In this document: piece after piece, positions 1-64,000 of the stretch
Layout of the letters: the number at the start of each line of letters is the position of its first letter
How positions within the stretch are numbered: the first letter of the stretch is position 1
DNA from: Candidatus Parcubacteria bacterium
GTDB taxonomy: Bacteria; Patescibacteriota; Minisyncoccia; UBA6257; JAGOQP01
Direction: 5' to 3'
Length of the DNA stretch: 64,000 bases
Assembly: GCA_025999395.1 (NCBI GenBank)
Contig: AP024682.1
Span: forward strand, 69,386 to 133,385
Position numbers and translations under genes: made by a program
Notes under the pieces: generated by a model
Seen by the model: the letters and a program-made list of their open reading frames with translations, nothing else
Told to the model about the DNA's origin: nothing
Database searches by the model: none

Positions 1-421
1 AAAGATAAAAAACTCTTTTAGCAGGAAAAAGAAGAGGAGAAAAGAAATAATCCATCCGATAATCGAAGAAAAGGAAAAAAATCTTAAGATAAAAGAAAAA
101 ATCAGAAAAGCAAGAAAATAAAAAAAGATTGTTAAGATTAATTTTCCTTTGGAAAAAATAAAATTCTTAACTCCCAGAAGAAGAAAAAATAGAAAAGAAA
201 GAAAAAAAATGAACAAAATGGCTAAAAAATTAGGTACCGAAAAGCGAAGGAAATCTACTAAAATCCAAGAAAGAAAAGAGAAAACAAAAAAAGCTATTTT
301 TAACTTTTTATCCTTAAAAAAATCAAAAAAAATAAAAAGTAAAAAACTAAAAAAAGCCGCTCCCCACCAAAAAGAAGGAAGAAAAAAATTTATTCCTAAT
401 AAAAACCCAAAAAGAAGGGTA

Positions 422-3070
422 TTAAGAGATAGCCACCAGATTGGGTTTTTTGAGACTAATTTTAACCCTTTTCTTTCCATAAAGCTCTCCTCTAATAATT
501 TTATCCGCCAACGGATCCAGTATTTTCTTTTGAATTACTCGTTTTATAGGACGGGCACCAAAAACTTGATCGTAGCCTTCCTTGACTAAGAGATGTTTTA
601 CTGAAGGATCGATCTCCACCTTAAATCCTTTTTCTTCCATCTTTTTAATTACTAAATTCTTTAATTGAATTTCCACAATCTTTTCCAAATCCTTTTCGTT
701 CAAGGGGTTGAAAATAACAATCTCATCTAATCGATTAAGAAACTCAGGGCGAAAATGATTCTTGAGTTCTTCGTTAATTTTTTCTCTAATAAATTCCAAA
801 TTTCTTTTTCTTTTTTCCTCTTCATCACCTCCCCTTTCAAATCCTAATAAAGAGCCTTCCTCTTTAAAATGTTCGCTTCCAATATTGGAGGTGAGAATGA
901 TGATAGTATTTTTAAAGTTAGCGGTTTTCCCTTTGGCGTCGGTAAGGCGGCCGTTGTCTAAAACCTGTAAAAGAATGTTAAAAACTTCCGGATGAGCTTT
1001 TTCGATTTCATCGAAAAGAATTAAGCTGTAAGGTCGATGACGAATAGTTTCGGTTAAATAACCCCCTTCTTCATAACCCACATAACCGGGAGGAGAACCG
1101 ATCAATTTAGCCACCGAATGTTTTTCCATAAATTCAGACATATCTATTCGAATCAGCGCCTTTTCATCATTAAACATAAATTCTGCCAAAGCTTTTGCGA
1201 GCTCTGTTTTTCCTACTCCCGTTGGTCCCAAGAACATAAATGAGCCAATGGGGCGATTCTCATCAGCCAAGCCGGCTCGAGCTCTTCTTAGAGCGCTTGC
1301 TACTGTTGCTACTGCGTGATCTTGTCCAATCACTCTTTGTTTAAGAATCTCCTCAATTTTTAGCATTTTTTCTGCTTCTGACTCCATCATTCGAGAAACA
1401 GGAATCCCTGTCCAGCGAGCTACTACTTTAGCAATATCCTCTTCGTTTACCGCTTCTCGAATGAACCGAAGATCTCCGCTGGAAGACTTTCTTTTGGTTT
1501 TCTTTTCTAAACTCTTCAGCTCTTTCTCTAAAGCTGGAATTTCTCCATAAACAATGCGTGCCACTCTGTCGAAATTACCATTTCTTTCCTCTAACTCAGC
1601 CTCTCTTTTAAGATCATCGATTTTCATTTGAATTTCGTGAAGCCGGTTGAAAAGACTTTTTTCCTTTTCCCATAAATCAGTAAGCTTTTCATTTTCTTTT
1701 TTAAGAACTTCTAAATTTTTTTCGATCTCTTTAAGACGGCTTTTACTTTGAGGAGAAGTTTCTCCGGAAAGAGCTGATTTTTCTATCTCAAGGCGATTAA
1801 TTTCCCGACGGACTTTTTCAATTTCTGCTGGCACACTATCAAATTCTAATCTTTTAGCAGCGGCTGCTTCATCGATCAAATCAATGGCTTTGTCTGGCAA
1901 AAATCTATCAGTTAAATAGCGAGAGGAGAGAGTTACTGAAGCAACGATCGCTTCGTCAGAAATTTTGATTCCATGATGGACTTCGTATTTTTCTTTTAAT
2001 CCGCGCAAAATAGCAATACTATCTTCAATTGAAGGTTCATCAACAATAATTGGAGCAAATCTTCTTTCTAGGGCTGGATCTTTTTCAATATACTTTTGAT
2101 ACTCCTTTATAGTAGTAGCTCCAATTGCTCTTAATTCTCCTCTGGCGAGGGCTGGCTTTAAAAGATTAGAAGCATCAATCGCTCCTTCGGCTGCTCCTGC
2201 TCCCACAATAGTGTGAATTTCATCAATGAAAAGAATTAATCTTCCTTCCGAAGATTGGATTTCTTTAATAAAAGCTTTTAAGCGATCCTCAAAATCTCCT
2301 CTAAATTTGGTTCCAGCAATTAAAGATCCCAAATCAAGCATTATAATTTCTTTATTTTTCAAACTTTCAGGAACTTCTCCAGCAACAATTCTTTGAGCTA
2401 ATCCTTCAACGATAGCGGTTTTTCCTACTCCCGGCTCTCCAATTAAAACTGGATTGTTTTTAGTGCGGCGGGAAAGAATTTGAATCACTCTTCTTAATTC
2501 TTCATCTCTTCCAATTACCGGATCAAGTTTTCCTTCTCTAGCTTTCTGAGTAAGATTAATGGAATATTTCTCCAAAACTCTAAATTTGTTTTCAGGCATT
2601 TCATCTGTTACTCGAGTTGAGCCTCTTACTTCATCTAAAATTCTTTCGGCTGTTTCTTTGCGAAAACCAAACTCTTCCAAAATTCCTGAAGCTGAAGAAG
2701 GAACTTGAGCAATAGCCACCAACAAATGTTCACAGGAAATAAATTCGTCCTTTCTTAAAGCAGCTATTTTTGCAGCTCGATCTAAAACTTTAATTAGTTC
2801 CTGAGAAAGGAAAAGTTGCCCCACCGCTGGCGGCTGACTAGTAAAAATTTTGGGTTGCCTTTCTAATTCTCTTTCAATCTCTCTGTCAATTTCTTCCAAA
2901 TTAATTCCTGCCTTAACTAACATCGGCTGAACCAACGATTGAGAATCAGAAATAAGAGCCGCCAAAAGATGAATAGCCTTAAGCTCGCCGTGATTTTTAG
3001 AGGCTGCGATTTCTTGCGCTCCTTGGAGAGCTTCCTGAGCTTTTATCGTAAAACGATTAAAGTGATTCAT
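422..3070 (-). CDS. clpB: ATP-dependent chaperone ClpB (Hsp100 disaggregase)
   Basis: 882 aa; Clp N-domain; two AAA+ modules with Walker A GEPGVGKT and GPTGVGKT; long coiled-coil middle domain. Confidence 0.95.
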
Positions 3071-3161
3071 ACTTGGATTTTAATTTTAATCCAAAAATTC
3101 AAGAAAAGCCAGACCTTTTGCTCTTTTAAAGCCTTTAAAACAAGAAGAACTTATCTTGGAG

Positions 3162-4514
3162 TTACTTTCTTTCTCCCAAAGTCACCTTTAATTCCAACTC
3201 CTTTCCTTGTCTTAAAATCCTTAGAGAAATAGTGTCACCGGGATTCTTTTGAGAGATAAGGTAAGCGGGGCTGTTTTGAAGACTAATTTTTTGACCATCA
3301 ATTTCTAAAATCACATCTCCCTCTCTTAATCCTGCTTTTTCAGCAGGTGAACCCGGTTCTACCGCAAATCCATCTTCCCCTCCTTTCAAAAGAGCGCCCT
3401 CCTCTACACTAAGATTGTATTTTTTGGCGATTTCGCTATTTAAAAGGATATAACGCACTCCAAGAAAAGCGGTCTTAATCTTTCCAGAGGCACGGACACT
3501 TTCAATCGATTTTTTAGCGGCGTTAATTGGGATAGCAAAACCGATGTTTTGAGCTCCCGAAACCATGGCTACATTAATTCCAATCACTTCTCCCCTGCTG
3601 TTTAATAAGGGCCCACCAGAATTCCCCGGATTAATTGCCGCATCCGTTTGAATAACATTTTCAATTACTTCAGTTTGCCCTAATTTATCAGAAGCCACCA
3701 CATTTCTAGCTAACCCGGAAATTACTCCCACTGAAACCGTGTTTCGAAATTCTCCTAAAGCATTCCCAATAGCAATTGCGGTTTGCCCTAATTTAATTTT
3801 GCTGGAATCTCCCAGCTTGAGAGTGGGGAAATTACTTCCATTAATCTTTAAAAGAGCCAAATCTAAAGAGGGATGGCGATCTAAAATTTTAGCTTGATAT
3901 TTTTTGCCATCGTTGGTTAAAACAGTATATTCGGCTTTGGTGTCGCTTACCACATGCTTATTAGTTACAATCAAACCATCCGAAGAAACAAAGAATCCGG
4001 TTCCTCCTCCCACTTCTTTCTTTTGAGTTCCTTTTTGACAAGGCTGGTAGAATTGGAAAAAACCCCCTCCAAAAAATTGTTGAAATTCTTCCGGTAAATC
4101 AGAGAAGGGATTATAAGGGCATTGTTCAATCACTGGCAAATCTTTGGTAATTACAATCGAAACTACCGCCGGTGAAGCCTTTTCAACAGCAGTCACAACC
4201 ATTTGCTCCCAATCACTTAAAGCTTGGCTTTCCGAGTTAAAGGAGGAATTGAATTGACTTGGAGAAAAATATGAGTTTATATCACCGCCAACATTTAACT
4301 TTTCCTGATTTTTGGCTTTTTCTAAAAGATTAAGCCCTTTTAAAAGATTAGAATAAACATCCTCTAAAATTCCTGCTTGAGTTTGAGGAGGATAGAAAAA
4401 AACTCTGATAAACGAAGCTAAAAGAAAAACTACTAAAAGGGAAAAAAGAAGGCTTTTTTCTTTTTTTAAGTTTTCCTTAAAAGATTTAAACCACCCCAGA
4501 AAACGAGTTAACAT
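3162..4514 (-). CDS. HtrA/DegP-family trypsin-like serine protease with C-terminal PDZ domain, membrane-anchored
   Basis: 450 aa; N-terminal TM segment; GNSGGPL serine-protease motif; PDZ-like C-terminus. Confidence 0.85.
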   Translation of the reverse strand: MLTRFLGWFKSFKENLKKEKSLLFSLLVVFLLASFIRVFFYPPQTQAGILEDVYSNLLKGLNLLEKAKNQEKLNVGGDINSYFSPSQFNSSFNSESQALSDWEQMVVTAVEKASPAVVSIVITKDLPVIEQCPYNPFSDLPEEFQQFFGGGFFQFYQPCQKGTQKKEVGGGTGFFVSSDGLIVTNKHVVSDTKAEYTVLTNDGKKYQAKILDRHPSLDLALLKINGSNFPTLKLGDSSKIKLGQTAIAIGNALGEFRNTVSVGVISGLARNVVASDKLGQTEVIENVIQTDAAINPGNSGGPLLNSRGEVIGINVAMVSGAQNIGFAIPINAAKKSIESVRASGKIKTAFLGVRYILLNSEIAKKYNLSVEEGALLKGGEDGFAVEPGSPAEKAGLREGDVILEIDGQKISLQNSPAYLISQKNPGDTISLRILRQGKELELKVTLGERK

Positions 4515-4614
4515 AGGAAAAATCTCTTAAAACTAATAATTAAGAAAGATTTCCGTAAATATTTTAATCAGAAAGAGAAAAATATCAAGATAACTTTTTC
4601 TTTAAATTAAAAAA

Positions 4615-5862
4615 CTAAGAGGATAAAAACTTGATTATTCTTTTGGCGGCTAATTCTAATTCTTTTTTTGTAGTCGGTCTTCCAAAACTAAACCGCAAAC
4701 TTCTTTTCGCCCTTGTTTCATCAAAGCCTAAAGCCTTGAGAACATAAGAGGGTTTTTCTAATCTTTGAGAGCAAGCCGAAGTAGAAGAAACAGCAATTCC
4801 CATTAAATCCAAAGCTTGAACTAAATTTTCTTTGTAAGGGAGAAAAAGGTTAAGAATATGAGGAGACCATTTGTCTTTTTGTCCCAAAGGAGAATTAGTT
4901 TCAATTAAAGGAAGTTGACTTTTTAAAAGTTGAAAGAAATAAAGAGCCAGATCCCAAATTCTCTGATATTCTTTTTCTCTTAAAGAAGCAGCAATTTCAA
5001 CCGCTTGAGCAAAAGCCCAAGCACTAGCAACATTTTCTGTTCCGGCTCGCAAACCAAATTCTTGATCTCCACCGGTAACTAAAGGAGCAATTAGAGAAGG
5101 CGATTCTTGAAGGAAAGATTTTACATATAAACAAGCAATCCCTATCGGTCCATAGATTTTATGAGAAGAAAGAGTCATTAAATCCACCCCACTTTTTAAG
5201 ACATTCAAATCAAAATAATTTAAAGCCTGGGAGGCATCAGTGTGAAAAAGAGGATAAAGATTAAAAGGAGAAGAAATTTTTTGAGATTTTTTCTCTTCTT
5301 TAAAATCTTTAATAAGACGAGCAATTTGAGAGATGGGCTCCAAAGAACCAACTTCATTATTTACCCACATCACCGAAACTAAAATCGTTTCCGAATCCAA
5401 TTCTTTTTCTAGCGTCTTTAAATCGATAATTCCCTCTCGATTAACAGGCAAATAAACAACTCTTAAAGCTCCATCTTTTTCCAGGTCCTTAGCAGTTTCC
5501 AATAAGGAAGGATGCTCAATTGAAGAAAGGATAACTTTAGGGGCTTGAAAAAATTTTTCTTCTCGAGGGCAGTTGATTTTTTTGAAATGCAAAAGATTGC
5601 GAAAGTAGGCTTTAAGTATTCCCCTTAAAACTAAATTATTTGCCTCTGAAGCTGAAGAGGTAAAGATAATTTCTCTTTGATTGGCTAATAAAATCTTGGC
5701 AATTCTTGCTCGAGCCTCATCTAAAAAAGCAAGTGACTTTTGTCCAAAAAAGTGAAGAGAGCTGGGATTTCCAAAATTCTTCTCGTAAAAAGAAACCAGA
5801 GTTTTTAAAACTCGCTCATCTAAAGGAGTGGAGGAAGCATAATCTAAATAAATTGGCTTCAT
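4615..5862 (-). CDS. cysteine desulfurase (class V aminotransferase, NifS/IscS-like)
   Basis: 415 aa; PLP-lysine region SSHKIYGP; C-terminal active-site Cys region SSTSACS. Confidence 0.85.
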   Translation of the reverse strand: MKPIYLDYASSTPLDERVLKTLVSFYEKNFGNPSSLHFFGQKSLAFLDEARARIAKILLANQREIIFTSSASEANNLVLRGILKAYFRNLLHFKKINCPREEKFFQAPKVILSSIEHPSLLETAKDLEKDGALRVVYLPVNREGIIDLKTLEKELDSETILVSVMWVNNEVGSLEPISQIARLIKDFKEEKKSQKISSPFNLYPLFHTDASQALNYFDLNVLKSGVDLMTLSSHKIYGPIGIACLYVKSFLQESPSLIAPLVTGGDQEFGLRAGTENVASAWAFAQAVEIAASLREKEYQRIWDLALYFFQLLKSQLPLIETNSPLGQKDKWSPHILNLFLPYKENLVQALDLMGIAVSSTSACSQRLEKPSYVLKALGFDETRAKRSLRFSFGRPTTKKELELAAKRIIKFLSS

Positions 5863-5868
5863 AAAAAA

Positions 5869-6432
5869 CTAAAAGAGTCTTTGATATAAAAGCTTTTTTG
5901 ACCAATCAAAATTTACCTTAAGGTATTGAGAAGAATTTCTTTGAGGAACCAAAAGAAAGCCTTGTTTTTTAGCCAGCTCATAAAGTTCTTTAGTTAATAA
6001 AACATCATTCAAACAATAACTTTTAAGCTCATCAATCTTTCCTTGAGCGTATAAAGAAGCCGCCTCAAGACCGGTGCCAGTTTTTCCTTTTCCTAAATTT
6101 GCCTTCGCTAAAAGATCCAAACTAATTCTTTTGCCAGTAAGCATTTCAATTTCATCCAAAATATCAATCCGAGGAATAGCAAATAAATCAAAATCGTAGT
6201 GCTTAGCCATCACTGGTAAATCAAATCGACTAATCGAAAAACCTACAATTAAACCCGTTTCCCTTAGAATTGAGCCCACCTCTTCAAGTTGATTTTCATC
6301 AAAAGCCAAAAAACTATTCCGGTTATAAGAATAAAGGCCCACCAAAGAGATATCCAATCCCTTAAAATTATCTCTGCCCACATCAGCAAAGGTATTTTTA
6401 GTTTCAATATCAATAACAATGGTGTCTTTCAT
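5869..6432 (-). CDS. DEDD-type 3'-5' exonuclease-like protein (RNase H-like fold)
   Basis: The track ORF (5869..6483) overlaps the upstream gene. The likely start is the internal Met (MKDTIVIDIETKN) at 6432. IDIET motif-I-like acidic pair and C-terminal YCLNDVL motif-III-like. Confidence 0.45.
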   Translation of the reverse strand: MKDTIVIDIETKNTFADVGRDNFKGLDISLVGLYSYNRNSFLAFDENQLEEVGSILRETGLIVGFSISRFDLPVMAKHYDFDLFAIPRIDILDEIEMLTGKRISLDLLAKANLGKGKTGTGLEAASLYAQGKIDELKSYCLNDVLLTKELYELAKKQGFLLVPQRNSSQYLKVNFDWSKKLLYQRLF

Positions 6433-6458
6433 ATTTTTAAAAAACCAATCTCTAAAAA

Positions 6459-6974
6459 TTAAACATGTTTGTCGGCTACACAAGAAGCCGCATAGCTTTC
6501 TGGCTTAGTTTTAAAATTAAAGTTATAAGCTCGAATCATTCCAGTAACCTCGGAAATTAAAGAACTACTCTTGCCGTTTTGACCAATATCAACATGAACC
6601 TCAAAATCAAAATTAATATCGGCTTCTTTTTTAAGTAACTCCAGCAAATCAATAGCAGTATTTAGAGATAAAAGTACTTCTTCAATAATCCGATCTCTTA
6701 GGGTATAAAACTTCCCTCCCTCAATTCTCTTCCAGAAATAGCGCCCGCCATTGCCTACTCGATGAACTACAATAGCGGTCACAAAGTCAGCGCTTTTATC
6801 AGGGAAAAGCTGAGAATCGCTGCCAATAATAATTTTATAAAAAGACTCCGGCTTTTCTTTAATAAAGCCGATAATTTCTTCAACCAGTTGGTTTCGATTC
6901 AACTTTTGACCGTTAGTAGCGAAAAAGTAATCTTCCATCACTGGTAGTTTATCTTTCTTAATCAAAAATTTCAA
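6459..6974 (-). CDS. DUF458/YkuK-family RNase H-like protein
   Basis: 171 aa; IIGSDSQ and TAIVVHRVGNGGRYF regions match my memory of the YkuK family. Confidence 0.5.
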   Translation of the reverse strand: MKFLIKKDKLPVMEDYFFATNGQKLNRNQLVEEIIGFIKEKPESFYKIIIGSDSQLFPDKSADFVTAIVVHRVGNGGRYFWKRIEGGKFYTLRDRIIEEVLLSLNTAIDLLELLKKEADINFDFEVHVDIGQNGKSSSLISEVTGMIRAYNFNFKTKPESYAASCVADKHV

Positions 6975-6994
6975 CTCAAGGCAATTTAAAAAAA

Positions 6995-8392
6995 TTAACT
7001 TTTCTTCAACTGAAATTTATATTTTTTAATTAGTCCCAAAATTTCCTTTTTTAAAGAAAGAAGTGACCACCAATCAAGCGCCCTCAAACTAAGTCTTAAT
7101 AAATTTTGAGTGTGAGATTTTCTTAAACTAAACCAGCTTTTACCTAAATCCACTAAAATTCCGTCTCCCCATTTTACCTTTGCCTCCTTTTTTTCAAAAT
7201 AAAGACCAATTCGAGAAACAATTAACTCTCCCTTTGATTGAGAAAGCGGAATGTTAATTGGCAAAGAGCGCTTAATGGAAGGAAGAAAATCTAAAAATTG
7301 AGCTAAAGGGTAAGGAAGGAGAGAAACCTTATTAATCACCAAGATCGCTGCTAAAATTCCCGAATCAGAAAAGAAGAAATCTTTAAAATAATAATGGCCG
7401 GAATCTTCTAGTCCTAAATCCGCTCTTTTTTCTTTAAGCTTCGCCTCCATCGAAATCGGCCCCACCCAAGAAGAAAAAACTGGATAATCCGAAGGAACGG
7501 CTAAATCAGAAGATAAAATTTTCATATCAAAGTCATTAGTTATTGAATAAATGGTTTTTAATCTTCTTTCCCGAATCAAAAAAAGGCGCCAAATTTCAGG
7601 TGGAAAAACTCGCCTTCCCAAATTATCAACGAAGGCTACTCGATCTCCATCTCCATCAAAAACAATTCCTAAATTTGCCTTCTCTTGTTTTACTCTTTTA
7701 GCTACTTGTGTTAAAGCAAACTTTTTTAAGGGATCGGGACCATGAGCAGGAAAGTTTCCATCTGGTTGTTGATTAAGAAGAATAATAGTGACTCCTCTTT
7801 TTTGATATTCTCCTTTAAGCAACTCCCAAATTGGACCGGTAGCTCCATTAGAGCAATCAACAATCACCTTGAGAGGCTTTTCTACTTTAAGAAAACGAGA
7901 AAGAAAATTAACATAAAGCTTATGGAATTGAGTGGGAGTCAAAGAAATATCCTTCTTGATTTTTCCTTTAAGCAAAAAAACATCTTTAAAATCAACCTTG
8001 CCAGAGGAAAGGATTTTTTTAAAGATTTTCTCTCCTCCAATGGCAATTCCTTGGCTATCTACCAGCTTGAAACCGTTTTCTTCTTTAGGATTATGGGAGG
8101 CAGTAACCATTATTCCTCCCCCAGCTTTTTTAAAGCGAGTTAAAAAGATCAGCATCGGCTTAGTAGCAAAGCCAATTTTCAAAATCTTTTTAAAGCCTGT
8201 TTTTTTAAGACCGGCTAAAAGGGAAAAATAAAGAGAAGGAGAGCTCAAGCGAGCATCGTGGCCCACCAATATTAATTTATTAGAAGAAAACACTTTCCCC
8301 AAAGATTGGCCCAACCAAAAAGCTAACTTCTCATTTACTTGGGAAGGATATTTACCCCGAATATCATAACTTCTGAAAATAGAAGAATTCAT
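6995..8392 (-). CDS. phosphoglucomutase/phosphomannomutase family protein
   Basis: 465 aa; active-site TASHNP motif; metal-binding DGDGDR loop. Confidence 0.8.
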   Translation of the reverse strand: MNSSIFRSYDIRGKYPSQVNEKLAFWLGQSLGKVFSSNKLILVGHDARLSSPSLYFSLLAGLKKTGFKKILKIGFATKPMLIFLTRFKKAGGGIMVTASHNPKEENGFKLVDSQGIAIGGEKIFKKILSSGKVDFKDVFLLKGKIKKDISLTPTQFHKLYVNFLSRFLKVEKPLKVIVDCSNGATGPIWELLKGEYQKRGVTIILLNQQPDGNFPAHGPDPLKKFALTQVAKRVKQEKANLGIVFDGDGDRVAFVDNLGRRVFPPEIWRLFLIRERRLKTIYSITNDFDMKILSSDLAVPSDYPVFSSWVGPISMEAKLKEKRADLGLEDSGHYYFKDFFFSDSGILAAILVINKVSLLPYPLAQFLDFLPSIKRSLPINIPLSQSKGELIVSRIGLYFEKKEAKVKWGDGILVDLGKSWFSLRKSHTQNLLRLSLRALDWWSLLSLKKEILGLIKKYKFQLKKS

Positions 8393-8559
8393 AAAAGACT
8401 TTCTATGGATTTTAACTTAATTCAAAGGTAAAATAAAAGTTAATCAATCAGAAGCAAAATTAAGTTTTGTTTACTTTTCGTTCAACAATTATATCATACT
8501 TAAAATTAACTTTTTCCGGTTTTTTAAAAAAATCAAACCTTTGGAAAAACTAAGAAAAT

Positions 8560-10662
8560 ATGTCTAAAAAAAAGAAAAAAGAAGCTGAAGCCATCCAAAA
8601 ACAACGCTCTTTAGCTAAAGAAACAATTCAAAGCATTTGGTCACTAGTTTTCTTGGCCTTGGCTTTAATTTTTAGCTTAGCTGGATTTGCTCAAGCAGGG
8701 AAAGCCGGGAACTTTCTTTATCAATTTTTCTTTCAATTATTAGGATGGGGATATTTTTTGTTGCCAACCACTCTTTTTGGCATCAGCTTGAATTTAGCTA
8801 TTCAAAGAAAAGAGGTAAAAATTTATTCTGCCTCTCTCTGGGGATCGTTGCTTTTTCTTTTAGCTACCCTAGGGATAATCGATGTTTTCTCGGCAAGCAA
8901 AGGAGGGCTGATTGGGAGTCTGGCTGGATATTTAAAAAATTGGTTTGGCCCGATAGCTTGGGGAATTGTTCTTTTAATTACTGCTATTATCGGAATTGCC
9001 ATCTTTCTAGATAAGCCTCTTTTTGTAATTCCAAAAAAGAAAGAGGAGGCTCTTAAGGTTGTTTCTTCGGCTTCTCTCCCTGAAACTATTTCTCCTAAAG
9101 AAGAAATTTATACTTCAGTTCCTCGGGAAGAAAAAGAAGAGGTTTCGAAAGAAAAAGAAGAGGTAAAAATTTCCTCTTTTCCTTCTAAAGAAAAAGAAGG
9201 ACAAAGAAAAGAACCAATTAAAAAATTTTCTGATTATAAAGCTCCGCCCTTAGCACTTTTGAAGGTTTCTTCTGAAAAGCCAGAAGTGGGAGATTTGAGA
9301 GCTAATGCCAACATTATCAAAAGAACTTTAGAAAGCTTTGGTATCCCAGTAGAAATGGGAGAAATTAACATCGGCTCTAAAGTTACCCGTTACACTCTTC
9401 GTCCCGCCGAAGGAATCAAGCTTTCCCGAATTACCGCCCTTAGCCAAGATTTATCCTTGGCTTTATCAGCTCATCCTATTAGAATCGAAGCGCCTATTCC
9501 CGGAAAACCCTATGTAGGAATTGAAGTACCTAATAAGAGCGCGGCAGTAGTAAGATTAGGAAATTTAATGTCTTATCCGGAATTTGTTAACTCTGGCCTT
9601 TTGGGGTTCTGTTTAGGAAGAGATGTTACTGGAGAACCTGTTTTTGCTGATATTGAAAAAATGCCTCATCTTTTGGTGGCCGGAGCGACTGGCTCAGGAA
9701 AATCAATTACTCTTCACTCCATTCTTATCTCTCTGCTTTACAAAAATTCCCCCCAAACTTTACGGCTGGTTTTAATCGATCCTAAAAGAGTAGAGCTTTC
9801 AGCATACAACGGCTTACCTCATTTAGTGGCTCCAGTTATTACTCAAGGGAAAAAAGCATTAGCGGTTTTTCGCTGGGCAATTGCAGAAATGGAAGAGCGT
9901 TATGAAACTCTTCTTCGGGCCGGAGCGCGAGATATTCAAAGCTACAACAAAAAAAATCAGTCCCCTCTCCCATACATACTTATTGTTATCGATGAGATGG
10001 CAGATTTAATGGCGGCTTATGGAAGAGATGTAGAAAACGCTATTGTTCGTTTAGCGCAAATGGCCCGCGCTACGGGAATTCATCTAATCCTTTCCACTCA
10101 ACGACCTTCAGTAGAGGTAATTACTGGTTTGATTAAAGCCAACATTACTGCTCGGATTGCTCTTCAGGTAGCCAGCCAAGTAGACTCTCGTACCATCTTA
10201 GATAACGCTGGAGCAGAAAAGCTTTTGGGAGGAGGAGATTTGCTTTTTGTTTCTGCCGAACTTTCAAAACCCAAAAGAATTCAAGGAGCTTATATTTCAG
10301 AAGAAGAGATAAAAAAAGTTACTGATTTTATTCGAGAAAACAACCAAGATTGGATAGATAGCTTTCAGTCAGTTAGTTTTAACGGCGAAGAAAAGGAAGA
10401 TGAAGAATTGTTAGGATCAGAAGAAGATATTTTTGAAAAATATCAAGATCTTGAAGAAGAAGACGAGCTTTTAGAAGAAGCAATTGAAGTAGTAAGAAAA
10501 GCTCAAAAAGCCTCGGCTTCTCTCCTTCAAAGAAGATTAAAAATTGGTTATGCTCGAGCGGCTCGGCTTTTAGATATTATGGAGGAAAAGGGGTTAATTG
10601 GGCCTGCTGATGGAGCTAAACCCAGAGAAGTTTATTTAAGTAAAGAAGCAGAATCGAATTAA
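8560..10662 (+). CDS. ftsK: DNA translocase FtsK/SpoIIIE
   Basis: 700 aa; N-terminal multi-TM; acidic linker; motor domain with Walker A GATGSGKS; C-terminal gamma winged-helix. Confidence 0.9.
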   Translation: MSKKKKKEAEAIQKQRSLAKETIQSIWSLVFLALALIFSLAGFAQAGKAGNFLYQFFFQLLGWGYFLLPTTLFGISLNLAIQRKEVKIYSASLWGSLLFLLATLGIIDVFSASKGGLIGSLAGYLKNWFGPIAWGIVLLITAIIGIAIFLDKPLFVIPKKKEEALKVVSSASLPETISPKEEIYTSVPREEKEEVSKEKEEVKISSFPSKEKEGQRKEPIKKFSDYKAPPLALLKVSSEKPEVGDLRANANIIKRTLESFGIPVEMGEINIGSKVTRYTLRPAEGIKLSRITALSQDLSLALSAHPIRIEAPIPGKPYVGIEVPNKSAAVVRLGNLMSYPEFVNSGLLGFCLGRDVTGEPVFADIEKMPHLLVAGATGSGKSITLHSILISLLYKNSPQTLRLVLIDPKRVELSAYNGLPHLVAPVITQGKKALAVFRWAIAEMEERYETLLRAGARDIQSYNKKNQSPLPYILIVIDEMADLMAAYGRDVENAIVRLAQMARATGIHLILSTQRPSVEVITGLIKANITARIALQVASQVDSRTILDNAGAEKLLGGGDLLFVSAELSKPKRIQGAYISEEEIKKVTDFIRENNQDWIDSFQSVSFNGEEKEDEELLGSEEDIFEKYQDLEEEDELLEEAIEVVRKAQKASASLLQRRLKIGYARAARLLDIMEEKGLIGPADGAKPREVYLSKEAESN

Positions 10663-10728
10663 ACTTTTTTAATTGAAAGAAAAGAAAACTCTTTATAGAA
10701 TAAGAAGAAGTTATAAAAACTCAGGATT

Positions 10729-11379
10729 ATGGAAATTAAAAATTTTAAGGAAATTTTAAAAAGTTATCTTAAAGAAAAAGGGGTTAGCCCTCAAGAGCTA
10801 TCTCAGGAAACCGGTATTGTTTATCACTATATTCAAGCTTTTTTAGAGGGAAATTTTGAAAAGCTTCCTTCTTTGCCTTATGTAAGAGGATATCTTCAAA
10901 AAATTGCTGATTATTTAGAAATTGATTTCGAAGAACTCTGGCAGCAATATCAAAAAGAAGCTCCTATTAAAAAATCCGGCGAAGAAGACAAAATGCCAAC
11001 CAACCGTTTTGCTCCTCAACCTCTGAATAAAAAAAACATCGCGATTGTTGTTTTGATTCTTATTATTCTTTCTTTGGTTATTCCTCGATTAGCTAAATTC
11101 TTGGGCTCCCCTCAAATTACTATTATTAGCCCCAACAAAGATAATTTAGTTGTTAGTCAACAAAACTTTTTACTAAAAGGACAAGTTGATAACCCTCAAG
11201 ACAAAGTACTTATTAACAACGAGGAAGTTTTTGTTCTCCCCGATGGAAGTTTTGAGAAGGAGGTTTTTCTAACAGAAAAAATAAATCTCTTTCAATTTAA
11301 AGTAAAAAGATTTTTGGGGAAAGAAATCACTTTGGAAAGAACAGTTATCTACGAGCCTCAAGCTTCACCAACCAACTAA
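10729..11379 (+). CDS. RodZ-like helix-turn-helix membrane protein
   Basis: 216 aa; N-terminal XRE-type HTH, single TM, C-terminal extracytoplasmic domain; sits immediately upstream of recA. Confidence 0.55.
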   Translation: MEIKNFKEILKSYLKEKGVSPQELSQETGIVYHYIQAFLEGNFEKLPSLPYVRGYLQKIADYLEIDFEELWQQYQKEAPIKKSGEEDKMPTNRFAPQPLNKKNIAIVVLILIILSLVIPRLAKFLGSPQITIISPNKDNLVVSQQNFLLKGQVDNPQDKVLINNEEVFVLPDGSFEKEVFLTEKINLFQFKVKRFLGKEITLERTVIYEPQASPTN

Positions 11380-11409
11380 TAAAAATAAAATTATTTTTAA
11401 ACAAAAAAT

Positions 11410-12423
11410 ATGCCTAAAAACAAAAAAGAAGTCAGTCAAAATAAAGATTTAGAAAGCTTAATCGAGTCTCTTCAAAGCAAGTTTGGAGAAGGTTCGATTA
11501 TGAAGTTAGATGAAAAAAAATCAGCTCTTAAAGTAGAAGCTATTTCTACTGGCTCTTTTTCTTTGGATGCTGCTTTGGGGGTGGGAGGACTTCCTAAAGG
11601 AAGAATTGTTGAAATTTTTGGACCGGAAATGTCAGGAAAAACTACCTTAGCTTTATCAGTTATTGCTCAATCTCAAAAAAGAGGAGGAAAATGCGCTTTT
11701 ATTGATGCTGAACACGCTCTTGATCCTGAATACGCTAAGCGAATTGGAGTAAAAACTTCAGAACTTTTGATTTCTCAACCCGACAGCGGAGAGGAAGCTC
11801 TTCAGATTTTGGAAAATTTAGTTAATTCCGGATTAATTGAGGTAGTAGTTGTTGATTCGGTAGCCGCTCTTACTCCCCGAGCTGAATTAGAAGGAGAAAT
11901 TGGAGATCAACACATAGGGCTTCAGGCTCGATTAATGTCACAGGCTTTAAGAAAACTAACAGCTATTGCCGCCAAACACGGAACAATTATTATCTTCATC
12001 AACCAACTTCGCTCTCAAATTGGAACGGTGATGTGGGGAAATCCCGAAACTACTCCCGGCGGCAGAGCTCTTAAGTTTTACGCCTCAGTAAGAATCGATA
12101 TTCGCCGAGTGGCCCAAATTAAAAAAGGAGAAGAGATTATTGGTAATCGAGTTAAAGCTAAAATTGCTAAAAACAAAGTAGCTCCTCCCTTTAAGGTGGC
12201 TGAATTTGATATCCTTTACGGTCAAGGAATTTCTTATGCAGCTGATTTAATTAACACCGGATTAAAGTATGGAGTTATCACCAAAAGCGGCAACACTCTT
12301 TTCTTCAAAGAAGAAAAATTAGGAGTAGGCTTAGAAGCAGCTCGAAAACGATTAGAAGAAGACAAAAAGCTTTCCAAAGAAATAGAAAAAGAACTGCTTG
12401 AGGCAATGAAAGAGAAAGAATAA
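11410..12423 (+). CDS. recA: recombinase RecA
   Basis: 337 aa; Walker [10 protein letters not shown]; the rest reads as typical RecA. Confidence 0.97.
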
Positions 12424-13386
12424 TTATTTTAACCTCTCTTGAAGATATTTTCTTACTTGGCTGTAATTTTCAAACCCCGCCGAAGGAACAAGAGCGGAAA
12501 TGTAAGTAGTAGTAGCTGATGATGGAAGAGGAATTTCTTGAGTTTTAAAAAGTTTAGTAGAAAAATCTAAAACTATACTTTCCAAAGACACTTTTTCTAT
12601 AAGAGAGGAATTAAAAAGATAGGGAGAAATCGAAGAAACATCCAGTTGAGCGTTAGCTAAAAAGGAGGGATTAAGAATAAATTTTTTAAAAAATTCTTCC
12701 TTTCGATTATTATCTAAAGAAAGAAATTTCTCAAAAGCGCTTTTAATAATTTTTTGTTGATTTTTTTCTCTAAAAAAATCTCCTTGAGGATTATAACGAT
12801 TGCGAATTAACCAAACCGCATCTTCTCCACTCAAGTGCTGAGGTCCAGCTTTCATTACAAAATTAGTTACCCAATCAACCGCTGGCTCATCTAAAACAAT
12901 CTCTACTCCTCCCAAAAAATCAATAATTTCCTGAACCATTTTTAAATCGATGATTAAATAGCCGTCCGGCTTAAGGCCGGTAATTTCCTTAATTTTTTCT
13001 AGGGCTTGGGGGAGTTTTTTCTTATGAATAATTTCATTAAGCTTATATTGCTCTTGATTATCAGCCACCCAAAGATCGCGCGGTAAAGAAATAAGAAAAA
13101 CTTTTTCTTTGTCGGGATTAAAATGAGCTAAAATCAGGGTATCAGCTAAATTTTCTCCCTGATAGCCGTTTCCCGGTCTTCCCAGAACTAAAATATTAAT
13201 TTCTGAAGGTTTAAAAAGATTTTTAAAAAAATCGGAAATACTTTCTAAACGCCCGGGAGATTCAGAAGAATTCTGATCTTCCCAAGAAAACTGACGAGCA
13301 GGTAGCCGGGAAATAAAAAGAAAGGCAATAATTAACAAAAAAGCTCCAGTCAAAAACCAAAAAATATGTTTTACCGCAGGCTTCAT
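12424..13386 (-). CDS. LytR-CpsA-Psr (LCP) family cell-envelope phosphotransferase
   Basis: 320 aa; N-terminal TM; LCP core region LILAHFNPDKEKVFLISLPRDLWV. Confidence 0.8.
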   Translation of the reverse strand: MKPAVKHIFWFLTGAFLLIIAFLFISRLPARQFSWEDQNSSESPGRLESISDFFKNLFKPSEINILVLGRPGNGYQGENLADTLILAHFNPDKEKVFLISLPRDLWVADNQEQYKLNEIIHKKKLPQALEKIKEITGLKPDGYLIIDLKMVQEIIDFLGGVEIVLDEPAVDWVTNFVMKAGPQHLSGEDAVWLIRNRYNPQGDFFREKNQQKIIKSAFEKFLSLDNNRKEEFFKKFILNPSFLANAQLDVSSISPYLFNSSLIEKVSLESIVLDFSTKLFKTQEIPLPSSATTTYISALVPSAGFENYSQVRKYLQERLK

Positions 13387-13401
13387 AATAGAAATGATAA
13401 C

Positions 13402-14241
13402 TTAATCGATTTTTATCTCATTAAGAAGATAAAAGTTTTTTAATAAGGAGGCAATTAAAATCGGACCCGTTCCTCCAGGAGTAGGAGTATAAAAAGAAAG
13501 ATAATCATCTCCTACTTCTTTGAGAGAAGCCAAATCAAAATCTCCTTCAATTTTTCCAGTTTCTTCATTAAAACTATAGCCAAAATCTATCACTCCAGCT
13601 CCTTTTTTTAACATCTTAGCTTTTACTAAATTCCCTTGGCCTGTTCCTAAAATAACCAAATCCACTTCTTTTAATAAAGAAGGCGAAAAACCTTTATCTA
13701 AAGAAAAAACTTCTGCTACTTTTCCCGAAAACCAACAGGAAAGGGGACGCCCCACTAAAAATCCCTGCCCTAAAATTGCCACTCTCTTAAATGAATTAAT
13801 TTCTAAAGAAAGAGATCGAAAAATTTCCAAAACCACCGCGACAGCCGGAGGCAAAATTGGGCAACGATTATGATAAAAAGCACCGATCATTCTTTCTGAC
13901 ATCACCTCGATATCTTTAGAGGGAGGAATGACATTGACTAAGTAAAAAGGATTAAGATGATTGGGTAAAGGAAGTTGAATCAAAACTCCGCCACAATTTT
14001 TGGCTTCCGCCACCTTCCTAATTCTTTTTCTAAACTCATCATTAGTAATTTCTTCGGAATACTGATAAAGTCGAAAATCTAATCCCAATTTTTGAGCTAC
14101 TTTTTTCTTTTCTTCAACAAATTTTTTCAAAGCTAAATTTTCTCCCACCAAAAAAGCCGCTAAAAATTTTGAGGGAGGAGAAAAGAGACTTAACTTATTT
14201 AAAATTTCCTGAGCAATTTTTTTACCTTCTACTTTAATCAT
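13402..14241 (-). CDS. folD: bifunctional methylenetetrahydrofolate dehydrogenase/cyclohydrolase FolD
   Basis: 279 aa; NAD(P)-binding ILGxGxxVGRP region; overlaps the glyA stop (operon). Confidence 0.8.
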   Translation of the reverse strand: MIKVEGKKIAQEILNKLSLFSPPSKFLAAFLVGENLALKKFVEEKKKVAQKLGLDFRLYQYSEEITNDEFRKRIRKVAEAKNCGGVLIQLPLPNHLNPFYLVNVIPPSKDIEVMSERMIGAFYHNRCPILPPAVAVVLEIFRSLSLEINSFKRVAILGQGFLVGRPLSCWFSGKVAEVFSLDKGFSPSLLKEVDLVILGTGQGNLVKAKMLKKGAGVIDFGYSFNEETGKIEGDFDLASLKEVGDDYLSFYTPTPGGTGPILIASLLKNFYLLNEIKID

Positions 14242-15442
14242 GTTTTCTCTTCAAAACTAAAATCCTATAAATTTGCTGGGCGATTTTTTTCATCTCTTTT
14301 TCCTTCAACCCTTTGGCGGTGACCCAATAGGTTCCCAAGCGAATAGCGGATGGCCGAAGAGGAGAGGTGTCTTTTGCGATAAGGTTGCGGTTAACTAAAA
14401 TATTTTCTTTTTCTAACATTTTCTCTGCTTCCAAGCCATCTAACCCAATTTTTCTAACATCCACTAAAAATAAATGACTTTCAGTTCCTCCGCCTACTAT
14501 TTCAAAACCCAATTTTTTCATCTCCTCACAAAGAGTCAAAGAATTTTTTAGCACTTGCCTAAAATATTTTTTGTTTTTCTTTGTCAAAAAAAGACCGGCC
14601 GCTATCGCGGCAATCGTGTTCTGATGAGGACCTCCTTGAAGACCGGGAAAAACCGCTTTGTCAATTGCTTTTACCAAATCTAATCCGTTTTTTTGAGCCA
14701 CTAAAGATTTTTTAGAAACATATAAAAGAGCAGCCCTTGGCCCAAACAATGATTTGTGAGTAGTGGTCATTACTACATCAGAAAAACCAAAAGGTGAGGG
14801 ATAAAGCCCGGCTGAAATTAATCCAGCATAATGAGAAATATCAGCTAAATGATAAGCGCCTACTTTTTTTGCAATTAAACCAAATTTTTTGAAATTAATT
14901 TTTTTAGGATAAGCCGAGGCTCCAGAAATAATGATTTGGGGTTTATATTTTTGAGCTAATTTTTCTACTTCTTTATAATCAATCTCGTAGTTTTGATTAA
15001 CACCATAATGAACTATTTTAAAAAGTTTTCCCGAAAAACTTACTTTTGATCCGTGAGAAAGATGACCACCAGAAGCCAGATCCATACTTAAGATAGTATC
15101 ACCGGGCTTTAAAAGCGCTAAAAAAACAGCTAAATTAGCGATCGCCCCTGAATAAGGTTGAACATTTACGCTCCAATCTGAAGGTTTAAGGTTAAAAATC
15201 GAAAGCGCTCTTTTCTGAGTTAACTCCTCTATTTTGTCATAGTAAAAATTACCTGGATAATACCTTTTAGAAGGATAGCCCTCAGAATACTTGTTAGTCA
15301 GAGGTGAACCTAAAAATTTTAAAACTTCCCGGGGAGCAATATTTTCCGAGGCAACTAAATTAATAACTCTTCTTTGTCGGGCTACTTCGCCTTTTAAAAA
15401 TTTAATTAGAACTTTATCTTTTCCCCTTAAAAAGTTAAACAT
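14234..15442 (-). CDS. glyA: serine hydroxymethyltransferase
   Basis: 402 aa; PLP-lysine motif TTTHKSLFGPR. Confidence 0.92.
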   Translation of the reverse strand: MFNFLRGKDKVLIKFLKGEVARQRRVINLVASENIAPREVLKFLGSPLTNKYSEGYPSKRYYPGNFYYDKIEELTQKRALSIFNLKPSDWSVNVQPYSGAIANLAVFLALLKPGDTILSMDLASGGHLSHGSKVSFSGKLFKIVHYGVNQNYEIDYKEVEKLAQKYKPQIIISGASAYPKKINFKKFGLIAKKVGAYHLADISHYAGLISAGLYPSPFGFSDVVMTTTHKSLFGPRAALLYVSKKSLVAQKNGLDLVKAIDKAVFPGLQGGPHQNTIAAIAAGLFLTKKNKKYFRQVLKNSLTLCEEMKKLGFEIVGGGTESHLFLVDVRKIGLDGLEAEKMLEKENILVNRNLIAKDTSPLRPSAIRLGTYWVTAKGLKEKEMKKIAQQIYRILVLKRKHD

Positions 15443-15496
15443 TAACTAATCATAAATCAAAATTTAGAATAATGTCCAGCAAAAAATTCCTTTCTG

Positions 15497-15528
15497 AAAA
15501 TAAAAACCGCCCCAAAGGGGCGGCAAAA
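15497..15528 (-). terminator. rho-independent terminator downstream of the 753-aa secreted-protein gene
   Basis: On the minus strand the hairpin GCCGCCCC-UUU-GGGGCGG is followed by a U-run. It lies ~120 nt past the stop of the gene at 15650. Confidence 0.7.
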
Positions 15529-15649
15529 ACAGGAGAAACGAATCTAAGGTCGGCTGTCGCCTTAGGTCCGTTATACTGCTCACTCAAGTAAAAATATTAT
15601 ACTCTAAAAAAATAAGAAAATCAAGAGGAAGAAGAGAGCTGCTTTTATT

Positions 15650-17911
15650 CTATCTATTCAAGATTCTTCTTAAGTTGTTAAGAATACTTCTGATAGAATA
15701 GAGAGTTCCTTGAATAGGAGAGAGAGCTCCCATTGATGGGGTAGCAGAAGCAGTGGTAAGAATCGTTGTAGTACTCTGAGGACTAAAGTCTGAGGGGAGA
15801 GGACGAGGTTGAGTTAAGGTAAGCTTAACCACATCAATTGAGGCGGGATGAATCTGAAAGATAGCAAAGGTTTTATTATCTACTTGCTGAAGGTGGGCAT
15901 CTAAGGTGTTTAGACCATAACTTTGATCACCAGCGGCGGTGACAGTTTTCTTTAATGAGTCTTTAAATTTCATAAATTCATTGGAGGTATCAGGAATAAC
16001 CTTAAGATTGTTACCTACCATTACAGAAGCTACGACCGGAGTGGTGAAACCTATTCCATATGTACTACTATGAGATTTGGTAAGATCCTTGAGCAACAAG
16101 ACTCCATTAAACGCATGAGATCCAGAAAAAGGAAGTAGGGTTATATAACTACCCAAACCATAAAAAGCTTTATCAAAGGTTTTCTGACCATAAAATTCCC
16201 TACTATCACCGCAGGTAATCCGATGATAACTTCCGGAATTAGCGCCAGCTGTTCTTCCTCCTTCTGTTTCACATAAAGTAAACCGAGAAAGATAATCAAA
16301 CTCTCCTTGTTGATTGACTTTTCTAATAATCACGCCATTACGATAACGCCACGGACCTTTTATTTTTTTAAAGAAAATGTCTGCCGCTCTAACCCCCCCA
16401 CCCGAAAGTAAAAATTCAGCATTCTGAAAATCATACATATGGGGAAAGATGTCATAAACATAACCCGTTGCTTTATCAACTTCTATTATTCCCGCATCAG
16501 CATAAATCTTTATTTTTTCTGCTTCTGAAGCGTCAGGGAAATGAGTTTGATTATTCAAGCCGCTTAGCATATCCATCCCAAGAAATTGAGGCGAGGTAGG
16601 GTTACTAAAATCAAAGACAGAAACCCAAGCTCTTTCTACCACATGAAGACGAGCAACAACGTCGTCAGTGGGAACTACCAAATAAAGTTTATTTCCAATT
16701 CTTACTGACTGAGAGGCAGACCACCTAAAAGACTTCCACTCATTATAAGCCACCTCAGAGCCGCATTTATTATTTAAATGAGGCATTTGATCGATTTCAG
16801 CAATTTTAGATGGTTTTGGATTATTAGCATCAAATCTTAACACTGCTATAGGAGCACAGCCAGGATAATATTGCTTTTCTTCATCTGGAGTTAAAGCTAA
16901 TCCGTAGACTTTTCCATCAAGGCCACTAAAAAACGTCATCAACCAGTAGCCAGTTTTATTCGAATCGCCAGCTTGAACGGCAAATTCTTCAATATTTCCT
17001 ATGCTCCAATCAGAGTTAACTTTAAAGAAATAAACGCTGCGCCTACTTTCTCCAGGGCGATATCCAACCCAATAAATGAAAGGAAGGTTATCAATTGTTA
17101 TGAATGAAGAAAGATTTGTTATACCAGAAAATATAGCTAAATATTTATTATCTTTACCTAATTCATTTTCTTTAAGAAGAGCTGGTGAGAAAGGATTAGA
17201 AATATCATAGAAAGAAACAAAGAAAGACCACTCTCCGTCTCCCTGATAACGAGCGTTGGTTATTTTAAATCTCTTATCCTGAATAACCAACAATTTCTTC
17301 CCGTAAAGACTCAAGAATCCAGTGTAGTTAATAGAAGAGTGATCTCCTTTATCACTTATATCCACCACATTTTTAACAAACTGATAGGAACCTAAAGATG
17401 AATCAACTTCTACCATTGGTGGAGCACCGGAGGGTTTTTCTGATGAAGGAATAAGCCCTTCATAGTTACGAGGATCGCTTTTCTTATAAGCTTGAAAGGT
17501 ACAGACTACTGTTTGGCCTGCTTGAATTTCAAAATCAGGGCAATTAGCTTCCTTAAAGGATCCAGAATCATAACCAGAAGGAAGAGAAACCTTTGAAGAA
17601 AGTCTATATTTTCCCGGAGATAAAGAAATTGGGCTTCCAACATCACCAGTCGCGACTTTTTTGCCGTTGTCATAAGCGCTGGTAGGTTGAGTCCAGACTT
17701 CTACTTTACCTGCCCCATTACTAGCTGGAAGGGTTTCATCTTCAACAAAGGTTGAACCCTGCCAATGACCTAATTTAACATAATGAATGAAAGTACCTCC
17801 CCCTGTTTGAGCTTTAACTGGTAAAGAAAGAAAGGGAAAGAAAAGAAGAGAAAATAAAAGAAGAAGATTAAGAGATTTTTTCATAAGAAAGATAAATTTT
17901 AATAAAATCAA
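15650..17911 (-). CDS. large secreted hypothetical protein (signal peptide; possible beta-propeller-type repeats)
   Basis: 753 aa; cleavable-looking N-terminal signal peptide; several LVIVD-like strands (LLVIQD, LYLVVPTDD); Ser/Thr-rich tail; no recognisable catalytic motif. Confidence 0.5.
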   Translation of the reverse strand: MILLKFIFLMKKSLNLLLLFSLLFFPFLSLPVKAQTGGGTFIHYVKLGHWQGSTFVEDETLPASNGAGKVEVWTQPTSAYDNGKKVATGDVGSPISLSPGKYRLSSKVSLPSGYDSGSFKEANCPDFEIQAGQTVVCTFQAYKKSDPRNYEGLIPSSEKPSGAPPMVEVDSSLGSYQFVKNVVDISDKGDHSSINYTGFLSLYGKKLLVIQDKRFKITNARYQGDGEWSFFVSFYDISNPFSPALLKENELGKDNKYLAIFSGITNLSSFITIDNLPFIYWVGYRPGESRRSVYFFKVNSDWSIGNIEEFAVQAGDSNKTGYWLMTFFSGLDGKVYGLALTPDEEKQYYPGCAPIAVLRFDANNPKPSKIAEIDQMPHLNNKCGSEVAYNEWKSFRWSASQSVRIGNKLYLVVPTDDVVARLHVVERAWVSVFDFSNPTSPQFLGMDMLSGLNNQTHFPDASEAEKIKIYADAGIIEVDKATGYVYDIFPHMYDFQNAEFLLSGGGVRAADIFFKKIKGPWRYRNGVIIRKVNQQGEFDYLSRFTLCETEGGRTAGANSGSYHRITCGDSREFYGQKTFDKAFYGLGSYITLLPFSGSHAFNGVLLLKDLTKSHSSTYGIGFTTPVVASVMVGNNLKVIPDTSNEFMKFKDSLKKTVTAAGDQSYGLNTLDAHLQQVDNKTFAIFQIHPASIDVVKLTLTQPRPLPSDFSPQSTTTILTTASATPSMGALSPIQGTLYSIRSILNNLRRILNR

Positions 17912-18054
17912 GATTTTTTTAAAAAGACCTTTTTAATTCTTTAATTAGGATTATAAAGGATTTTTTTAAGAAAGAGAAGAAATGTAAATTTTAGACAAGA
18001 GAAATTTCGAGAAAAAGCTTTAAGCACCCAAAAAATTTGAAGCAATCTTAAATC

Positions 18055-18084
18055 AAAAAACATCCCAAAAAAGGATGTTTTTTG
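18055..18084 (-). terminator. rho-independent terminator ending the copper operon
   Basis: The hairpin AACATCC-loop-GGATGTT is flanked by an A-run and a T-run (bidirectional appearance). It lies ~35 nt past the stop of the Met-rich gene. Confidence 0.7.
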
Positions 18085-18117
18085 AGGGTAAACTCAGTAA
18101 CCTCTTGTTAGCAATCC

Positions 18118-18609
18118 CTACGACTTAAGAGATTTGATTAGTTTAACAATTAAAATCACTAACAACACAAAAACTCCCAAAGGAATGCCGACAAATAAAA
18201 TCACTGCTAAAATCATCAAAAATCCCATCACCCATCCCCAGAAAGAACCAGACCAACTACCCATCATTCCTCCAACTGTTTTTCCATCGCCAATTTCACC
18301 ACAACTTGAAGACCAACCAGTCCCCATCATTGGCATCATTAAATAACCCTTATTTGATTGAAAAGATTTTCCCATAAACTCCTGTATTTTTTGGAAAAAA
18401 TCCTCTCCCATCATTTCTACCATCTCTTTTTTATAATTTTCGTAATTCTGCCCCATCATTTTCTTCATCCACACCTCCCCTACCGAACGCGGATCGCTAT
18501 TTCCTAAATCCCAGTCGCCATCCATCATATGAGCAGAAACAACTAATGGTAAAAGGAATCCGCCACTAATTATTCCCGCCACAATTAAAAGAAAAAGATT
18601 TTTTTTCAT
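18118..18609 (-). CDS. methionine-rich secreted/membrane-anchored protein (candidate Cu(I)-binding)
   Basis: 163 aa; signal peptide; mature region dense in MM, MxM and MxxM clusters (HMMDGDW, KKMMGQ, EMVEMMGE, YLMMPMMG, GGMMGS); C-terminal TM; last gene of the CopA operon. Confidence 0.6.
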   Translation of the reverse strand: MKKNLFLLIVAGIISGGFLLPLVVSAHMMDGDWDLGNSDPRSVGEVWMKKMMGQNYENYKKEMVEMMGEDFFQKIQEFMGKSFQSNKGYLMMPMMGTGWSSSCGEIGDGKTVGGMMGSWSGSFWGWVMGFLMILAVILFVGIPLGVFVLLVILIVKLIKSLKS

Positions 18610-18685
18610 ATTTTTAATATTTTAATTCTAATAAATTTTTAATAATAATTTAACGACAAAGTTTATTAAGGCTAATCTTCTTGAT

Positions 18686-20998
18686 TCATTTTTCAGAAAA
18701 TTTCAATCGTTTCAATCTAAGCGAGTTTAACACAACCGAAAGAGAAGAAAAAGCCATCGCTACCCCAGCCAAAATCGGATTCAAAAGTGGTCCGCCAAAA
18801 GGATAAAGAATACCGCTTGCTACTGGGATAAGAAGCAAATTATAAATGTAAGCCCAAAACAAATTTTGTTTTATGTTAGATAAAGTTTTTCTGGATAAAA
18901 TAATTGCCTTATAAATTCCTAAAGGATCTCCTGAAACTAAAGTAATTTGAGCTGATTCAATAGCAATATCGGTTCCTGTTCCAATAGCAATTCCTACATC
19001 AGCTTGGGTAAGAGCGGGAGCGTCATTAATTCCGTCTCCTACCATCGCCACTGTTTTTCCTTTTTCTTGAAACTCTTTAACTTTTTCAGATTTTTGTTGA
19101 GGCAAAACTGAAGCTAACACATTTTCTCTTTCTATGCCTACTTTTTGAGCGATAGCTTGAGCGGTCTGAGGACTGTCTCCAGTTATCATCCATACCTTTA
19201 TTCCTAATTTTTTTAACCTCTCAACGGTTTGAGCAGCGCTTTCTTTGAGAGTATCAGCAATTCCAATAATTCCCAACACTTGTTTTTCATCAGATAAAAT
19301 TAAAGCAGTTTTTCCCTGTTGACTAAGTTTTTCAATTTCTGATCGAAAGTGACTATTAAGAGAAACACCATTTTCTTCAATAAAGCTGCTATTTCCCAAA
19401 AGATATCTCTTGCCTTCTATATAACCTGCTAATCCTTTTCCGGTTGTTTGTTTAAAGTTATTAACCTCCAAAAGAGAAAGATTTTCTTTCTTAGCCTCTT
19501 CAACTATTGCTTTATCCAAAGGATGATTAGTGTTGACTCCCAAGCTAGCAGCAATCTGTAAAACTTTTTCTTTCGTCAAGGAGTGATTATCAGCACTGAG
19601 TTGAATTTCTGTGACAGCTGGCTGACCTTTAGTAATAGTGCCGGTTTTATCTAAAATCATTATCTCAACTCTTCCTGCTATTTCTAAAGCTTGAGCATTT
19701 CTGATAATAATTCCATTTTCTGCACCCTTACCAGTTCCAGTAATAACCGCAATCGGCGTCGCCAACCCTAAAGCACAGGGGCAAGCAACGATTAAAACCG
19801 CTACCGCATTAATTAAAGCATAGGATAATCTTGGCTCTGGACCAGTTAAAAACCAAATCCCAAAGGTAATTGCCGAAATTACCAAAACCAAGGGAACAAA
19901 AATGTTAGTAATTTTATCAGCTAATTTTTGGATAGGAGCTTTAGAGGCTTGAGCTTCTTGAACAATTTTTACGATTTGAGCCAAAAATGTTTCTTTGCCA
20001 ACTTTCTCGGCTCTCATTTTAAAGACGCCGCTTTTATTTATCGTGGCTCCAATAACTTTATCGCCCGCCTTTTTATCAACCGGGAGTGATTCACCGGTTA
20101 CCATTGATTCATCTAAAGAAGCTTGACCCTCAATAATCACTCCATCAACCGGAACCTTTTCTCCTTGTTTGACTAGCAAATAATCACCAACCTTAACTTG
20201 GTTTACATCAATGTCATGAATTTCTCCTTTTTCATCAAGACGATGAGCAATTTTTGCCTGAAGTTTCAAAAGTTTTTTAAGCGCCTCTGAGGCTGATCCT
20301 TTAGCTTTAGCTTCCAAATATTTTCCCAAGATAATAAAGGTAGTAACCACTACCGCCACATCAAAGTAAGGCTCTAGACGAGCTATAAGCGAACTACTAA
20401 ACTCAGAAATAAGATTAGCCAAAACCACTACCGTCGAAAAAAAATAAGCAGCTCCAGTACCTAAAGCTACTAGACTATCCATCCCCGGCCTTAGATTTTT
20501 CAATTCATAATACATCCCTCGCCAAAATTGCCGACCCACCCAAAATTCAACCGGCGTTGAAATTACCAAAAGAATTAGTAAAGAAAGTTTTTCAGGAATA
20601 AATTCATTCAACTTCCCTCCAAAGCTTAAAAATAGAACTATCAGCGAAGCAAAAACACCAAATGTTAATTTAATTTTCAAAACTTTCAACTCAGCCTCGT
20701 CTTCCATTTTGGCATGATCGTGTTCCTTAAGGGATTGATTAGGATGATCGGTGTGATGATTGCTGTGATCATGATGATGATAACTGATGTTTTCGCTAAC
20801 CACCTCATAACCCACCCTTTCAACGGCTTCAATTATTTTCTGATCATCTATTTCTTCACCGCATTCAACAAAAAGTTGATCTGAGGCAAAGTTAACCGAA
20901 GCACTCTTGACTCCCTCTAATTTTCTTACTGATTTTTCTATACTGGCAGCGCAGGAGGCGCAATCCATCCCCTTTATTTTAAAAATTTTCTTTATCAT
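18686..20998 (-). CDS. copA: copper-translocating P1B-type ATPase CopA
   Basis: 770 aa; N-terminal HMA domain with [13 protein letters not shown]; His-rich linker [12 protein letters not shown]; CPC in TM6; DKTGT phosphorylation site; GDGxND. Confidence 0.93.
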
Positions 20999-21017
20999 AA
21001 ACCCTTCTTAACTATTT

Positions 21018-21302
21018 TTATTCATTATTTTTGCCACAAAATTTATTATGAAGCCAAGCAATTAACCAAGCAATAACATAAGTATAAACCAAAACCTCAA
21101 ACAAGCCGATAACAAATCCTTCTCCAGTAACCCGAGTAGTGACATTTAAATTAACTAAGTGCACAAGATAGCCAAAAAGCTTTAATCCTAAAGAAGGCCA
21201 GAGAGCAACGAAGACGGCGCAAAGAGTATAAATTCCTCCCATCACCAAAGCGGCTGCTTTGGCAAACCCACTTTTATGAATTTGACAAAAATGATTTTCC
21301 AT
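21018..21302 (-). CDS. small integral membrane protein, hypothetical
   Basis: 94 aa; three predicted TM helices; two Cys near the termini; embedded in the copper operon. Confidence 0.4.
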   Translation of the reverse strand: MENHFCQIHKSGFAKAAALVMGGIYTLCAVFVALWPSLGLKLFGYLVHLVNLNVTTRVTGEGFVIGLFEVLVYTYVIAWLIAWLHNKFCGKNNE

Positions 21303-21346
21303 AATTTTGTTTTTAATATTTTAATATTTTATCCGACCTTTTTAGG

Positions 21347-22291
21347 TTACTTTTCAATTGTGTGGTTTTGGTGATGATGACAACAAGATTTATCCTCTCT
21401 CTTATCATTAGAAAAATCGCCAGCTTCATCTTTCCTTCTTAAAGCATTTGCAATGATAATACCAGTTCCCACAACTATTAGGGTTAAAATAAGCCACCCG
21501 CCGCCGGGGAAAACAGATAAAAATTGCTCTAGAGATTTGGTTATTTTGGCTAAATAAAGATTGATTGTCATCTGATAGCTACCTCCCCCCATTGCCAACT
21601 GATTAGTCCAATTAAGATAGAGAATTAAAATTCCTATAAAGAAATACATTAATCCCGCAATGAGCTCTGAAACCGTTAAACTAATTTCTTTACCCAAAAA
21701 AGAGTAGTTAAGTTTTTTCTTAAAAGGCAAAAATTTGGCTGTGAAATTTGTTTTATCAAGAAAATAAGCGATGATAAACAAAGGAACCACCATCCCTAAG
21801 GCGTAAACCAAAGAATAAATTCCTCCCCACAATAATGATCCGGGCAAAACCGAAAGCGCCATCACTCCTGCTAAAACCGGTGCGCAACATAAAGTAGCAA
21901 AACCCGAAAAAATTCCCAAAACAAAAATTGATCCCGCTCCCTCAACTTTCACCTCTTTCATTCTAGATTTTACCGAAAATGGCAAAGAAAGATGTTTGCC
22001 GATAAGCAAAAAAATTCCCAAAATTATCAAGAAAATCCCTCCAGCCGTGTACAACTGGCTGTGGTATTTTTGGAAAAACTGTCCAATAGCCGCTAGCCCC
22101 AAACCCAAAGGAAGAAAAACAGTCAAAATTCCTAAAAAGAAAATTGCCGTCATTAAAATAACCGTTCGTTTTTGTTTAAAAATAGAGGCCAAATAAGTCG
22201 GCAAAAGCACCGAAACACAACAAGGAGCAAAAAGAGCAGCGACGCCAGCAATAAAAGCAGTAATAAGAGAGGTGGTAATTAAAATATCCAT
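21347..22291 (-). CDS. CcdA/DsbD_2-family transmembrane thiol-disulfide (or metal-transfer) protein with Cys/His-rich tail
   Basis: 314 aa polytopic membrane protein; Cys pairs in TM helices (APCCVSV, ATLCCAPV) as in CcdA/DsbD_2; C-terminal CCHHHQNH. Confidence 0.7.
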   Translation of the reverse strand: MDILITTSLITAFIAGVAALFAPCCVSVLLPTYLASIFKQKRTVILMTAIFFLGILTVFLPLGLGLAAIGQFFQKYHSQLYTAGGIFLIILGIFLLIGKHLSLPFSVKSRMKEVKVEGAGSIFVLGIFSGFATLCCAPVLAGVMALSVLPGSLLWGGIYSLVYALGMVVPLFIIAYFLDKTNFTAKFLPFKKKLNYSFLGKEISLTVSELIAGLMYFFIGILILYLNWTNQLAMGGGSYQMTINLYLAKITKSLEQFLSVFPGGGWLILTLIVVGTGIIIANALRRKDEAGDFSNDKREDKSCCHHHQNHTIEK

Positions 22292-22298
22292 ATTAGGT

Positions 22299-22904
22299 TT
22301 AATTTAATTTGTTTATTTCTTCTGCTAATTGATCATTTCTAATAGCCATGGCAGGGTCATCTAGAAAAAATCTCACGATCCCTTCTTTATCAATTATAAA
22401 GTAGGTATGCCCCGGAAAAATTCCCGGATGCATTGAGGATTTTAAAGAAAGAACACCGTAAGCCAAAGAGACTTTTCGATCAACATCAAAGAGAATTTTG
22501 GCTTTTTTGTATTGAGGCATTTGAGCTTCAATCTTGCGCCATTGATCGGGGGTATCGACAACAATTGAAAAAGCAACAACCTGTTCGTTATTAAATCTTT
22601 CGTCGGTTCCCAATTTTTCGATCTGATTCCAACAGGCCGGATAACACATTTGCCCCTCATTGAAAAACAAAACCACCTTTTTCCCTCTTAAATCACTAAG
22701 TCTTACTATTTTTCCGTCAATATCCGGCAAGGAAAAATCGGGGGCGGCTTTTCCTAAAAGATCTTCGCCTGAAACATTTTGGAAGGATTCTTTCTTTTCA
22801 GGAGAAAGATTGCTTTTTGAATTATTGGGAAGAAAAGATAAAATGCCCACCCCAACAATAATAACAACTGCTAAATAAATTAAATTGGTTAATTTCTTAC
22901 TCAT
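22299..22904 (-). CDS. TlpA/ResA-like thioredoxin-fold thiol-disulfide oxidoreductase, membrane-anchored
   Basis: 201 aa; N-terminal TM; redoxin fold with CxxC motif (CYPAC). Confidence 0.75.
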   Translation of the reverse strand: MSKKLTNLIYLAVVIIVGVGILSFLPNNSKSNLSPEKKESFQNVSGEDLLGKAAPDFSLPDIDGKIVRLSDLRGKKVVLFFNEGQMCYPACWNQIEKLGTDERFNNEQVVAFSIVVDTPDQWRKIEAQMPQYKKAKILFDVDRKVSLAYGVLSLKSSMHPGIFPGHTYFIIDKEGIVRFFLDDPAMAIRNDQLAEEINKLN

Positions 22905-22926
22905 AATCCCAATTTTTATTCCTTAC

Positions 22927-23877
22927 TTATAATGAACAACCACTCGCTGATTTCCTTTGAGCTGGTGCTCCCAAACTACACCCTGAAGAAGGCTGCAGCA
23001 CCGGCGCCTGAAGAGAGCAGCCGCTGGCATTAGAATTATTAGAAGAAAGGTTAAGGGTAGCTAAGGGTCTGGCCACATTTTGAGCAAATCCTTGAGCGCT
23101 AGAAAACTTAGCCGAGAGAGCTACTCGCGGATCAACTTCTGAAAGTTTTTTCTTTTCAATTAAAAGAAAGTAGTCAGCTAACTGATTGTACTGATCAGGA
23201 AACCAAACAGAATTAAACTTAAGAGCTAAGTTATAAAGCTCATCATCAGAAAGCCCTTGTGCCACTCCCAAGGATAACACTCCCAGCATCGCCATTCCGT
23301 GATTACAATCAGCGAAACGAGCGCTGTTACCACAACAAGGCCGATAGATAGTAGCAGCAATTTCGGCTACTTTCTTTTGTTGATCAAGAGTAAGGTTTAG
23401 GATATTGTGTTTGGAAAAATGATCAGAGGCAGAACCCTTAGCCACAATCCAGCCGCCGACAGAAGCTAAATTTTCTAATTGCCCTCTTTCCTTGAGAGCT
23501 TTCAACTCAACAAGATATTGATTTTCTTGAGCTAATCCCAATCCCCAAAAAAGATTAAGGAAGGTTTGATTATTATCTGGAGTAATAACAATTTCTCCTT
23601 TCTCCACCGAAAGATTTCCAACCAAATTCTGATACTTTTCCAAATCAATTGTTCCTGTCTCAATTAGTTTTTGAGGAAAATCTTGTAAATCAAGGCCGGT
23701 TTTGAAGGTGTAGGTGTTTTCAGAAACTTTTTGTAAAGTATTATTTTCATTACTTATCTTTTGATTAGAACGAGCGGATTCTTTTTGGGTAGAGTAGGAA
23801 CCCAAATAAGCAATCCCCACCATTGCTATTGCCACCAAGACTACCCCTCCTAAAAAAGTTAGTATTTTGTCTTTCAT
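22927..23877 (-). CDS. membrane-anchored Cys-rich hypothetical protein with C-terminal SGCSL repeats
   Basis: 316 aa; N-terminal TM; conserved-looking PCCGNSARFADCNHG cluster; three SGCSL repeats at the C-terminus; first structural gene after csoR. Confidence 0.5.
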   Translation of the reverse strand: MKDKILTFLGGVVLVAIAMVGIAYLGSYSTQKESARSNQKISNENNTLQKVSENTYTFKTGLDLQDFPQKLIETGTIDLEKYQNLVGNLSVEKGEIVITPDNNQTFLNLFWGLGLAQENQYLVELKALKERGQLENLASVGGWIVAKGSASDHFSKHNILNLTLDQQKKVAEIAATIYRPCCGNSARFADCNHGMAMLGVLSLGVAQGLSDDELYNLALKFNSVWFPDQYNQLADYFLLIEKKKLSEVDPRVALSAKFSSAQGFAQNVARPLATLNLSSNNSNASGCSLQAPVLQPSSGCSLGAPAQRKSASGCSL

Positions 23878-23890
23878 TTTTATTAAAAAA

Positions 23891-24163
23891 TTACTTATTA
23901 AACAATTTCACCACCTGGGAGAGTTCTTTGATCATTTTCTCGATTTGATTTTTGTTTTTTAGGTTGCGCGGATTACTAAAACAAGTTTTTAGATGATTTT
24001 CTAACATTACCTGATGAGCCGATTTTAAAAGGCCAATTGCCGCTAAATTCTGCTGCATAATCTCTACACAATAAGCATCGGTTTCAACCATCTTGATAAT
24101 TTTTTCTATTTGACCGCGAGCCTTTTTAAAAGCTACTAAAGCTAATTGTTTTTCTTTTGTCAT
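23891..24163 (-). CDS. csoR: CsoR/RcnR-family metal-sensing repressor, Cu(I)-type Cys-His-Cys fingerprint
   Basis: 90 aa all-helical; C32, H57, C61 spacing (C-x24-H-x3-C) matches Cu(I)-sensing CsoR; first gene of the copper operon. Confidence 0.85.
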   Translation of the reverse strand: MTKEKQLALVAFKKARGQIEKIIKMVETDAYCVEIMQQNLAAIGLLKSAHQVMLENHLKTCFSNPRNLKNKNQIEKMIKELSQVVKLFNK

Positions 24164-24196
24164 TTCGTTTTTTAATTTTTATTTTGATAAACCTCG

Positions 24197-24211
24197 ACCT
24201 ATGGTATAGGT
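24197..24211. promoter_or_regulatory. candidate CsoR operator (6-3-6 inverted repeat ACCTAT-GGT-ATAGGT)
   Basis: Dyad symmetry ~35-50 bp upstream of the csoR start codon, inside the operon promoter region. Confidence 0.4.
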
Positions 24212-24301
24212 ATATGATAAAAAAGAAAAAATAAAAAAGCAAATGGCTTTTGTGAATAACTAAACTGGTTTAAATTTCTACTAGTTTTTTTCTACTAGTT
24301 T

Positions 24302-25498
24302 TTAAGGATTTAAGTATTCAACCTGAACATTATCTATCCACAAAGTTCCTTCTTCTCCATCGTTGCCATAGAGATATAAAGAAACATCGTGATTATTTAG
24401 TTCCCAATCAGAAGTTAAACTAAACTCTTGGGTAATTTTATTCCATTCTTTCTTTTTGGGAACTACTTTGCTAGCAAGAGCTGTATCAAAAACATAAGCA
24501 TTTTGAGAATTAGACCAATGAAGTAAACCGAATTTAGCTAATTTATTTGGGTTATCAGTTTTAGCCATAAATTTTACTCGAACTATTGTTTGAGCTTTCC
24601 AGCCATAAGTAACACCGGGAATCTGCCAAGTTTGATAAATTTCTTGAAGCCGATGAGGATAACCAAACTGAGTGTTTTTATCTATAAATTCAATGCAACC
24701 AGAATTGCCTATTCCACAATTTGGAGAAAAATGACCATGATAGCCAATCGAGGAGTTAGGAACTGAGGAAAGATAACCAGTGGAAAATCCGCGAGTCGGC
24801 TGATAACTGCCATTTAAATTTGTATCCCAGCCGGGATTATAGGAATCGGAAAGATGATTAAGATTAGTATTAACCACTATATTTCCAGAAATATCCCCCT
24901 CGAAACCATCGTCTTTTTCTTCATAAGAATAATCATTTTTGCCTCCATCGGTTGAGGTTTTATCTTTTTCTCCCCCAAGAGTATATTTATCACTTTCGAG
25001 ATTGTTGGCTGAAATATAAAAATTGTTATTGCTATCTACCGAATAAACATAATAACTTTCTGATAAATCGCTATTTATCGGATCAACGGGTAAAGAATTT
25101 CCAATCGAGGAAGATAATTTATCAAAATCAATGGGAATCCAGCCGCTACCATCGGTTTTGAGTAGGTTTTCTTCAGAAACACAGCTATACGACCATCCTA
25201 AGGGAAGCTCGGGAAGCTTTAAATTACTACAAGTAGGAGAAGAATCAGGAAGAGAAACATAAACGGTGTTAGCGGCCCCCATTGATAAATTTCGAGAACT
25301 GTATTTAGCTTTAAGAAGATTAATTTCCAAATTTTTTATATCGGAAATTCTTTTGATGTCTCGAGATTCCTTTAAAATCTCGGCTGGATTTATCATCAAA
25401 ACAGTTCCACCTCCAAGAATTGCTAAAATCCCCATCACTATTAAAAGTTCTATCAAGGTAATAGACCTCTTCTTGCCTTCTTTAATAAAAAAATTCAT
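24302..25498 (-). CDS. type IV pilin-like protein (prepilin-type N-terminal helix) with large C-terminal domain
   Basis: 398 aa; N-terminus KKRSITLIELLIVMGILAILGG resembles a class III signal/methylation motif, although position -1 is not Gly; ~350-aa Ser/Asn/Tyr-rich C-terminal domain. Confidence 0.6.
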   Translation of the reverse strand: MNFFIKEGKKRSITLIELLIVMGILAILGGGTVLMINPAEILKESRDIKRISDIKNLEINLLKAKYSSRNLSMGAANTVYVSLPDSSPTCSNLKLPELPLGWSYSCVSEENLLKTDGSGWIPIDFDKLSSSIGNSLPVDPINSDLSESYYVYSVDSNNNFYISANNLESDKYTLGGEKDKTSTDGGKNDYSYEEKDDGFEGDISGNIVVNTNLNHLSDSYNPGWDTNLNGSYQPTRGFSTGYLSSVPNSSIGYHGHFSPNCGIGNSGCIEFIDKNTQFGYPHRLQEIYQTWQIPGVTYGWKAQTIVRVKFMAKTDNPNKLAKFGLLHWSNSQNAYVFDTALASKVVPKKKEWNKITQEFSLTSDWELNNHDVSLYLYGNDGEEGTLWIDNVQVEYLNP

Positions 25499-25510
25499 AT
25501 ATTAGCTAAG

Positions 25511-26314
25511 TTATACCACAAAGCCGGAGGAATTAGAAGAAATAGTTAATTGAAATAAATCAATGGTGTTTTTTAGAAGAATATTTTTTGTCTTCTCTAA
25601 ATCTAATTTCTTTATTTCGGATAAAGCAATCAAAACCTCATCCACAAAAGAAGGTTCATTTCTTTCCTTGCGATGATTAAGAGGAGAAACAAAAGGGGCA
25701 TCAGTTTCTAATAAAATTTTTTCCAAGGGAATAAATTTAATTATTTCATCAAATTGACGATTGTAAGTAATTAATCCATTAAAGGTAAAGGAAAAACCAA
25801 ACTCCAAAGCTTTTTCAGCTTCTTCTTTTCCACCAGTAAAAAAATGAAAAATTCCAGCATTTTCTAAAAGAAGATTTTTGTGGGCTTTTAAAATTTCAAG
25901 AGTTTCTTTAAACGCTTGCCGGCAATGAATAACTAAAGGCTTTTTTACCTTTCTGGATAATTCTAAGTGTTTCAGAAAAAGTTCTTTTTGAATTTCCAAA
26001 TTATTTCTATCCTCTTCTCTGTAGAAATCCAGACCACACTCTCCAATGCCAACTACCTTTTCATCACTGGCTAATTTTTCTATTTCATCAAATTTATCAA
26101 AATCTTTAACTTCGGTGGGATGAATACCTACCGTTGCCCAAAGACCAAGATAGCGATAAGCTAAATCAATTGATTTTTTTGACGATTCTAAATCGGCGCC
26201 GGCATTAATCATTCCAATTCCTTTGTTCAGAGATCTTTTAATAACTTCGTCTCGATCATCATCATATTGTTCAAATTGAACATGAGTGTGAGCATCAATA
26301 ATTTCGATTTTCAT
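25511..26314 (-). CDS. tatD: TatD-family metal-dependent hydrolase (DNase)
   Basis: 267 aa; N-terminal IDAHTH motif; follows metG as in many bacteria. Confidence 0.9.
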   Translation of the reverse strand: MKIEIIDAHTHVQFEQYDDDRDEVIKRSLNKGIGMINAGADLESSKKSIDLAYRYLGLWATVGIHPTEVKDFDKFDEIEKLASDEKVVGIGECGLDFYREEDRNNLEIQKELFLKHLELSRKVKKPLVIHCRQAFKETLEILKAHKNLLLENAGIFHFFTGGKEEAEKALEFGFSFTFNGLITYNRQFDEIIKFIPLEKILLETDAPFVSPLNHRKERNEPSFVDEVLIALSEIKKLDLEKTKNILLKNTIDLFQLTISSNSSGFVV

Positions 26315-26333
26315 AAACTTAAATTCTAAAAGC

Positions 26334-27797
26334 TTACTTTAAGCGCAAAAAAAGAGGGGGAACTTTTCTTACCTTCAAAAACTTACTTTTTAAGGAAAAA
26401 AGGGAGGTGATTATCTTGGCTGTTTGAGGAAGAAAGGGGGTTAAAAAAACTCCAACCGCGTTAAGAAGAATAAGAAGATTAAAAAGAGTTTTTTCCCTTT
26501 TAGCTAAAGTTTCTGTTTGATCCCAAGGTTTCTGCTGATTAATGTATTGATCTCCCAGAGAGATTAGAGACCAAATTTCTGCCAAAGCATTATTAAACTC
26601 AAATTTTTCCAAACTTTCAGCGATATTTTTTTGAGCAGATTTTATTTTTTGCTCAATAAAAAGTTCTAAAAAGGAAAAATCATTTTTAATTTTCCCAAAG
26701 GAAGCGGCTAAGGTGGTTATTCGAGAAACAAAATTTCCCAAACCCTTGGCTAAATCGGCATTGTATCTTTCTTTAAATCGCAAATCAGAAAAATCTCCAT
26801 CTTCAAAGGGAGAAATTTCTCTAAGAAAATAGTAGCGCACCGCATCAGTGCCGTATTTTTCAACCAATTCTTCAGGATAAATCACATTCCCCAAAGATTT
26901 GGAAATTTTTTGGCCCTCAATGTTTATAAAACCATGAACCAAAAGTTTTTTGGGGAGAGGTAGTTTCGCCGAAAGAAGCATCGCTGGCCAAATAGCCGCA
27001 TGAAATCTTAAGACATCTTTACCTAAAACCTGAACATCGGCCGGCCACCATTTTTCGAACTCCTCTTCATTTCTTCCATAACCAATAGCTGAAAGATAAT
27101 TAGACAAAGCATCAGCCCAAACATAAATCACTTGAGAATCGTCGTCAGGGACAGGAATTCCCCATCTTAATTTACTTTTGGGTCGAGAAAAACTAACATC
27201 CTCTAATCCTTTGTCAATCAAAGCTAAAATTTCGTTGGCTCTTTCAGAAGGAAAAATTTGAAACTCGCCCGATTCGATTTTGGCTCGCAAAGTTTTTCCA
27301 TAAACCGAAAGCCGGAAAAAATAATTCTCTTCTTCTATTAACTCCGGCTCTTTTTGATGAAGAGCGCAACGACCATTAACCAAATCCTTTTCGGTAACAA
27401 AAGCTTCGCAACCAGAACAATAAAGCCCTCGATAAATTTTTTTATAAAGATCGCCTGAATTTTTTAACTCCTGCCAGATCTTAAAAACTCCCGGCCAATG
27501 CCTCTTTTTGTCGGTGGTTCGAATAAAACTATCCCAAGAAAGATTGAGAACTTTTTTTAAATTTCGCGCTAGGCGACTGTTTTCATCAACAAATTTTTTA
27601 GGAGAAAGTCCCAATTGAGCAGCGGTTTGAGCAATTTTTAGGCCGTGCTCATCGCTCCCTGTCAAAAAAAAGACCTCCTTTTGCTGAGCTCGAGCAAATC
27701 GAGCCAAAACATCAGCCTGAATAAATTCTAGGGTGTGGCCAATATGAAGCCGACCGTTCATATAAGGAATGGTGGTGGTAATATAAAACTTTTCCAT
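26334..27797 (-). CDS. metG: methionyl-tRNA synthetase (short form)
   Basis: 487 aa; class I HIGH motif (LHIGHT) and KMSKS-like KISKS; zinc knuckle CSGCEAF. Confidence 0.92.
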   Translation of the reverse strand: MEKFYITTTIPYMNGRLHIGHTLEFIQADVLARFARAQQKEVFFLTGSDEHGLKIAQTAAQLGLSPKKFVDENSRLARNLKKVLNLSWDSFIRTTDKKRHWPGVFKIWQELKNSGDLYKKIYRGLYCSGCEAFVTEKDLVNGRCALHQKEPELIEEENYFFRLSVYGKTLRAKIESGEFQIFPSERANEILALIDKGLEDVSFSRPKSKLRWGIPVPDDDSQVIYVWADALSNYLSAIGYGRNEEEFEKWWPADVQVLGKDVLRFHAAIWPAMLLSAKLPLPKKLLVHGFINIEGQKISKSLGNVIYPEELVEKYGTDAVRYYFLREISPFEDGDFSDLRFKERYNADLAKGLGNFVSRITTLAASFGKIKNDFSFLELFIEQKIKSAQKNIAESLEKFEFNNALAEIWSLISLGDQYINQQKPWDQTETLAKREKTLFNLLILLNAVGVFLTPFLPQTAKIITSLFSLKSKFLKVRKVPPLFLRLK

Positions 27798-27852
27798 ATT
27801 GAGAAAATAAAAATCAAAAAGAAGATTTAATTCTCTTTAAAAAAATTTTTAA

Positions 27853-28860
27853 TCAGCTTGAGCTCTTTCTTTTTCTAATTGACCAATCATCAATAATTTC
27901 TTGCAAAATAATAATTACCGGCACCGCCAAAACGATCCCTATTAGTCCGGCAATTTTAGTTCCAGCCAACATTGCAATCACCACTGCCACCGGATCTACT
28001 CCAATCGCTCGACTCATTACAAAGGGAACTAAGATATGATTTTCCATCTGCTGAATAATGAAGAAAACCAAAACTACTAAAAGAGCAGTGGTTAAAGATT
28101 GAGGAAGAGCCACCAAAAAAGAAATCACTCCTACCGTAATTGGCCCAACATAAGGGATTAACTCCAAAATCGCTGCCAGCAAAGAGAGCACCAGAGCATA
28201 ATCAAGACCAATAATTAAAGAGCCAATAAAAACTAAAAAGCCTATAATAAAACTTAAAATTAACTGCCCGGAAAGCCAACGAGAAAGCTTTTTGCGAGTA
28301 CGAAGAAAAAGATCGACTGCGTAATCCTCTAAATTAACCGGAAAAACTGCTCGGATAAATCTTTCCACCCCATCTCGACTTAAAGTAAGATAAAAAGAAA
28401 GAACTAAAACAATAAAAACAAAAGCAATATTCCCCAAAAGGGAAGAAAACCAGCCAATTCCTTCCTTAATAGAAAAGAAATCAAATAAAAATTGATTAAC
28501 CGATTGATTAATTTGATTGACAAACTCAGAAGAACCCAAAAAATCTAGGAGAGGAAATTTTAAAGAATCAAGGTGAGAAAGAAAATATTTTAATTGGATT
28601 GAGGCAATCGGCAGTAAAGCGTAAAGAATTAATCCCAGCACTCCCGCTCCTAAAAGAAAAATAAATAAAACACTTAAAAGACGAGGAATTTTTTTCCTTT
28701 CCAGATAAGCTACCGGCTCAAAAAGAGCCGAAGAGATGATAATCGCCAAAAACAAAATCACCAAAACTTCCCGCGCCGCAAAAAGAGCTAACGAAAAAAC
28801 CACCATCGCAAATAGGCGCCAAAGAGTTGACCAAGAAACTTCGATCACTTTCTTCTCCAC
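27853..28860 (-). CDS. AI-2E family transporter (PerM/UPF0118)
   Basis: 335 aa; ~8 TM helices; IPYVGP motif. Confidence 0.75.
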   Translation of the reverse strand: MEKKVIEVSWSTLWRLFAMVVFSLALFAAREVLVILFLAIIISSALFEPVAYLERKKIPRLLSVLFIFLLGAGVLGLILYALLPIASIQLKYFLSHLDSLKFPLLDFLGSSEFVNQINQSVNQFLFDFFSIKEGIGWFSSLLGNIAFVFIVLVLSFYLTLSRDGVERFIRAVFPVNLEDYAVDLFLRTRKKLSRWLSGQLILSFIIGFLVFIGSLIIGLDYALVLSLLAAILELIPYVGPITVGVISFLVALPQSLTTALLVVLVFFIIQQMENHILVPFVMSRAIGVDPVAVVIAMLAGTKIAGLIGIVLAVPVIIILQEIIDDWSIRKRKSSS

Positions 28861-28902
28861 AAAAGTAAGTATATCCCAAAAGAAAAAATATTCAAAGAAA
28901 AA

Positions 28903-30189
28903 TTAAAGGGAAAGAATTTTTTTAAAAGATTGACTTTCCTTATAAGGACCGACCACCGCTAAATTAAGACCTTCGTTTTTAAAAACTCGATGAGCAATAT
29001 TTTTAATATCTTCTCTGGTAAGAGATTTTACTCTTCTTACAATTTCTTGAGGTGAAATAATCTTTTTCCTTATAATTTCCTGTTCTCCATAAAAATTAAT
29101 TAAACTTAAAGGAGTTTCAAGAGAAATCAGTAGTCCCCCGATCCAATGATTTTTTATTCTCTTTAATTCTTTTTCGGTTACTCCTTCCTTAAGAACCCTT
29201 CTGGCTTCTTCTAGGATTACTTTTAAAACATCAAAAGTTTTTTTATGATTTACCCCCGCAAAAATTTCAAAATAGCCATGAGTTTTATAAAAAGAAGAGT
29301 GGGCTCCTACATAATAAGCCGCTCCCATTTCTTCTCTAACCTTCTGAAAAAGGCGAGAGCTCATCCCTCCTCCTAAAATCATATCCAGAGCCATTAAGGC
29401 GTAGCGTTGACGCCAAGGATAATCCTGATTAAATGCTTTAAAGGCTAAGATAAAATGAGTTTGATCCAAATCCTTAAAAACAACAGATAAAGCCGGATTT
29501 TTTTGTTTATCTGTTACTTTGAAAGGAGGAATTCTTCTCCCTTTCTTTAATTTAGAAAAGTAGTCAGCTACCAATTTTTTGGCTTTTTGCGGAGTAATGC
29601 GGCCAGCCATCACAACTACTGTTTTAGCTCCACAATAATGAAGATTTCGGAAATTAAGAAAGTCTTGGCGGTTTATTTTTTTTATATTTTCTTTGGTGCC
29701 AGCAACATCCCAGCCAGCTGGCTGATCCCCGTACATTAATCTCTCCAGGGTTTGCGAGGCTTTGGCTTGAGGTTTGTCTTCGTACATATTTATCTCTTCT
29801 ATAATCACCCCCCGTTCCTTTTCGATTTCTTTTTCATCAAAAAGAGGATCCAGATACATATCTGCCATCAAATCAAAAATTTCGTCGGCCTTATTATAAG
29901 AAACATTAGCCCAGTAGCCAGTATAATCTCTGGAGGTAAAAGCGTTATTGATTGCTCCCAAACCTTCAAATTCAGAAGCAATAGCAAAAGGGGTGGGGCG
30001 CTTGTGAGTTCCTTTAAAACACATATGTTCCAAGAAATGAGAGATACCGTTAATCTCCTTTTTTTCGTAAGAAGTTCCCGCTTCAACAAAAATTCCCATC
30101 GCCACCGAAAAACTTTTCTTTTGAGGAATAACTAAAAGCCTTAAGCCGTTTGGAAGAGTTAATCTTTCAAAATTATGTTTTAAAGCCAT
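28903..30189 (-). CDS. M16-family zinc metallopeptidase (insulinase-like)
   Basis: 428 aa; inverted zinc motif HFLEH and downstream Glu. Confidence 0.85.
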   Translation of the reverse strand: MALKHNFERLTLPNGLRLLVIPQKKSFSVAMGIFVEAGTSYEKKEINGISHFLEHMCFKGTHKRPTPFAIASEFEGLGAINNAFTSRDYTGYWANVSYNKADEIFDLMADMYLDPLFDEKEIEKERGVIIEEINMYEDKPQAKASQTLERLMYGDQPAGWDVAGTKENIKKINRQDFLNFRNLHYCGAKTVVVMAGRITPQKAKKLVADYFSKLKKGRRIPPFKVTDKQKNPALSVVFKDLDQTHFILAFKAFNQDYPWRQRYALMALDMILGGGMSSRLFQKVREEMGAAYYVGAHSSFYKTHGYFEIFAGVNHKKTFDVLKVILEEARRVLKEGVTEKELKRIKNHWIGGLLISLETPLSLINFYGEQEIIRKKIISPQEIVRRVKSLTREDIKNIAHRVFKNEGLNLAVVGPYKESQSFKKILSL

Positions 30190-30214
30190 AAATTCTAAAT
30201 TTAATTAATAATCA

Positions 30215-31591
30215 TTATTTTAAAAGCTTTTCTTTTAAATAAGAAGTAGCTTCTGAAATCTTTATTCTTTCTTGTTTAGTGGTGTCTCGATCTCTCACGG
30301 TAACCGTTTCATCTTCTAAGCTTTGAAAATCAATAGTAAAGCAATAAGGAGTCCCAATTTCATCTTGTGAATAATAACGCTTTCCGATATTTCCTCTTTC
30401 ATCCCAAGCAATCATTCCTAAATCCGCCTCCTTTAAAATTGAAAAAAGTTCAGAAGCCTTCTTTACCAAATCCGGTTTATTTGCCAACAAGGGAAAAACC
30501 GCGGCTTTATAAGGAGCTAATTTAGGAGAAAGCTTTAAAACAATTCTTTCTTCTTCCTCCTGATAAGCATCGATAAGGAAAAAAAGCATCGCTCGATCCA
30601 CCCCTCCTGAAGCCTCAATCACCCAAGGAATAAATCTTTGCCCAGTCTCCTGATCAAAATAACTCATATCCTGACCAGAAAACTCTTGATGGCGGCGCAA
30701 ATCCCAGTCTCCTCGATGATGAATACCTTCGCATTCCTTCCAGCCAAAAGGAGAACGATATTCAATATCCCAAGCGGCTTTAGCATAATGAGCTAACTCA
30801 TCAGAAGCATGCTGGCGAAACCTTAAATTTTCCTTCTTAATCCCCAAATCCTGATACCACTTCATTCTTTCCTCCTTCCAAAACTCATAATATTTCATGG
30901 ATTCTTGCTCATCTGGCTTTACATAGTATTGAAGCTCCATTTGCTCAAACTCAATCGATCGATAGGTGAAATTCCCCGGAGTAATTTCGTTGCGAAAAGC
31001 TTTCCCAATTTGAGCTACTCCAAAAGGAATTTTTAAGCGAGAAGAATTCAAAATATTTTTAAAATTAACATGCACTCCTTGAGTAATTTCTCCTCTCAGA
31101 TAAACGGTTGATTTTTCTCCTTCAACTACTCCAACCTTGGCTTCGACTAAAAGATTAAATTTGCGCGGCTGAGTCCATTCAACTTTTTCTTTTAAATCCA
31201 AGTGTTTTTTTTCGTGAGCTTGAATAATTTCTTCTTGATCAGCCCGAAAACGTTGGTGGCAAGTTTTACACTCAACTAAAGGATCGGTAAAGCTGGTGGT
31301 GTGCCCTGAGGCTTCCCAAACTTTGGGATTCATTAAAATAGAAGCACTAATTCCTACCACATCCTGACGCTTTTGAACTATTGCTTTCCACCAAGCTTGC
31401 TTAATATTAAATTTAAGTTCAGAACCCAAAGGGCCGTAATCCCAGGTTCCCTTCAGGCCTCCATAAATTTCGGAACCGGGAAAAATGAATCCTCTTCTCT
31501 TACACAAAGCCACAATTTTTTCCATTATTTCTTCTGATTCTAACTGATTTCCTTTTTCAGATTTTTTGTTTAATTCTTTAGCCATAAGCAA
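30215..31591 (-). CDS. glyQS: glycyl-tRNA synthetase (homodimeric GlyQS type)
   Basis: 458 aa; class II motifs; N-terminal RRGFIFPGSEIYGG is typical of GlyRS. Confidence 0.9.
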   Translation of the reverse strand: MLMAKELNKKSEKGNQLESEEIMEKIVALCKRRGFIFPGSEIYGGLKGTWDYGPLGSELKFNIKQAWWKAIVQKRQDVVGISASILMNPKVWEASGHTTSFTDPLVECKTCHQRFRADQEEIIQAHEKKHLDLKEKVEWTQPRKFNLLVEAKVGVVEGEKSTVYLRGEITQGVHVNFKNILNSSRLKIPFGVAQIGKAFRNEITPGNFTYRSIEFEQMELQYYVKPDEQESMKYYEFWKEERMKWYQDLGIKKENLRFRQHASDELAHYAKAAWDIEYRSPFGWKECEGIHHRGDWDLRRHQEFSGQDMSYFDQETGQRFIPWVIEASGGVDRAMLFFLIDAYQEEEERIVLKLSPKLAPYKAAVFPLLANKPDLVKKASELFSILKEADLGMIAWDERGNIGKRYYSQDEIGTPYCFTIDFQSLEDETVTVRDRDTTKQERIKISEATSYLKEKLLK

Positions 31592-31627
31592 AAACTTATT
31601 TTAAAAAAATTAATTTTAAAAAAATTA

Positions 31628-33544
31628 TTAAGGTATAACTCTATCATATTTGGGAGGCAAATCGCTATCGCTTAACTCTCTTGAATCCAAAGATTTGAGG
31701 CTTATTTCAGAAACTTTTTCTGTAAAAGCATCGGTGGCGGATAAATTGGTTTTAGAAACAATAATAAAGCGATTATCTAGATTAAGAGAAGAGGGAACAA
31801 ATTCTACCTGAAAAACGGCCTGAGGGCTTTTTTCTACCACCCCCTTATTGGCTTCGATTAAGGGAATTTCCCAAGTAATTTCTTGAGTACGAGGGTTATA
31901 AACTGGAACCGTAGAAATATTGGTCTTTACTTTACCGGTCCATTTTACTCCCGTTCCCAAAAAAGAAGAGATTTTTATATCTTTAAAATCGGTGGCCCAA
32001 GTTTCCAAATCCCAATGAATAGTGTACTGAATAGGAACTCCAACTTTAGGAGGAAGAGAGCCTTGATTTACAATATCTGGGGAAGGCTCAAGGAAATAAG
32101 CTGATTGAGAAAGAAAAATTTGGCCACCAACCTTGTACTCTGCTTGAGCGGTTCCGGTGGTCTTAGGAGCCACGACATTATAAGGAACAGTAGGAGAAGA
32201 GATTTTTCCCTTTAATTGAAGGGTGAAGTTTTTATCCGCCAAACTTTCTACCGGATAAGAACTTAACAAGCCAATACTAAAACTAACCGATCCACCACTC
32301 CTAGCCTTAATTTCTTTCAAAAGAGGCAAATCAGTAGCGGTCCAAGTAATTTTTTTCTGAGTATCATCAAAATAACCCTTGGTTTTCAATGAAGAAAAAT
32401 TAAACATCTTTCCTTTTAATTCCACCTCCAAAATTACATCAGAGAAATTGATGTCGGCTTCATTATTAAAGGAAACCCTAAAGTTCAAATTTTGACCGGG
32501 AAAAACAATTTTATCTTTATTTTGACCTTCTAACTCTATTTTTAGACTTAAAGGCGAGGGGAGAAGAGAAATTGATAATTGTTTTTCTTCTATTGGATAG
32601 TATTTGTCCTTAATTTTTACTTTAGCAACAACTCCAAAAGGAAAGTAAGAATACTCCTCTCCTGATAAAAATCCAGAAATTAAAGCCGCTCTCTCCTGAG
32701 AAGGAGAAAGATTTTCTAAAATCAACTGATTTTTTTCTAATTGAGGCTCAGAACCTTGAAAGGAAAATTCTTTGGGAATTTGAAATTCTATGATTCCACT
32801 TAAAGGCTTAGAATCCTGATTTTGATAACGCAAAGAAACCTCAAATTCCTGACCATCCAAAACCTTCTCCGGACCAGTCAAATCAAGGCTTAAAACCGGT
32901 TCTCTTGCTAGCACCAAAAAACTTGCCTTTTTACTAAAGCGATTAGAAAGAGCCGAAGAAGGATAGGCGTAAGACAAAGAAGAATCAAACCGATAGGTTT
33001 GGAAAGGCTTTCCTATCAAAGCTACTTCAAACTCCTCTTTAACAATCTGAGAAGGAGCAATTTCCTTTAAATCCTTTTCGATTATTCGTTTTGATTCGTC
33101 TTCAAGATAAATAATTCCTTCGGGAAGAACCAAAGAAAGTTTGGGGCTAATTAAGGTTTTGCTTGAACTATTTTCAAAAACAACCGCCACCGTAAAAGAA
33201 GTTCCTACCAAGGCTTCACTGGGGGCTTTAATTTCCAACCCCGTCTCCTTCACTGAAAAATACTGATAAAGATAAAAGCCCGCGATACCAAAAAGCACCA
33301 CCGCCACCCCTATTAAAATCCAAAAAAGCCATCTCCCCCAGCGGATAACCCTTCCTAAATTATTCTGAGAAACTAATGGAGAAGGTTCTGACTTTTCAAC
33401 TTCTTTTATTTCCCAAGGATTTTCTAAGAAAACATCGGAGAAATCCTGGCTAGTTTCTTTTTTTGAAGAACTTTTAACCTCCTCCTTTTTTGAAGAAGGA
33501 GCTTTTTGACCATAGAGTTGTTTTTCTAAATCTTCCAGAGACAT
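31628..33544 (-). CDS. membrane-anchored hypothetical protein with repeated beta-rich extracellular domains
   Basis: 638 aa; acidic N-terminus, single TM at ~residues 70-95, then several ~100-aa repeat-like segments (DUF11-like feel); no catalytic motif. Confidence 0.45.
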   Translation of the reverse strand: MSLEDLEKQLYGQKAPSSKKEEVKSSSKKETSQDFSDVFLENPWEIKEVEKSEPSPLVSQNNLGRVIRWGRWLFWILIGVAVVLFGIAGFYLYQYFSVKETGLEIKAPSEALVGTSFTVAVVFENSSSKTLISPKLSLVLPEGIIYLEDESKRIIEKDLKEIAPSQIVKEEFEVALIGKPFQTYRFDSSLSYAYPSSALSNRFSKKASFLVLAREPVLSLDLTGPEKVLDGQEFEVSLRYQNQDSKPLSGIIEFQIPKEFSFQGSEPQLEKNQLILENLSPSQERAALISGFLSGEEYSYFPFGVVAKVKIKDKYYPIEEKQLSISLLPSPLSLKIELEGQNKDKIVFPGQNLNFRVSFNNEADINFSDVILEVELKGKMFNFSSLKTKGYFDDTQKKITWTATDLPLLKEIKARSGGSVSFSIGLLSSYPVESLADKNFTLQLKGKISSPTVPYNVVAPKTTGTAQAEYKVGGQIFLSQSAYFLEPSPDIVNQGSLPPKVGVPIQYTIHWDLETWATDFKDIKISSFLGTGVKWTGKVKTNISTVPVYNPRTQEITWEIPLIEANKGVVEKSPQAVFQVEFVPSSLNLDNRFIIVSKTNLSATDAFTEKVSEISLKSLDSRELSDSDLPPKYDRVIP

Positions 33545-33556
33545 AAAAAACTGCTT

Positions 33557-34108
33557 TTATTTTATTGATATTATCTTATTTGAAGGAACTTTTAAAGAGT
33601 GTTGGGCGCATAAAAAAATGTGATCCTCCCAAAGGAAAGAGGTTACTTCTTTTCGATGACAAAAAAAGCAGCTGGCTTTTTCAGGATCAAACCCCAAAAT
33701 TTTAAGAAAAGCTCTTAGAGTTTCTTTTAAATCGAAGGAACGGCGAAAAATTTCTTCCAAGAAAAACCAGAGTTTTTTATCTGCTTCTAACTCCATCGTC
33801 ATTTGATTTACTAAAGAAACCAAAGGCAACAAATCAAATCTCTTATGGGTTTGATAATCTCGAAACCTTTCGTCCTCCAAACAATCTACTACTGCAAATC
33901 CATCGTTGGGCCCCGCTAATCTTAAAAAGCGTACCTTAACAAATTTTAGTGGCTGGAGATGTCCAGAGAGTTTAGATTTGATCTTTCTTAATCCTTTTGC
34001 TCGGGCGACTATCTTGCCATAATCTTGAGTAAAAAAGAAAACTAAACCATCCACCTCTCCTAAATCCTTTCTTTCCAAAACCAAGGCTCGAGTAAAAAAT
34101 TCTCGCAT
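33557..34108 (-). CDS. recO: DNA repair protein RecO
   Basis: 183 aa; N-terminal OB-fold region; C-terminal Cys4 zinc motif CFFC...C. Confidence 0.8.
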   Translation of the reverse strand: MREFFTRALVLERKDLGEVDGLVFFFTQDYGKIVARAKGLRKIKSKLSGHLQPLKFVKVRFLRLAGPNDGFAVVDCLEDERFRDYQTHKRFDLLPLVSLVNQMTMELEADKKLWFFLEEIFRRSFDLKETLRAFLKILGFDPEKASCFFCHRKEVTSFLWEDHIFLCAQHSLKVPSNKIISIK

Positions 34109-34153
34109 AGCCTAACTATACCAACTTCTTTCATTTCCTAAAAGTTTTTCCTC

Positions 34154-34181
34154 TTGACAATCAAAACCAAAAGACTATAAT
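34154..34181 (+). promoter_or_regulatory. sigma70-like promoter (TTGACA-16nt-TATAAT) for the 3D-domain gene
   Basis: Consensus -35 at 34154-34159 and consensus -10 at 34176-34181, ~110 nt upstream of the ATG at 34291. Confidence 0.6.
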
Positions 34182-34290
34182 TAACCTAAACTGCGCCAAA
34201 AGCGCGGTTTTTTATTTGCTTATTTTAGGTCAAAAATAGGTAAAAATCAGATTTTAAGCCATTTTTCAGATTATTATTAACTAAACCAAT

Positions 34291-34794
34291 ATGGGTAAAC
34301 GTTTAGCCTTAACCTTTATTGTCAGCTCTTCTCTTTTAGCTTCTCTTTCTCAAAAAGTTCCCCTCCAGTTAGGGCCTCAAGCCCTTTCTCTTCTAAAAGC
34401 CAAGGGAGAAACCTTGGTAAAAGTAGTAAATCAAAGCATCGTCAACAACGATTCGGTTATCGAAAAAACAGTTATCATTCCCCAAGAAAAAAAAGAAGAG
34501 AAAAAAACCTTAACCGTTCTAGTGACTGGATATTCAAGCGATCCCTTACAAACAGATAGTACTCCCTTTCTAACCGCCTCCGGAACGCTGGTTCGAGAAG
34601 GAGTGGCAGCTACTAACTTCTTACCCTTGGGAACAAAGTTTAAAATTCCCCAGCTTTTCGGAGATAAAATCTTTGTAGTGGAGGATAGAATGAATTCCCG
34701 CTTTAACGATCAAAAAATTGTTGACATCTGGTTTCAGAGAGAACAAGAAGCAAGGGAGTTTGGCAAAAGACTGGTAACAATTGAGCTTCTTTAA
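34291..34794 (+). CDS. 3D-domain (MltA-like, cell-wall-binding/lytic) protein
   Basis: 167 aa; signal peptide; C-terminal 3D domain with TGYS..D, GVAA and DRMNSRF...VDIW conserved acidic residues. Confidence 0.7.
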   Translation: MGKRLALTFIVSSSLLASLSQKVPLQLGPQALSLLKAKGETLVKVVNQSIVNNDSVIEKTVIIPQEKKEEKKTLTVLVTGYSSDPLQTDSTPFLTASGTLVREGVAATNFLPLGTKFKIPQLFGDKIFVVEDRMNSRFNDQKIVDIWFQREQEAREFGKRLVTIELL

Positions 34795-34880
34795 ACTTAA
34801 AACCAAATCCTAAACTCTTAAAAACTAAAAACTCTTCCTTTTGAGGAAGAGTTTTTAGTTTGACCTTAACTTGGATCTTT

Positions 34881-37007
34881 TTAATCTGCTAAAGCTTTTA
34901 AGGAAAGACTGATTCTTCCATTTTCATCTATTTTGATAACTTTAACTCTTACCTTATCTCCCACCTTAACAACATCGCTCACTTTTTGAACAAAGCCATT
35001 CTTAAGCTCAGAAATGTGAATTAATCCATCCTTGCCCCCTCCCAAATCAACTATCGCTCCAAAATCCAGAATCTTTACCACTTCGCCTTCCACTATCTCT
35101 CCAACAAAAAATTCGTGGGTAAGGCTTTTAATGAAATCCACCGCTTTTTGAGCTTTTTCCAAAGAATCAGCAGAGACATAGACCTTGCCAGATTCATCGA
35201 TATCGATTGATTCCAGCCCAAAGTCTTCAATTATCTTGTTAATAATCTTTCCTCCCGGTCCAATGATGCTGCCAATTTGATAAGGTTTTACCTCTACACT
35301 TAAAATAACCGGCGCATAAGGAGAAAGCTGGGGACGAGGAGAGGCAAGGGTTTTATTCATTACCTCCAAAATTTGAAGTCGAGCTTCTTTGGCTTGAGCT
35401 AAAGCTTGAGAAAAAATTTCCACATCAATTCCTTCTACTTTGACATCCATTTGAATAGCAGTAATTCCATCTTTAGTGCCAGCTACTTTCAAATCCATAT
35501 CGCCGTAATGATCTTCTGGCCCTTGAATATCGGTAAGAATTTTGTAAGCTGGCAGATTTTGAAACTGTCCTTGATTAGTAATCAATCCCATGGCAATACC
35601 AGCCACCGCCTTCCTTATTGGCACCCCGGCATCCATTAAAGAAAGAGAGCCGGCGCAAACCGAAGCCATTGAAGAAGATCCGTTAGAAGAAAGAATCTCG
35701 GATACTACTCGAATGGTATAAGGGAAACTGTCCGAAGGAGGAATAACATTTTTGAGAGCCTTTTCCGCTAAAGCTCCGTGTCCAATTTCTCGGCGTCCCG
35801 GCATTCCTAATCTTCCTACTTCGCCAGTTGAATAAGGAGGAAAATTATAGTGAAAGATAAATCTTCTTTTTGCTGAAAGCTCCATTGTTTCTATTAATTG
35901 CTCAAATCCGGGAGCGGCTAAAGTAGTTACCGCTAAACTTTGGGTTTCTCCTCGAATAAACAAAGCTGATCCATGAAGGCGCTTAAAAAGCCCAACATAA
36001 GCCTCCAGAGGCCTAATTTCGTTTAATTTTCTGCCATCTGGTCTTTTTTCTAAAGCAAGAATGTTGCGATGAACAATTTCATTAATCAAATCCTCCCAGA
36101 CATTCTCCAATCCTTCCAAACTATCCGATTTTAAATCCTCCGTTAGATATTTAATTAAATCTTCTTTTATTTGAGCCATCCCCAAATTTCTTTCGGCTTT
36201 AGAAGAGGAATAAAGGGCCTGTTCTAATTTTGAAGAAGCAAACTCTCTAACCGCTTCTACTAATTGGGGGTTAGGTTCAAAAAGAAGTACTTTTTCTTTC
36301 TCCTGACCAATTTCTTCAACAATTTTCTCTTGAAAGGCAATGAGTTTTTTTATTTCTTCAAAAGATTTTAGAAAAGCCTCGGCGACTTCTGATTCTTTAG
36401 CTTCATTTCCTTCTAACTCAATCATATTGATTTTTTCCTTGGTTCCCGAAAAGAAAGCCTCAAACCCTCCTTCCTCTTTTAGAGCTCCGTTTTTTTGAGA
36501 GTTTAGGGGATTAAAAATAAGCCCCTCCCTACTTTTTAAAACTCTTAAGCCGGCCACCGGTCCTTTCCAAGGAATATTAGAGATGGCTAACGCCAATGAA
36601 GCAGAGTTAAGAGCAATGAAATCCGGATCGTTTTCTTCGTCGTAAGAAAGAATGGTCACCACTACTTGAACCTCTCTTCGCAAACCCTGATCAAAAAGAG
36701 GTCTGATGGTTCGATCAATTAATCTTCCCGAAAGCACCGCAAAATCGGATGGCCTTCCTTCTCTTCTTAAAAAGCGACTCCCTAAAACTTTTCCGGCCGC
36801 ATAAAATCTTTCCTCGTAATCAACTGTTAAAGGAAAATAATCAATTACTTTATCTTCTTTGCCCATAACCACCGTCACCAAAACCGCTGTTTCTCCGTAC
36901 TGCCCGATTACCGCCGCGTTCGCTTGCCCAGCTAAATGAGAAACAATAAATTTTAAATCTCTTCCAAAAAAAGGAAGGGAGAATTCTTTTTTATTGAGAA
37001 TATCCAT
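34881..37007 (-). CDS. pnp: polyribonucleotide nucleotidyltransferase (PNPase)
   Basis: 708 aa; two RNase PH domains; KH motif (GPGGK); C-terminal S1 domain. Confidence 0.95.
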   Translation of the reverse strand: MDILNKKEFSLPFFGRDLKFIVSHLAGQANAAVIGQYGETAVLVTVVMGKEDKVIDYFPLTVDYEERFYAAGKVLGSRFLRREGRPSDFAVLSGRLIDRTIRPLFDQGLRREVQVVVTILSYDEENDPDFIALNSASLALAISNIPWKGPVAGLRVLKSREGLIFNPLNSQKNGALKEEGGFEAFFSGTKEKINMIELEGNEAKESEVAEAFLKSFEEIKKLIAFQEKIVEEIGQEKEKVLLFEPNPQLVEAVREFASSKLEQALYSSSKAERNLGMAQIKEDLIKYLTEDLKSDSLEGLENVWEDLINEIVHRNILALEKRPDGRKLNEIRPLEAYVGLFKRLHGSALFIRGETQSLAVTTLAAPGFEQLIETMELSAKRRFIFHYNFPPYSTGEVGRLGMPGRREIGHGALAEKALKNVIPPSDSFPYTIRVVSEILSSNGSSSMASVCAGSLSLMDAGVPIRKAVAGIAMGLITNQGQFQNLPAYKILTDIQGPEDHYGDMDLKVAGTKDGITAIQMDVKVEGIDVEIFSQALAQAKEARLQILEVMNKTLASPRPQLSPYAPVILSVEVKPYQIGSIIGPGGKIINKIIEDFGLESIDIDESGKVYVSADSLEKAQKAVDFIKSLTHEFFVGEIVEGEVVKILDFGAIVDLGGGKDGLIHISELKNGFVQKVSDVVKVGDKVRVKVIKIDENGRISLSLKALAD

Positions 37008-37045
37008 ATTGGTTCTAAAAATTAAAAAATGATTTGCTCAACAAA

Positions 37046-37615
37046 TTATTCTCTTTTACCCAAAAGAATTTTGGGATTATCATCCAAATCAATATAAAGA
37101 TCAGCTGCTTCTTTTAGCTTGGCAGAGGTACTGCGTCCAAAGGAAGCTACTTCTACCTGTCTTCCTAACCCCCACTTCAAATAATCTACCAAGGGGACAA
37201 AATCCCCATCACCGGTTACCAAAATTACCACATCCAAAAAAGAAGCCATCCGAATTGCATCCACCGCCAATCCCACATCCCAATCCGCTTTTTTTACTCC
37301 ACCCGGAAAAATTTGTAAATCTTTCACCCTTAAATCCATTCCGCTTTTTTCCAAAGCTTCAAAAAAAGAAGCCTCAGGAGATTTTGAAATAACTCTCTTA
37401 TCCTTCAAACGAAAAGCTTCTCCAATAAGAGGATCACTTTTCACCACATAAGCAATCGCCCGAATCAACTGCCGGCCATCAACTAAAAACTTGATTAGCT
37501 GAGAAAAATTAACTCTTGCCTGATAAAGATGCTTAGCAGAATGATAAAGGTTCTGGACATCAACAAAAATTCCTACTCGCTGATTTTTATGCCGCATAAA
37601 AACATTCTTTTGCAA
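37046..37615 (-). CDS. NYN-domain (LabA-like) predicted ribonuclease
   Basis: 189 aa; conserved acidic residues VDVQN...D...VTGDGDF; inserted between rpsO and pnp. Confidence 0.75.
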   Translation of the reverse strand: MQKNVFMRHKNQRVGIFVDVQNLYHSAKHLYQARVNFSQLIKFLVDGRQLIRAIAYVVKSDPLIGEAFRLKDKRVISKSPEASFFEALEKSGMDLRVKDLQIFPGGVKKADWDVGLAVDAIRMASFLDVVILVTGDGDFVPLVDYLKWGLGRQVEVASFGRSTSAKLKEAADLYIDLDDNPKILLGKRE

Positions 37616-37642
37616 GAAACACCATTATTCCTCTAATAAAAA

Positions 37643-37909
37643 CTACTTCTTCAATCCCAACTTTTTAATCACCTTCGCGTAAGCTTTGGGATCGTTTTTT
37701 TCCAAATAATCCAAAAGTTTTCTTCTTTTAGAAACCATTTTTAAAAGCCCCCGGCGAGAAGAATTGTCCTTGGGATGAGCTTTCAAGTGCTTGGCTAATT
37801 CTTCGATTTGTTTAGTTAAAAGTCCAATCTGAACTTGAGCTGAGCCAGTATCAGTTTCGTGAACTCTTAATTCCTTAATAATATTTTGTTTTTTTCGAGA
37901 AGTAAGCAT
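37643..37909 (-). CDS. rpsO: 30S ribosomal protein S15
   Basis: 88 aa; HETDTGS..QIALLT-type signature. Confidence 0.95.
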   Translation of the reverse strand: MLTSRKKQNIIKELRVHETDTGSAQVQIGLLTKQIEELAKHLKAHPKDNSSRRGLLKMVSKRRKLLDYLEKNDPKAYAKVIKKLGLKK

Positions 37910-38035
37910 AGCCTTAATTTGCTAATCTTAATCGCTTATGGTTATTCCAATATAGCTTTCATTCGCTAAAAAGTCAAATAAAAAATTATCCCGAATTTAG
38001 CATTTTGTCGCAAAATGTGATAAGATAAAAACAAG

Positions 38036-38947
38036 ATGAAAGAGATTCAAAAATACCTCAAAGAATACCTTGATTACTTAGAAATAGAAAAAAACCGCTC
38101 TCCAAAAACAGTGGAAAACTATCGTCGTTATTTATCAGAATTCATTAATCAAGAAAAAATCTCTTCTCTTGAAGAAATAGATCAAGATAAAATTCGCCAC
38201 TTTCGAATTTGGTTGGCTCGACGCCAAGGAAAAGAAGAAGGGTTTCTTAAAAAAAACACCCAAAGCTACTACATCATTGCCTTAAGAAATTTTCTCAAGT
38301 ATTTAATTAAAAGAAATGTAAAACCAAATGTACTTCCCGAACAAATCGAATTACCCAAAATTCCTCAAAGACAAATAGAAATTATAGAATATAGCGACTT
38401 GGAAAGATTTTTGAATGCTCCTCAAGGAGATTCTTTGAGAGCTTTAAGAGATAAAGCAATTCTAGAAATACTTTTTTCTACCGGCCTGAGAGTTTCTGAG
38501 CTTTGCTCTCTTTCCCGCTACCTTAATATAGAAAAAGGAGAAATTACCGTTCGGGGAAAAGGGGGAAAGTTAAGAGTCGTTTTTCTTTCTCCACGCGCTC
38601 AAAAGGCTTTAAAAAATTATTTAGAAAAAAGAAGTGATGCCGAAGAAGCTTTATTTGTTAGTTTAACCAAATCTAAAAATCCTAAGGTAATCGGAAGAAT
38701 TCTTCCTCGCACCGTTCAAAGAATAGTTAAATATTACGCCAAGAAAGCAGGAATTGTAGGAAAGGTTACTCCTCATCAATTGCGTCATCAATTTGCTACT
38801 GATCTCTTGTTAAATGGAGCTGATTTGCGCTCTGTCCAAGCACTCTTGGGTCATGCCAACATCTCTACCACCCAAGTCTATACCCACCTTACTAATAAAG
38901 AGCTGAAAGAAATTCACAAAGCTTTTCACGGGCGAAGAAGAAAATAA
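38036..38947 (+). CDS. tyrosine site-specific recombinase, XerC/XerD-like
   Basis: 303 aa; N-terminal SAM-like domain; catalytic R...HxxR...Y with LGHANISTTQVYTHL. Confidence 0.85.
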   Translation: MKEIQKYLKEYLDYLEIEKNRSPKTVENYRRYLSEFINQEKISSLEEIDQDKIRHFRIWLARRQGKEEGFLKKNTQSYYIIALRNFLKYLIKRNVKPNVLPEQIELPKIPQRQIEIIEYSDLERFLNAPQGDSLRALRDKAILEILFSTGLRVSELCSLSRYLNIEKGEITVRGKGGKLRVVFLSPRAQKALKNYLEKRSDAEEALFVSLTKSKNPKVIGRILPRTVQRIVKYYAKKAGIVGKVTPHQLRHQFATDLLLNGADLRSVQALLGHANISTTQVYTHLTNKELKEIHKAFHGRRRK

Positions 38948-38951
38948 GGTG

Positions 38952-39032
<81 letters not shown>

Positions 39033-39260
39033 ATCATTTGTTTAAAAATAGTATTACAGATATCGCTTTTTTTCAATCTATTTTACCTTAAGTTTGTTTC
39101 ACGAGCGTAGGTAGATTTTTCCTCTTTACAAAAACGATTTTCTGTTAATCATATTTTGATCGTAACAAACACTACCCAAAGTTAATTTTATTGGCATTAC
39201 TCCAACTTAGACTCTTACAATCTCTAACTTTCAAAACAAGACTCAATAACAATATTGAAG

Positions 39261-39289
39261 TTGACAAAATTATAGAAATATTGTAGTAT
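39261..39289 (+). promoter_or_regulatory. sigma70-like promoter (TTGACA-17nt-TAGTAT) driving the GC-rich SPFH cassette
   Basis: -35 at 39261-39266 and -10 at 39284-39289, ~105 nt upstream of the ATG at 39397. Confidence 0.55.
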
Positions 39290-39328
39290 TTAATTTAGAA
39301 CCTTGATAACACCAAACCAACAACCAAC

Positions 39329-39396
39329 CGCTCGTCCTTAGAGAAAGGACGAGCAAAACAAAATCCCCGCTAGGAGGCGGGGAAAGGAGGTGTGAG
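39329..39396 (+). promoter_or_regulatory. structured 5' leader with two GC-rich hairpins and a strong RBS
   Basis: CGCUCGUCCUU-agaga-AAGGACGAGC is a perfect 9-10 bp stem (39329-39354). CCCCGC-uaggag-GCGGGG spans 39365-39382. AGGAGG sits 7 nt before the ATG. Confidence 0.5.
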
Positions 39397-40587
39397 ATGT
39401 TTAACTTTTCTTCTATCTGGGTAAACTGGGTGACAACTATCGCAGTTGCGATTGTTGTCGCCATCCTGCTGGCCAGAGCGGTGCGACTGTTAGCCACAAG
39501 GAAACTCGACATACTTCGTGGAACCTCGGGATTTATCCTCGGATGGGTCCTGTCGCTCACTCTCTCGGGTATGCTAGTTGGCATCGCTTTGCTGGTTGCC
39601 AAGAAGCAGTTACCAGAAGACTTACCAATTGTGACTCGACTTGCTCTGTTCTTCTCTTGGATACTCGCATCAGTTGGTCTTGCTACTATTATGATGTATA
39701 AATGGTACAAGACCTACCCACCAACTCCGCCGTTCAAACTCGCTTTCAAATTTCTCGGCAACTACATACGATCCGGACACAAGATTGCGCTCTACGAAGG
39801 GGGTAATTGGTTCTTGCCTCCCCTCAAGTGGTTACTGACCCCAGTGAAGATATTTCTAGGAAACAGAGAGTTCGAATACAAGATCAAAGGGGTGATGACA
39901 AACGATCAGGTTACATCTGACATCAGCAAGAGATGGCGATACCGCTTAGACGAAGAAAATCTAAGTGCTTTTCTTTTTGTTTGTGGAGAGGTGGATGATG
40001 AAGTTGGAGACGCTCAATTTAAGAAATTCGAAGACTTTCTTGAAGAGGAAGGAGCTCAGGGGGTGAGAGAGGTTGTCGCTAATCCGAACGTTGATCCCCA
40101 CACTTGGGATCAACTCAAGCCTTCTGGAGAGACGCTTGTAGGAGCAACTCTCTGGAAGATTCTCAATGGTGGAGACATGAGAAATGCAGATAAGACAACT
40201 GTTGAAGCACGAGTAGCAGATGCTTTAGCAAAAATGCGCTCTTCTCAAGCTAAAGTGGATCGGTACGGTATCATCATCTTGGACGGCAAAGTCGCGGAAG
40301 TCGATACTGACCCAGATGTGGTAAGAGCAGCCAAGCAAAAAGTTGTTCGCACCAAGGAGTTAGAGGCTGAGAAAGACGCGCAGAACATCGCCTTAGCGAA
40401 CACACTAGCTCAGGCCAGAGGCGTCCGCAAGGCCTTTCCCGGTGCGAGCGACGAAGCCAGGATGAACTTTCTCCAGCGAATCCTCCACAAAATCCCCGGA
40501 GAAGTAAACACCACTGAGATTCAGGGCGGAGCGATCCCTCTCATTAACATCTCAGCCCCAACAAAAACAAAGAAAGGAGGTAGATAA
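39397..40587 (+). CDS. SPFH/band 7 (stomatin/flotillin/HflK-like) domain membrane protein, GC-rich
   Basis: 396 aa; 3-4 N-terminal TM helices; SPFH core (VMTNDQVTSDISKRWRYRLDE ... YGIIILDGKVAEVDTDPDVVRAAKQKVVRTKELEAEKDAQ, the latter matching the WGIKV..VEIKDI..P..I..AM..Q..AEREKRA consensus); Ala-rich coiled-coil tail. GC far above the window background by eye. Confidence 0.7.
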   Translation: MFNFSSIWVNWVTTIAVAIVVAILLARAVRLLATRKLDILRGTSGFILGWVLSLTLSGMLVGIALLVAKKQLPEDLPIVTRLALFFSWILASVGLATIMMYKWYKTYPPTPPFKLAFKFLGNYIRSGHKIALYEGGNWFLPPLKWLLTPVKIFLGNREFEYKIKGVMTNDQVTSDISKRWRYRLDEENLSAFLFVCGEVDDEVGDAQFKKFEDFLEEEGAQGVREVVANPNVDPHTWDQLKPSGETLVGATLWKILNGGDMRNADKTTVEARVADALAKMRSSQAKVDRYGIIILDGKVAEVDTDPDVVRAAKQKVVRTKELEAEKDAQNIALANTLAQARGVRKAFPGASDEARMNFLQRILHKIPGEVNTTEIQGGAIPLINISAPTKTKKGGR

Positions 40588-41093
40588 TGACTAACAAACC
40601 AGCATTTTCCGATAAGACTCGAGAGTGGGGGAAAAAAATGATGACCGCTGCCATTATTATTGCCTCACTCTCGGTCGTGCTCGGGATTTTTTGGAGCGGC
40701 GGCGGAAAAAAGCAGGCTACCGTCACCGCCGTCAGGCAATCGGTGGTCGTCGGTTTTGGCGAAGCCAAAACCGTCGACCTCCGCCAGGGCCCCGTGGAGG
40801 TCACCCTCCTCTTTACTGAGGAGGGGTGGATGGATTTTTGGGGTGATGATCGCCCAGGGAACTGGGTGAAAATCACCCCGGAGAACCACAAAGGGCCGGC
40901 GCTTCTCGTTCGCGCTGGCGAGTACCTCCCTCTTCCAAGAGCGAAGGGAATGTACAGGTTTAAAGTTGAAGGAAATTGTCAAATCACGTTTTGGCTCCAC
41001 CGCTTGGACGATAATGTTCCTCCAGGCGGTGTCCCTACATCACCAACACCACGTACACCACTACCTCAACCTAAATTAGCATCGCACATATAG
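40587..41093 (+). CDS. small membrane-anchored beta-rich protein, possible NfeD-like partner of the SPFH protein
   Basis: 168 aa; start overlaps the upstream stop (TAATGA); one N-terminal TM then a soluble beta-rich domain and Pro-rich tail; same high GC. Confidence 0.45.
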   Translation: MTNKPAFSDKTREWGKKMMTAAIIIASLSVVLGIFWSGGGKKQATVTAVRQSVVVGFGEAKTVDLRQGPVEVTLLFTEEGWMDFWGDDRPGNWVKITPENHKGPALLVRAGEYLPLPRAKGMYRFKVEGNCQITFWLHRLDDNVPPGGVPTSPTPRTPLPQPKLASHI

Positions 41094-41101
41094 CACATCT
41101 T

Positions 41102-41130
41102 AGCCCGACATTGTCGGGCTTTTTCTTTTG
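41102..41130 (+). terminator. rho-independent terminator of the SPFH cassette
   Basis: AGCCCGAC-auu-GUCGGGCU followed by UUUUUCUUUU, 9 nt after the stop codon. Confidence 0.8.
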
Positions 41131-41191
41131 TGTTAGTTCATTAATTCTAGTTAAGACCAATTTTTCAGAACAACAAATACAAATAAAAAAC

Positions 41192-41221
41192 AAAAAGCTG
41201 CTTGATAAAAGCAGCTTTTTG
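41192..41221. terminator. bidirectional hairpin terminator between the SPFH cassette and the paralog array
   Basis: AAAAAGCTGCTT-gataa-AAGCAGCTTTTT is a 12-bp perfect stem flanked by A/T runs, 25 nt downstream of the minus-strand gene 41247..41630. Confidence 0.7.
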
Positions 41222-41246
41222 TAACTTTTGTAAAAATTAATCTTTT

Positions 41247-41630
41247 TTACATCAATCCTCCTCCGGAAGAAAGCGATCTTTGGACAAAATAAACAATGGT
41301 GTAGGAAAGAAGTCCAACCGCAATTCCAATCACTGCATACATCAACATTTTTTTGGCTGTGCCAACCTTCGTTTGATCTCCTTTACTGGTGACGAAGTTG
41401 TAAGCCGCCAAAATAATAAACAGCGTAGCAACGATGAAAAGAATAGTGTAAATCCATTGCACAATCTTAACAAAGACTCCTACTCCCTCACCAATTGTTG
41501 TTGGACCAGTTACTGGCACTGGTGGAGGAGGGGGTTGACCGGGAGTAAACTGAGCAAGAGCAACTAAAGAACCAGTTATTCCCCAAACCAGCAAAAGAGT
41601 GCTAGCACCTAATAAAATCTTTTTAATCAT
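41247..41630 (-). CDS. paralog 1 of 7: small secreted two-helix membrane protein (VirB2/TrbC-pilin-like architecture)
   Basis: 127 aa; signal peptide; Pro-rich variable segment (GQPPPPPVPVTGP); conserved C-terminal module ILAAYNFVTSKGDQTKVGTAKKMLMYAVIGIAVGLLS. Confidence 0.6.
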   Translation of the reverse strand: MIKKILLGASTLLLVWGITGSLVALAQFTPGQPPPPPVPVTGPTTIGEGVGVFVKIVQWIYTILFIVATLFIILAAYNFVTSKGDQTKVGTAKKMLMYAVIGIAVGLLSYTIVYFVQRSLSSGGGLM

Positions 41631-41730
41631 AGTTATTTTTTATTCTCTTTTAGTTATTTTTTATTCTCTTTTATAAACGACCTTTCTTAAAAATTAATTT
41701 TAACTTACTTTGAAATTGTAGCATATTTTT

Positions 41731-42123
41731 TTAAAAAAGGAAGAATCTCATCTGCCCAGAACCCTCTAACAAGAAGTTTTGTATTAAAATTGAAATGCCC
41801 CCCGACATTAAAGCGACAACGATTGCCACAATCGCCCACTTAATCTGATTTTTGGCGTTTTTAACTTTTGTTTCATCTCCTCGGGAAAAAACAAAGTTGT
41901 AGGCTGCTAGAATAATAAACAAAACCGCCACTAAAAAGAAAAAGGTATAAACATAGCCAATAATTCGATAAATCATCAGCCAAATCTGGTTTGGAGCCTC
42001 TATTGGTGAGCCAGTAATATTTTGAGGACCCTGGGGAGTAAATCTAGCCGCTTCTGTCAATAACAGATATCCCCAAAAAAACACGAGGAAAAATATTGAA
42101 ATAAGCTCTTTTTTGTTTTTCAT
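41731..42123 (-). CDS. paralog 2 of 7: small secreted two-helix membrane protein
   Basis: 130 aa; signal peptide; variable N-region; conserved module ILAAYNFVFSRGDETKVKNAKNQIKWAIVAIVVALMSGGISILI. Confidence 0.6.
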   Translation of the reverse strand: MKNKKELISIFFLVFFWGYLLLTEAARFTPQGPQNITGSPIEAPNQIWLMIYRIIGYVYTFFFLVAVLFIILAAYNFVFSRGDETKVKNAKNQIKWAIVAIVVALMSGGISILIQNFLLEGSGQMRFFLF

Positions 42124-42149
42124 AAAAAATATTAATATAGACCTTCTTT

Positions 42150-42563
42150 TTAAGAGGCGGCGGAAAGAAAGCTTCCAATAATAAGAGAAATTCCTCCCGA
42201 CACCAAAGCGACAATAATTGCGATCACCGCATATTTAATTTGAGCTTTGGCTGTTTTTAATTTGTTTTCATTAGTCCCTCCTGTCAAAAAATTATAAGCC
42301 GCTAAAATCAAGAAAAGAATAGCGACAACAAAAAAGGTGTCGAAAATAACAATTACAATATTGTAAACTAAATCGTAAACATCTTCATAATGTTTTAAGG
42401 GAGAGGCTTGCTCTATTTCACGAGGTACAATATTAATATCCTGGGGTTTAATAATAGCCTTTACTTTATTTGCATATGAGACTAAAAGATAGAAAGAAAT
42501 AATCGCCCAAGAAAGAAGTTTGTCTTTTTTTTCTAAGAAAAAATTCATAAAAATAAAAAACAA
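42150..42563 (-). CDS. paralog 3 of 7: small secreted two-helix membrane protein
   Basis: 137 aa; conserved module ILAAYNFLTGGTNENKLKTAKAQIKYAVIAIIVALVSGGISLIIGSFL. Confidence 0.6.
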   Translation of the reverse strand: MFFIFMNFFLEKKDKLLSWAIISFYLLVSYANKVKAIIKPQDINIVPREIEQASPLKHYEDVYDLVYNIVIVIFDTFFVVAILFLILAAYNFLTGGTNENKLKTAKAQIKYAVIAIIVALVSGGISLIIGSFLSAAS

Positions 42564-42575
42564 AATTTTAATTTA

Positions 42576-43001
42576 TTATGAACCAGCTTTTTCAAGAAAA
42601 GAACCAATAATCAAAGAAACACCACCCGATATTAATGCCACCACAATTGCAATCACCGCATACTTAAGTTGAGACTTAGCTTTTCTTAATTTATCCTCAT
42701 TAGTACCGCCAGATAAAAAGTTATAAGCCGCCAAAAGAATAAACAAAATAGCCGCGGCGCCAAAGGCCATATAGATGTAATTTACAATGCTTACAATTAC
42801 ATTCTCCACAAACTTATAAGCATCTGCTTCACTACCTGTTACCACTGACTGCTCCTTGAAAGGAGCAATGGTTTTTTCATCAAGAGCAGCAAAGGCAATC
42901 ATATTTCCGAAAAATAAAAAGAAAAAGAAAAAAGCTAAACCATTCTTCAATAAAAGATGGAGAGAAGCCTTTTTTGTTTTTTTTAGGAACTCTTTTCTCA
43001 T
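42576..43001 (-). CDS. paralog 4 of 7: small secreted two-helix membrane protein
   Basis: 141 aa; conserved module LLAAYNFLSGGTNEDKLRKAKSQLKYAVIAIVVALISGGVSLIIGSFL. Confidence 0.6.
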   Translation of the reverse strand: MRKEFLKKTKKASLHLLLKNGLAFFFFFLFFGNMIAFAALDEKTIAPFKEQSVVTGSEADAYKFVENVIVSIVNYIYMAFGAAAILFILLAAYNFLSGGTNEDKLRKAKSQLKYAVIAIVVALISGGVSLIIGSFLEKAGS

Positions 43002-43044
43002 AAGCCTCTATAAAAAAATAACTCCTAATTCTTGATTAATCAAC

Positions 43045-43428
43045 TCAACTTCCCGCTGATTGAAGAAAGCTTTTGATAATAAGAGAGACTCCTCCCGCTA
43101 CCAAAGCAACAACAATGGCAACAACCGCAAATTTCAATTGGTTTTTTGCTTGCTCAACTAACTTTGCGTCCTGCCCTGCCCTTAGATAAGTAAAAGCAGC
43201 CCATAGTATTGCGCCCACCGCCGCTATAAAGAAGATCGTGTACATATAACCAACAATTCTTTGAAGAACACCGATAATATCATTAACACTTTTTATTGGG
43301 GAATCAATTTGGTCATTATTTTGGTTATTATTACTATCCGCCCCATAAACAGAAAAAGCTCCCAACAAACCCAAAGCCAACACTATTAAAAGGTAATAAG
43401 CTCTTTTAAGATAGAAAGTCTTCTTCAT
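43045..43428 (-). CDS. paralog 5 of 7: small secreted two-helix membrane protein
   Basis: 127 aa; Asn/Gln-rich variable N-region; conserved module WAAFTYLRAGQDAKLVEQAKNQLKFAVVAIVVALVAGGVSLIIKSFL. Confidence 0.6.
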   Translation of the reverse strand: MKKTFYLKRAYYLLIVLALGLLGAFSVYGADSNNNQNNDQIDSPIKSVNDIIGVLQRIVGYMYTIFFIAAVGAILWAAFTYLRAGQDAKLVEQAKNQLKFAVVAIVVALVAGGVSLIIKSFLQSAGS

Positions 43429-43466
43429 ATTCTAAATACTAACATCTTAATTTTAAAAAGTAAAAA

Positions 43467-43865
43467 CTAAGGCAAAACCTGTTCTACTTTAGATGAATCT
43501 ATTCCCAAAATTTCAGCCAAGATATAAATAATTCCACTAGAAATTAAAATCACTACCGCTCCAATAGCAGCGTAGGTGAGAGTTTTTTTGCCTTGTTTAA
43601 ATTTATTTTCATTATCTCCCGCGGTAAGCATTTGAAAACCGCCAATCAAAAACATAATTGTTAAAATTGGCATCGAAACTTTAATCATATAGTTAATGGT
43701 ATCTTTAAGAATGGTAGAAAAGGTTCTCCCTCCCAAGGGATTGTGCAATTCCACAGTTTCGCTTCCGCTATCAGCAGGACCCCCGGGTTGACCTCCGCTT
43801 TGAGCAAAAGAATTCTGCGCTTTTAAAACAAAAAAAAGAAAAATCCAAAATAATTTTTTAATCAT
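43467..43865 (-). CDS. paralog 6 of 7 (divergent): small secreted two-helix membrane protein
   Basis: 132 aa; Gly/Pro-rich variable N-region; module FQMLTAGDNENKFKQGKKTLTYAAIGAVVILISSGIIYIL. Confidence 0.55.
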   Translation of the reverse strand: MIKKLFWIFLFFVLKAQNSFAQSGGQPGGPADSGSETVELHNPLGGRTFSTILKDTINYMIKVSMPILTIMFLIGGFQMLTAGDNENKFKQGKKTLTYAAIGAVVILISSGIIYILAEILGIDSSKVEQVLP

Positions 43866-43923
43866 AAAAATTTAATTTGAAAAATTATATCACTTATTCT
43901 AAAAAATAAAAACTTTTTTGTGC

Positions 43924-44367
43924 TTACTTTTGAATATTTAAAAATCCCACTAAAGTATCAACAATTAGCCAAGCCCCAAAAGCAATCAATAAAGCAATTA
44001 TAACCGACCTGATATAATCCTTTCCCTTAGAAAAGCGAGACTCGTTTCCTGCCGAAGTCATCATCAAAAATCCTCCCACAATAATCCAAATAACCCCTAC
44101 CGGCAAAGCAATATAAAACAAAGCAAACTGAATAATTCTGTCGACCATCACCCAGAAATGAGGAAAGGTGCAGTAAACCCCATTATATCCGCAAGGAACC
44201 AGACCTTCGTTGCTACTGCACTCAAGTCTGGAGTTTTCATCACAAGGAACCGCCAAAACACTCGAGGAAAAGATACTAAAAAAAGCCAATAGTACTGGGA
44301 GAAAAAGAAAAATTTTTTTGGGGAAAGAAAAAAGATTCATCTTTTTCTTTATTTTAATTGAAAACAA
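43924..44367 (-). CDS. paralog 7 of 7 (most divergent, Cys-rich N-region): small secreted two-helix membrane protein
   Basis: 147 aa; mature N-region has 5 Cys (PCDENSRLECSSNEGLVPCGYNGVYC); module FLMMTSAGNESRFSKGKDYIRSVIIALLIAFGAWLIV. Confidence 0.5.
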   Translation of the reverse strand: MFSIKIKKKMNLFSFPKKIFLFLPVLLAFFSIFSSSVLAVPCDENSRLECSSNEGLVPCGYNGVYCTFPHFWVMVDRIIQFALFYIALPVGVIWIIVGGFLMMTSAGNESRFSKGKDYIRSVIIALLIAFGAWLIVDTLVGFLNIQK

Positions 44368-44383
44368 TAAAAATAAGCAAGAA

Positions 44384-45697
44384 CTACTTTCGGTAAAAAT
44401 AATTAATTTCTGTTTCCGCAGCCTTTAGAGCTTGCCTTCTTTGAATTTTTCCGGAAAGAACATCAGAGATGGTTTTTTTCAAAACCTCTCTTATAGCTGG
44501 ATAATTAGCTTTGGGCCACGTCTTGGCAATCAGAAAACCCTTCAGAAAGGGAGCGTTCTCCTGCTCTAACCCTTGATTGATAAGAGATTTTAAGGCTGGA
44601 AGATGGTTAGCTGTCTGTAAATACTGGCTATATAAAGTAGGATTGGTAACAAAAAACTTAATAAAATGCCAAGAAACATAAGGATTGGGAGATTGAGCCG
44701 AAACCCCTAACCCCCAATAATCAGCTAAATTCGCTTGGCGAGAAAAACTCGCTCCCTTTATCTGAGGAAGAGGAGCCACTCCAAAATTCAAGAAGGGATT
44801 TTTTTCTTTTATCTTAGCTAAAGAGCTGTAAAAATCGATCATCATCGCTAATTTTCCAGCCGCAAAAGCAGACAGAGAATCTTCTAAGCCTTCATTCCAA
44901 GTATAGTAAGGATTGAGAGGATCAGAAAACTGGAGATAAAAATCAAAAGCTTTTTGAGCATTGGCATCAAAAGAAATTCCTCCTTCCGAAGAAGCAATTG
45001 GGGATCCGGATTGAATCATTAGCAAAGTTAAAATTTCGGGGGCGTTATTGATGTTAACAGAAGTACCCAAAGCAATGGCCGGCACAGAAATTTTTTTACT
45101 TTCATCAAGCTCTCTTATCTTTAAAACATCATCTAAAACTTCTTCCCAATCAGAAGGAGGAAAAACAACTCCTTTGGCACTAAAAATATCTTTGTTATAA
45201 ATTAAAGCCAAGGAATCCAAATAAAGCGGCAGAGCATAAACATTGTTTGATAAAACAAAATCCTTAAAAACCACCTCCGGATAAATTTGAGAGACCAATT
45301 GAGGAGTGATAACTTTAGCGGGCGCTGGCCTCAACTTTCCCCAATTTTCATTCACCCAAGAAGAGTGGACCATAAAAATATCAGGCCCCCTTCTTTCTGC
45401 CAAAGCATTAACTAATTCTTTCTGATAAGCCTCGGGATCATCAAACTTAAAATAACGAATTTCCACATTTTTGTAGAGGTTCTTGTAAGCCTGAATAACC
45501 CCCTCAAAGGCGCTCGCTGGATCTCCCATCCCCCAAATAGTTAATTGAACTTTGCCGGTGGGAAAATCAGGATCGCCGCTTACCTGTCCCTTCTTTTGAA
45601 AAATGGGTAAAATCCCAACAGCTCCCAAAACAATTACAAGAATTATAAAGAATCCAATCCCGAGAATAATAATTTGATTTTTATCAAAAGCGGGCAT
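44384..45697 (-). CDS. membrane-anchored extracellular solute-binding protein (ABC-type SBP family 1-like), orphan
   Basis: 437 aa; N-terminal TM anchor; MalE-like SBP fold features; no adjacent permease or ATPase genes; 16-bp gap to paralog 7. Confidence 0.6.
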   Translation of the reverse strand: MPAFDKNQIIILGIGFFIILVIVLGAVGILPIFQKKGQVSGDPDFPTGKVQLTIWGMGDPASAFEGVIQAYKNLYKNVEIRYFKFDDPEAYQKELVNALAERRGPDIFMVHSSWVNENWGKLRPAPAKVITPQLVSQIYPEVVFKDFVLSNNVYALPLYLDSLALIYNKDIFSAKGVVFPPSDWEEVLDDVLKIRELDESKKISVPAIALGTSVNINNAPEILTLLMIQSGSPIASSEGGISFDANAQKAFDFYLQFSDPLNPYYTWNEGLEDSLSAFAAGKLAMMIDFYSSLAKIKEKNPFLNFGVAPLPQIKGASFSRQANLADYWGLGVSAQSPNPYVSWHFIKFFVTNPTLYSQYLQTANHLPALKSLINQGLEQENAPFLKGFLIAKTWPKANYPAIREVLKKTISDVLSGKIQRRQALKAAETEINYFYRK

Positions 45698-45750
45698 AGT
45701 TTTTACTTCTTCTTAATATAACAAAAAAATTATCGAAAAGCACCGGCAGT

Positions 45751-48246
45751 CTAAACGCAGGTTATAGCTACAATCTTATCCCCTTCCTTAACCTTCATCA
45801 CTCGCACTCCGCTGGTAGCTCGAGAGCTTTGGCGAATGTCAGAAATTTTAGTTTTGATCACCTGTCCTTTCGCTGAAAGAACAATGAGTTCTTCTTCCTC
45901 AGAAATAATCCGGCAGGCTACCAAATTACCGGTTTTGGAGGTGATTTTAGCTGTCTTTATTCCTTGCCCTCCTCGAGATTGAATTTTGTATTCTTTGAGC
46001 AAAGTTCTTTTAGCAAATCCCTTTTCACTTACAACCAGAAGAGATTGCTTGCCGATCAATTCTTTGCCCACAGAGTGTTTAATAATGTCCATTCCCACTA
46101 CCGCATCACCATTTTTTAATTTTATTCCAGTCACCCCCGAAGCGTTTCTTCCCATTGCTCTTAACTGAGATTCCTTAAAGCGAATAGATTGTCCCTTGGC
46201 ACTAACAATAATTACTTCATCATTTCCGCTCGAAAGTTTAACCCACTTTAATGAATCGCCCTTCCTTAAATTAATAGCAATAATTCCACTTCGGCGAACA
46301 TTGCTGAATTCTTCTAAATCAGTCTTTTTAATAATCCCTTCTTTAGTAGCCATAATCAGATATTTAGCCTCAGAAGACTTTGAATCATAGGCTACTAAAG
46401 CTTGAATGCTTTCCGAAGGAGAGATGTTTAAAAAGTTATGGATCATTTTCCCTTTCGAAACTCGCGAACCCTGAGGAATCTCGTAGACTTTAGTTTGGTA
46501 AACCTTTCCGCTATCAGTGAAGAATAAAATGTTGTCGTGAGTATTAGCTAAAATAAGATGAGTAAGAAAATCATCCTCCCCCACCTCTGAAGCAATAATT
46601 CCTCTCCCTCCTCTTCCTTGAACCTTAAACAAAGAGGGATTAACTCTTTTAATATAACCACTAGCCGACAAAGTAATGATTGTTTCCTCTTGAGCAATTA
46701 GGTCTTCATCTTTAAATTCGGTTAGTTGTTCTTCTACTACTTGAGTGCGCCGAGGATCAGCGTATTTTTCTTTAATTTCCAAAAGTTCTTTTTCAATCAC
46801 CTCTAAGATCTTTTGAGGAGAAGAAAGAATAATTTCATATTCCTTAATTAATCTTCTTTTTTCTTTTAATTCATCATCGATTTTTTTCCTTTCCAAAGAA
46901 GCTAAGGTTTGAAGTTTCATTTCCAAAATTGCTGTGGCTTGAATATCGGTTAACTTAAATTTAGCCACCAAGTTTCGGTGAGCTTCTTCTTTATCTTGAG
47001 ATTTCTTAATCGTAGCAATTACCGCATCAATATTATCTAAGGCTTTGGCAAGCCCTTCCAAAATGTGAGCTCTTTCTTTAGCACGCGCCAAATCAAATTC
47101 GGTGCGTCGGCGAACAACATTTTGGCGATGAGTTAAATAATGTTCTAGAATCTCCTTCAAAGACAAAAGCTGAGGTTGAATACCATTCACCAAAGCAATC
47201 ATATTCAGATGAAAATCTTTCTGAAGATCGGTATTTTTGTAAAGTTGATTCAAAACTTTTTGAGGAGCAGCATCGTTTTTTAGCTCAATTACAATAGAAA
47301 GCCCCTCTTTGTCGCTCTCATCTCTCAAATCCTTTATTCCTTCAATTCTTTTTTCCGCCACCAGCTGAGCAATTTTTTGAATCAATTCGGACTTATTTAC
47401 CCGATAAGGAATTTCGGAAATCACAATGTTGTATTGCCCCAATTTTCTTTCTACAATTTCTGCTTTTGCTCGGCAGGTAATAGATCCTTGTCCGGTAGCG
47501 TAAGCTTCTTGTAATTTTTTGCCACCATAAATAATCCCTCCGGTAGGAAAATCAGGACCTTTAATAAAATTTAGTAACTGAGCAGTGGTTGCGGAAGGGT
47601 TTTTAATAAGAAAGAGGGTAGCATCAATTACCTCCCCTAAATTATGAGGAGGAATATCCGTAGCCATTCCCACCGCAATCCCCACCGAACCAAAAATTAA
47701 AAGATGGGGGATTTTGGCAGGTAATACCACCGGCTCTTGCCGAGAAGCATCGTAGTTAGGAACAAAATCAACGGTATTTTTTTCAATATCTACCAAAAGC
47801 TCTTCAGCAATTTTAGAAAGGCGACACTCGGTATATCTCATTGCCGCCGGCGAATCTCCGTCAACACTTCCCCAGTTTCCCTGACCATCAATTAAGGGAT
47901 AGCGCAAAGAAAAATCCTGCGCCATTCTTGCCAAAGCATCATAAACCGCAATATCTCCGTGAGGATGATAACGCCCCAACACTTCTCCCACCACATTAGC
48001 TGATTTTCGATACTTAGCTGAGTGAGTTAAGCCGCTTTCCCACATTGCCCACAAAATCCTTCGGTGAACCGGCTTTAAGCCATCGCGAACATCGGGTAGG
48101 GCGCGGGCCACAATCACTGACATCGCGTAATCCAAATAAGAAGTTTCCAACTCCTTAGTAATTTCCGCTTCAATCACCCTTCCTTCTTTTTGATTTTCCT
48201 TTTTAGAAGAATCGTCTTCCAAAAAGTTTTTCTTTTTATTAGCCAT
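45751..48246 (-). CDS. gyrA: DNA gyrase subunit A
   Basis: 831 aa; active-site region AAMRYTE(C)RL; C-terminal beta-pinwheel repeats. Confidence 0.95.
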
Positions 48247-48288
48247 AAACCTCTTTGATAATTTTAAACAATATTAACTTTCAAAATC

Positions 48289-48585
48289 TTATTCAAAACC
48301 CTCCACTAGACCCTTCATTATAAAGGAAAAATTAAGAAGGCCAGTTACTATCTTTTCCTTTATAATTGAAATACCATTCTTAAAAGAACTCCAAAAATCT
48401 TTGATTCCCACAGCCTTTTCTGGAGCCGAAGTTTTTTCTGAAAAAAACAGCCATCTTCCCTCCACCACCAGCCAAATAACAAAAACCAAAAGAAAAATAA
48501 TCACCACTCCAATCCGAAACCACTTTTTTCTAACTTCGATGCTGGCGGAACGAATTTGTTCCAATTTTTCCCTTATACTTTTCAT
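48289..48585 (-). CDS. small membrane protein, hypothetical
   Basis: 98 aa; one TM; 4-bp gap to the upstream MBL-fold gene. Confidence 0.35.
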   Translation of the reverse strand: MKSIREKLEQIRSASIEVRKKWFRIGVVIIFLLVFVIWLVVEGRWLFFSEKTSAPEKAVGIKDFWSSFKNGISIIKEKIVTGLLNFSFIMKGLVEGFE

Positions 48586-48589
48586 AAAA

Positions 48590-49225
48590 CTAAATCTTAA
48601 AGGTAACGATTTTGGTCTTTTTAATCTCTACTAAATCCTTTTTCTTAAAAACAAATTTTTCCAGCATCTTTTCTACCTCGCCATTAAAATGAATTAAGAT
48701 TGCTTCTAGCCCTTGAGCCTTTCTTTTTAAGCCAGCCACTTTGTAAAAAGAAGGCAGATAAATCTTGGGATTAAGTTGCTTTACCAACTTAACCAATAAC
48801 TCCTGAGAAAGAAAAGGTTCACCGCCGGCAGGAGCAATTAAAACATCAACCTCTTCAAAATTTTCCAAAATTTCAGGCGAAGGAAGCAAAGAAAGATGCC
48901 CCAAAATCCCTATCACTATTTCTTCCCACTTAACAACAAAAGCACTTTTAAAAAATTTATCAGACGATTCGCTTTTCAAAGAAAAGCCTCTGATTTTAAT
49001 TTCTCCAATATCATATTCGCCCGCTCCCCAGATAACAAAATCAGCGTTATTTTTCTCAGCTTCTTGAGAAAATGGAAAGGGCCAAGGGGTTAGGCTTTTT
49101 ATCAAAATATTACTTCGAAAACGAGGGACACTAAATCCTAAATTAGCTTCCGGAGGATCAATCAAAATTGTTTTCTCTCCATTTTGAATTTTAAAGCATC
49201 CTTCTCCGTACCAAGAAATAATCAT
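48590..49225 (-). CDS. metallo-beta-lactamase-fold metal-dependent hydrolase (UPF0173-like)
   Basis: 211 aa; the N-terminus MIISWYGEGCFKI resembles the UPF0173 start MKITWxGHS; lacks the canonical HxHxDH motif, so may be degenerate. Confidence 0.6.
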   Translation of the reverse strand: MIISWYGEGCFKIQNGEKTILIDPPEANLGFSVPRFRSNILIKSLTPWPFPFSQEAEKNNADFVIWGAGEYDIGEIKIRGFSLKSESSDKFFKSAFVVKWEEIVIGILGHLSLLPSPEILENFEEVDVLIAPAGGEPFLSQELLVKLVKQLNPKIYLPSFYKVAGLKRKAQGLEAILIHFNGEVEKMLEKFVFKKKDLVEIKKTKIVTFKI

Positions 49226-49412
49226 AGCGTTTTAGCTAATTTTATTTAGAAAAATAAAAACTATAAAAAATGCTAAGTTTCTTGCTTAGCAATTTTAGCC
49301 ACAGCCATTTTAACACGCTTGCTCTTGCTTTGCAATAAAATTTTTAGTAGTATTCTCTTGCCTTTTTGATCTCTCTTCTAAAAGGCTCTCGTAGAACGAG
49401 AAATAAAAAAAT

Positions 49413-50534
49413 ATGCTTATTAACAAAACGGAAGAAACAAAAAAGTCTCAGGTTTTGGCAAAAATAATCAAAAACAATCCAAACCTAGTCGCTCCCTTAA
49501 AGGAGGGAGATTCTTTGGAGGGAGAACTTCTTTATAAAGATAATCGCTGTGCCTTCTTTGATTTGGAAGGAAGAGGAACAGGTATTTTATTTGGAGTAGA
49601 ATTTCTTAATGCCAAAGACATCCTTAAAAATGTTAATGTTGGCGAGAAATGTTCTTTAACGATTAGTGGCCCCGAAAATGAAGACGGCTACTTTGAGGTT
49701 TCTTTAATTAAAGCTTTGTGGAAACAAAATTGGCAGGAAGTAAAAAAGCTTAAAGAAGAAGGGGAAAGTGTGATTGTTAAAATCAGCGGCGCCAACACCG
49801 GCGGTCTTTTAACCGAACTTTTTGGAATCAAGGCTTTTATTCCGGTTTCTCAACTTTCTGCCCAAAACTATCCTCATGTAGAAGACGGAGATAAGAATAA
49901 AATTTTAGAAGAACTAAAAAAATTAATTGGTCAGGATTTAGAAGTAAAAGTTTTGGATTTTAATCCTAAAGAAGAAAAATTAATTCTTTCCGAAAGAGAG
50001 GTAACCGGTGAGGAGGTAAAAAAGAGTTTGGAGAAATACAAAGTAGGTGATGTGGTGGAGGTAATTGTTTCAGGGGTGGCTGACTTTGGAGTTTTCGTTA
50101 AATTTGCTGACGATCCCAATATTGAAGGGTTGGTTCATATTTCTGAAATCGATCATAAACTCATCGACTCTCCCAAAGAAGTAGTAAAAGTTAATGATTC
50201 GCTGAAAGCTAAAATTATTGAAATTAAAGATGGAAGAGTTTCCTTATCCTTTAAAGCCCTAAAGCCTAATCCTTGGGATGACGCTAAAAAATACTTTGCA
50301 GTTAATCAGGAGGTAAGAGGAAAGGTAACTAAAATTAACCCCTTTGGGGCTTTAGTTTACTTAGGCCATGATTTGCAGGGATTAATTCATGTTTCTGAAT
50401 TTGAAAATCAAGAAAAAATGAAAGCCACTCTAGAGATTGGTAAAGAATATGATTTCGTTATCACTCAACTGAAGCCCGAAGAAAAAAGAATTATTCTCAA
50501 GCTTAAGAGTAAAACTACCCAATCCGATAAGTAA
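49413..50534 (+). CDS. rpsA: 30S ribosomal protein S1 (four S1 domains)
   Basis: 373 aa; repeated S1/OB domains (GxV..V..FGAFV type). Confidence 0.85.
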   Translation: MLINKTEETKKSQVLAKIIKNNPNLVAPLKEGDSLEGELLYKDNRCAFFDLEGRGTGILFGVEFLNAKDILKNVNVGEKCSLTISGPENEDGYFEVSLIKALWKQNWQEVKKLKEEGESVIVKISGANTGGLLTELFGIKAFIPVSQLSAQNYPHVEDGDKNKILEELKKLIGQDLEVKVLDFNPKEEKLILSEREVTGEEVKKSLEKYKVGDVVEVIVSGVADFGVFVKFADDPNIEGLVHISEIDHKLIDSPKEVVKVNDSLKAKIIEIKDGRVSLSFKALKPNPWDDAKKYFAVNQEVRGKVTKINPFGALVYLGHDLQGLIHVSEFENQEKMKATLEIGKEYDFVITQLKPEEKRIILKLKSKTTQSDK

Positions 50535-50703
50535 AAATTTCCTAAAACCCTAATATCTGGAATCAATTCTTTGAAAGAAATTTTTATTTTGTCTCTCTTA
50601 AATTAAAAGCTTAAAATAAAGTAAGCCTTTAGTTTTAAAGGAAGGTTGTTATTTTTAAAAAAATAAATAAAATTAAACTGGTCAAGAAATAAAAGAAATA
50701 GTT

Positions 50704-52548
50704 ATGCGAAATAAAATAGTTAAAAATATTTTAGTAGCAGTTTTAATCTTTATCTCAATCCTGCTTTTCTTTTCCACTCTTTCTCTTCCTCAAAAAGAAG
50801 AGGTAGCCAAGCTAACCTTAAATGATTTGGCTAAAGGAATTAATGAAAATCGAGTGAGCCGAATCGTTGTTGAAGGAGAAATCATCAAAGCTACTTTTAT
50901 CGATGGCAAAAAGGGAGAAACTAAAAAAGAAGTTGAGACAAGCTTATCAGAAACTCTCAGAAATTTTGGAGTAGCTCCAGAAAAACTTTCTCAAATCCCT
51001 ATTGAGATTAAAGAAGAATCGAGTCTAAAGTTCTGGGCCAGTATTCTTTTACCCAGTTTAATCCCGGTAATTATTATTGGAATCTTTTTCTGGCTAACTT
51101 TTCGGCAGGCGCGTTCGGGAGCTTCTCAAGTTTTTAACTTTGGAAAATCAAACATTCGTCTCTTCACCCCCTTTAAAGACAGAATCACTTTTGCTGATGT
51201 GGCCGGCTTAAAAGAAGCCAAACAAGAGCTGATGGAAATTGTTGATTTTTTAAAAAATCCTAAAAAGTATTTGGACTTAGGAGCTCAAATTCCCAGAGGA
51301 GTTTTACTTTTAGGACCACCGGGAACCGGAAAAACTTTAATGGCGCGAGCAGTTGCTGGAGAGGCTGGAGTTCCCTTTTTTCATATTAGCGCCTCTGAAT
51401 TTGTGGAGATGTTTGTGGGAGTAGGAGCTTCTCGCACTCGAGATGCTTTTGCAACCGCCAAAAGAGCAGCCCCTTCTATTCTTTTCATCGATGAAATTGA
51501 TGCGGTGGGAAGAGAAAGAGGAGCCGGGCTGGGAGGAGGACACGATGAAAGAGAACAAACCTTAAACCAAATCCTGGTAGAAATGGATGGATTTGAAAAA
51601 GATGCTCAAGTAATTGTTTTAGCAGCTACTAATCGTCCTGATATTTTGGATCCAGCGCTTTTAAGGCCCGGACGATTTGATCGCCGAGTGGTTTTGGATC
51701 TACCGGATTTATCAGATCGAGAAGAGATCTTAAAAATTCACGCTCGCAACAAGCCTCTGGCTGCCAATGTTGACTTAAGACAAGTGGCTATTCGCACACC
51801 GGGATTTTCTGGAGCAGAATTAGCCAACTTAGTAAATGAAGCTGCTATTTTAGCCGCTCGCAAAGGAAAAAATAAAATTGAACAAATAGAGTTGTATGAA
51901 GCAATTGAAAAGGTTTTACTAGGACCAGAAAGACGTTCACGAGTACTCAGTAAAAAAGAAAAAGAAATCACCGCCTACCACGAAGCCGGACACGCATTGG
52001 TTGCCGCCTGCCTAAAACACGCTGACCCCGTTCATAAAGTTTCAATCATCGCCCGCGGACAAGCTGGAGGCTACACTCTTAAACTTCCCAGCGAGGATAT
52101 TTATCTTAGAACTCGAAAACAATTTTTGGCTGATATGGCAATAATGTTTGGAGGCTACAGCGCCGAAGAAATTACTTTTGGTGATATTTCTACCGGTGCT
52201 TCCAATGATTTACAAGTTGCCTCAGAAATGGCTCGAAAATTGGTAACTAAATATGGAATGAGCGAAAAGTTTGGCCCCCTAACTTTTGGAAAAACTCAAG
52301 AGCTTATCTTTTTAGGAAAAGAAATAACTACCGAGAAGAATTATTCAGATGCTATTGCCTATGAAATAGACAAAGAAGTAGAAAAATTAATTCAAAGATC
52401 TTATCAAGCGGCCAAAAAAATTATTCAAAAGAAAAAAGGAGTTTTGGAATTTATTGCCAAAACCTTAATAGAAAAAGAAACTATCGAAAAAGATGAGTTT
52501 GAGGAAATCATTAAAAAATTCAAAATCAAAAAAGAAGAGATAAGCTAA
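50704..52548 (+). CDS. ftsH: ATP-dependent zinc metalloprotease FtsH
   Basis: 614 aa; two TM; AAA module GPPGTGKT; HEAGH zinc motif. Confidence 0.95.
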
Positions 52549-52556
52549 GAAACCAA

Positions 52557-52592
52557 ACCAAAAACACTCTCCCTCCACGAGAGTGTTTTTGG
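52557..52592 (+). terminator. rho-independent terminator after ftsH
   Basis: ACACUCUC-ccuccac-GAGAGUGU followed by a U-run, ~10 nt after the stop. Confidence 0.8.
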
Positions 52593-52632
52593 TTATGGAC
52601 AAAAACTCAAGCTCGGTTGCTAATAAAATTTG

Positions 52633-52705
52633 TCGGCGCGGCAGGACTCGAACCTGCGACCAATCGTGTATAAGACGACCGCTCTACCAACTGAGCTACG
52701 CGCCG
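52633..52705 (-). tRNA. tRNA with anticodon UAU (Ile-like; reads AUA)
   Basis: Hand fold: acceptor CGGCGCG/CGCGCCG; D-arm GCTC-AGTTGGTA-GAGC; anticodon arm GTCGT-CTTATAC-ACGAT; T-arm GCAGG-TTCGAGT-CCTGC; CCA not encoded. Confidence 0.65.
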
Positions 52706-52843
52706 AATTCTTATTAAAATCTTTCGATATTTAAGTTTTCAAATTCTTTTTTCCTTATATATCTATAATAAAAAACTCCCATCTTTTCAAGTCAATAAAA
52801 AAATGGTAGCTTATAATCAGAACTCAAAGAAAGGAGGTGAAAA

Positions 52844-53062
52844 ATGATTCCTCTCTCATCTGGATTGTTTATACTGGCATCCATCTTGCTTTTCCTTGCT
52901 ATGTACGAATCCAAAATTCCACCACGCAAGAAAATTGTTATTCTTGCTGCCGCTCTTTTTCTATTCTCTCTCGGTGTGAAAAAGGCAATCGACTTTCACG
53001 CTCAGCCCCCACTTCCCAAAACCCAACTCACTCCTACCGCGCTCCCTTTCCCAGCCCAATAA
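52844..53062 (+). CDS. small membrane protein, hypothetical (higher GC than surroundings by eye)
   Basis: 72 aa; strong RBS AAAGGAGGTG 6 nt upstream; one TM; Pro-rich tail; own terminator. Confidence 0.45.
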   Translation: MIPLSSGLFILASILLFLAMYESKIPPRKKIVILAAALFLFSLGVKKAIDFHAQPPLPKTQLTPTALPFPAQ

Positions 53063-53078
53063 AAGGGCTGGTTTTTTT
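53051..53078 (+). terminator. rho-independent terminator after the small membrane-protein gene
   Basis: CCAGCCC-aauaaaa-GGGCUGG followed by U7. Confidence 0.75.
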
Positions 53079-53123
53079 AACAAAAATTTACTTCTTAGTC
53101 TAAATTCTATATGATGTTTCATT

Positions 53124-53750
53124 ATGCCTTGGCTTCAGCAGATAATTGAAAACTATCCTCATCTAGTTTATCCTCTTATCTTCCTAATAATTATCGCGGA
53201 AGGAGATTTTTTTCTTCTTTTTTTGGGGTTTCTTGTAAGAGAAAAATTTTTAGTCTTTTGGAAAATTTATTTAATTGCTGTTTTAGCTGCCACTCTTCAT
53301 GATCTTTTTTTCTGGGCAATAGGAAGACGTCTTTTTGAACTTAATAGAAAAAAATATCTTTTTATTAATTTAGAAAAAATAACAGAAGTATTAGAAAAAA
53401 TAAGAGCTAATATCGGATTTTTTATCTTCTTTTCCAAGTTTGTCTGGAATTTAAACAGAATTACTCTTGTTTCCGCCGGCTATTTAAAAACCAGTTTTAA
53501 AGATTTTATTAAATATTCCTTTTCTGCTTCTTTAATTTGGCCTTTAGTTCTTCTTTCTTTGGGATATGTTTTCGCTGATCAAACAGAGGTTTTCAAGCAG
53601 AAATTTGAAACTGCGAGCTTGATAATCTTTCTTTTAATAATTTCCTTTGCCGCCGTTCAATTGTGGCTTAAAAAGATATTTCAAACTTATCTTTTAGAAG
53701 CTAAGAAAAAACTAAACGGTATTAAAGACAATTTGAATAACAAGCAGTAA
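53124..53750 (+). CDS. DedA/VTT-family membrane protein
   Basis: 208 aa; polytopic; DedA-type N-terminal region PLIFLIIIAEGDFFLLFLGFL. Confidence 0.7.
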   Translation: MPWLQQIIENYPHLVYPLIFLIIIAEGDFFLLFLGFLVREKFLVFWKIYLIAVLAATLHDLFFWAIGRRLFELNRKKYLFINLEKITEVLEKIRANIGFFIFFSKFVWNLNRITLVSAGYLKTSFKDFIKYSFSASLIWPLVLLSLGYVFADQTEVFKQKFETASLIIFLLIISFAAVQLWLKKIFQTYLLEAKKKLNGIKDNLNNKQ

Positions 53751-53801
53751 AATATATTTGAATAAAAAAAATTTTAGGGTAAAATAAAAAAGCTCTTTTA
53801 A

Positions 53802-53875
53802 GGGCGGCTAGCTCAGCTGGCTAGAGCGCTTCGTTTACACCGAAGAGGTCTGAGGTTCGAGTCCTCAGCCGCCCA
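53802..53875 (+). tRNA. tRNA-Val (anticodon UAC)
   Basis: Hand fold: acceptor GGGCGGC/GCCGCCC; D-arm GCTC-AGCTGGCTA-GAGC; anticodon arm CTTCG-TTTACAC-CGAAG; T-arm TGAGG-TTCGAGT-CCTCA. Confidence 0.85.
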
Positions 53876-53893
53876 CTTGATCAAACCCCTAGT

Positions 53894-54934
53894 TTAAGAA
53901 AGGGCTTCGATAATTTCTTCCAAACTCAAAACGAGAGGATCTTTGTCGTTATAAATCCAAATTCGGCCTCGAATAAACTTTCCTTGAAATTTATTCCCCA
54001 ACTTATTCTTAATTCGTTCTTCATCAAAATCTCTATCCTTTAAAGTTACCGCAAAACTTTTTTGAGGAGTAAAGTTAATAATGCCATCGTATTTGACATA
54101 AGCAGCCGAGGAGCCGACTCTTAACTCATTATTAACATTGACAACCACTTTTCCATAAAAAGTATCAATAACCTTTCCTTCTTTTTCCATTCGTTCCAAA
54201 GTTTCCATTGATTCCTCTACAATTTTTTTCTGTTCCAAAGCGGCCTTACCCAATCCGTATTTCTCCAATTCTTCCAAAGTTAATTCTTCGGTGGGAGACT
54301 CGTGTTCTTGAAAATAAGCGTAAAGAATATCAAAGTCTAAAGAGCGTTGAAGACCAAGAATAGTTTTCCAGCTCCTTAAAAATTCCTCGGGAGGGATTCG
54401 GCGATTATCAATAGCTGTTACAAATTGAACCAAGCGATCTAGGGCGGGAGATTTTTCTAACAAACCCAAATCCGCCATTGTTTTGTAAACAATCTCGGCA
54501 GTTGAGGTTACTTCTTTGGCGCCCGGCGCGTGATGATCAAAATAAGCAGTATAAGTTGGCTCTTCATAAACCGCTCCGAATTTATCGCCGGTATCGAGAT
54601 TAATTGCTCCCTCTAAATATTCTCCCGGTTTCACATACTTAAGATTGGTAGTATCGATCCCGGCCATTCTTAAAAGACCCAACGCCACCTTACCATCTAA
54701 ATCAGTGAAGGGGCGGAGAACTTGTTTTCCTTCTTTCTGATCGAATTGCAATACTCCCGAAACCGCAAATTCTTTCCAATATTTCTTGGTGGCCTCCTTA
54801 AATTTTTCATCTGCCTCCTTTAAAGTAGCGGCGTTTAACTCCTCCCAAGAAGAGACTTTATCTAAGGTAATTTTAGCTGCCTCTCGAGAGTATTGATACT
54901 TTTGCTCTTCAAAATTTTGTTTGTTTTCGTTCAT
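53894..54934 (-). CDS. hypothetical protein (possible degenerate DHH-like motif)
   Basis: 346 aa; soluble; contains DTGD...YFDHH, which faintly resembles DHH phosphoesterase motifs II-III; otherwise unrecognised. Confidence 0.4.
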   Translation of the reverse strand: MNENKQNFEEQKYQYSREAAKITLDKVSSWEELNAATLKEADEKFKEATKKYWKEFAVSGVLQFDQKEGKQVLRPFTDLDGKVALGLLRMAGIDTTNLKYVKPGEYLEGAINLDTGDKFGAVYEEPTYTAYFDHHAPGAKEVTSTAEIVYKTMADLGLLEKSPALDRLVQFVTAIDNRRIPPEEFLRSWKTILGLQRSLDFDILYAYFQEHESPTEELTLEELEKYGLGKAALEQKKIVEESMETLERMEKEGKVIDTFYGKVVVNVNNELRVGSSAAYVKYDGIINFTPQKSFAVTLKDRDFDEERIKNKLGNKFQGKFIRGRIWIYNDKDPLVLSLEEIIEALS

Positions 54935-55165
54935 ATTTTTATTTGGTTAATTTTATTTGAGCTCGTTTACCAAAGCATTTTACACTACACCTGATAATAA
55001 TTCTAATGCTTCTACCATTTTATAATGGCCAGAAAATAATCCTGCTTAGCTAAGGATTTACTATGGGGTTTTTAACGATCAGGTGTGTGACACAGCGTCA
55101 GAAAAGTCACTTTCCGCATGAAATCTAGCTATTTTTAACATTTCCTTCGTTTTGCGACATATGTT

Positions 55166-55221
55166 AAAAAAAGCTAGTATTTATGCGGAAACTCACTTTC
55201 CGCATAAAATCTAGCTTTTTT
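55166..55221. repeat. nested ~55-bp palindrome (AAAAAAGCTAG-tATTTATGCGGAAA-ctcac-TTTCCGCATAAAAt-CTAGCTTTTTT); a half-site copy lies at 55108..55130
   Basis: Read directly from the sequence: a 13-bp inverted repeat nested inside an 11-bp inverted repeat. The right arm recurs 86 bp upstream. Confidence 0.8.
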
Positions 55222-55256
55222 GAAAATCACCCATTTTTACCCCTAAAAAATGACTA

Positions 55257-55280
55257 AAAATGTTTCACGTGAAACATTTT
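55257..55280. repeat. 24-bp perfect palindrome AAAATGTTTCACGTGAAACATTTT (copy 1)
   Basis: Exact dyad read from the sequence; an identical copy lies 227 bp downstream. Confidence 0.85.
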
Positions 55281-55357
55281 TGTCAAAAATTCGATTAATT
55301 GGCACAAATCACTTTCGGCTAAAAATGTTGGCTTTATACACTTTGAATATTTTGCTG

Positions 55358-55395
55358 AAAAAAATCCGGCAATCTACTACATTGCCGGATTTTTT
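55358..55395. terminator. strong hairpin, bidirectional-terminator-like (AAAAAAATCCGGCAAT-ctactac-ATTGCCGGATTTTTT)
   Basis: 15-bp perfect stem flanked by an A-run and a T-run; a third copy of the ATTGCCGGAT arm lies at 55446..55455. Confidence 0.55.
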
Positions 55396-55483
55396 AGCTA
55401 ACAATTAAAAAATTGAGATTTTTAGCGAAAATTTTTAATTGATGATTGCCGGATTCGTATAATTTTGTCGCTTTCTCGAAAAT

Positions 55484-55507
55484 AAAATGTTTCACGTGAA
55501 ACATTTT
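55484..55507. repeat. 24-bp perfect palindrome AAAATGTTTCACGTGAAACATTTT (copy 2), just upstream of the -35 of the YraN-family gene
   Basis: Exact copy of the 55257..55280 palindrome; a putative TTGAAC-16nt-TAGAAT promoter follows at ~55511..55541. Confidence 0.85.
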
Positions 55508-55549
55508 TGTTAATTTTGAACTTATATATTCATATTGTAGAATATTGAT

Positions 55550-56098
55550 ATGGATAAAAAAGAGGTTGGATTCACAGGAGAAACCATTGCCTGTGGATAT
55601 CTTGAGAAAAAGGGGTATCACATAATAGCAAGAAATTATCGAACGAAATTTGGAGAGATAGATATAATCGCTAAATCACCAGAAAAAATCTTGGTATTTT
55701 TTGAAGTAAAGACACTCTTAATGAATAATAACCATCCGGATTCTAACAAATTGAGTTATCCACAGACATCAGACAATGTTGTGAATAATCGGTGGATAAT
55801 TCGGCAATTGTCATATTTAAAAAATATAGTTTTAAAGCCATATTATAAAATTCTTGGTAAAAAAAGCGGCAATAAAGCGGCAATGAAAATATTGCCGGAT
55901 ATCGATAGAAACGACAGATTCCTCCCGGAAGACCAAATTTCACATTCAAAAATGAGGCGCTTTAAAAGAATTTCTCTCTGGTATGCTAATCTTAATCCGT
56001 CGCTTACAAAAGATAATGGCTTCCGTTTAGATGTAATTGCAATAGAAATGAAAGATAAAGATCATTACACAATTAGACACTATGAAAACATAACTTAG
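55550..56098 (+). CDS. YraN-family (UPF0102) endonuclease-like protein with ~60-aa internal insertion
   Basis: 182 aa; the N-terminal G.TGE..A..YL...GY.I.ARNYR...GEIDIIA......VFFEVK and the C-terminal RLDVIAIE match the UPF0102 core, split by a ~60-aa insert; leaderless-looking start. Confidence 0.65.
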   Translation: MDKKEVGFTGETIACGYLEKKGYHIIARNYRTKFGEIDIIAKSPEKILVFFEVKTLLMNNNHPDSNKLSYPQTSDNVVNNRWIIRQLSYLKNIVLKPYYKILGKKSGNKAAMKILPDIDRNDRFLPEDQISHSKMRRFKRISLWYANLNPSLTKDNGFRLDVIAIEMKDKDHYTIRHYENIT

Positions 56099-56240
56099 TA
56101 AGAAACTTTTAAAAAAACATCTCTTGACAACATTAATAAAATATTTCAAAACTAAAATTAGCTTTTGTCTATTTTTGACTTTAGTTATAAAATTTAATCG
56201 CCTTTTAATTCACTGACAAAAAATTAATTCTTTTAAGCAT

Positions 56241-56777
56241 ATGGCTGGACACAGTAAGTGGGCTCAAATTAAAAGAAAAAAAGAAATCTCTGATCAGAAA
56301 CGAAGTCAAATTTTTTCAAAGCTCTTAAGAGCCATTTCAATTGCTGCTAGAGAAGATCCTAATCCTCAGTATAATCCTCGTCTTAAAGCAGCTATTGAGA
56401 AAGCCAAAGAAAATAATGTCCCTCAGGAAAATATCGAGCGAGCCATAAAAAGATCTCAAGAAACTGGCAATTTAGAAAACCTCTTAATTGAAGCCTATGG
56501 TCCCGAAGGGATTGCTTTGCTAATAGAAGCGGTTACCAACAACAAAAATCGAACGGTAGCTGAAATAAAAAAAATCCTTTCCGATCACAACGCCAAATGG
56601 GCTGATCCGGGAAGTGTGATGTGGGCTTTTGAAAAAGATGAAAAGGGAGAATGGGAGTCAAAGTTTCCTCAAAAAGTTTCTCCTGAAACCAAAGAAAGGC
56701 TTTTGGCTCTTTTAGAAGATTTAGATAACCATGATGATGTAGAAGAAATTTATACCTCAGCTGACCTTTCGGATTAA
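56241..56777 (+). CDS. YebC/PmpR-family transcriptional regulator (short form)
   Basis: 178 aa; N-terminus MAGHSKWAQIKRKK is the YebC signature; conserved synteny with ruvC. Confidence 0.85.
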   Translation: MAGHSKWAQIKRKKEISDQKRSQIFSKLLRAISIAAREDPNPQYNPRLKAAIEKAKENNVPQENIERAIKRSQETGNLENLLIEAYGPEGIALLIEAVTNNKNRTVAEIKKILSDHNAKWADPGSVMWAFEKDEKGEWESKFPQKVSPETKERLLALLEDLDNHDDVEEIYTSADLSD

Positions 56778-56795
56778 CTTAAAAAATCAAAACTT

Positions 56796-57275
56796 ATGAA
56801 AATTATAGGAATTGATCCCGGCAGTACTCGAGCTGGATTTGGAATAATCAAGTTTCAAAAAAATAATCCCCTTTTTCTTAAAGGAGGAATTATAAAAGTA
56901 ACCGCCTCAGAAAAAAATCGTCGGCTAGTAGAATTAGAGCGAGAATTTCAAAAATTAATAAAACATCAAAAAATAGAAGCAGCAGGAATTGAAAAACTTT
57001 ACTTTGTAAAAAATCTTAAAACTGGGTTGGAGGTAGCTCAAGCAAGAGGGGTGCTTCTTTTGTGCCTTTCAAAAAAAAGAGTTCCTATTTATGAATGGAC
57101 ACCCACAGAAATAAAACAAATAATTACCGGAAATGGCTCGGCCGATAAACAATCGATCGAAAAAATGGTGAAAATAATTTTAAGAATAAAGGAATTTAGA
57201 CAGCCAGATGATGTTTTTGATGCTTTGGCAATTGCTTTGGTTACCGGCTATCATCTTTCTTCCCGCCTAAAATAA
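56796..57275 (+). CDS. ruvC: crossover junction endodeoxyribonuclease RuvC
   Basis: 159 aa; the N-terminal IGIDPGS with catalytic Asp and the overall length fit RuvC. Confidence 0.9.
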   Translation: MKIIGIDPGSTRAGFGIIKFQKNNPLFLKGGIIKVTASEKNRRLVELEREFQKLIKHQKIEAAGIEKLYFVKNLKTGLEVAQARGVLLLCLSKKRVPIYEWTPTEIKQIITGNGSADKQSIEKMVKIILRIKEFRQPDDVFDALAIALVTGYHLSSRLK

Positions 57276-57388
57276 CTTAAGATCTTGACACTTTATTTTT
57301 TTTAGATATATTTCTTTTTGTTGTAAAGTTTAATAGTCTAAGAGACTTGAATTAAAAAGGTCGCTAGGTTACTAAAAAATAAACAAAA

Positions 57389-57616
57389 ATGTTAACACAA
57401 GAAATTTTTACCTTAAAAAGAGGTATCGTGGTCAGTCAATTGGAAGAAGAGGAAGAAGATTACATCGAGGACGAAGACGAATTAGAATCTGAAGAAGAAC
57501 TTGAAGACGAAGAAGGAGAAGAAGAGGGAGAAGACGAAGAAGAGATGGAGGAAGGAGAAGAAGGAGAGTTAGAAGATTTCGGAGATGAGGAGATGGGAGA
57601 AGAGTTTGAAGAATAA
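57389..57616 (+). CDS. small highly acidic protein (Glu/Asp low-complexity), hypothetical
   Basis: 75 aa; ~20-aa ordered N-terminus followed by ~55 aa of mostly E/D; own promoter-like TTGACA-16nt-TATATT at ~57290; terminator follows. Confidence 0.4.
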   Translation: MLTQEIFTLKRGIVVSQLEEEEEDYIEDEDELESEEELEDEEGEEEGEDEEEMEEGEEGELEDFGDEEMGEEFEE

Positions 57617-57636
57617 AAAATTTAAAAACAAAAAAA

Positions 57637-57680
57637 TAAAATCCCGTCTTTTTTTGCCAAGAGACGGGATTTTATTTTAG
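57637..57680 (+). terminator. rho-independent terminator after the acidic-protein gene
   Basis: AAAAUCCCGUCU-loop-AGACGGGAUUUUAUUUU. Confidence 0.75.
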
Positions 57681-57709
57681 CCAAAGAAAGGGTAAAATAA
57701 AAAAGTCTT

Positions 57710-59836
57710 ATGTTGACCAGATCAAAAAAATTTTTGTTTTTCCTGATTTTATTCCTTTTGGTTTTAGGGGTTTGGAGTGGGTGGCAATTAATTCAAATAG
57801 TTAAAGAACTTCCTCACCCCGAAAGAATAGACAACCTTCAACCAATCCAATCCACCAAAATTTATGATCGCAGTGGAGAAATTTTGCTTTGGGAGATTCA
57901 TGGGGAACAAAACCGAACCGTTGTTCCTTCCGAAGAAATTCCTGATTATGCCAAAAAAGCAACGGTAGCAATCGAAGATCAAGGTTTCTATAATCATTCG
58001 GCTTTAGATCTTAAGGCTATTTTTAGAGCTTTATTAAAAAACATAATTACTGGCAATTTTTCTCAAGGAGGCTCAACTATCACTCAGCAATTAGTAAAAA
58101 ATGTTTTCCTCACTCCCGAAAAAACATTAAAAAGAAAGATAAAAGAAATTATTTTAGCTTATTGGATTGAAAAAAATTATTCTAAAGATCAAATTTTAAC
58201 CCAATACCTTAATCAAATCCCTTACGGCTCAAACGCTTACGGGATTGAGTCGGCAGCTAAAATGTTTTTTGGAAAAAAAGCTAAAGATTTAACCATTGCT
58301 GAATCGGCAGCGTTGGCAGCTTTAATTCAATCCCCCTCTTACTACTCTCCTTGGGGAAGTCATCTAGAAGAACTAATTAATCGAAAAAACTATGTTTTAA
58401 AACAAATGAAAAATTTGGGATTTATTGATGAGCAACAATTAGAACAAGCACTGGGAGAAAAGTTAAATTTCCTTGCGCCAAATATTGGTTCTCTTAAAGC
58501 GCCTCACTTCACTATGATGGTTAGAGAATATTTGATTAACAAATACGGGGAGGAGGCAGTAGAGAATGGAGGGTTAAAAGTTATCACCACGCTTGATTGG
58601 AAAATGCAAGAAAAAGCCGAGGCGGCTGTAAAAGAAGGAGTAAAAAGAAATAAAGAATTATATAAAGGCGATAATGCCGCTCTTGTTGCTCAAGATCCCA
58701 AAACTGGTCAAATTTTAGCTTTAGTTGGCTCGGCTGATTACACTGATAAATCGATTGACGGTAATTTTAATGTTGCCGTCCAAGGGAAAAGACAACCCGG
58801 TTCCACTTTTAAGCCGTTTGCTTATCTAACCGCTTTTAAAAAAGGATACACCCCTCAAACCATCGTTTTTGATGTCCCCACTGAATTTTCTCTAAATAAA
58901 GAAAGATGTCCGCTAGAAGTTAATTTTTCTAATAGAGATCCTTTTTGTTTTCATCCTCAAAATTTTGATGAAATTTTTAGAGGACCAGTTTCTTTTAAAC
59001 AAGCTTTAGCCCAGTCTATTAATATTCCCTCGGTAAAAGTTTTATATTTGGCTGGCTTAAAAGAGACTATTGAAACCGCCAAAAAATTAGGAATCACCAC
59101 TCTGGGAGACGAATCTCGCTACGGACTTTCCTTAGTCTTGGGAGGAGGAGAGGTAAAGCTTATCGATTTAGTGAATGCTTATTCGGTTTTTGCTCAAGAG
59201 GGAATTAAACACCCCCAATCTTTTATTTTGAAAGTAGAAGATCAAAAGGGAAGGGTTTTAGAAGAATACAAAGACGATCCTGTTCAAGTAATCGAGCCTC
59301 AATATGCCAGACTTATTAACGACATTCTTTCAGATGTTAATTTAAGAGCGGGACTTTTCCAATCAAGCCTTTCTTTAACTACCTTTGAAGGTTATCAAGT
59401 AGCTTTAAAAACTGGGACCACCAACGACTATAAAGACGCTTGGGTGGTTGGTTATACTCCTTTTCTAACTGTGGGAGTTTGGGCCGGAAGAACCGATAAT
59501 AAACCAATGGAAAAAAGAGGGGGAAGTATTTTGGCAGCGGTTCCTATTTGGAACTCCTTCTTAAGAGAAATAATTTTCAACTATCCTCCCGAAACTTTTA
59601 CTCCTCCTGATCCGGTTAGTTCAAGCGTTCCTATGCTTAATGGGGAATATATCATTCAAATTAATAATTCTCCTCATATTCATAACATTCTTTATTACAT
59701 CGACAAAGACAACCCTCAACAGCCGGGAAGTCAACCCAACCCCGGCAACGATCCTCAATTTGATAATTGGGAATACGGAGTAATTGAGTGGGCCAAAAAG
59801 AATATCAGCAATTTTCTTTCAGATTACAACCACTAA
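57710..59836 (+). CDS. class A penicillin-binding protein (glycosyltransferase GT51 + transpeptidase)
   Basis: 708 aa; N-terminal TM; GT51 motifs EDQGFY, GGSTITQQL and RKIKE; transpeptidase STFKP and KTGTT. Confidence 0.9.
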   Translation: MLTRSKKFLFFLILFLLVLGVWSGWQLIQIVKELPHPERIDNLQPIQSTKIYDRSGEILLWEIHGEQNRTVVPSEEIPDYAKKATVAIEDQGFYNHSALDLKAIFRALLKNIITGNFSQGGSTITQQLVKNVFLTPEKTLKRKIKEIILAYWIEKNYSKDQILTQYLNQIPYGSNAYGIESAAKMFFGKKAKDLTIAESAALAALIQSPSYYSPWGSHLEELINRKNYVLKQMKNLGFIDEQQLEQALGEKLNFLAPNIGSLKAPHFTMMVREYLINKYGEEAVENGGLKVITTLDWKMQEKAEAAVKEGVKRNKELYKGDNAALVAQDPKTGQILALVGSADYTDKSIDGNFNVAVQGKRQPGSTFKPFAYLTAFKKGYTPQTIVFDVPTEFSLNKERCPLEVNFSNRDPFCFHPQNFDEIFRGPVSFKQALAQSINIPSVKVLYLAGLKETIETAKKLGITTLGDESRYGLSLVLGGGEVKLIDLVNAYSVFAQEGIKHPQSFILKVEDQKGRVLEEYKDDPVQVIEPQYARLINDILSDVNLRAGLFQSSLSLTTFEGYQVALKTGTTNDYKDAWVVGYTPFLTVGVWAGRTDNKPMEKRGGSILAAVPIWNSFLREIIFNYPPETFTPPDPVSSSVPMLNGEYIIQINNSPHIHNILYYIDKDNPQQPGSQPNPGNDPQFDNWEYGVIEWAKKNISNFLSDYNH

Positions 59837-59839
59837 AAT

Positions 59840-60961
59840 CTAAGAAGATCTAATTGGCATTACAATGTAAACAAAAGTTTGATCTCCCACCGCTTTAATT
59901 AAACTGGCTTTTTCTTCTCCATTTAATCCCCAAAAAATCTCTTCTGACTTAAAATTTTTAATTCCATCTAGTAAAAATTTCCAGTTAAAAGTAATTTGAC
60001 TAACACTACCTTTAATTTTAGCGGGTAAAAGATATTCATTTTCTCCAAATTCTGAACTAGAAGAGGAAATTTTTATATTTTTTAAATTATCACTAACCTC
60101 AAAACGGACCTCGTTTAGGCGATTAGAAAAAGAGCTGGTGAGTTTTAAAGCATTAATAAAATCCTCTTTTTCCAAAACAATTTCTGTTTCAAAGGATTTA
60201 GGAATTACCATCTCATAATCCGGAAAATTTCCTTCTATTAAGCGAGAAATAATTGAGGTTTGTTGAGTTTCGAAAAGAACCTGATTTTCTTCGAAAAAGA
60301 TTTTGATATTTCCTTCCTTTAAAGAGGAAAAAATTTTAATCACTTCTTGAATAGTTCTTAAAGGAATAATAAAAGAAACCTCTTTTTCTAATTGAGTCTC
60401 AAATTTTTTAGTAGTAATTGTTTTTTCTGCTAATCGAAAACTATCAGTAGCCACCAACTTAATTTGGTTATCTTTAAAAGAAAAAAAGACTCCGGAAAGT
60501 TCGGGACGAAATTCTGAAGTTTGGCAAGCAGGAACAACATAAAGCAAGCTTTCTATAAAGACACCACTTTCAATAGTAAAAAAGTTGTTCTTTCTTCTTT
60601 CTACTTGAGGGATAATTGGATAATCGTCTTTAGGAACGGTAGTGATTCGAGCTTTGTAATTATCGGTACTTATTAGTAAATTTCCCTTTTTAAGTTCTAA
60701 ATTTACCCTTTCAAAAGAGAGATTATTAATGATTTGAGAAAAAATTTGATAAGGAATTACTACTGATCCCCCCTCAATATTTTTACTAGAAACAAAGTGA
60801 GTAATTCCAATTTCTAAATCAGTAGCCGACATTTTTAATCCTCCGTCAGTTGTTTCTAAAAGAAAATTCTTTAAAACCGGAAGATTACTAGATTCTTTTC
60901 TAGCTCCTGAAATTATCGATAATCCTTCTTTTAAATTAGTTTTTAGTGCGACAACATTCAT
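59840..60961 (-). CDS. dnaN: DNA polymerase III beta sliding clamp
   Basis: 373 aa; three-domain beta-clamp pattern; located immediately downstream of dnaA. Confidence 0.9.
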   Translation of the reverse strand: MNVVALKTNLKEGLSIISGARKESSNLPVLKNFLLETTDGGLKMSATDLEIGITHFVSSKNIEGGSVVIPYQIFSQIINNLSFERVNLELKKGNLLISTDNYKARITTVPKDDYPIIPQVERRKNNFFTIESGVFIESLLYVVPACQTSEFRPELSGVFFSFKDNQIKLVATDSFRLAEKTITTKKFETQLEKEVSFIIPLRTIQEVIKIFSSLKEGNIKIFFEENQVLFETQQTSIISRLIEGNFPDYEMVIPKSFETEIVLEKEDFINALKLTSSFSNRLNEVRFEVSDNLKNIKISSSSSEFGENEYLLPAKIKGSVSQITFNWKFLLDGIKNFKSEEIFWGLNGEEKASLIKAVGDQTFVYIVMPIRSS

Positions 60962-61119
60962 ATCTTCTTCTATTGCTTTAATTATAAAGATAGTAGTAGT
61001 TTTAGTTAGGTTTGTGTTTTTTGGGGAAAATTTATTCTAACTAATTAAGACCTTTGTTTTTTTTAATTCTGATTTTTTATAAGGTGGGGAAGGGTTGTTG
61101 ATTGACTGGGGAAAAGAAA

Positions 61120-62493
61120 TTATCCGGATGAATTGTTTTTATAAATCATTTCTTTAATAATTGAAATTTTTTGGCTTAAAGCTTTATCTTTTATTATTTC
61201 TTTAGAAATTTTTTCATAAGAATGAATGGCGGTGGTGTGGTCTCTTTTTCCCATCTTATCCCCAATGTCTGGGTAAGACATCCCCAGCATATCCCTCATT
61301 AAAAACATTGCGATTTGACGGGGAAGAACCACTTCTTTTCTCCGGGATTTATTAATTAATTCGTTTTGGTTAATTTCAAAGAATTGACTAACTGCTTTAA
61401 TGATTTGTAAGGGATTGATAGCAACAGCGCTTTGTTGAATAACTGAATTGATTATTTCTTCGGCGGTTTTTAAATCAATGTTATTAGTTCCCTTAAATTC
61501 CTGATAAAAATGGAGTTTATTGATAATTCCCTCAATTTCTCTAACACTTCTCTGAAGTTTGGAAGCAATGAGGTGACAAATGTTGTCAGCTAATTCAATT
61601 CCTTTTTCTAAGGTTTTGTTTTTAATAATTGCCAATCTCATTTCATAATCTGGGTAAGTAATATCAGCAATCATTCCTCCCTCAAAGCGGGAACGCAACC
61701 TTTCCTCTAAGGTTGAAATAGCAGAAGGGGGACGATCGGAAGAAATGATAATTTGTTTGTTATTTTGATAAAGAAGATTAAAAGTGTGAAAGAACTCTTC
61801 CTGACTTCTTTCTTTTCCTCCAATAAATTGAATATCATCAATAATTAAAACATCTACTGAGCGGTACTTATTTTTAACATCCTCCATTCTTTTAGAACGA
61901 ATAGCCCAAACCACATCATTAACAAATTTTTCTGAAGGAACATACTTTACTTTAATTTGGTTGTTGTAATTTTTTACAATTTCATTTCCAATTGCTTGAA
62001 TTAAGTGGGTTTTTCCTAAACCCGTACCCCCATAAACAAAAAAGGGATTATACTTTTTTCCTACCGCTTTAGTAATTGCTACTGCTGCTGTATAAGCTAA
62101 TTCATTAGAAGAGCCAACAACAAAATTTTTAAAAGAATAGCGAGGATGAAGGTTGGTTTCGGGATCGGTATTAATTTGAGCAATTTCCTTTTGAGGAAAA
62201 TGATTGGCTATTGGCTTTTGAAAACCATCTTCTTCTTTGTTTTTAGAAATTACCACGTATTCTACTCGACTAATTGAGCTATCGATTTCCTGAAGAGCTT
62301 CCAAAATGATTTTGTGATATTTAGTTTGAATCCATTCTTTAGAGAAAGTGTTGTTAACTCCTACAATTGCTACTCCGGTTTCGTCGTTTTTGTCGAGAAG
62401 ACAGCTATTTTTAAACCAAGTTAAAAAGTTTGGTTTTGAAATTTGTAGCTCTATTGAAGCAAGTACCTTTTCCCAAACTTTTTTTAATTCCAT
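61120..62493 (-). CDS. dnaA: chromosomal replication initiator DnaA
   Basis: 457 aa; AAA+ Walker A GGTGLGKTHL; C-terminal DNA-binding domain with the basic loop and helix. Confidence 0.95.
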   Translation of the reverse strand: MELKKVWEKVLASIELQISKPNFLTWFKNSCLLDKNDETGVAIVGVNNTFSKEWIQTKYHKIILEALQEIDSSISRVEYVVISKNKEEDGFQKPIANHFPQKEIAQINTDPETNLHPRYSFKNFVVGSSNELAYTAAVAITKAVGKKYNPFFVYGGTGLGKTHLIQAIGNEIVKNYNNQIKVKYVPSEKFVNDVVWAIRSKRMEDVKNKYRSVDVLIIDDIQFIGGKERSQEEFFHTFNLLYQNNKQIIISSDRPPSAISTLEERLRSRFEGGMIADITYPDYEMRLAIIKNKTLEKGIELADNICHLIASKLQRSVREIEGIINKLHFYQEFKGTNNIDLKTAEEIINSVIQQSAVAINPLQIIKAVSQFFEINQNELINKSRRKEVVLPRQIAMFLMRDMLGMSYPDIGDKMGKRDHTTAIHSYEKISKEIIKDKALSQKISIIKEMIYKNNSSG

Positions 62494-62732
62494 AGAAATG
62501 AGAGTAAAAGCAAATAACTAGTTAAAAATTTCTCTTATGAATTCTAACTTGTTGATAGTTTAATGAAAATAGGGGAAAAGTCAAAAAAGGGGATAACCTG
62601 TGGATTTCTTTTTGTTGTTTAGATGTTTGTTTTTGTTTGCTATTTTATAGGTTTTTTGTTAGTCTTTTTTTGTTGAGACTAGGGTAGTAAGTTTTTTTAA
62701 TTAGAATTAATTAGCAAAGCAAAAAGATAAGT

Positions 62733-62867
62733 ATGTCTGTAACTTATCAACCCAAAAAAAAGAAAAGAAAAAGAACCCACGGATTTCTAAAAAGAATGAG
62801 AAAGCCGGGAGGAAGAAGGGTTTTGGCGCGCCGAAGAGCGAAAGGAAGAAAACGTCTAACTGTTTAG
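62733..62867 (+). CDS. rpmH: 50S ribosomal protein L34 (missed by the ORF track because it is below the length cutoff)
   Basis: Manual translation gives [44 protein letters not shown], a near-consensus L34. Confidence 0.9.
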
Positions 62868-62881
62868 AATAATTGAGCTTT

Positions 62882-63223
62882 ATGTTGCCCTCTAAATATC
62901 GCCTTTCCACTTCTTTTTTTAAAGAAATAGCTCAACAAGAAAGAAAACCCGATCAAATTGTTTCCTCGAAATATTTTTCCGCAAAGATTTATTTTTCCCG
63001 AAACGATTTTTCTCGATTTGCAGTAGTAGCTAACTCCTCTTCCTTTAAAAAGGCGGTTTTGAGGAATCGCTTAAGAAGAATTGTTTATGAAATTTTAAGG
63101 AAAGGGGATTTTTTTAAAAAACCTGGATTGGATGTAGTGGTGGTTCTTAGGCCTCAAGCTTCCTTCTTAAATCAGGAAACCAGAAAAGAATTGGAAGAGG
63201 AAATTAAGAAAATCTTTTCTTGA
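62882..63223 (+). CDS. rnpA: ribonuclease P protein component
   Basis: The track ORF starts at TTG 62873; ATG at 62882 is the more likely start; RNR motif region LRNRLRRIVYE; synteny rpmH-rnpA-yidC. Confidence 0.85.
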   Translation: MLPSKYRLSTSFFKEIAQQERKPDQIVSSKYFSAKIYFSRNDFSRFAVVANSSSFKKAVLRNRLRRIVYEILRKGDFFKKPGLDVVVVLRPQASFLNQETRKELEEEIKKIFS

Positions 63224-63261
63224 ATTAGAATTAGAAAAATAATTAAGTCTTAATTTTAACA

Positions 63262-63924
63262 ATGAGCTATCTTTTTAATGAATTTCTTTACCGCCCCCTT
63301 TTAAACCTTTTGTTTTTTCTTTATGACTTTGTTTGGAGTGATTTGGGGGTAGCCATTATTCTTTTAACAATTTTGGTAAGATTGTTGCTTTTGCCGCTTT
63401 TTTATAAAAGCGCTCAAAGTCAATCGGTTCTTCAAAAAATTTCTCCTCAAATTAGAGAGATCCAAAAAAAATATAGAGACGACAAAGAAAAGCAAGTTCA
63501 AGAAATGTTGGCGGTTTATAAGCAACACAAGGTTAATCCCTTTTCTGGTTTTTTGTTGATGATTATTCAGTTGCCTATTTTAATTGCCCTTTATAAGGTT
63601 TTTTGGGGAGGTTTTTCGGCGGAGATTTTAAAAAATCTTTATTCCTTTATTGAAATCCCCCAAGATATTAGTTATTCTTTTTTGGGGGTAGTTAATCTTA
63701 ATCAAAGAAATTTGATTTTGGTGATTTTAGCGGCCCTCTTCCAATATTTTCAGTCAAAGCTTTTACTGGATTTGAGTAAAAACAAAAAAGAAAAAAGAGT
63801 TCTCCAAAATCAAGAAAAGTCAGGTTCTTCTCAGGAATTAGCAGAAAAATTTTCCCGACAGATGATTTTTCTTTGGTCCCTTCTTAACTTTAATTATTCT
63901 TTATCCCTTACCTTCGGCAATTAG
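63262..63924 (+). CDS. yidC: membrane protein insertase YidC (short form); apparent frameshift near 63865, with the C-terminus continuing in another frame to the window end
   Basis: The N-terminal TM region and the KQHKVNPFSGFLLMIIQLPILIALY region match YidC. The YidC C-terminal signature (PLPSAISLYWLTTSVFSVIQQ) is encoded in the +1 frame after a T-run. Confidence 0.8.
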   Translation: MSYLFNEFLYRPLLNLLFFLYDFVWSDLGVAIILLTILVRLLLLPLFYKSAQSQSVLQKISPQIREIQKKYRDDKEKQVQEMLAVYKQHKVNPFSGFLLMIIQLPILIALYKVFWGGFSAEILKNLYSFIEIPQDISYSFLGVVNLNQRNLILVILAALFQYFQSKLLLDLSKNKKEKRVLQNQEKSGSSQELAEKFSRQMIFLWSLLNFNYSLSLTFGN

Positions 63925-64000
63925 TCTTTATTGGTTGACAACCTCCGTTTTTTCAGTTATTCAACAAGTAATAATTAATAGGAAATTAAGAGGAAAAGAA

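Follow-up and report, generated by a model that had tools for sequence, protein, structure and literature searches.

The window analysed here is a stretch of 64,000 nucleotides from a Patescibacteria metagenome-assembled genome (MAG), situated about 20 kb from dnaA. It carries a two-gene operon for membrane proteins (hereafter the cassette) that was confirmed to be much richer in GC than the rest of this small, AT-rich genome. The segment from ca. 39260 to 41125 forms a self-contained operon: a promoter and a terminator of its own enclose the two coupled genes, which are equipped with a hairpin-stabilised leader and strong Shine-Dalgarno sites. The features of the locus are the following (positions within the window):

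38036..38947, forward strand: Xer-type tyrosine recombinase, a backbone neighbour outside the cassette (Pfam Phage_integrase, 146 bits; SAM_1)
38951..39032, reverse strand: tRNA-Leu(UAG), a backbone gene with its 5' end toward the cassette (ARAGORN; Rfam tRNA, 59 bits)
39261..39289, forward strand: sigma-70-like promoter, TTGACA-17-TAGTAT, matching 10 of 12 consensus positions
39330..39383, forward strand: 5' leader with two GC-rich hairpins (39330-39354 and 39364-39383; stems of 10 and 8 bp; MFE -39.2 kcal/mol, z = -6.9)
39397..40587, forward strand: gene 1, divergent SPFH/band-7 membrane protein of 396 aa (Pfam Band_7 match and predicted fold)
40587..41093, forward strand: gene 2, partner protein of 168 aa, translationally coupled to gene 1
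41102..41125, forward strand: intrinsic terminator (hairpin 41102-41120 with an 8-bp GC stem, then the T run TTTTTCTTTT; fold z = -6.4)
41247..44367, reverse strand: seven VirB2-like (T4SS_pilin) genes, an array convergent on the cassette (Pfam PF18895)

The anatomy described in an earlier note on this DNA, i.e., a near-consensus promoter, leader hairpins, Shine-Dalgarno sequence, TAATGA coupling and terminator, could thus be located element by element. GGAGG sequences precede the ATG of gene 1 (39386-39390) and the TAATGA at 40585-40590 (40576-40580), in which the stop codon of gene 1 overlaps the start codon of gene 2. A comparable TTGACA ... TATAAT-like site precedes most of the cassette homologs whose upstream sequence is long enough, and leader hairpins also occur in the related loci L010, L012, L013, L068 and L069 (relatives are designated by L numbers throughout), the motif ACCAACAACCAA being common to the leaders of the window and L068. 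The leader has no match to an Rfam family, and the sub-threshold Rfam matches downstream are terminator hairpins only. With these signals, the operon is predicted to be strongly expressed, probably at least.

The SPFH protein and its membrane-anchored partner

The SPFH/band-7 core and coiled coil that the earlier note had read in gene 1 are supported by profile and fold alike. The Band_7 profile (PF01145) matches residues 131-328 with 28.5 bits (gathering cutoff 23.6; E 1.9e-6), a cutoff that also is passed by the homologs of L010 (35.5 bits) and L016 (27.8 bits); the predicted structure has the SPFH alpha/beta fold, followed by a long coiled-coil helix. No NCBIfam model matched. The layout comprises three predicted hydrophobic helices (residues 4-35, 40-71 and 77-103) that form the N-terminal membrane anchor, an SPFH domain with a helical insert, the coiled-coil helix, and a disordered Lys/Gly tail; between one and three N-terminal hydrophobic helices are found in individual family members. 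We infer that gene 1 encodes a very divergent SPFH membrane scaffold, the SPFH and coiled-coil part of which would be cytoplasmic by the positive-inside rule applied across family members. By analogy with other proteins of the SPFH type, it may assemble into an oligomeric membrane ring or cage, organising or confining its partner through the transmembrane segments. The family is small. It came to light only in an exhaustive phmmer search, which returned 11 matches, the nearest homolog being 30% identical; in the word-indexed protein search gene 1 retrieved itself only and the family profile retrieved three matches. A profile-based scan for the locus (alignment A4) had no match in metagenome or viral contigs.

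Gene 2 proved to be small, single-spanning and beta-rich, as anticipated. Its product has a short basic N-terminus, one transmembrane (TM) helix, a beta-sandwich (residues 50-140), and a Pro-rich tail. No match was obtained in Pfam (E ≤ 1), NCBIfam or PHROG, and the word-indexed search of 5.8 billion proteins gave no homologs; the predicted beta-sandwich resembles PPC/collagen-binding, enterotoxin C-terminal, CBM and CUB domains. Gene 2 probably encodes a type-II single-pass protein that would display a binding-type beta-sandwich outside the cell. Of the SPFH-NfeD pairing suggested earlier, the membrane-anchored partner stands: gene 2, with its one TM helix, shares an operon with the SPFH gene by way of the TAATGA overlap, and this gene pairing is kept in all cassette loci on a long enough contig. 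The NfeD label does not stand, there being no PF01957 match and the predicted fold being a beta-sandwich that lacks the C-terminal OB-fold.

The differences from known SPFH-NfeD operons (E. coli QmcA-YbbJ, PDB 8z5g; Pyrococcus PH1511-PH1510; Bacillus FloT-YuaF) extend to several traits. Gene 2 has no PF01957 signal and a predicted sandwich of 7-8 strands instead of an OB-fold barrel; it probably faces outward, with the SPFH domain on the presumed cytoplasmic side; the SPFH protein is distinguished by a helical insert and by an N-terminus with three TM helices; and the order here is SPFH, then partner. From HflK/HflC, the SPFH cage that modulates FtsH, the cassette is set apart by its single SPFH gene (no paralog pair, not beside ftsH), by a predicted cytoplasmic rather than periplasmic topology, and by an identity of only 13-14%.

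Composition of the cassette and its slot in related genomes

The claim that the cassette is far richer in GC than the window was borne out. Positions 39397-41093 have a GC content of 0.496, compared to a mean of 0.359±0.021 and a maximum of 0.407 for all other 1.7-kb windows of the 64 kb (z = 6.7), and the 200-nt GC profile climbs at about 39300 and drops at about 41100. GC3 amounts to 0.494 in gene 1 and 0.550 in gene 2 versus 0.294±0.040 in the 52 other ORFs (z 5.0 and 6.4), the two highest values among 54 ORFs; GC1 and GC2 are elevated as well. The synonymous codon choice of the cassette fits the backgrounds of L074 and L016 better than that of its own genome. The composition of the cassette is foreign in its host genome. 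Spurious ORFs had been reported in all six frames; they do occur in several (five ORFs of at least 60 aa in other frames overlap the cassette), but not literally in all six.

The locus occupies a conserved gene order, PNPase-NYN-S15-Xer-[slot]-pilins-SBP-GyrA, and a homologous pair sits in the same slot in L010, L012, L013, L016, L074, L071, L068 and L069. Wherever a locus includes downstream sequence, pilin genes come next after the cassette, and the cassette always is convergent on the array. In other relatives the slot differs: L007 and L008 have only the tRNA in a Xer-pilin gap of 250-430 bp, L011 and L077 are without cassette, and L153 carries non-homologous, GC-rich Ig-like cargo. The slot of L012 contains a GIY-YIG gene and an H+-PPase-like ORF in addition to the pair. 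The earlier note had regarded a cassette that is syntenic and native-like in all related genomes as evidence against acquisition, and half of this picture was encountered: the pair is syntenic in the eight relatives named and native-like in composition in L012, L013 and L074, but it is absent from three, L007, L008 and L011/L077, which belong to the nearest relatives.

The cassette proteins diverge far more than their surroundings. Backbone proteins of related genomes are 61-84% identical, as against 22-29% for cassette proteins in the same slot; between L012 and L013 the figures are 91-97% for housekeeping proteins and 61% for the cassette, which amounts to evolution about five times faster. 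Because of this rate, cassette identities are saturated at 22-29% at the available host distances. A comparison of host and cassette phylogeny thereby yields no more than suggestive differences in bit score, L010 scoring 193-210 against L073 and 40 against the window. A Xer-anchored scan of JGI metagenomes yielded no full-length relative closer than about 75% besides the same species. Since the homologous pair is syntenic in relatives and native-like in some of them, the cassettes form a small, very fast-evolving family endemic to one Patescibacteria clade. A diversity-generating retroelement was considered as the source of this hypervariability and rejected, as none of the examined neighbours encodes a reverse transcriptase and the sequences diverge along the full 1.8 kb.

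Origin of the GC-rich cassette

On balance we favour, with moderate confidence, the replacement of cassette types at a recombination hot spot, the donor having been a higher-GC member of the same clade. Such a relative would have supplied the cassette type, and recombination in the conserved flanks would have put it in place of an earlier cassette or into a slot that was empty. The slot itself has a fixed position near oriC, bounded by the Xer/tRNA-Leu backbone on one side and by the VirB2-like pilin array, with its 3' end, on the other. In this scenario the adjacent recombinase would have played no part, nor would the tRNA have been an att site. The event is best seen as one cassette type taking the place of another rather than as the arrival of a foreign novelty. 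The difference in GC between cassette and flanks is positive in the window (ca. +14 points), in L010 (+17; GC3 z 8.6), in L016 (ca. +9) and in L068/L069 (+5 to +7), zero in L074, and negative in L012/L013 (-2 to -4 points) and L071 (ca. -5); exchange among genomes of differing GC would lead to such differences in both directions. L068 and L069 provide a direct example of a type swap between conserved flanks: on the pilin side, a 293-bp stretch is 88% identical at the nucleotide level, and the promoter and leader are 71% identical over 126 bp. The coding cores are unalignable, and the encoded proteins are no more than distant relatives (BLASTP 52-55 bits). A suitable donor type for the window cassette exists in L074, where the gene order is the same; its genome GC is 47%, and the GC3 of its cassette, 0.52, matches that background. 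The actual donor or a close relative of the cassette was not found, the nearest of the 11 phmmer matches having the 30% identity given above.

Replacement-type flexible islands (xenologous replacement) are represented by O-antigen and capsule loci and by the glycosylation islands of pilins and flagellins. The cassette resembles them in its fixed slot, conserved flanks, very divergent alternative sets, discordant composition, and lack of a dedicated integrase; it differs from them in its size (two genes on no more than about 1.8 kb), in its occurrence in a Patescibacteria genome of ultra-small size, and in its cargo, an SPFH scaffold with a surface beta-sandwich instead of glycosylation genes.

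The main rival explanation is vertical inheritance in an ancestral slot, with the high GC arising from a process at the locus itself, be it GC-biased gene conversion through frequent recombination or selection favouring an mRNA that is rich in GC, structured and stable; we regard it as possible but rather unlikely. The slot is occupied in the outgroups L016 and L074, so that presence of a cassette probably is ancestral, and in most loci with usable flanks, comprising at least three cassette types, the cassette is richer in GC than its surroundings. This recurrent excess, seen with differing types in the window, L010, L016, L068 and L069, could reflect a locus-specific upward drive of GC rather than transfer. 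The fruitless donor search and the saturated protein identities are compatible with vertical descent, and strain SNPs around the locus are patchy, which indicates active recombination there. Such a drive is at odds with the cassettes of L012, L013 and L074, which match their genomes, and with that of L071, which is richer in AT than its flanks; it also has to contend with the unrelated GC-rich cargo of L153, with the type swap of L068/L069, and with the raised GC1 and GC2 in the window, which suggest a long stay in a GC-richer background.

That the adjacent tyrosine recombinase inserted a classical genomic islet at tRNA-Leu is highly improbable in spite of the suggestive setting, in which a tRNA gene and a tyrosine recombinase directly adjoin a compositionally foreign segment of patchy distribution in relatives. 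The coordinates do place the cassette on the 5' side of tRNA-Leu and the recombinase on the other side of the tRNA, as the earlier note had it; an islet, though, would be expected at the 3' end. The Xer protein matches the NCBIfam models XerC, XerD and XerA_Arch (the latter with 238 bits at a cutoff of 220), and on these scores it ranks as a XerC/D/XerA-type housekeeping recombinase of the conserved backbone. It lies downstream of S15 in every relative examined, and the S15-Xer-tRNA-Leu backbone is conserved whether the slot is full, empty or occupied by other cargo. The tRNA-Leu is found near Xer in the relatives, but in varying orientation and position, while the cassette stays anchored to the pilin array. 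The search for an att site, proposed as a repeat of the tRNA-Leu 3' end in flanking DNA, came out negative: the 24-nt tRNA-Leu ends each occur once in the window, even with up to three mismatches allowed. No direct repeat or dif-like repeat was found flanking the cassette, and there is no integrase inside it. Integration of the IMEX type at Xer/dif was likewise set aside, the locus being about 20 kb from dnaA and dnaN rather than at the terminus, with no dif-like repeat at the flanks. Of the horizontal acquisition beside tRNA and recombinase that had been proposed, the foreign composition and the absence from L007, L008 and L011/L077 remain, and the integrase island is largely discounted.

Equally remote is the idea that a hot spot received a moron of phage or plasmid descent, or a pair of defence genes. 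The hot-spot location, the variable cargo and the self-contained unit with its own promoter and terminator would suit it; against it, 50,697 phage and 72,556 plasmid records were negative in tblastn, IMG/VR contigs gave no match, PHROG matches were negligible, PADLOC reported nothing, and the adjoining genes are not those of mobile elements. An assembly or binning chimera, in which GC-rich foreign DNA would have been joined to an AT-rich contig, is scarcely conceivable: the composition does change sharply on a MAG contig, but both junctions are the same wherever covered in seven independent assemblies (NCBI, ENA, Logan, JGI) from different samples and pipelines, and the tRNA-cassette-pilin arrangement recurs in L010/L078.

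The pilin array and a possible role of the cassette

Patescibacteria were reported to possess widespread arrays of 2-11 variable VirB2-like pilins, at least one array being essential, with T4SS genes near the origin (PMC12102498). The array in the window, seven tandem PF18895 genes about 20 kb from dnaA, fits both the array size and the near-origin placement given there. The term SPFH occurs zero times in the text of that report, and the link between cassette and array seen here is positional only. A tentative suggestion, which we ourselves hold to be rather doubtful, is that the SPFH protein and the outward beta-sandwich constitute a hypervariable, horizontally swapped specificity module tied functionally to the pilin array of these episymbiotic bacteria, its types being exchanged between lineages under diversifying selection. 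Such a module may combine a membrane platform with a receptor or adhesin at the cell surface, serving to recognise the host or to bring about surface exclusion, or it may be a target of phage or host pressure.

As a general caution, an integrase island should not be taken for granted wherever a GC anomaly adjoins a tRNA and a tyrosine recombinase. In other respects the case is of ordinary importance, a single instance of probable intra-clade transfer of an SPFH operon. Patescibacteria are host-attached organisms with tiny genomes, in which VirB2-like pilin arrays are poorly understood and few loci of host or phage interaction are known; a fast-evolving, array-anchored gene pair with several unalignable types and signs of exchange across GC is a candidate for such a locus.

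Anatomy of the cassette

The cassette (39397-41093) encodes an SPFH/band-7 membrane protein and a smaller partner, and occupies the slot between a tyrosine recombinase (Xer) with its neighbouring tRNA-Leu and an array of pilin genes. The positions of the tRNA and recombinase, and all operon signals described in the earlier note, were recovered. The features are:

38036-38947: tyrosine recombinase, scoring as XerC/XerD/XerA-type
38951-39032, minus strand: tRNA-Leu(UAG), a backbone gene
39261-39289: promoter-like TTGACA-17-TAGTAT
39397-40587, plus strand: gene 1 (SPFH, 396 aa)
40587-41093, plus strand: gene 2 (partner, 168 aa)
41102-41120: intrinsic terminator
41247-44367, minus strand: seven tandem VirB2-like pilin genes (PF18895), 40-75% mutual identity
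50704-52548: ftsH (FtsH, AAA plus Peptidase_M41)
59840-60961, minus strand: dnaN
61120-62493, minus strand: dnaA

The leader carries two hairpins (fold z = -6.9), GGAGG precedes each of the two start codons, and the stop of gene 1 overlaps the start of gene 2 as TAATGA. The cassette is, as had been supposed, far richer in GC than the window (whole-window GC 0.361): its GC is 0.496 against a mean of 0.359±0.021 and a maximum of 0.407 in all other 1.7-kb windows (z 6.7), and GC3 reaches 0.494 (gene 1) and 0.550 (gene 2) against 0.294±0.040 in the 52 other window ORFs of at least 100 aa. GC1 and GC2 of both genes are raised as well. GC climbs at about 39300 and drops at about 41100, and the expected spurious ORFs are present, five of at least 60 aa overlapping the cassette in other frames.

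The band-7 assignment of the first protein holds (Pfam Band_7, 28.5 bits; gathering score 23.6). Its AF2 model, built on a family alignment of 11 sequences (pLDDT 78), comprises three hydrophobic N-terminal helices, an alpha/beta domain with a helical insert, and a 40-residue helix. The partner matches nothing in Pfam, NCBIfam, PHROGs or PADLOC, and the sequence search found no detectable homolog. Its single-sequence AF2 model agrees with the proposed single-TM, beta-rich protein (one TM helix, and a beta-sandwich predicted with confidence at residues 50-140, pLDDT 80-90). The proposed NfeD identity was rejected on both sequence and fold: there is no NfeD sequence match, and NfeD is not among the nearest folds, which are binding-type extracellular sandwiches (PPC/collagen-binding, C. 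perfringens enterotoxin C-terminal domain, CBM, CUB, GOLD). In the partner proteins a basic N-terminus precedes the TM helix and an acidic or Pro-rich linker follows, which predicts an outward-facing sandwich; for most SPFH family members, TM-helix number and charge pattern suggest a cytoplasmic SPFH domain.

The SPFH protein is identical to an "SPFH domain-containing protein" of Patescibacteria MAG GCA_026419535.1 (contig JANZZF010000005.1) and recurs on six further contigs (ENA, Logan and JGI assemblies). Identity of 98.7-100% to these contigs makes the window a strain of their species. The cassette junctions are common to seven independent assemblies, which rules out an assembly chimera.

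The slot in relatives

Anchoring on Xer yielded 61 genome loci and 80 metagenome loci. Relatives keep the order PNPase-NYN-S15-Xer-[slot]-pilin array-SBP-GyrA. The cassette's presence among relatives is uneven: the tRNA stands alone in an Xer-pilin gap of 250-430 bp in L007 and L008, and L011 and L077 likewise lack the cassette; elsewhere homologous gene pairs fill the same slot.

Homologous two-gene cassettes (gene 1 + gene 2) and their composition
Window: 396 + 168 aa; GC-rich, about +14 points over background
L010: 362 + 158 aa; GC-rich, GC3 0.62-0.63 vs 0.328±0.034, z 8.6-8.8
L012: 419 + 171 aa; native-like
L013: native-like
L016: 505 + 241 aa, Band_7 27.8 bits; GC-rich, GC3 0.72-0.75 vs 0.50-0.66
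L068 and L069: moderately GC-rich
L071/L072: AT-richer than flanks (L071)
L073: contig stops before the downstream neighbour
L074: 406 + 157 aa; native-like, GC3 0.52 vs 0.527

The SPFH proteins align end to end in pairs (22-29% identity, E values 5e-8 and 2e-7). The partners keep position, size and architecture, with sequence similarity nearly lost except for a faint x-P-G-D/E strand motif. In all loci with downstream sequence, the cassette converges on the last gene of the pilin array and a terminator hairpin is present; where the upstream sequence is long enough, most cassettes show a TTGACA ... TATAAT-like promoter and GGAGG, many have leader hairpins, and ACCAACAACCAA is common to the leaders of the window cassette and L068.

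The relative with the Xer C-terminus nearest that of the window (88%), L153, has unrelated GC-rich Ig-like cargo after the same tRNA. This cargo (1700-3149; GC 0.52 against 0.30-0.40 in the flanks) has its own promoter and comprises an Ig-like protein of 292 aa, weakly matching Big_3_5, and a second ORF of unassigned family.

Replacement is visible in one pair of loci: L068 and L069 share 88% identity over 293 bp of pilin gene and 71% over promoter and leader, and their cores, of different cassette types, are not alignable. GC discordance in both directions, together with the L153 cargo, is as expected from exchange among genomes differing in GC. A locus-specific process raising GC is a less likely rival, for which the predominance of GC-rich cases among the discordant cassettes leaves room; a purely upward drive would yield neither the two-way discordance nor that cargo. 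As to exchange, a genome like L074 is a plausible donor type: its gene order is identical to that of the window, its GC is 47% and its cassette is at equilibrium with the genome. Synonymous codon choice in the window cassette is slightly closer to the L074 and L016 backgrounds than to that of its own genome. The sampled loci include no donor or close relative of this cassette type. Between L012 and L013 the cassette is 61% identical and the backbone 91-97%, an approximately five times faster evolution by which identities are saturated at the available host distances; cassette-host tree incongruence is therefore not provable.

A tRNA/integrase island was rejected. Xer is present with the slot full or empty and is thus a housekeeping recombinase; the att site sought as a tRNA-Leu repeat did not appear, neither end of the tRNA being repeated within the window and no direct repeats flanking the cassette. 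Searches for phage, plasmid and defence origins (including PHROGs and PADLOC) gave no support.

Variation around the slot

The orientation and position of tRNA-Leu(UAG) shift among relatives: it lies on the minus strand in the window, L007, L010, L014, L016 and L153, and on the plus strand in L008, L011, L012, L013 and L077. L011 and L077 carry the entire Xer-tRNA block in inverted orientation with respect to the pilin array, so small inversions have recurred at the slot. Between Xer and tRNA-Leu, L010 (11069-11647) and, in the opposite orientation, L153 (615-1208) have an inserted PaaX/Cas2-like domain protein (PaaX_M, 47-54 bits) that the window lacks. Directly 3' of the Xer stop codon, the empty slot of L007 has a perfect 40-bp palindrome (10921-10960; TTGTCCATGTTAATTCACGA then its reverse complement).

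Strain SNPs are strongly patchy (window 34000-50500 against same-species contigs L001-L003), difference-free blocks (38500-43000 and 45500-50000) alternating with blocks 2-9% divergent, a pattern indicative of mosaic recombination between strains. An invariant block holds the cassette and the first four pilin genes; the pil5 to pil7 block (43000-44500) varies most, reaching 45 differences per 500 nt against L001. A perfect 21-bp tandem duplication (41630-41671, two copies of TAGTTATTTTTTATTCTCTTT) lies directly upstream of the first pilin gene. Aligned to the window, L003 shows one 21-nt gap that apparently falls at this repeat (all 22 differences in bin 41500-42000), and copy number seems to vary between strains. 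In L075/L076, a same-species JGI metagenome contig, a 17-bp deletion equivalent to 39475-39491 shifts the reading frame of the SPFH gene after codon 26. It reflects either an assembly error or a pseudogene allele, and the latter would suggest that the gene is dispensable.

The positions of dnaA and dnaN put the cassette some 20 kb from the replication origin region (the pilin array about 17-20 kb from both genes). Cumulative GC skew and gene orientation both change near 49.3 kb, between genes 48590-49225 (minus) and 49413-50534 (plus), so the skew minimum and dnaA are apart. Pilin arrays and near-origin placement of Patescibacteria T4SS loci, as in the window, were described in PMC12102498, which makes no mention of an SPFH neighbour; a full-text literature search on Patescibacteria plus SPFH returned nothing relevant.

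Comparison with known systems

The nearest known counterparts of the cassette are SPFH-NfeD operons (QmcA-YbbJ) and HflK/C. It is likewise an SPFH-plus-partner operon, but its partner fails the NfeD sequence and fold tests, and its putative topology (sandwich outside, SPFH domain cytoplasmic) differs from that of canonical pairs. SPFH proteins of the HflK/C type regulate FtsH; here the FtsH gene lies 10 kb from the SPFH gene, without adjacency, and no evidence links them. Any function of the pair is putative, read from fold and anatomy. At the genome level the cassette resembles replacement-type variable loci with conserved flanks, not tRNA/integrase islands. Of the horizontal acquisition first proposed, insertion mediated by the tRNA and integrase falls away, since Xer is housekeeping, the tRNA is backbone and repeats are lacking; a horizontal origin remains probable, as intra-clade replacement at a hot spot.

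Follow-up and report, generated by a model that had tools for sequence, protein, structure and literature searches.

The question raised by this locus is what seven small, closely packed genes in the Parcubacteria MAG KatS3mg098 encode, and whether they represent a freely diversifying family or a set of distinct parts. The DNA analysed was a 64-kb stretch of that genome (the window), for which a sequence-only reading had proposed VirB2/TrbC-type pilins, with an undescribed secreted two-helix system as an alternative. The ORF listing of the window contains seven minus-strand ORFs, of 127–147 aa each, that together span positions 41247–44367, exactly at the coordinates and lengths first read. 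They are named here in gene order, from p7 at the head of the array to p1 at its end.

43924..44367, minus strand: pilin-like gene p7, first gene, with 4 Cys in a Cys-rich mature N-region
43467..43865, minus strand: pilin-like gene p6, second gene, with an NPLG motif ahead of helix 1 and GGFQMLTA within helix 1
43045..43428, minus strand: pilin-like gene p5, middle copy, N-region Asn/Gln-rich
42576..43001, minus strand: pilin-like gene p4, middle copy
42150..42563, minus strand: pilin-like gene p3, middle copy, ORF start codon TTG
41731..42123, minus strand: pilin-like gene p2, middle copy
41247..41630, minus strand: pilin-like gene p1, last gene, 100 bp from p2 and followed by a strong terminator

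The genes are separated by 58 (p7–p6), 38 (p6–p5), 43 (p5–p4), 12 (p4–p3), 26 (p3–p2), and 100 bp (p2–p1), in agreement with the 12–100 bp spacing initially given. Gene callers prefer an ATG at 44340 as the start of p7 (138 aa) and use an ATG at 42548 for p3 (132 aa). The locus is organized as gyrA, a solute-binding protein (SBP), the array, a small membrane protein with an SPFH gene, and xerC, and the array is origin-proximal, with dnaA ~17 kb off. Pairwise identity among the seven paralogs is 20–46%, and the middle copies p3–p5, originally taken for close duplicates, are only 34–46% identical (p5 and p4, 42%), the best pair (p3 and p4) having 46% identity overall and 62% only over the C-terminal module.

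All seven paralogs possess three hydrophobic segments based on hydropathy, one signal-like at the N-terminus and two farther along, and their alignment displays variable N-regions followed by a conserved module (...ILAAYNF, a loop with an invariant Lys, and a second helix), so that the signal-like segment, variable region, and two-helix module first described are seen in every copy. The one invariant Lys is found where helix 2 begins, just past the predicted loop. A Sec signal peptide is predicted from hydropathy (basic n-region and hydrophobic h-region) and from A-x-A-type ends conserved among orthologs (ALA or FA, each followed by Q). The AF2 model of p1 has a signal helix at residues 3–25, disorder at 26–44, and a helical hairpin at 45–81/86–123 (pLDDT ~84), and the hairpin typical of the VirB2/TrbC superfamily is seen both in this model and as two C-terminal hydrophobic segments in 7/7 paralogs. 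No VirB2 or TraA structure occurred among the fold-search matches listed, in a non-specific search that matched generic helical hairpins equally, and a PDB sequence search returned no match for the pilins.

The Pfam family PF18895 (T4SS_pilin) is matched by all seven paralogs, five of them above its gathering score (26.6 bits), and is also the top Pfam family for the other two. The scores, together with those for PF04956 (TrbC/VirB2; gathering score 27.9 bits) and for one NCBIfam model (NF045849; equivalog cut-off 40 bits), are as follows.

p1: PF18895 1.3e-8, 35.2 bits, above cut-off
p2: PF18895 3.1e-8, 34.0 bits, above cut-off; NF045849 34.1 bits, below 40
p3: PF18895 2.7e-5, 24.6 bits, just under cut-off
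p4: PF18895 1.3e-7, 32.0 bits, above cut-off
p5: PF18895 2e-5, 25.0 bits, just under cut-off; PF04956 2e-4, 21.8 bits
p6: PF18895 4.1e-11, 43.2 bits, above cut-off; PF04956 7.9e-6, 26.5 bits
p7: PF18895 9.8e-7, 29.2 bits, above cut-off; PF04956 11.6 bits

The PF04956 gathering score is reached by none of the seven, and p1–p4 lack any match to that family. Among family members, PF18895 is the top match in 78/78 and PF04956 is matched by 36/78 (E<0.01; best 3.2e-8), a weak but recurrent similarity that supports homology at the level of the superfamily and not membership in PF04956. A homolog is named ‘pilin [Patescibacteria group bacterium]’ by NCBI. The profile search against Pfam that had been proposed thus returned two pilin families, and the VirB2/TrbC-type idea has gained support from PF18895 (7/7), from PF04956 (weakly, in 3/7), and from homologous arrays located beside VirB4, VirB3/PrgI, and VirB6 genes. 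The alternative of an undescribed two-helix system is not supported, as the family is curated in Pfam and such arrays are already in print (PMC12102498, PMC10633639, PMC12857230).

Profile searches of the 64-kb window identified no VirB4, VirB6, VirB3, or TrsD gene, with nothing returned for VirB4 at E<10, which agrees with the absence of neighboring T4SS ATPase or channel genes noted in the first reading, and ~7 kb beyond the right end of the window in a sister strain also contained no T4SS machinery genes. A wider profile search for VirB4 was dominated by Saccharimonadia proteins. The linkage is present in other genomes. In Saccharimonadia-type loci, among them L041, a complete genome, arrays adjoin VirB6/TrbL-like and PrgI/VirB3 genes. 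Such adjacency is seen in L035–L047, L065, L074, L078, and L084, and in the last four a VirB4 ATPase and a TrsD-like gene are present as well; JGI labels homologs of this ATPase ‘type IV secretory pathway VirB4 component’. Such linkage bears directly on whether the seven could instead be unrelated small membrane proteins with compositional Pfam matches and no tie to type IV secretion. The PF18895 scores are modest (24.6–43.2 bits), hydrophobic two-helix proteins draw weak matches to many membrane families, and the fold search did not discriminate, yet PF18895 is the top family for every one of the 78 relatives, the profile at E<=1e-10 retrieves 70,090 cluster representatives, and the loop motif and Lys are conserved beyond plain hydrophobicity. 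Because homologous arrays are embedded in T4SS gene clusters, this reading is nearly refuted and hardly credible.

As has been reported previously, 441 VirB2 arrays of 2–11 genes occur in 383 Patescibacteria assemblies, with a mean identity of 25% and a maximum of 54%, and VirB4 is found in 2,417 of 3,035 assemblies (Quiñonero-Coronel 2025, PMC12102498); arrays of divergent pilin genes in Patescibacteria were also described in Wang 2023. Under the published definition of a ‘VirB2 array’ (2–11 PF18895/PF04956 genes, in tandem or with one non-pilin gene between; PMC12102498), the seven tandem PF18895 genes of this Parcubacteria MAG are such an array, their 20–46% identity fits the published range, and, as these arrays have been described since 2023, the present one adds a typical further case rather than a novel type of system. 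It shares with the described arrays (the Southlakia epibionticum ML1 T4SS locus, the ‘Sec-secreted array’ of TM7x, and the 441 arrays) the same Pfam family (PF18895 with or without PF04956), the tandem, same-strand organization, low within-array identity, a monoderm host, and an origin-proximal position. It differs in not adjoining virB4, virB6, or prgI and in its Parcubacteria/Paceibacteria-type host, whereas VirB2 arrays are commonest in the Microgenomatia and Saccharimonadia (PMC12102498).

Related arrays possess p7-type, p6-type, middle, and p1-type genes in this order, with clear best-hit margins. Orthologs of p7 hold the first position (40–54% identity) in a subfamily with the Cys pair LVxCG...C[T/N][F/W/Y], and the first gene has at least two Cys in 63/65 arrays. 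The second position is held by orthologs of p6, a subfamily defined by the NPLG motif, while the middle copies range in number from 1 to 4 among genomes. The last position is held by orthologs of p1 (55–68% identity), the most conserved subfamily, with the motif PGQxPxP...TGP...WIYTIIFIVAVLFILLAAF/YNFITSKGD, and a Wolfebacteria protein is ~80% identical to p1. Based on this fixed order, the array looks like a set of specialized subunits, and the suggestion of a freely diversifying paralog family is not supported, as the first, second, and last genes have clear positional orthologs across genera.

Orthology of these three positions across genera, with distinct conserved motifs at each, points to old, non-redundant roles and is difficult to reconcile with a repertoire of interchangeable major pilins maintained for antigenic or host-range variation. 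Such a repertoire would be consistent with the low within-array identity, the changing number of middle copies, and the variable N-regions, and tandem virB2/trwL paralogs in Bartonella and Anaplasma have been cited as a precedent, with the same suggested for Patescibacteria (PMC12102498). The tandem amplification and divergence of a T4SS pilin gene is indeed shared with Bartonella Trw and Anaplasma phagocytophilum virB2/trwL; those systems, however, are Gram-negative and host-cell-targeting, with copies read as variant major pilins, unlike the specialized subunits suggested by positional orthology here. Strain variation can also be read in favor of a repertoire, as a recombination tract of ~2.7 kb over SBP-p7-p6-p5 differs among strains (87.6–97.5% nucleotide identity) between flanks that are 100% identical, but most of the differences within p6 and p5 are conservative substitutions in or around the helices and signal peptide, leaving the Gly-rich and Asn/Gln-rich N-regions nearly unchanged, and those in the SBP are mostly synonymous (3 non-synonymous versus 28 synonymous). 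In Southlakia epibionticum a pilin array inside the T4SS cluster is essential (PMC10633639), a further hint against interchangeable paralogs, and a variation cassette is considered unlikely.

The preferred explanation, considered likely, is that the products of the seven genes are pilin-like members of the VirB2/TrbC superfamily (PF18895), belong to the chromosomal T4SS common to most Patescibacteria, and act as ordered, non-equivalent subunits. The precursors would be exported by Sec, with the signal peptide cut at an A-x-A-type site, and the mature pilin would be a membrane-embedded helical hairpin whose two helices are joined by a short loop containing Lys. A VirB4-powered, MPF-FATA-like T4SS, presumably encoded elsewhere in the KatS3mg098 genome, would then extract the subunits and polymerize them, giving a pilus-like filament or conduit on the cell surface for host-cell contact. 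Judged from conservation and position, the first-position pilin p7, with its disulfide-type Cys pair, is a candidate minor or tip subunit and p1, which comes last, is the most conserved, and is set apart by a spacer of its own and a strong terminator, is a candidate for a major subunit, between which would fall the second-position, NPLG-containing p6 and the lineage-variable middle copies p5–p2. According to reviews, no T4SS pilus of this type has been visualized in any Patescibacterium (PMC12857230, PMC11665869).

Compared to the VirB2/TrbC/TraA pilins (PF04956), the paralogs share a predicted signal peptide and a pair of hydrophobic helices connected by a short basic loop, with ~100 aa in the mature protein, and cyclization is not evidenced for those in the window. 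The sequence-only reading put the inter-helix loop as longer than that of classical VirB2. The Gram-negative representatives have one gene where there are many paralogs here, and the present host is a monoderm with a predicted MPF-FATA-like machinery, a type normally without pilins. The best NCBIfam match for 7/7 paralogs is the Mycoplasma ICE Mbov_0395 pilin-like protein (NF045849), to which the same two-helix module aligns, all with scores under the cut-off of 40 (19.7–35.7 bits); the Mycoplasma host is likewise a monoderm, with an MPF-FATA-type system. The Mbov_0395 gene is a single gene in a mobile ICE and not a chromosomal array. The resemblance to T4P operons, which have several small pilin genes with distinct roles (major, minor, and tip) and in some cases a Cys pair, is an analogy only, as the families are unrelated: p1–p7 have no match to PF07963 (N_methyl) even at E<=1, and neither a class III prepilin signal nor an N-methylation motif is visible in their sequences. 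A separate N_methyl protein is present at 24302–25498 in the window.

The array is preceded by the SBP.

44384..45697, minus strand: membrane-anchored family-1 (sugar-type) SBP, Pfam SBP_bac_1 2e-26 and SBP_bac_8 1e-20

The nearest solved relative is a trehalose/maltose-binding protein (1eu8; 6e-20). With a stop only 16 bp upstream of the p7 ORF, the SBP is probably co-transcribed with the array. Far from being an unrelated ‘orphan’ neighbor, as it first appeared, the SBP accompanies such arrays as a conserved partner, with a homolog as the same-strand upstream neighbor in 41/49 comparable loci (gaps mostly −4 to +50 bp), while arrays in 17 Saccharimonadia loci occur without an SBP; the 80 loci surveyed were picked by similarity to p1 and are not an unbiased sample. 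The descriptions of VirB2 arrays consulted here mention neither the SBP, probably operonic here, nor the order p7, p6, middle copies, and p1, both of which extend the known picture.

The partnership could suggest that the two-helix proteins are non-filament membrane partners of the SBP in an uptake or sensing complex, with or without a T4SS. The short or overlapping gaps are in keeping with this, as are locus L084, where the SBP follows an array adjoining VirB4-TrsD-PrgI-VirB6, the lack of a recurrent ABC permease or ATPase among the 30 neighbor-gene clusters listed, and the speculation in reviews (PMC12857230, PMC11665869) that Patescibacteria might use their T4SS to take up material from the host. 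The homology of the proteins is to pilins, however, and not to transporter subunits, the Saccharimonadia arrays do without an SBP, the loci were selected as noted, and adjacency may reflect conserved order near gyrA, although the SBP stays adjacent where its upstream neighbor changes; a complex of this kind is therefore very unlikely. A combined possibility, doubtful at present, is that the SBP and the ordered pilin set form one module in Paceibacteria-type and related Patescibacteria, in which a T4SS-assembled surface filament, encoded apart from the T4SS ATPase and channel genes, would work together with the SBP to capture or import host-derived molecules. If true, this would be a pilus-linked uptake device and not a conjugation or effector-export pilus.

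Three further elements may be placed at the end of the array.

41715..41723, minus strand: extended -10-like motif TGCTACAAT (TGnTAnAAT) upstream of p1, read from the sequence
41630..41673, minus strand: perfect 21-bp tandem duplication (TRF 2.1 copies, 100% identity) that abuts the p1 start codon
41190..41222, both strands: bidirectional intrinsic terminator, 14-bp stem (5 G-C pairs), T-runs on both strands

The motif TGCTACAAT is a possible internal promoter for p1. The claim that the last gene has its own extended -10 promoter stands as far as the presence of the motif, but an equally good one, TGATATAAT, lies ahead of p6 in the p7–p6 spacer, and a consensus promoter scan called neither. 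The bidirectional terminator is confirmed and closes both the array and a convergent plus-strand gene pair. The perfect duplication in the 5′ spacer of p1 was likewise recovered and, based on the six metagenomic strains compared, is a strain polymorphism, the p2–p1 spacer being 100 bp in L001, L002, L003, and L006 and 79 bp in L004 and L005.

The seven small minus-strand genes that the sequence-only reading had placed at 41247-44367 coincide exactly with the following ORFs, numbered p1 to p7 by coordinate, transcribed from p7 to p1 and encoding proteins of 127-147 aa:
41247-41630, minus strand, p1, ORF, last of the array
41731-42123, minus strand, p2, ORF
42150-42563, minus strand, p3, ORF
42576-43001, minus strand, p4, ORF
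43045-43428, minus strand, p5, ORF
43467-43865, minus strand, p6, ORF
43924-44367, minus strand, p7, ORF, first of the array
From p7 to p1, the spacers measure 58, 38, 43, 12, 26, and 100 bp. The perfect 21-bp tandem duplication (41630-41673) and the bidirectional terminator at the end of the array (41190-41222) are both real, with the duplication present in some strains and absent from others. The extended -10 promoter proposed ahead of the last gene stands in part: the motif TGCTACAAT does occur upstream of p1, but a similar TGATATAAT lies upstream of p6, and a consensus promoter scan called neither of the two.

All seven proteins have three hydrophobic segments, an N-terminal signal-like segment and two later helices parted by a short polar stretch; their alignment bears out the conserved C-terminal module and holds one invariant lysine just past the loop. 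Pairwise identity within the array is 20-46%, and the description of paralogs 3-5 as close duplicates was an overstatement because the best pair, p3-p4, reaches 62% only in the C-terminal module. In the AF2 model of p1, a signal helix leads through a disordered linker into a helical hairpin (pLDDT about 84). Fold searches with this simple hairpin were unable to discriminate it. A PDB sequence search with the seven-paralog profile returned no relative, only chance matches to membrane proteins (E ≥ 0.1).

PF18895 (T4SS_pilin) is the top Pfam match for all seven paralogs, with five over the gathering threshold and two just under, while p5, p6, and p7 also match PF04956 (TrbC/VirB2) under its threshold. 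The best NCBIfam match for each of the seven, below the cut-off, is the “Mbov_0395 pilin-like conjugal transfer protein” of a Mycoplasma ICE. A search of the protein database with the seven-paralog profile yielded 108 relatives, nearly all pre-annotated with PF18895 and one carrying the NCBI name “pilin [Patescibacteria group bacterium]”; the window pilins are on record as KatS3mg098_102...108 [Candidatus Parcubacteria bacterium]. PF18895 is matched by every one of the 78 aligned family members and TrbC/VirB2 by 36 of the 78 (best E-value, 3e-8). The proteins p1-p7 almost certainly belong to the PF18895 pilin-like family. The first-ranked PF18895 match in all seven profile searches supports the VirB2/TrbC-type pilin reading, and the alternative offered with it, an undescribed secreted two-helix system, is unsupported in view of the Pfam family and the published VirB2 arrays. 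Clustered at 50% identity, the family is very large: 117,642 cluster representatives match its profile at E ≤ 1e-3, and 70,090 still do so at E ≤ 1e-10. At the top of these matches (P0229-P0250) stand single ORFs, 350-1,775 aa long with 3-17 pilin modules, which represent genuine fusions of tandem pilins or else arrays that gene calling has read through (e.g., in recoded lineages).

[quoted passage not shown] Such pilin arrays had been described earlier by Wang et al., and Quiñonero-Coronel et al. 2025 (PMC12102498), using PF04956 and PF18895 as queries against 3,035 Patescibacteria genomes, reported 441 “VirB2 arrays” in 383 assemblies, with 2-11 pilin genes and a mean identity of 25% (maximum, 54%). 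The window array agrees with this description in every tested respect and is therefore a further example of the known array type, adding no new category. What goes beyond the published picture is confined to two leads, the positional orthology of the subunits and the partnership with a solute-binding protein (SBP).

A scan of GTDB species representatives provided 80 loci, none of them from the source genome itself; they were picked by similarity to p1, so fractions drawn from them are not unbiased. Tandem arrays of 2-8 pilin genes were present in nearly all of the 80 loci (iterated HMM) and recurred in two contexts. The Saccharimonadia type, seen in 18 loci (one of them the complete genome L041), has the order [VirB4 ATPase - TrsD-like] - PrgI/VirB3 - VirB6/TrbL-like - array - HSP20 - ComF-like, with gene identities checked via Pfam, NCBIfam, and database names, and with VirB4 and TrsD visible in the four loci that reach far enough. 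Because the arrays in these loci adjoin T4SS genes, the pilin family is physically tied to the T4SS. The window type has the order MBL-fold protein - GyrA - SBP_bac_1 - array - (small membrane protein and SPFH-like protein, convergent) - XerC/D and occurs in MAGs labelled Paceibacterota, Wolfebacteria, Microgenomatus, Moranbacteria, Terry-, Brenner-, Lipton-, and Harrisonbacteria, as well as in some labelled “uncultured Saccharibacteria”.

The window is origin-proximal and of housekeeping character, with gyrA, ftsH, pnp, recA, ftsK, and clpB present along with:
59840-62493, dnaN and dnaA, about 17 kb from the array
62882-63924, rnpA and yidC, at the right end of the window
T4SS components in Paceibacteria are often origin-proximal (PMC12102498); the near-origin T4SS content of the window is the pilin array only, without virB4. 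Annotation of the 64-kb window found no VirB4, VirB6, VirB3, or TrsD, and a VirB4 profile had zero matches across it at E < 10, confirming the earlier observation that no T4SS ATPase or channel genes are nearby. The approximately 7 kb past the right end, as seen in a sister strain, contain no T4SS gene and encode PolA, a 412-aa protein, a DksA-like protein, and a Mg-chelatase-family AAA+ protein. As VirB4 was found in 2,417 of the 3,035 published Patescibacteria assemblies (about 80%; PMC12102498), a T4SS is likely encoded elsewhere in the source genome. When the protein database was searched with a VirB4 profile, the 120 matches listed were exclusively Saccharimonadia sequences.

Two minus-strand ORFs of the window, 15650-17911 (753 aa) and 31628-33544 (638 aa), were rejected as candidates for VirB4 or VirB6, having neither a Pfam match nor a VirB4-profile match; one product is secreted with a signal peptide and the other membrane-anchored, and they are possibly surface proteins of no recognised family. 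The 398-aa protein encoded at 24302-25498 (minus strand) has a type IV pilin N-methylation motif (PF07963) and is part of a separate T4P-type system unrelated to the array; for its neighbours (22927-23877 and 25511-26314), no Pfam matches were reported.

Best-hit analysis against the window paralogs places the p7 ortholog first, the p6 ortholog second, and the p1 ortholog last in related arrays, with large bit-score margins for these three assignments, while the middle consists of one to four copies unassignable among p2-p5; lineage-specific members look to be confined to these middle copies. Ortholog alignments reveal a Cys pair in the p7 subfamily (LVxCG...C[T/N][F/W/Y]), NPLG and GGFQMLTA motifs in the p6 subfamily, and, in the p1 subfamily, PGQxPxP...TGP and a nearly invariant helix 1. 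At least two Cys occur in the first gene of 63 of 65 arrays, those of the Saccharimonadia included. Together, the ordered orthology and the subfamily motifs suggest that the arrays are ordered sets of non-equivalent, old, non-redundant subunits, which would argue for a heteromeric filament or major and minor pilin roles and against simple antigenic variation. Within such a set, the candidate for a minor or tip subunit would be p7; p1, with the highest conservation, a spacer of its own, and a strong terminator behind it, would be the candidate for the major subunit.

At some loci, the first gene or another array member encodes a Cys-rich fusion of 418-912 aa (19-34 Cys) with a pilin module at its end, as in these array proteins with a pilin-profile match:
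L055, 7943-9499, large Cys-rich protein
L057, 7943-9490, large Cys-rich protein
L028, 4177-5433, large Cys-rich protein
L025, 5800-7176, large Cys-rich protein
L085, 5733-8471, large Cys-rich protein
The profile match is apparently through the C-terminal two-helix module, and the remainder of each protein could be an extracellular, adhesin-like domain fused to the pilin.

Directly upstream of p7 lies the gene for a sugar-type family-1 SBP with an N-terminal membrane anchor (44384-45697, minus strand), whose nearest relative among solved structures is the trehalose/maltose-binding protein 1eu8. Of the 49 loci whose upstream flank is visible and which lack T4SS genes, 41 have an SBP gene immediately upstream of the array in the same orientation. 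The SBP-array gaps are mostly -4 to +50 bp, and the adjacency is kept despite changes in the gene upstream of the SBP (e.g., gyrA, an FtsH-size gene, or a methyltransferase). In these loci, selected by p1 similarity, the pattern suggests that a sugar-type SBP is a near-constant operon partner of arrays outside the Saccharimonadia. The link is absent from PMC12102498, including two supplementary files, and from the other literature searched; it fits the speculation that the T4SS serves uptake from the host. At locus L084 (MAG_140, Patescibacteria group bacterium; 2562-~11700), VirB4, TrsD-like, PrgI/VirB3, VirB6, five pilins, and an SBP_bac_1 homolog are clustered, with the SBP homolog directly after the array that adjoins VirB4-TrsD-PrgI-VirB6; this is the only bridging locus seen with both T4SS machinery and SBP beside the array. 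Overall, p1-p7 would make up the ordered pilin-like subunits (PF18895) of a Patescibacterial T4SS, probably co-expressed with the sugar-type SBP, with assembly by a T4SS whose genes lie elsewhere; this full mechanism is favoured with moderate confidence.

The same seven-gene array is found in at least six metagenome assemblies. Nucleotide identity to the strains represented by L002 and L006 is 100%, where covered, in gyrA and from p4 through to the SPFH-like gene, versus 97.5% for the SBP, 96.6% for p7, 87.6% for p6, and 92.5% for p5. This variable stretch (43045-45697; compared with L002, L004, and L006), about 2.7 kb long, has the appearance of a recombination tract. Strain differences in the SBP are 28 synonymous and 3 non-synonymous, and those in the pilins are mostly conservative and in or around the helices and signal peptide, a pattern more in line with allele import than with strong diversifying selection acting on exposed regions.

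On the other side of the array, the slot before xerC is occupied by:
39397-41093, plus strand, SPFH/Band_7-like gene (396 aa), then a gene for a 168-aa membrane protein
The GC content of the pair is 0.48 and 0.535 versus 0.31-0.42 in the array genes, SBP, gyrA, and xerC, and the pair is absent from strain L004. Horizontal acquisition of p1, which adjoins the GC-rich block, was considered and rejected, since its GC3 of 0.34 falls among the values of the other array genes and positional orthologs of p1 exist. In many relatives, the array-xerC slot contains a gene pair of similar size; a BLAST of the window's pair against the nine closest relatives found almost no similarity (one weak 26% SPFH match), and the slot appears to be replaced or very fast-evolving.

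Follow-up and report, generated by a model that had tools for sequence, protein, structure and literature searches.

The window, i.e., the whole 64-kb stretch of DNA analyzed here from the 562-kb genome of a Parcubacteria (CPR) bacterium, contains a 615-bp spacer (30% GC versus 36% for the window) between a minus-strand gene for a 346-aa protein and yraN (Table 1). Within this spacer lie two exact copies of a 24-bp perfect palindrome, AAAATGTTTCACGTGAAACATTTT (55257-55280 and 55484-55507, 227 bp from start to start), as the original prediction had stated, together with copies of a short motif termed here the M box (TCYGGCAA) and a three-part hairpin module (55103-55227), and DnaA-box-like 9-mers extend from its right edge into yraN. 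To the right of the palindrome pair, at about 4.3-8 kb, are dnaN-dnaA-rpmH-rnpA-yidC, an origin-side synteny (dnaN, dnaA, etc.) that is the same in the related lineages L027, L030, and L033. The minimum of the window's cumulative G-C (GC-skew) curve falls at 55 kb, which is the position of the palindromes.

Table 1 Features of the spacer, yraN, and the origin-side genes, in window coordinates
Feature	Position	Strand	Details
Variable left part of spacer	54935..55084	-	Contains the dyad CTTAGCTAAG, probably due to chance
Hairpin module, unit 1 (copy of 3' arm plus T-run)	55103..55141	+	Pairs with 55161-55199 (39 nt, 85% complementary)
Hairpin H2	55164..55221	.	A-run, GCTAG...CTAGC stem, T-run; bidirectional-terminator shape
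Putative parS site 1 (core)	55261..55276	.	TGTTTCACGTGAAACA; extended perfect palindrome 55256-55281
Third unit copy, weak	55305..55343	+	62% identical; no counterpart in L027
M-box inverted pair	55359..55395	.	TCCGGCAA at 55365-55372 and TTGCCGGA at 55382-55389, 9-nt loop
Single M box	55446..55453	-	TTGCCGGA on + strand; -104 from yraN ATG
Putative parS site 2 (core)	55488..55503	.	Identical core; ends 12 bp 5' of yraN -35 hexamer
yraN promoter	55516..55543	+	-35 TTGAAC, 16-nt spacer, -10 TAGAAT
DnaA-box-like 9-mers (five, <=1 mismatch)	55549..55799	.	At 55549, 55592, 55756, 55780, and 55791
yraN	55550..56098	+	UPF0102 nuclease-fold protein, 182 aa; Pfam PF02021, NCBIfam YraN
M or M-like box in yraN loop	55800		TTCGGCAA; adjoins DnaA-like box 55791-55799
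M or M-like boxes in yraN loop	55866 and 55877		GCGGCAAT; 11 bp apart
M box in yraN loop	55892		TTGCCGGA; loop box group spans 55800..55899
dnaN and dnaA	59840..62493	-	Pfam; dnaN 59840-60961, dnaA 61120-62493
rpmH-rnpA-yidC	Beyond dnaA	+	Pfam; rpmH from visible reading frame

Flanking genes and the yraN promoter

With the -10 hexamer of its promoter ending 6 nt from the ATG, yraN is predicted to give a leaderless mRNA, and a -10-like hexamer lies 6-7 nt 5' of the yraN ATG in six of eight lineages; of the other two, L037 has this spacing only on the assumption that translation begins at a downstream ATG, and L040 departs from it. YraN itself carries an insertion of ~70 aa after its EVKT motif, which is clade-specific and variable in length in the alignment, and its AlphaFold model has pLDDT values >90 in the core and 46-72 at residues ~58-128.

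On the opposite side, the variable left part of the spacer probably supplies, judging from its sequence, the divergent gene with its promoter and 5' UTR; the 346-aa product of this gene had no match in a PDB profile search or in NCBIfam. Two smaller dyads reported from this side needed correction: CTTAGCTAAG, placed at ~54995, actually lies at 55045-55054, and GTGAC-N16-GTCAC is in fact GTGAC-N14-GTCAC (55087-55110). The former is probably a chance occurrence, because a 98%-identical strain has CTTAGTTAAG in its place. This strain (L025; 98.2% identical) has a collinear spacer with 19 differences from the window, 11 of which fall within 54968-55007. Separately, a 52-aa ORF at 55250-55408, which is a gene call in a public assembly and overlaps the first palindrome, was rejected as a gene, given a 1-nt indel in the same strain; it has no Pfam match, and its translated stretch NVSRETF is the palindrome read in frame.

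Two palindromes with the parS consensus

In bacteria, parS is the DNA centromere gripped by ParB, which pulls apart newly copied chromosomes. The 16-bp core of both window palindromes, TGTTTCACGTGAAACA, is identical at 16/16 positions to consensus parS as used by Jalal et al. (bioRxiv 10.1101/724823), and the same 16-bp palindrome is found in the Spo0J sites of B. subtilis and in parS of C. crescentus. Among the matches listed for the 16-mer in the literature, most had ParB/parS as their subject. The Noc-binding site (NBS) consensus, TATTTCCCGGGAAATA, was not matched, and the core differs from it at the positions that discriminate parS from NBS. No other copy of the 24-mer occurs in the 64 kb; a search of the window for its 18-mer core, allowing <=3 mismatches, recovered two sites, both of them the 24-mer copies, a 16-mer search returned the same two, and none of 100 dinucleotide shuffles held two 18-mer-core sites.

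Relatives, as loci of 8-16 kb each, were retrieved via YraN and hence independently of the DNA motif, except for L031, which came from a DNA-pattern scan; all related CPR DNA fetched, by this and other routes, amounts to ~432 kb. The sampling of relatives is thin, and a metagenome scan for CTAGCTTTTTT-N28-58-parS added little, with two loci only, one of them new. Across seven related Parcubacteria lineages, one to eight parS sites each lie directly 5' of yraN, all of them <=480 bp upstream, amounting to 20 sites of which 14 are perfect 16-mers: two in L027 (a Wolfebacteria relative) and in L033, three in L031 and in L035, and one in L030 and in L037, all perfect, and eight in L040 (two perfect and six with one mismatch). 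Elsewhere in these loci no parS with <=2 mismatches was found, the sole 3-mismatch match being at position 1266 of L040. Across the fetched ~432 kb, parS is confined to the yraN-upstream locus. The surrounding spacer is not alignable except for the accessory motifs described below, and YraN identity between lineages is just 35-55%; 16/16 identity of a noncoding element at this protein divergence therefore indicates purifying selection on parS. The upstream 346-aa gene, in turn, was dropped as a synteny anchor since it is not syntenic with the spacer and is absent at this position in relatives; the 22 genome loci and one metagenome locus reached through it contained no parS.

Since the sites match the consensus exactly, have no further copy in the window, are origin-proximal, and are conserved upstream of yraN, we consider it highly probable that both 24-bp palindromes represent chromosomal parS, i.e., origin-proximal, centromere-like loading sites of a ParABS/SMC system on this Parcubacteria (CPR) chromosome. 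Origin-proximal placement is typical of parS sites (review PMC7333895).

Two other readings of the palindromes had been proposed, namely a MITE-like miniature element with the 24-mers as its ends and paired operators at which a dimeric regulator would bind and possibly loop the DNA. The ~250-bp segment between the 24-mers is indeed short, AT-rich, and bounded by identical sequences, but both "ends" are palindromes in their own right, with the sequence of parS, the sister strain L025 shows no insertion polymorphism, no target-site duplication is visible, and relatives hold 1, 2, 3, or 8 sites at irregular spacings. The motifs occur only here, both in the window and in the fetched DNA, and are conserved; the mobile-element reading is refuted on these counts, and we give it next to no credence. 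Very improbable, too, is that the palindromes serve a dedicated non-ParB dimeric transcription factor as two looping operators of a yraN-yebC-ruvC operon. Such a factor would find the second site immediately 5' of a well-defined leaderless promoter, at an offset from the yraN ATG (-62) that is identical in the window and L027; against it, the site is the ParB consensus at 16/16 positions in every lineage, its copy number (1-8) is unlike that of an operator, its location is origin-proximal, and its spacing from the promoter differs between lineages, with the nearest parS starting at -62, -150, -72, -69, -95, -120, or -21 by lineage and the gap from the last parS to the ATG varying from 6 to 134 nt among relatives. 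The operator proposal comes nearest among those of the original prediction in that ParB is a dimeric helix-turn-helix protein that bridges DNA; what does not hold is the role, as that established for ParB is segregation rather than gene-specific regulation, and the distance from site to yraN varies. A regulatory side effect of the second site, sited just 5' of the yraN promoter, is conceivable.

Under the preferred parS reading, a cognate ParB would be encoded elsewhere in the genome: Pfam searches on 59 ORFs (all plausible genes >=100 aa) revealed no ParB or ParA gene in the 64-kb window, and Spo0J and Soj of B. subtilis, as approximate query sequences, gave no tblastn match in the window or in loci L001-L037. 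We infer ParB binding and every biochemical step at these sites, as follows. Each 16-bp palindrome would be recognized by one ParB dimer via its helix-turn-helix domains, and this binding would induce ParB to close, in a CTP-dependent manner, into a clamp that then slides to flanking DNA. Repeated loading would build a partition complex, which would recruit SMC and/or be moved by ParA, such that newly replicated origin regions separate.

In being clustered, multi-copy, origin-proximal, and conserved across related genomes, these sites share the features of known chromosomal parS. They differ in their host, an uncultivated CPR/Parcubacteria genome, in the perfect consensus of both window sites and 14/20 of the relatives' sites, and in a cluster that is fixed 5' of yraN and not near or within parB, whereas parS sites in other phyla are often near or within parB. 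A literature search for published parS or ParB in CPR, Patescibacteria, or Parcubacteria found nothing relevant; a paper on TIGR-Tas mentions a ParB-like gene, which is unrelated. Correctly annotated, the palindromes would be centromere sites that mark the origin-proximal region of a small CPR genome, and they suggest that the canonical ParB-parS recognition code is unchanged in this deeply branching, reduced lineage. Such sites could be used for assembly orientation and origin prediction in CPR, and the ParB/parS pair for tagging or plasmid stabilization in CPR genetics.

M boxes, DnaA-like boxes, and the hairpin module

The palindromes themselves are an ordinary element of known type, and the motif cluster around them is conserved and unexplained; M boxes and the hairpin module in particular are unaccounted for by present ParABS biology, which is a point against parS as a full account of the spacer. 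This entourage (M-box arrays, in-loop DnaA boxes in three frames, and a locus-specific hairpin module) is the more interesting by-product of the analysis.

The M-box inverted pair corresponds to a hairpin with A- and T-run flanks that had been noted previously and is confirmed here at 55359-55395 (18-nt arms, 94% complementary, A6/T6 flanks), as is a further copy of its arm at 55445-55455; another exact copy of ATTGCCGGAT, overlooked in the original prediction, is at 55891-55900, within yraN. The inverted pair, which lies between the parS sites, is conserved in L027, L030, L031, and L033 with variable loops and no T-run, and the single M box has the same offset from the yraN ATG in L027. Within yraN, the relatives' M boxes are found on either strand and in all three reading frames (0, 1, and 2), M boxes directly adjoin DnaA-like boxes in seven of eight lineages, and the box variant shifts in concert at all copies of a lineage (TCCGGCAA, TCTGGCAA, or TTCGGCAA). 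L031 and L033 have a symmetric M-N7-parS-N7-M arrangement, which in L033 forms a 46-bp perfect palindrome (5217-5262); in the window, every M box is more than 30 bp away from both parS sites. A scan of viral contigs for the M-parS-M composite gave no match, and a fourth motif seen in L040, TATTTATGCGG, was dropped for inconsistent recurrence. The M-box motif is real, and its function is what we infer: arrays around parS and beside DnaA boxes suggest binding sites for a DNA-binding factor.

The five DnaA-like 9-mers, of which that at 55756 is a perfect TTATCCACA, form the densest such cluster of the window (~0.05 boxes expected per 250 bp), 5.3-5.6 kb from dnaA. L027, L031, L033, L035, and L040 have boxes at matching offsets, two of those in L033 being perfect and inverted.

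At the left edge, the nested palindrome of the original prediction was recovered as hairpin H2, and its half-site copy 86 bp upstream as unit 1 (87% identical). The 5' arm of H2 is common to the H2 stem and to an alternative helix with unit 1, and these two mutually exclusive helices are kept in five lineages at 84-85% pairing. In the unit1:A' helix, pairing holds in 85% of cells and both partners have changed in 13 pairs, a result reached by 2/500 shuffles, in a test that comprised five sequences and a structure derived from the window; a T-run comes after the A':unit2 helix. Both strands of the module fold far beyond shuffled sequence (z of about -6.3 and -6.7). The module is 100% identical between the window and L025 amid varying flanking spacer, H2 was found at this locus only in the ~432 kb of fetched CPR DNA, and 3' arms are better conserved than 5' arms. 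L031 and L033 carry two complete hairpins in place of the three-part switch, and the weak third unit copy of the window, which relatives lack, is probably a decayed duplicate. With low-to-moderate confidence, we read the module as one complete A-run/stem/T-run hairpin plus the remnant of a second, at the left edge of the centromere module; it is separate from parS and part of the same conserved module.

Origin, structured-RNA, and composite-module readings

Two further readings concern what surrounds parS. The replication origin (oriC) could coincide with the spacer and the 5' half of yraN, or the two could form a box cluster that titrates DnaA or serves regulation, with parS embedded, M boxes bound by an accessory factor of the origin, and unwinding taking place in the AT-rich spacer; this is compatible with parS and concerns the rest of the module. 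The density of the cluster, its recurrence at equivalent positions in five relatives, the adjoining M boxes, and the position of the skew minimum all speak for this, as do a dnaA whose flanks in the window hold no box at <=1 mismatch and a difference in the reading frame of GTGGATAA (TGG-ATA-A in the window versus GTG-GAT-AA in L033). Nevertheless, each lineage has only 2-5 boxes, several of which overlie peptides (ACGYL, SYPQ) that are conserved and written in AT-rich codons, such that conservation of the protein may by itself have produced some of them; no AT-rich unwinding element is conserved between lineages (the AT tract at 55395-55445 is not kept in L027); L030 carries five boxes at classical positions flanking dnaA; the dnaN-dnaA spacer of the window has a DnaA-trio-like TAGTAGTAG and two copies of TGGGGAAAA; and skew and gene orientation suit an origin anywhere in 49-62 kb equally well. 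On this balance, we regard an origin or DnaA-regulatory role as distinctly unlikely. A structured ncRNA, as proposed originally for the spacer at large, finds no support for the 24-mers, no Rfam family gave a match, and we judge it unlikely for the hairpin module (perhaps also for the 55359-55395 hairpin) that it encodes a small structured RNA or a terminator/anti-terminator attenuator. The folding of both strands, the alternative helices with their double-changed pairs and terminal T-run, and the invariance of a locus-specific module are what an RNA would offer, but "covariation" may be concerted evolution of a tandem duplicate, because L031 and L033 carry two complete hairpins, and the smallness of the test, its window-derived structure, and the unequal conservation of the arms weigh on the same side. 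Moreover, no promoter is conserved upstream of the module, and a scan of both strands there revealed none; a candidate inside the module (TTGCGA-N17-TAGTAT) was rejected, its spacing not being kept in L033 and its predicted transcript lacking the hairpin. There is also no regulated gene downstream, since yraN has its own leaderless promoter. At the gathering score, Rfam 15 reported only tRNAs in the window and six orthologous loci, and in E-value mode all matches on the spacer were far under their gathering score.

Tentatively, and as a possibility that we would not favor over its negation, a composite cis-module, conserved in and particular to Paceibacteria-type CPR, may be built around the parS cluster; in it, a TCYGGCAA factor, a new protein, would physically couple the ParB centromere and DnaA. 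The layout comprises M boxes in helical-turn-spaced arrays, symmetric M-parS-M palindromes, and adjoining DnaA boxes in the disordered yraN loop. If these are real binding sites, they would represent an undescribed component of origin/centromere organization in bacteria not yet culturable and a clear example of a cis-acting DNA code laid over coding sequence.

P1 parS is a composite plasmid centromere with BoxA heptamers and BoxB hexamers and likewise combines a ParB-type core with a second short motif, here the M box; by comparison, the window's M boxes keep their distance from parS, with arrays also far from it and in yraN, recognition of M boxes by ParB finds no support here, and the likeness of the BoxB reverse complement TGGCGA to TGGCAA is that of a 6-mer and could be chance. 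DnaA-box clusters outside oriC are known from B. subtilis (DBCs) and E. coli (datA), and the present one is likewise a small DnaA-like cluster a few kilobases from dnaA, partly within coding sequence, but its putative boxes are interleaved with a lineage-specific motif in the variable loop of a protein-coding gene.

H2 and the M hairpin resemble bidirectional intrinsic terminators in their A-run/GC-containing stem/T-run shape. They differ in that H2 sits in a divergent intergenic region, which has no need of a terminator, and is locus-specific and conserved in sequence at 35-55% protein identity, and in that the M hairpin has no T-run in relatives. No upstream transcription unit ends at either hairpin, and a terminator consensus scanner reported none at either position, presumably because the stem is lengthened by the A/T runs. 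The same terminator shape occurs at three other gene ends within the window.

Paired palindromes and their counterparts in relatives

The spacer upstream of yraN holds the two identical 24-bp perfect palindromes of the original prediction, as well as its nested palindrome with a half-copy and its A6/T6-flanked hairpin with an additional arm, while the small dyads exist, but with CTTAGCTAAG misplaced and the spacer of GTGAC-N14-GTCAC miscounted; CTTAGCTAAG is disrupted in a 98%-identical strain. With up to 3 mismatches allowed, the 18-nt core of the 24-mers occurs at these two sites only in 64 kb (two sites in 0/100 shuffles), and a search of the window with the 16-nt core gave the same outcome.

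The 16-bp core TGTTTCACGTGAAACA is identical at every base to the consensus parS used in structural and specificity studies of ParB, the parS-binding segregation protein (bioRxiv 10.1101/724823), and the literature containing this string was, among the matches listed, mostly on ParB/parS. The related Noc site TATTTCCCGGGAAATA, which specificity positions distinguish from parS (bioRxiv 10.1101/724823), mismatches the window core at those positions. The 24-bp palindromes are very probably parS centromere sites of the ordinary canonical type, here in a new host lineage, and we infer that ParB would bind them, because the consensus is perfect and maintained by selection. Pfam searches of 59 ORFs (every plausible gene of 100 aa or more) revealed no ParB or ParA encoded in the window, tblastn with B. 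subtilis Spo0J/Soj queries gave no match in the window or fetched loci L001-L037, and a literature search yielded no paper describing parS in CPR bacteria.

Relatives were fetched via YraN homologues without using the DNA motif, with L031 instead added by a DNA-pattern scan, and every YraN-fetched locus tabulated here carries parS immediately upstream of yraN; parS is absent from a Gottesmanbacteria yraN locus. Beyond the yraN-upstream stretch, the related loci (8-16 kb) are free of parS-like sites at up to 2 mismatches and have a single one at 3 (L040, position 1266).

parS sites in related CPR loci
Locus	Lineage and setting	YraN identity	parS sites
L027-29	Wolfebacteria GW2011_GWC1_43_10; gyrA-to-yidC fully syntenic	55%	2 perfect
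L030		43%	1 perfect
L031	from DNA-pattern scan		3 perfect
L033		43%	2 perfect
L035/36		42%	3 perfect
L037		34%	1 perfect
L040/41	Paceibacterota; near rnpA-yidC-jag	35%	8 in 470 bp, of which 2 perfect and 6 one-mismatch

Lineages differ in how many parS copies they have (1-8), in the spacing of the sites (35-227 bp), and in the distance from the sites to the yraN start, a pattern consistent with a centromere and evidence against an operator dedicated to one promoter; the prediction of sites for a dimeric protein is in part correct. A MITE bounded by the 24-mers failed every test, showing no dispersal, polymorphism, or target-site duplication; in the sister strain (L025, 98.2% identity) the spacer is collinear and both parS sites are kept. 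Nor does a structured ncRNA hold for the 24-mers. Separately, the eight-site array of L040, on Paceibacterota contig Ga0265297_10000188, adjoins yraN upstream and is unusually dense for a chromosomal centromere.

Motifs around parS and inside yraN

Real potential for novelty lies only in the conserved module around parS, namely M-box arrays, DnaA boxes superimposed on the coding sequence of a protein loop, and a locus-specific hairpin module. The A6/T6-flanked hairpin is an inverted pair of the 8-mer TCCGGCAA, a variant of the M box (TCYGGCAA, reverse complement TTGCCRGA), and the four exact copies of ATTGCCGGAT in the window all fall within 55364-55900. Clustering of TCYGGCAA upstream of and inside yraN was seen in 6/7 lineages examined (13/14 copies in 10 kb of L031). 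The variant is TCCGGCAA in the window, L027, L030, and L031, TCTGGCAA in L033 and L035, TTCGGCAA in L040, and TTGGCAA in L037, and the copies of one lineage all change together. The window and L027 share offsets of M boxes (-185, -168, -104, +342), parS (-62), and DnaA-like boxes (+42, +206, +241). Direct M-box arrays are spaced at 10-13 bp, and in L031 and L033 parS is flanked symmetrically, as TTGCCRGA-N7-parS-N7-TCYGGCAA, forming a 46-bp perfect palindrome in L033; this M-N7-parS-N7-M arrangement recalls plasmid centromeres with two motif types, e.g., P1 BoxA/BoxB. The terminator-like T-run of the window M hairpin is missing in relatives. Further, yraN is apparently leaderless in most lineages, with a -10-like hexamer 6-7 nt 5' of the ATG in 6/8 (L037 fits with a downstream ATG only, L040 does not) and no Shine-Dalgarno before the ATG in the window, L027, L030, L031, L033, or L035, so that upstream M boxes would lie outside the yraN mRNA. 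Taken together, the arrays, offsets, lineage-wise change, symmetry around parS, missing T-run, and leaderless yraN favour a putative DNA-level protein-binding motif rather than an RNA helix.

Alignment revealed a clade-specific, length-variable insertion after the EVKT motif of YraN, with AlphaFold pLDDT of 46-72 versus >90 for the core. The underlying DNA carries DnaA-box-like 9-mers, five of which (at most 1 mismatch) form the densest such cluster in the 64 kb of the window, and these directly adjoin M boxes in 7/8 lineages; the variable loop is largely made of such motifs. As M boxes in yraN occupy all three reading frames and both strands, and an inverted DnaA box differs in frame between the window and L033, it would follow that selection acts on the DNA and not on the peptide, while protein conservation could by itself have produced the boxes over the ACGYL and SYPQ codons.

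The hairpin module lies also 5' of the first parS in L027, L030, L031, and L033 (as two complete hairpins in L031 and L033), has 100% identity to that of the sister strain, where substitutions gather in the left part of the spacer, and was found at this locus only in ~432 kb of fetched CPR DNA. The 5' arm of its full hairpin (A') is able to pair with either unit, and both alternative helices are ~84-85% paired across five lineages, with both sides changed at 13 pairs of the unit 1:A' helix (equalled by 2/500 shuffles) and 5 pairs of the terminator-like helix (86/500), although this apparent helix conservation is only suggestive because it involves five sequences and a structure taken from the window, and because the duplicate may have evolved in concert. 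No promoter or regulated gene was evident from a promoter scan and yraN promoter comparison.

Origin-proximal position and neighbouring genes

Rightward of the spacer lie yraN, yebC, ruvC, an acidic ORF of 75 aa, and the gene for a class A PBP, beyond which come dnaN, dnaA, and plus-strand rpmH-rnpA-yidC; gyrA lies leftward. Genes are nearly all on the minus strand until 49.2 kb and mainly on the plus strand thereafter, and cumulative G-C is lowest in the window at 55 kb, within a 49-56 kb plateau; this places the parS pair near the origin, the usual location of parS (PMC7333895). That the spacer/yraN region is itself oriC is possible though improbable, since DnaA boxes per lineage are few, no unwinding element kept between lineages was found, five boxes flank dnaA in L030, and the window dnaN-dnaA spacer holds a run of TAGTAGTAG and the motif TGGGGAAAA twice, while the skew plateau cannot discriminate between candidate positions. 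The dnaN-dnaA spacer is a candidate classical oriC; it contains GATAGTAGTAGT, a DnaA-trio-like run, and the TGGGGAAAA motifs read TTTTCCCCA on the opposite strand.

Coordinates of features (window positions unless a related locus is named)
Feature	Position (strand)	Remark
Integrase gene	38036-38947	
tRNA-Leu	38951-39032	
T4SS_pilin/TrbC-matching paralogues	41247-44367 (-)	seven in tandem, ~130 aa each
tRNA-Ile	52632-52705 (-)	anticodon TAT (ARAGORN)
346-aa gene	53894-54934 (-)	
Spacer	54935-55549	615 bp, 30% GC
Dyad CTTAGCTAAG	55045-55054	
Hairpin module	55103-55227	3' arm + T-run, then full A-run/GCTAG...CTAGC/T-run hairpin
Half-copy (unit 1)	55103-55141	
Nested palindrome	55164-55221	
52-aa ORF	55250-55408 (+)	over parS1
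24-mer AAAATGTTTCACGTGAAACATTTT	55257-55280; 55484-55507	parS1; parS2
M hairpin	55359-55395	additional arm 55445-55455
-10-like hexamer and yraN start	55538-55552	TAGAAT, TATAAT or TAAAAT; equivalent site in L027, L030, L031, L033, L035
DnaA-box-like cluster	55549-55799	
yraN	55550-56098	
Loop motif region	55756-55899	L027 8207-8350; L031 4468-4543; L033 5492-5554; L035 6216-6277; L040 7185-7208
Post-ruvC ORF	57389-57616 (+)	
dnaN	59840-60961 (-)	
dnaN-dnaA spacer	60980-61119	
dnaA	61120-62493 (-)	
M-parS-M	L031 4141-4186; L033 5217-5262	
parS array	L040 6524-6995	
tRNA-like sequence	L027 6846-7050	tRNA-Val 6909-6981

The 52-aa ORF called in a public assembly is almost certainly not a gene, because a 1-nt indel shifts its frame in the sister strain; it has no family match. 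The upstream 346-aa gene is strongly conserved among CPR bacteria (60-80% identity over many lineages) yet not syntenic with the spacer, and none of 22 genome loci fetched via it holds parS-like sites. Its product has no match in Pfam, NCBIfam, or PDB, and, judging by its invariant DTGD and DHH residues, it may be a divergent phosphoesterase of the DHH type. Conserved in position, a small ORF (59-85 aa) separates ruvC from the PBP gene in the window, L027, L030, and L033; the window copy is extremely acidic, with a Glu/Asp-rich tail and no family match.

In another part of the window, around the tandem T4SS_pilin/TrbC-matching paralogues, the 40-42 kb segment stands out with 44% GC versus ~36% elsewhere and lies near an integrase gene and tRNA-Leu. 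The TAT anticodon of tRNA-Ile is an uncommon bacterial way of reading AUA, whose usual decoder is a lysidine-modified CAU tRNA. In L027, a complete tRNA-Val apparently lies within another tRNA-like sequence (GGACGATTAGCTCAGTTGG ... GGTTCAAGTCCTGCATCGTCCA), which could be a tRNA interrupted by a tRNA-carrying insert.
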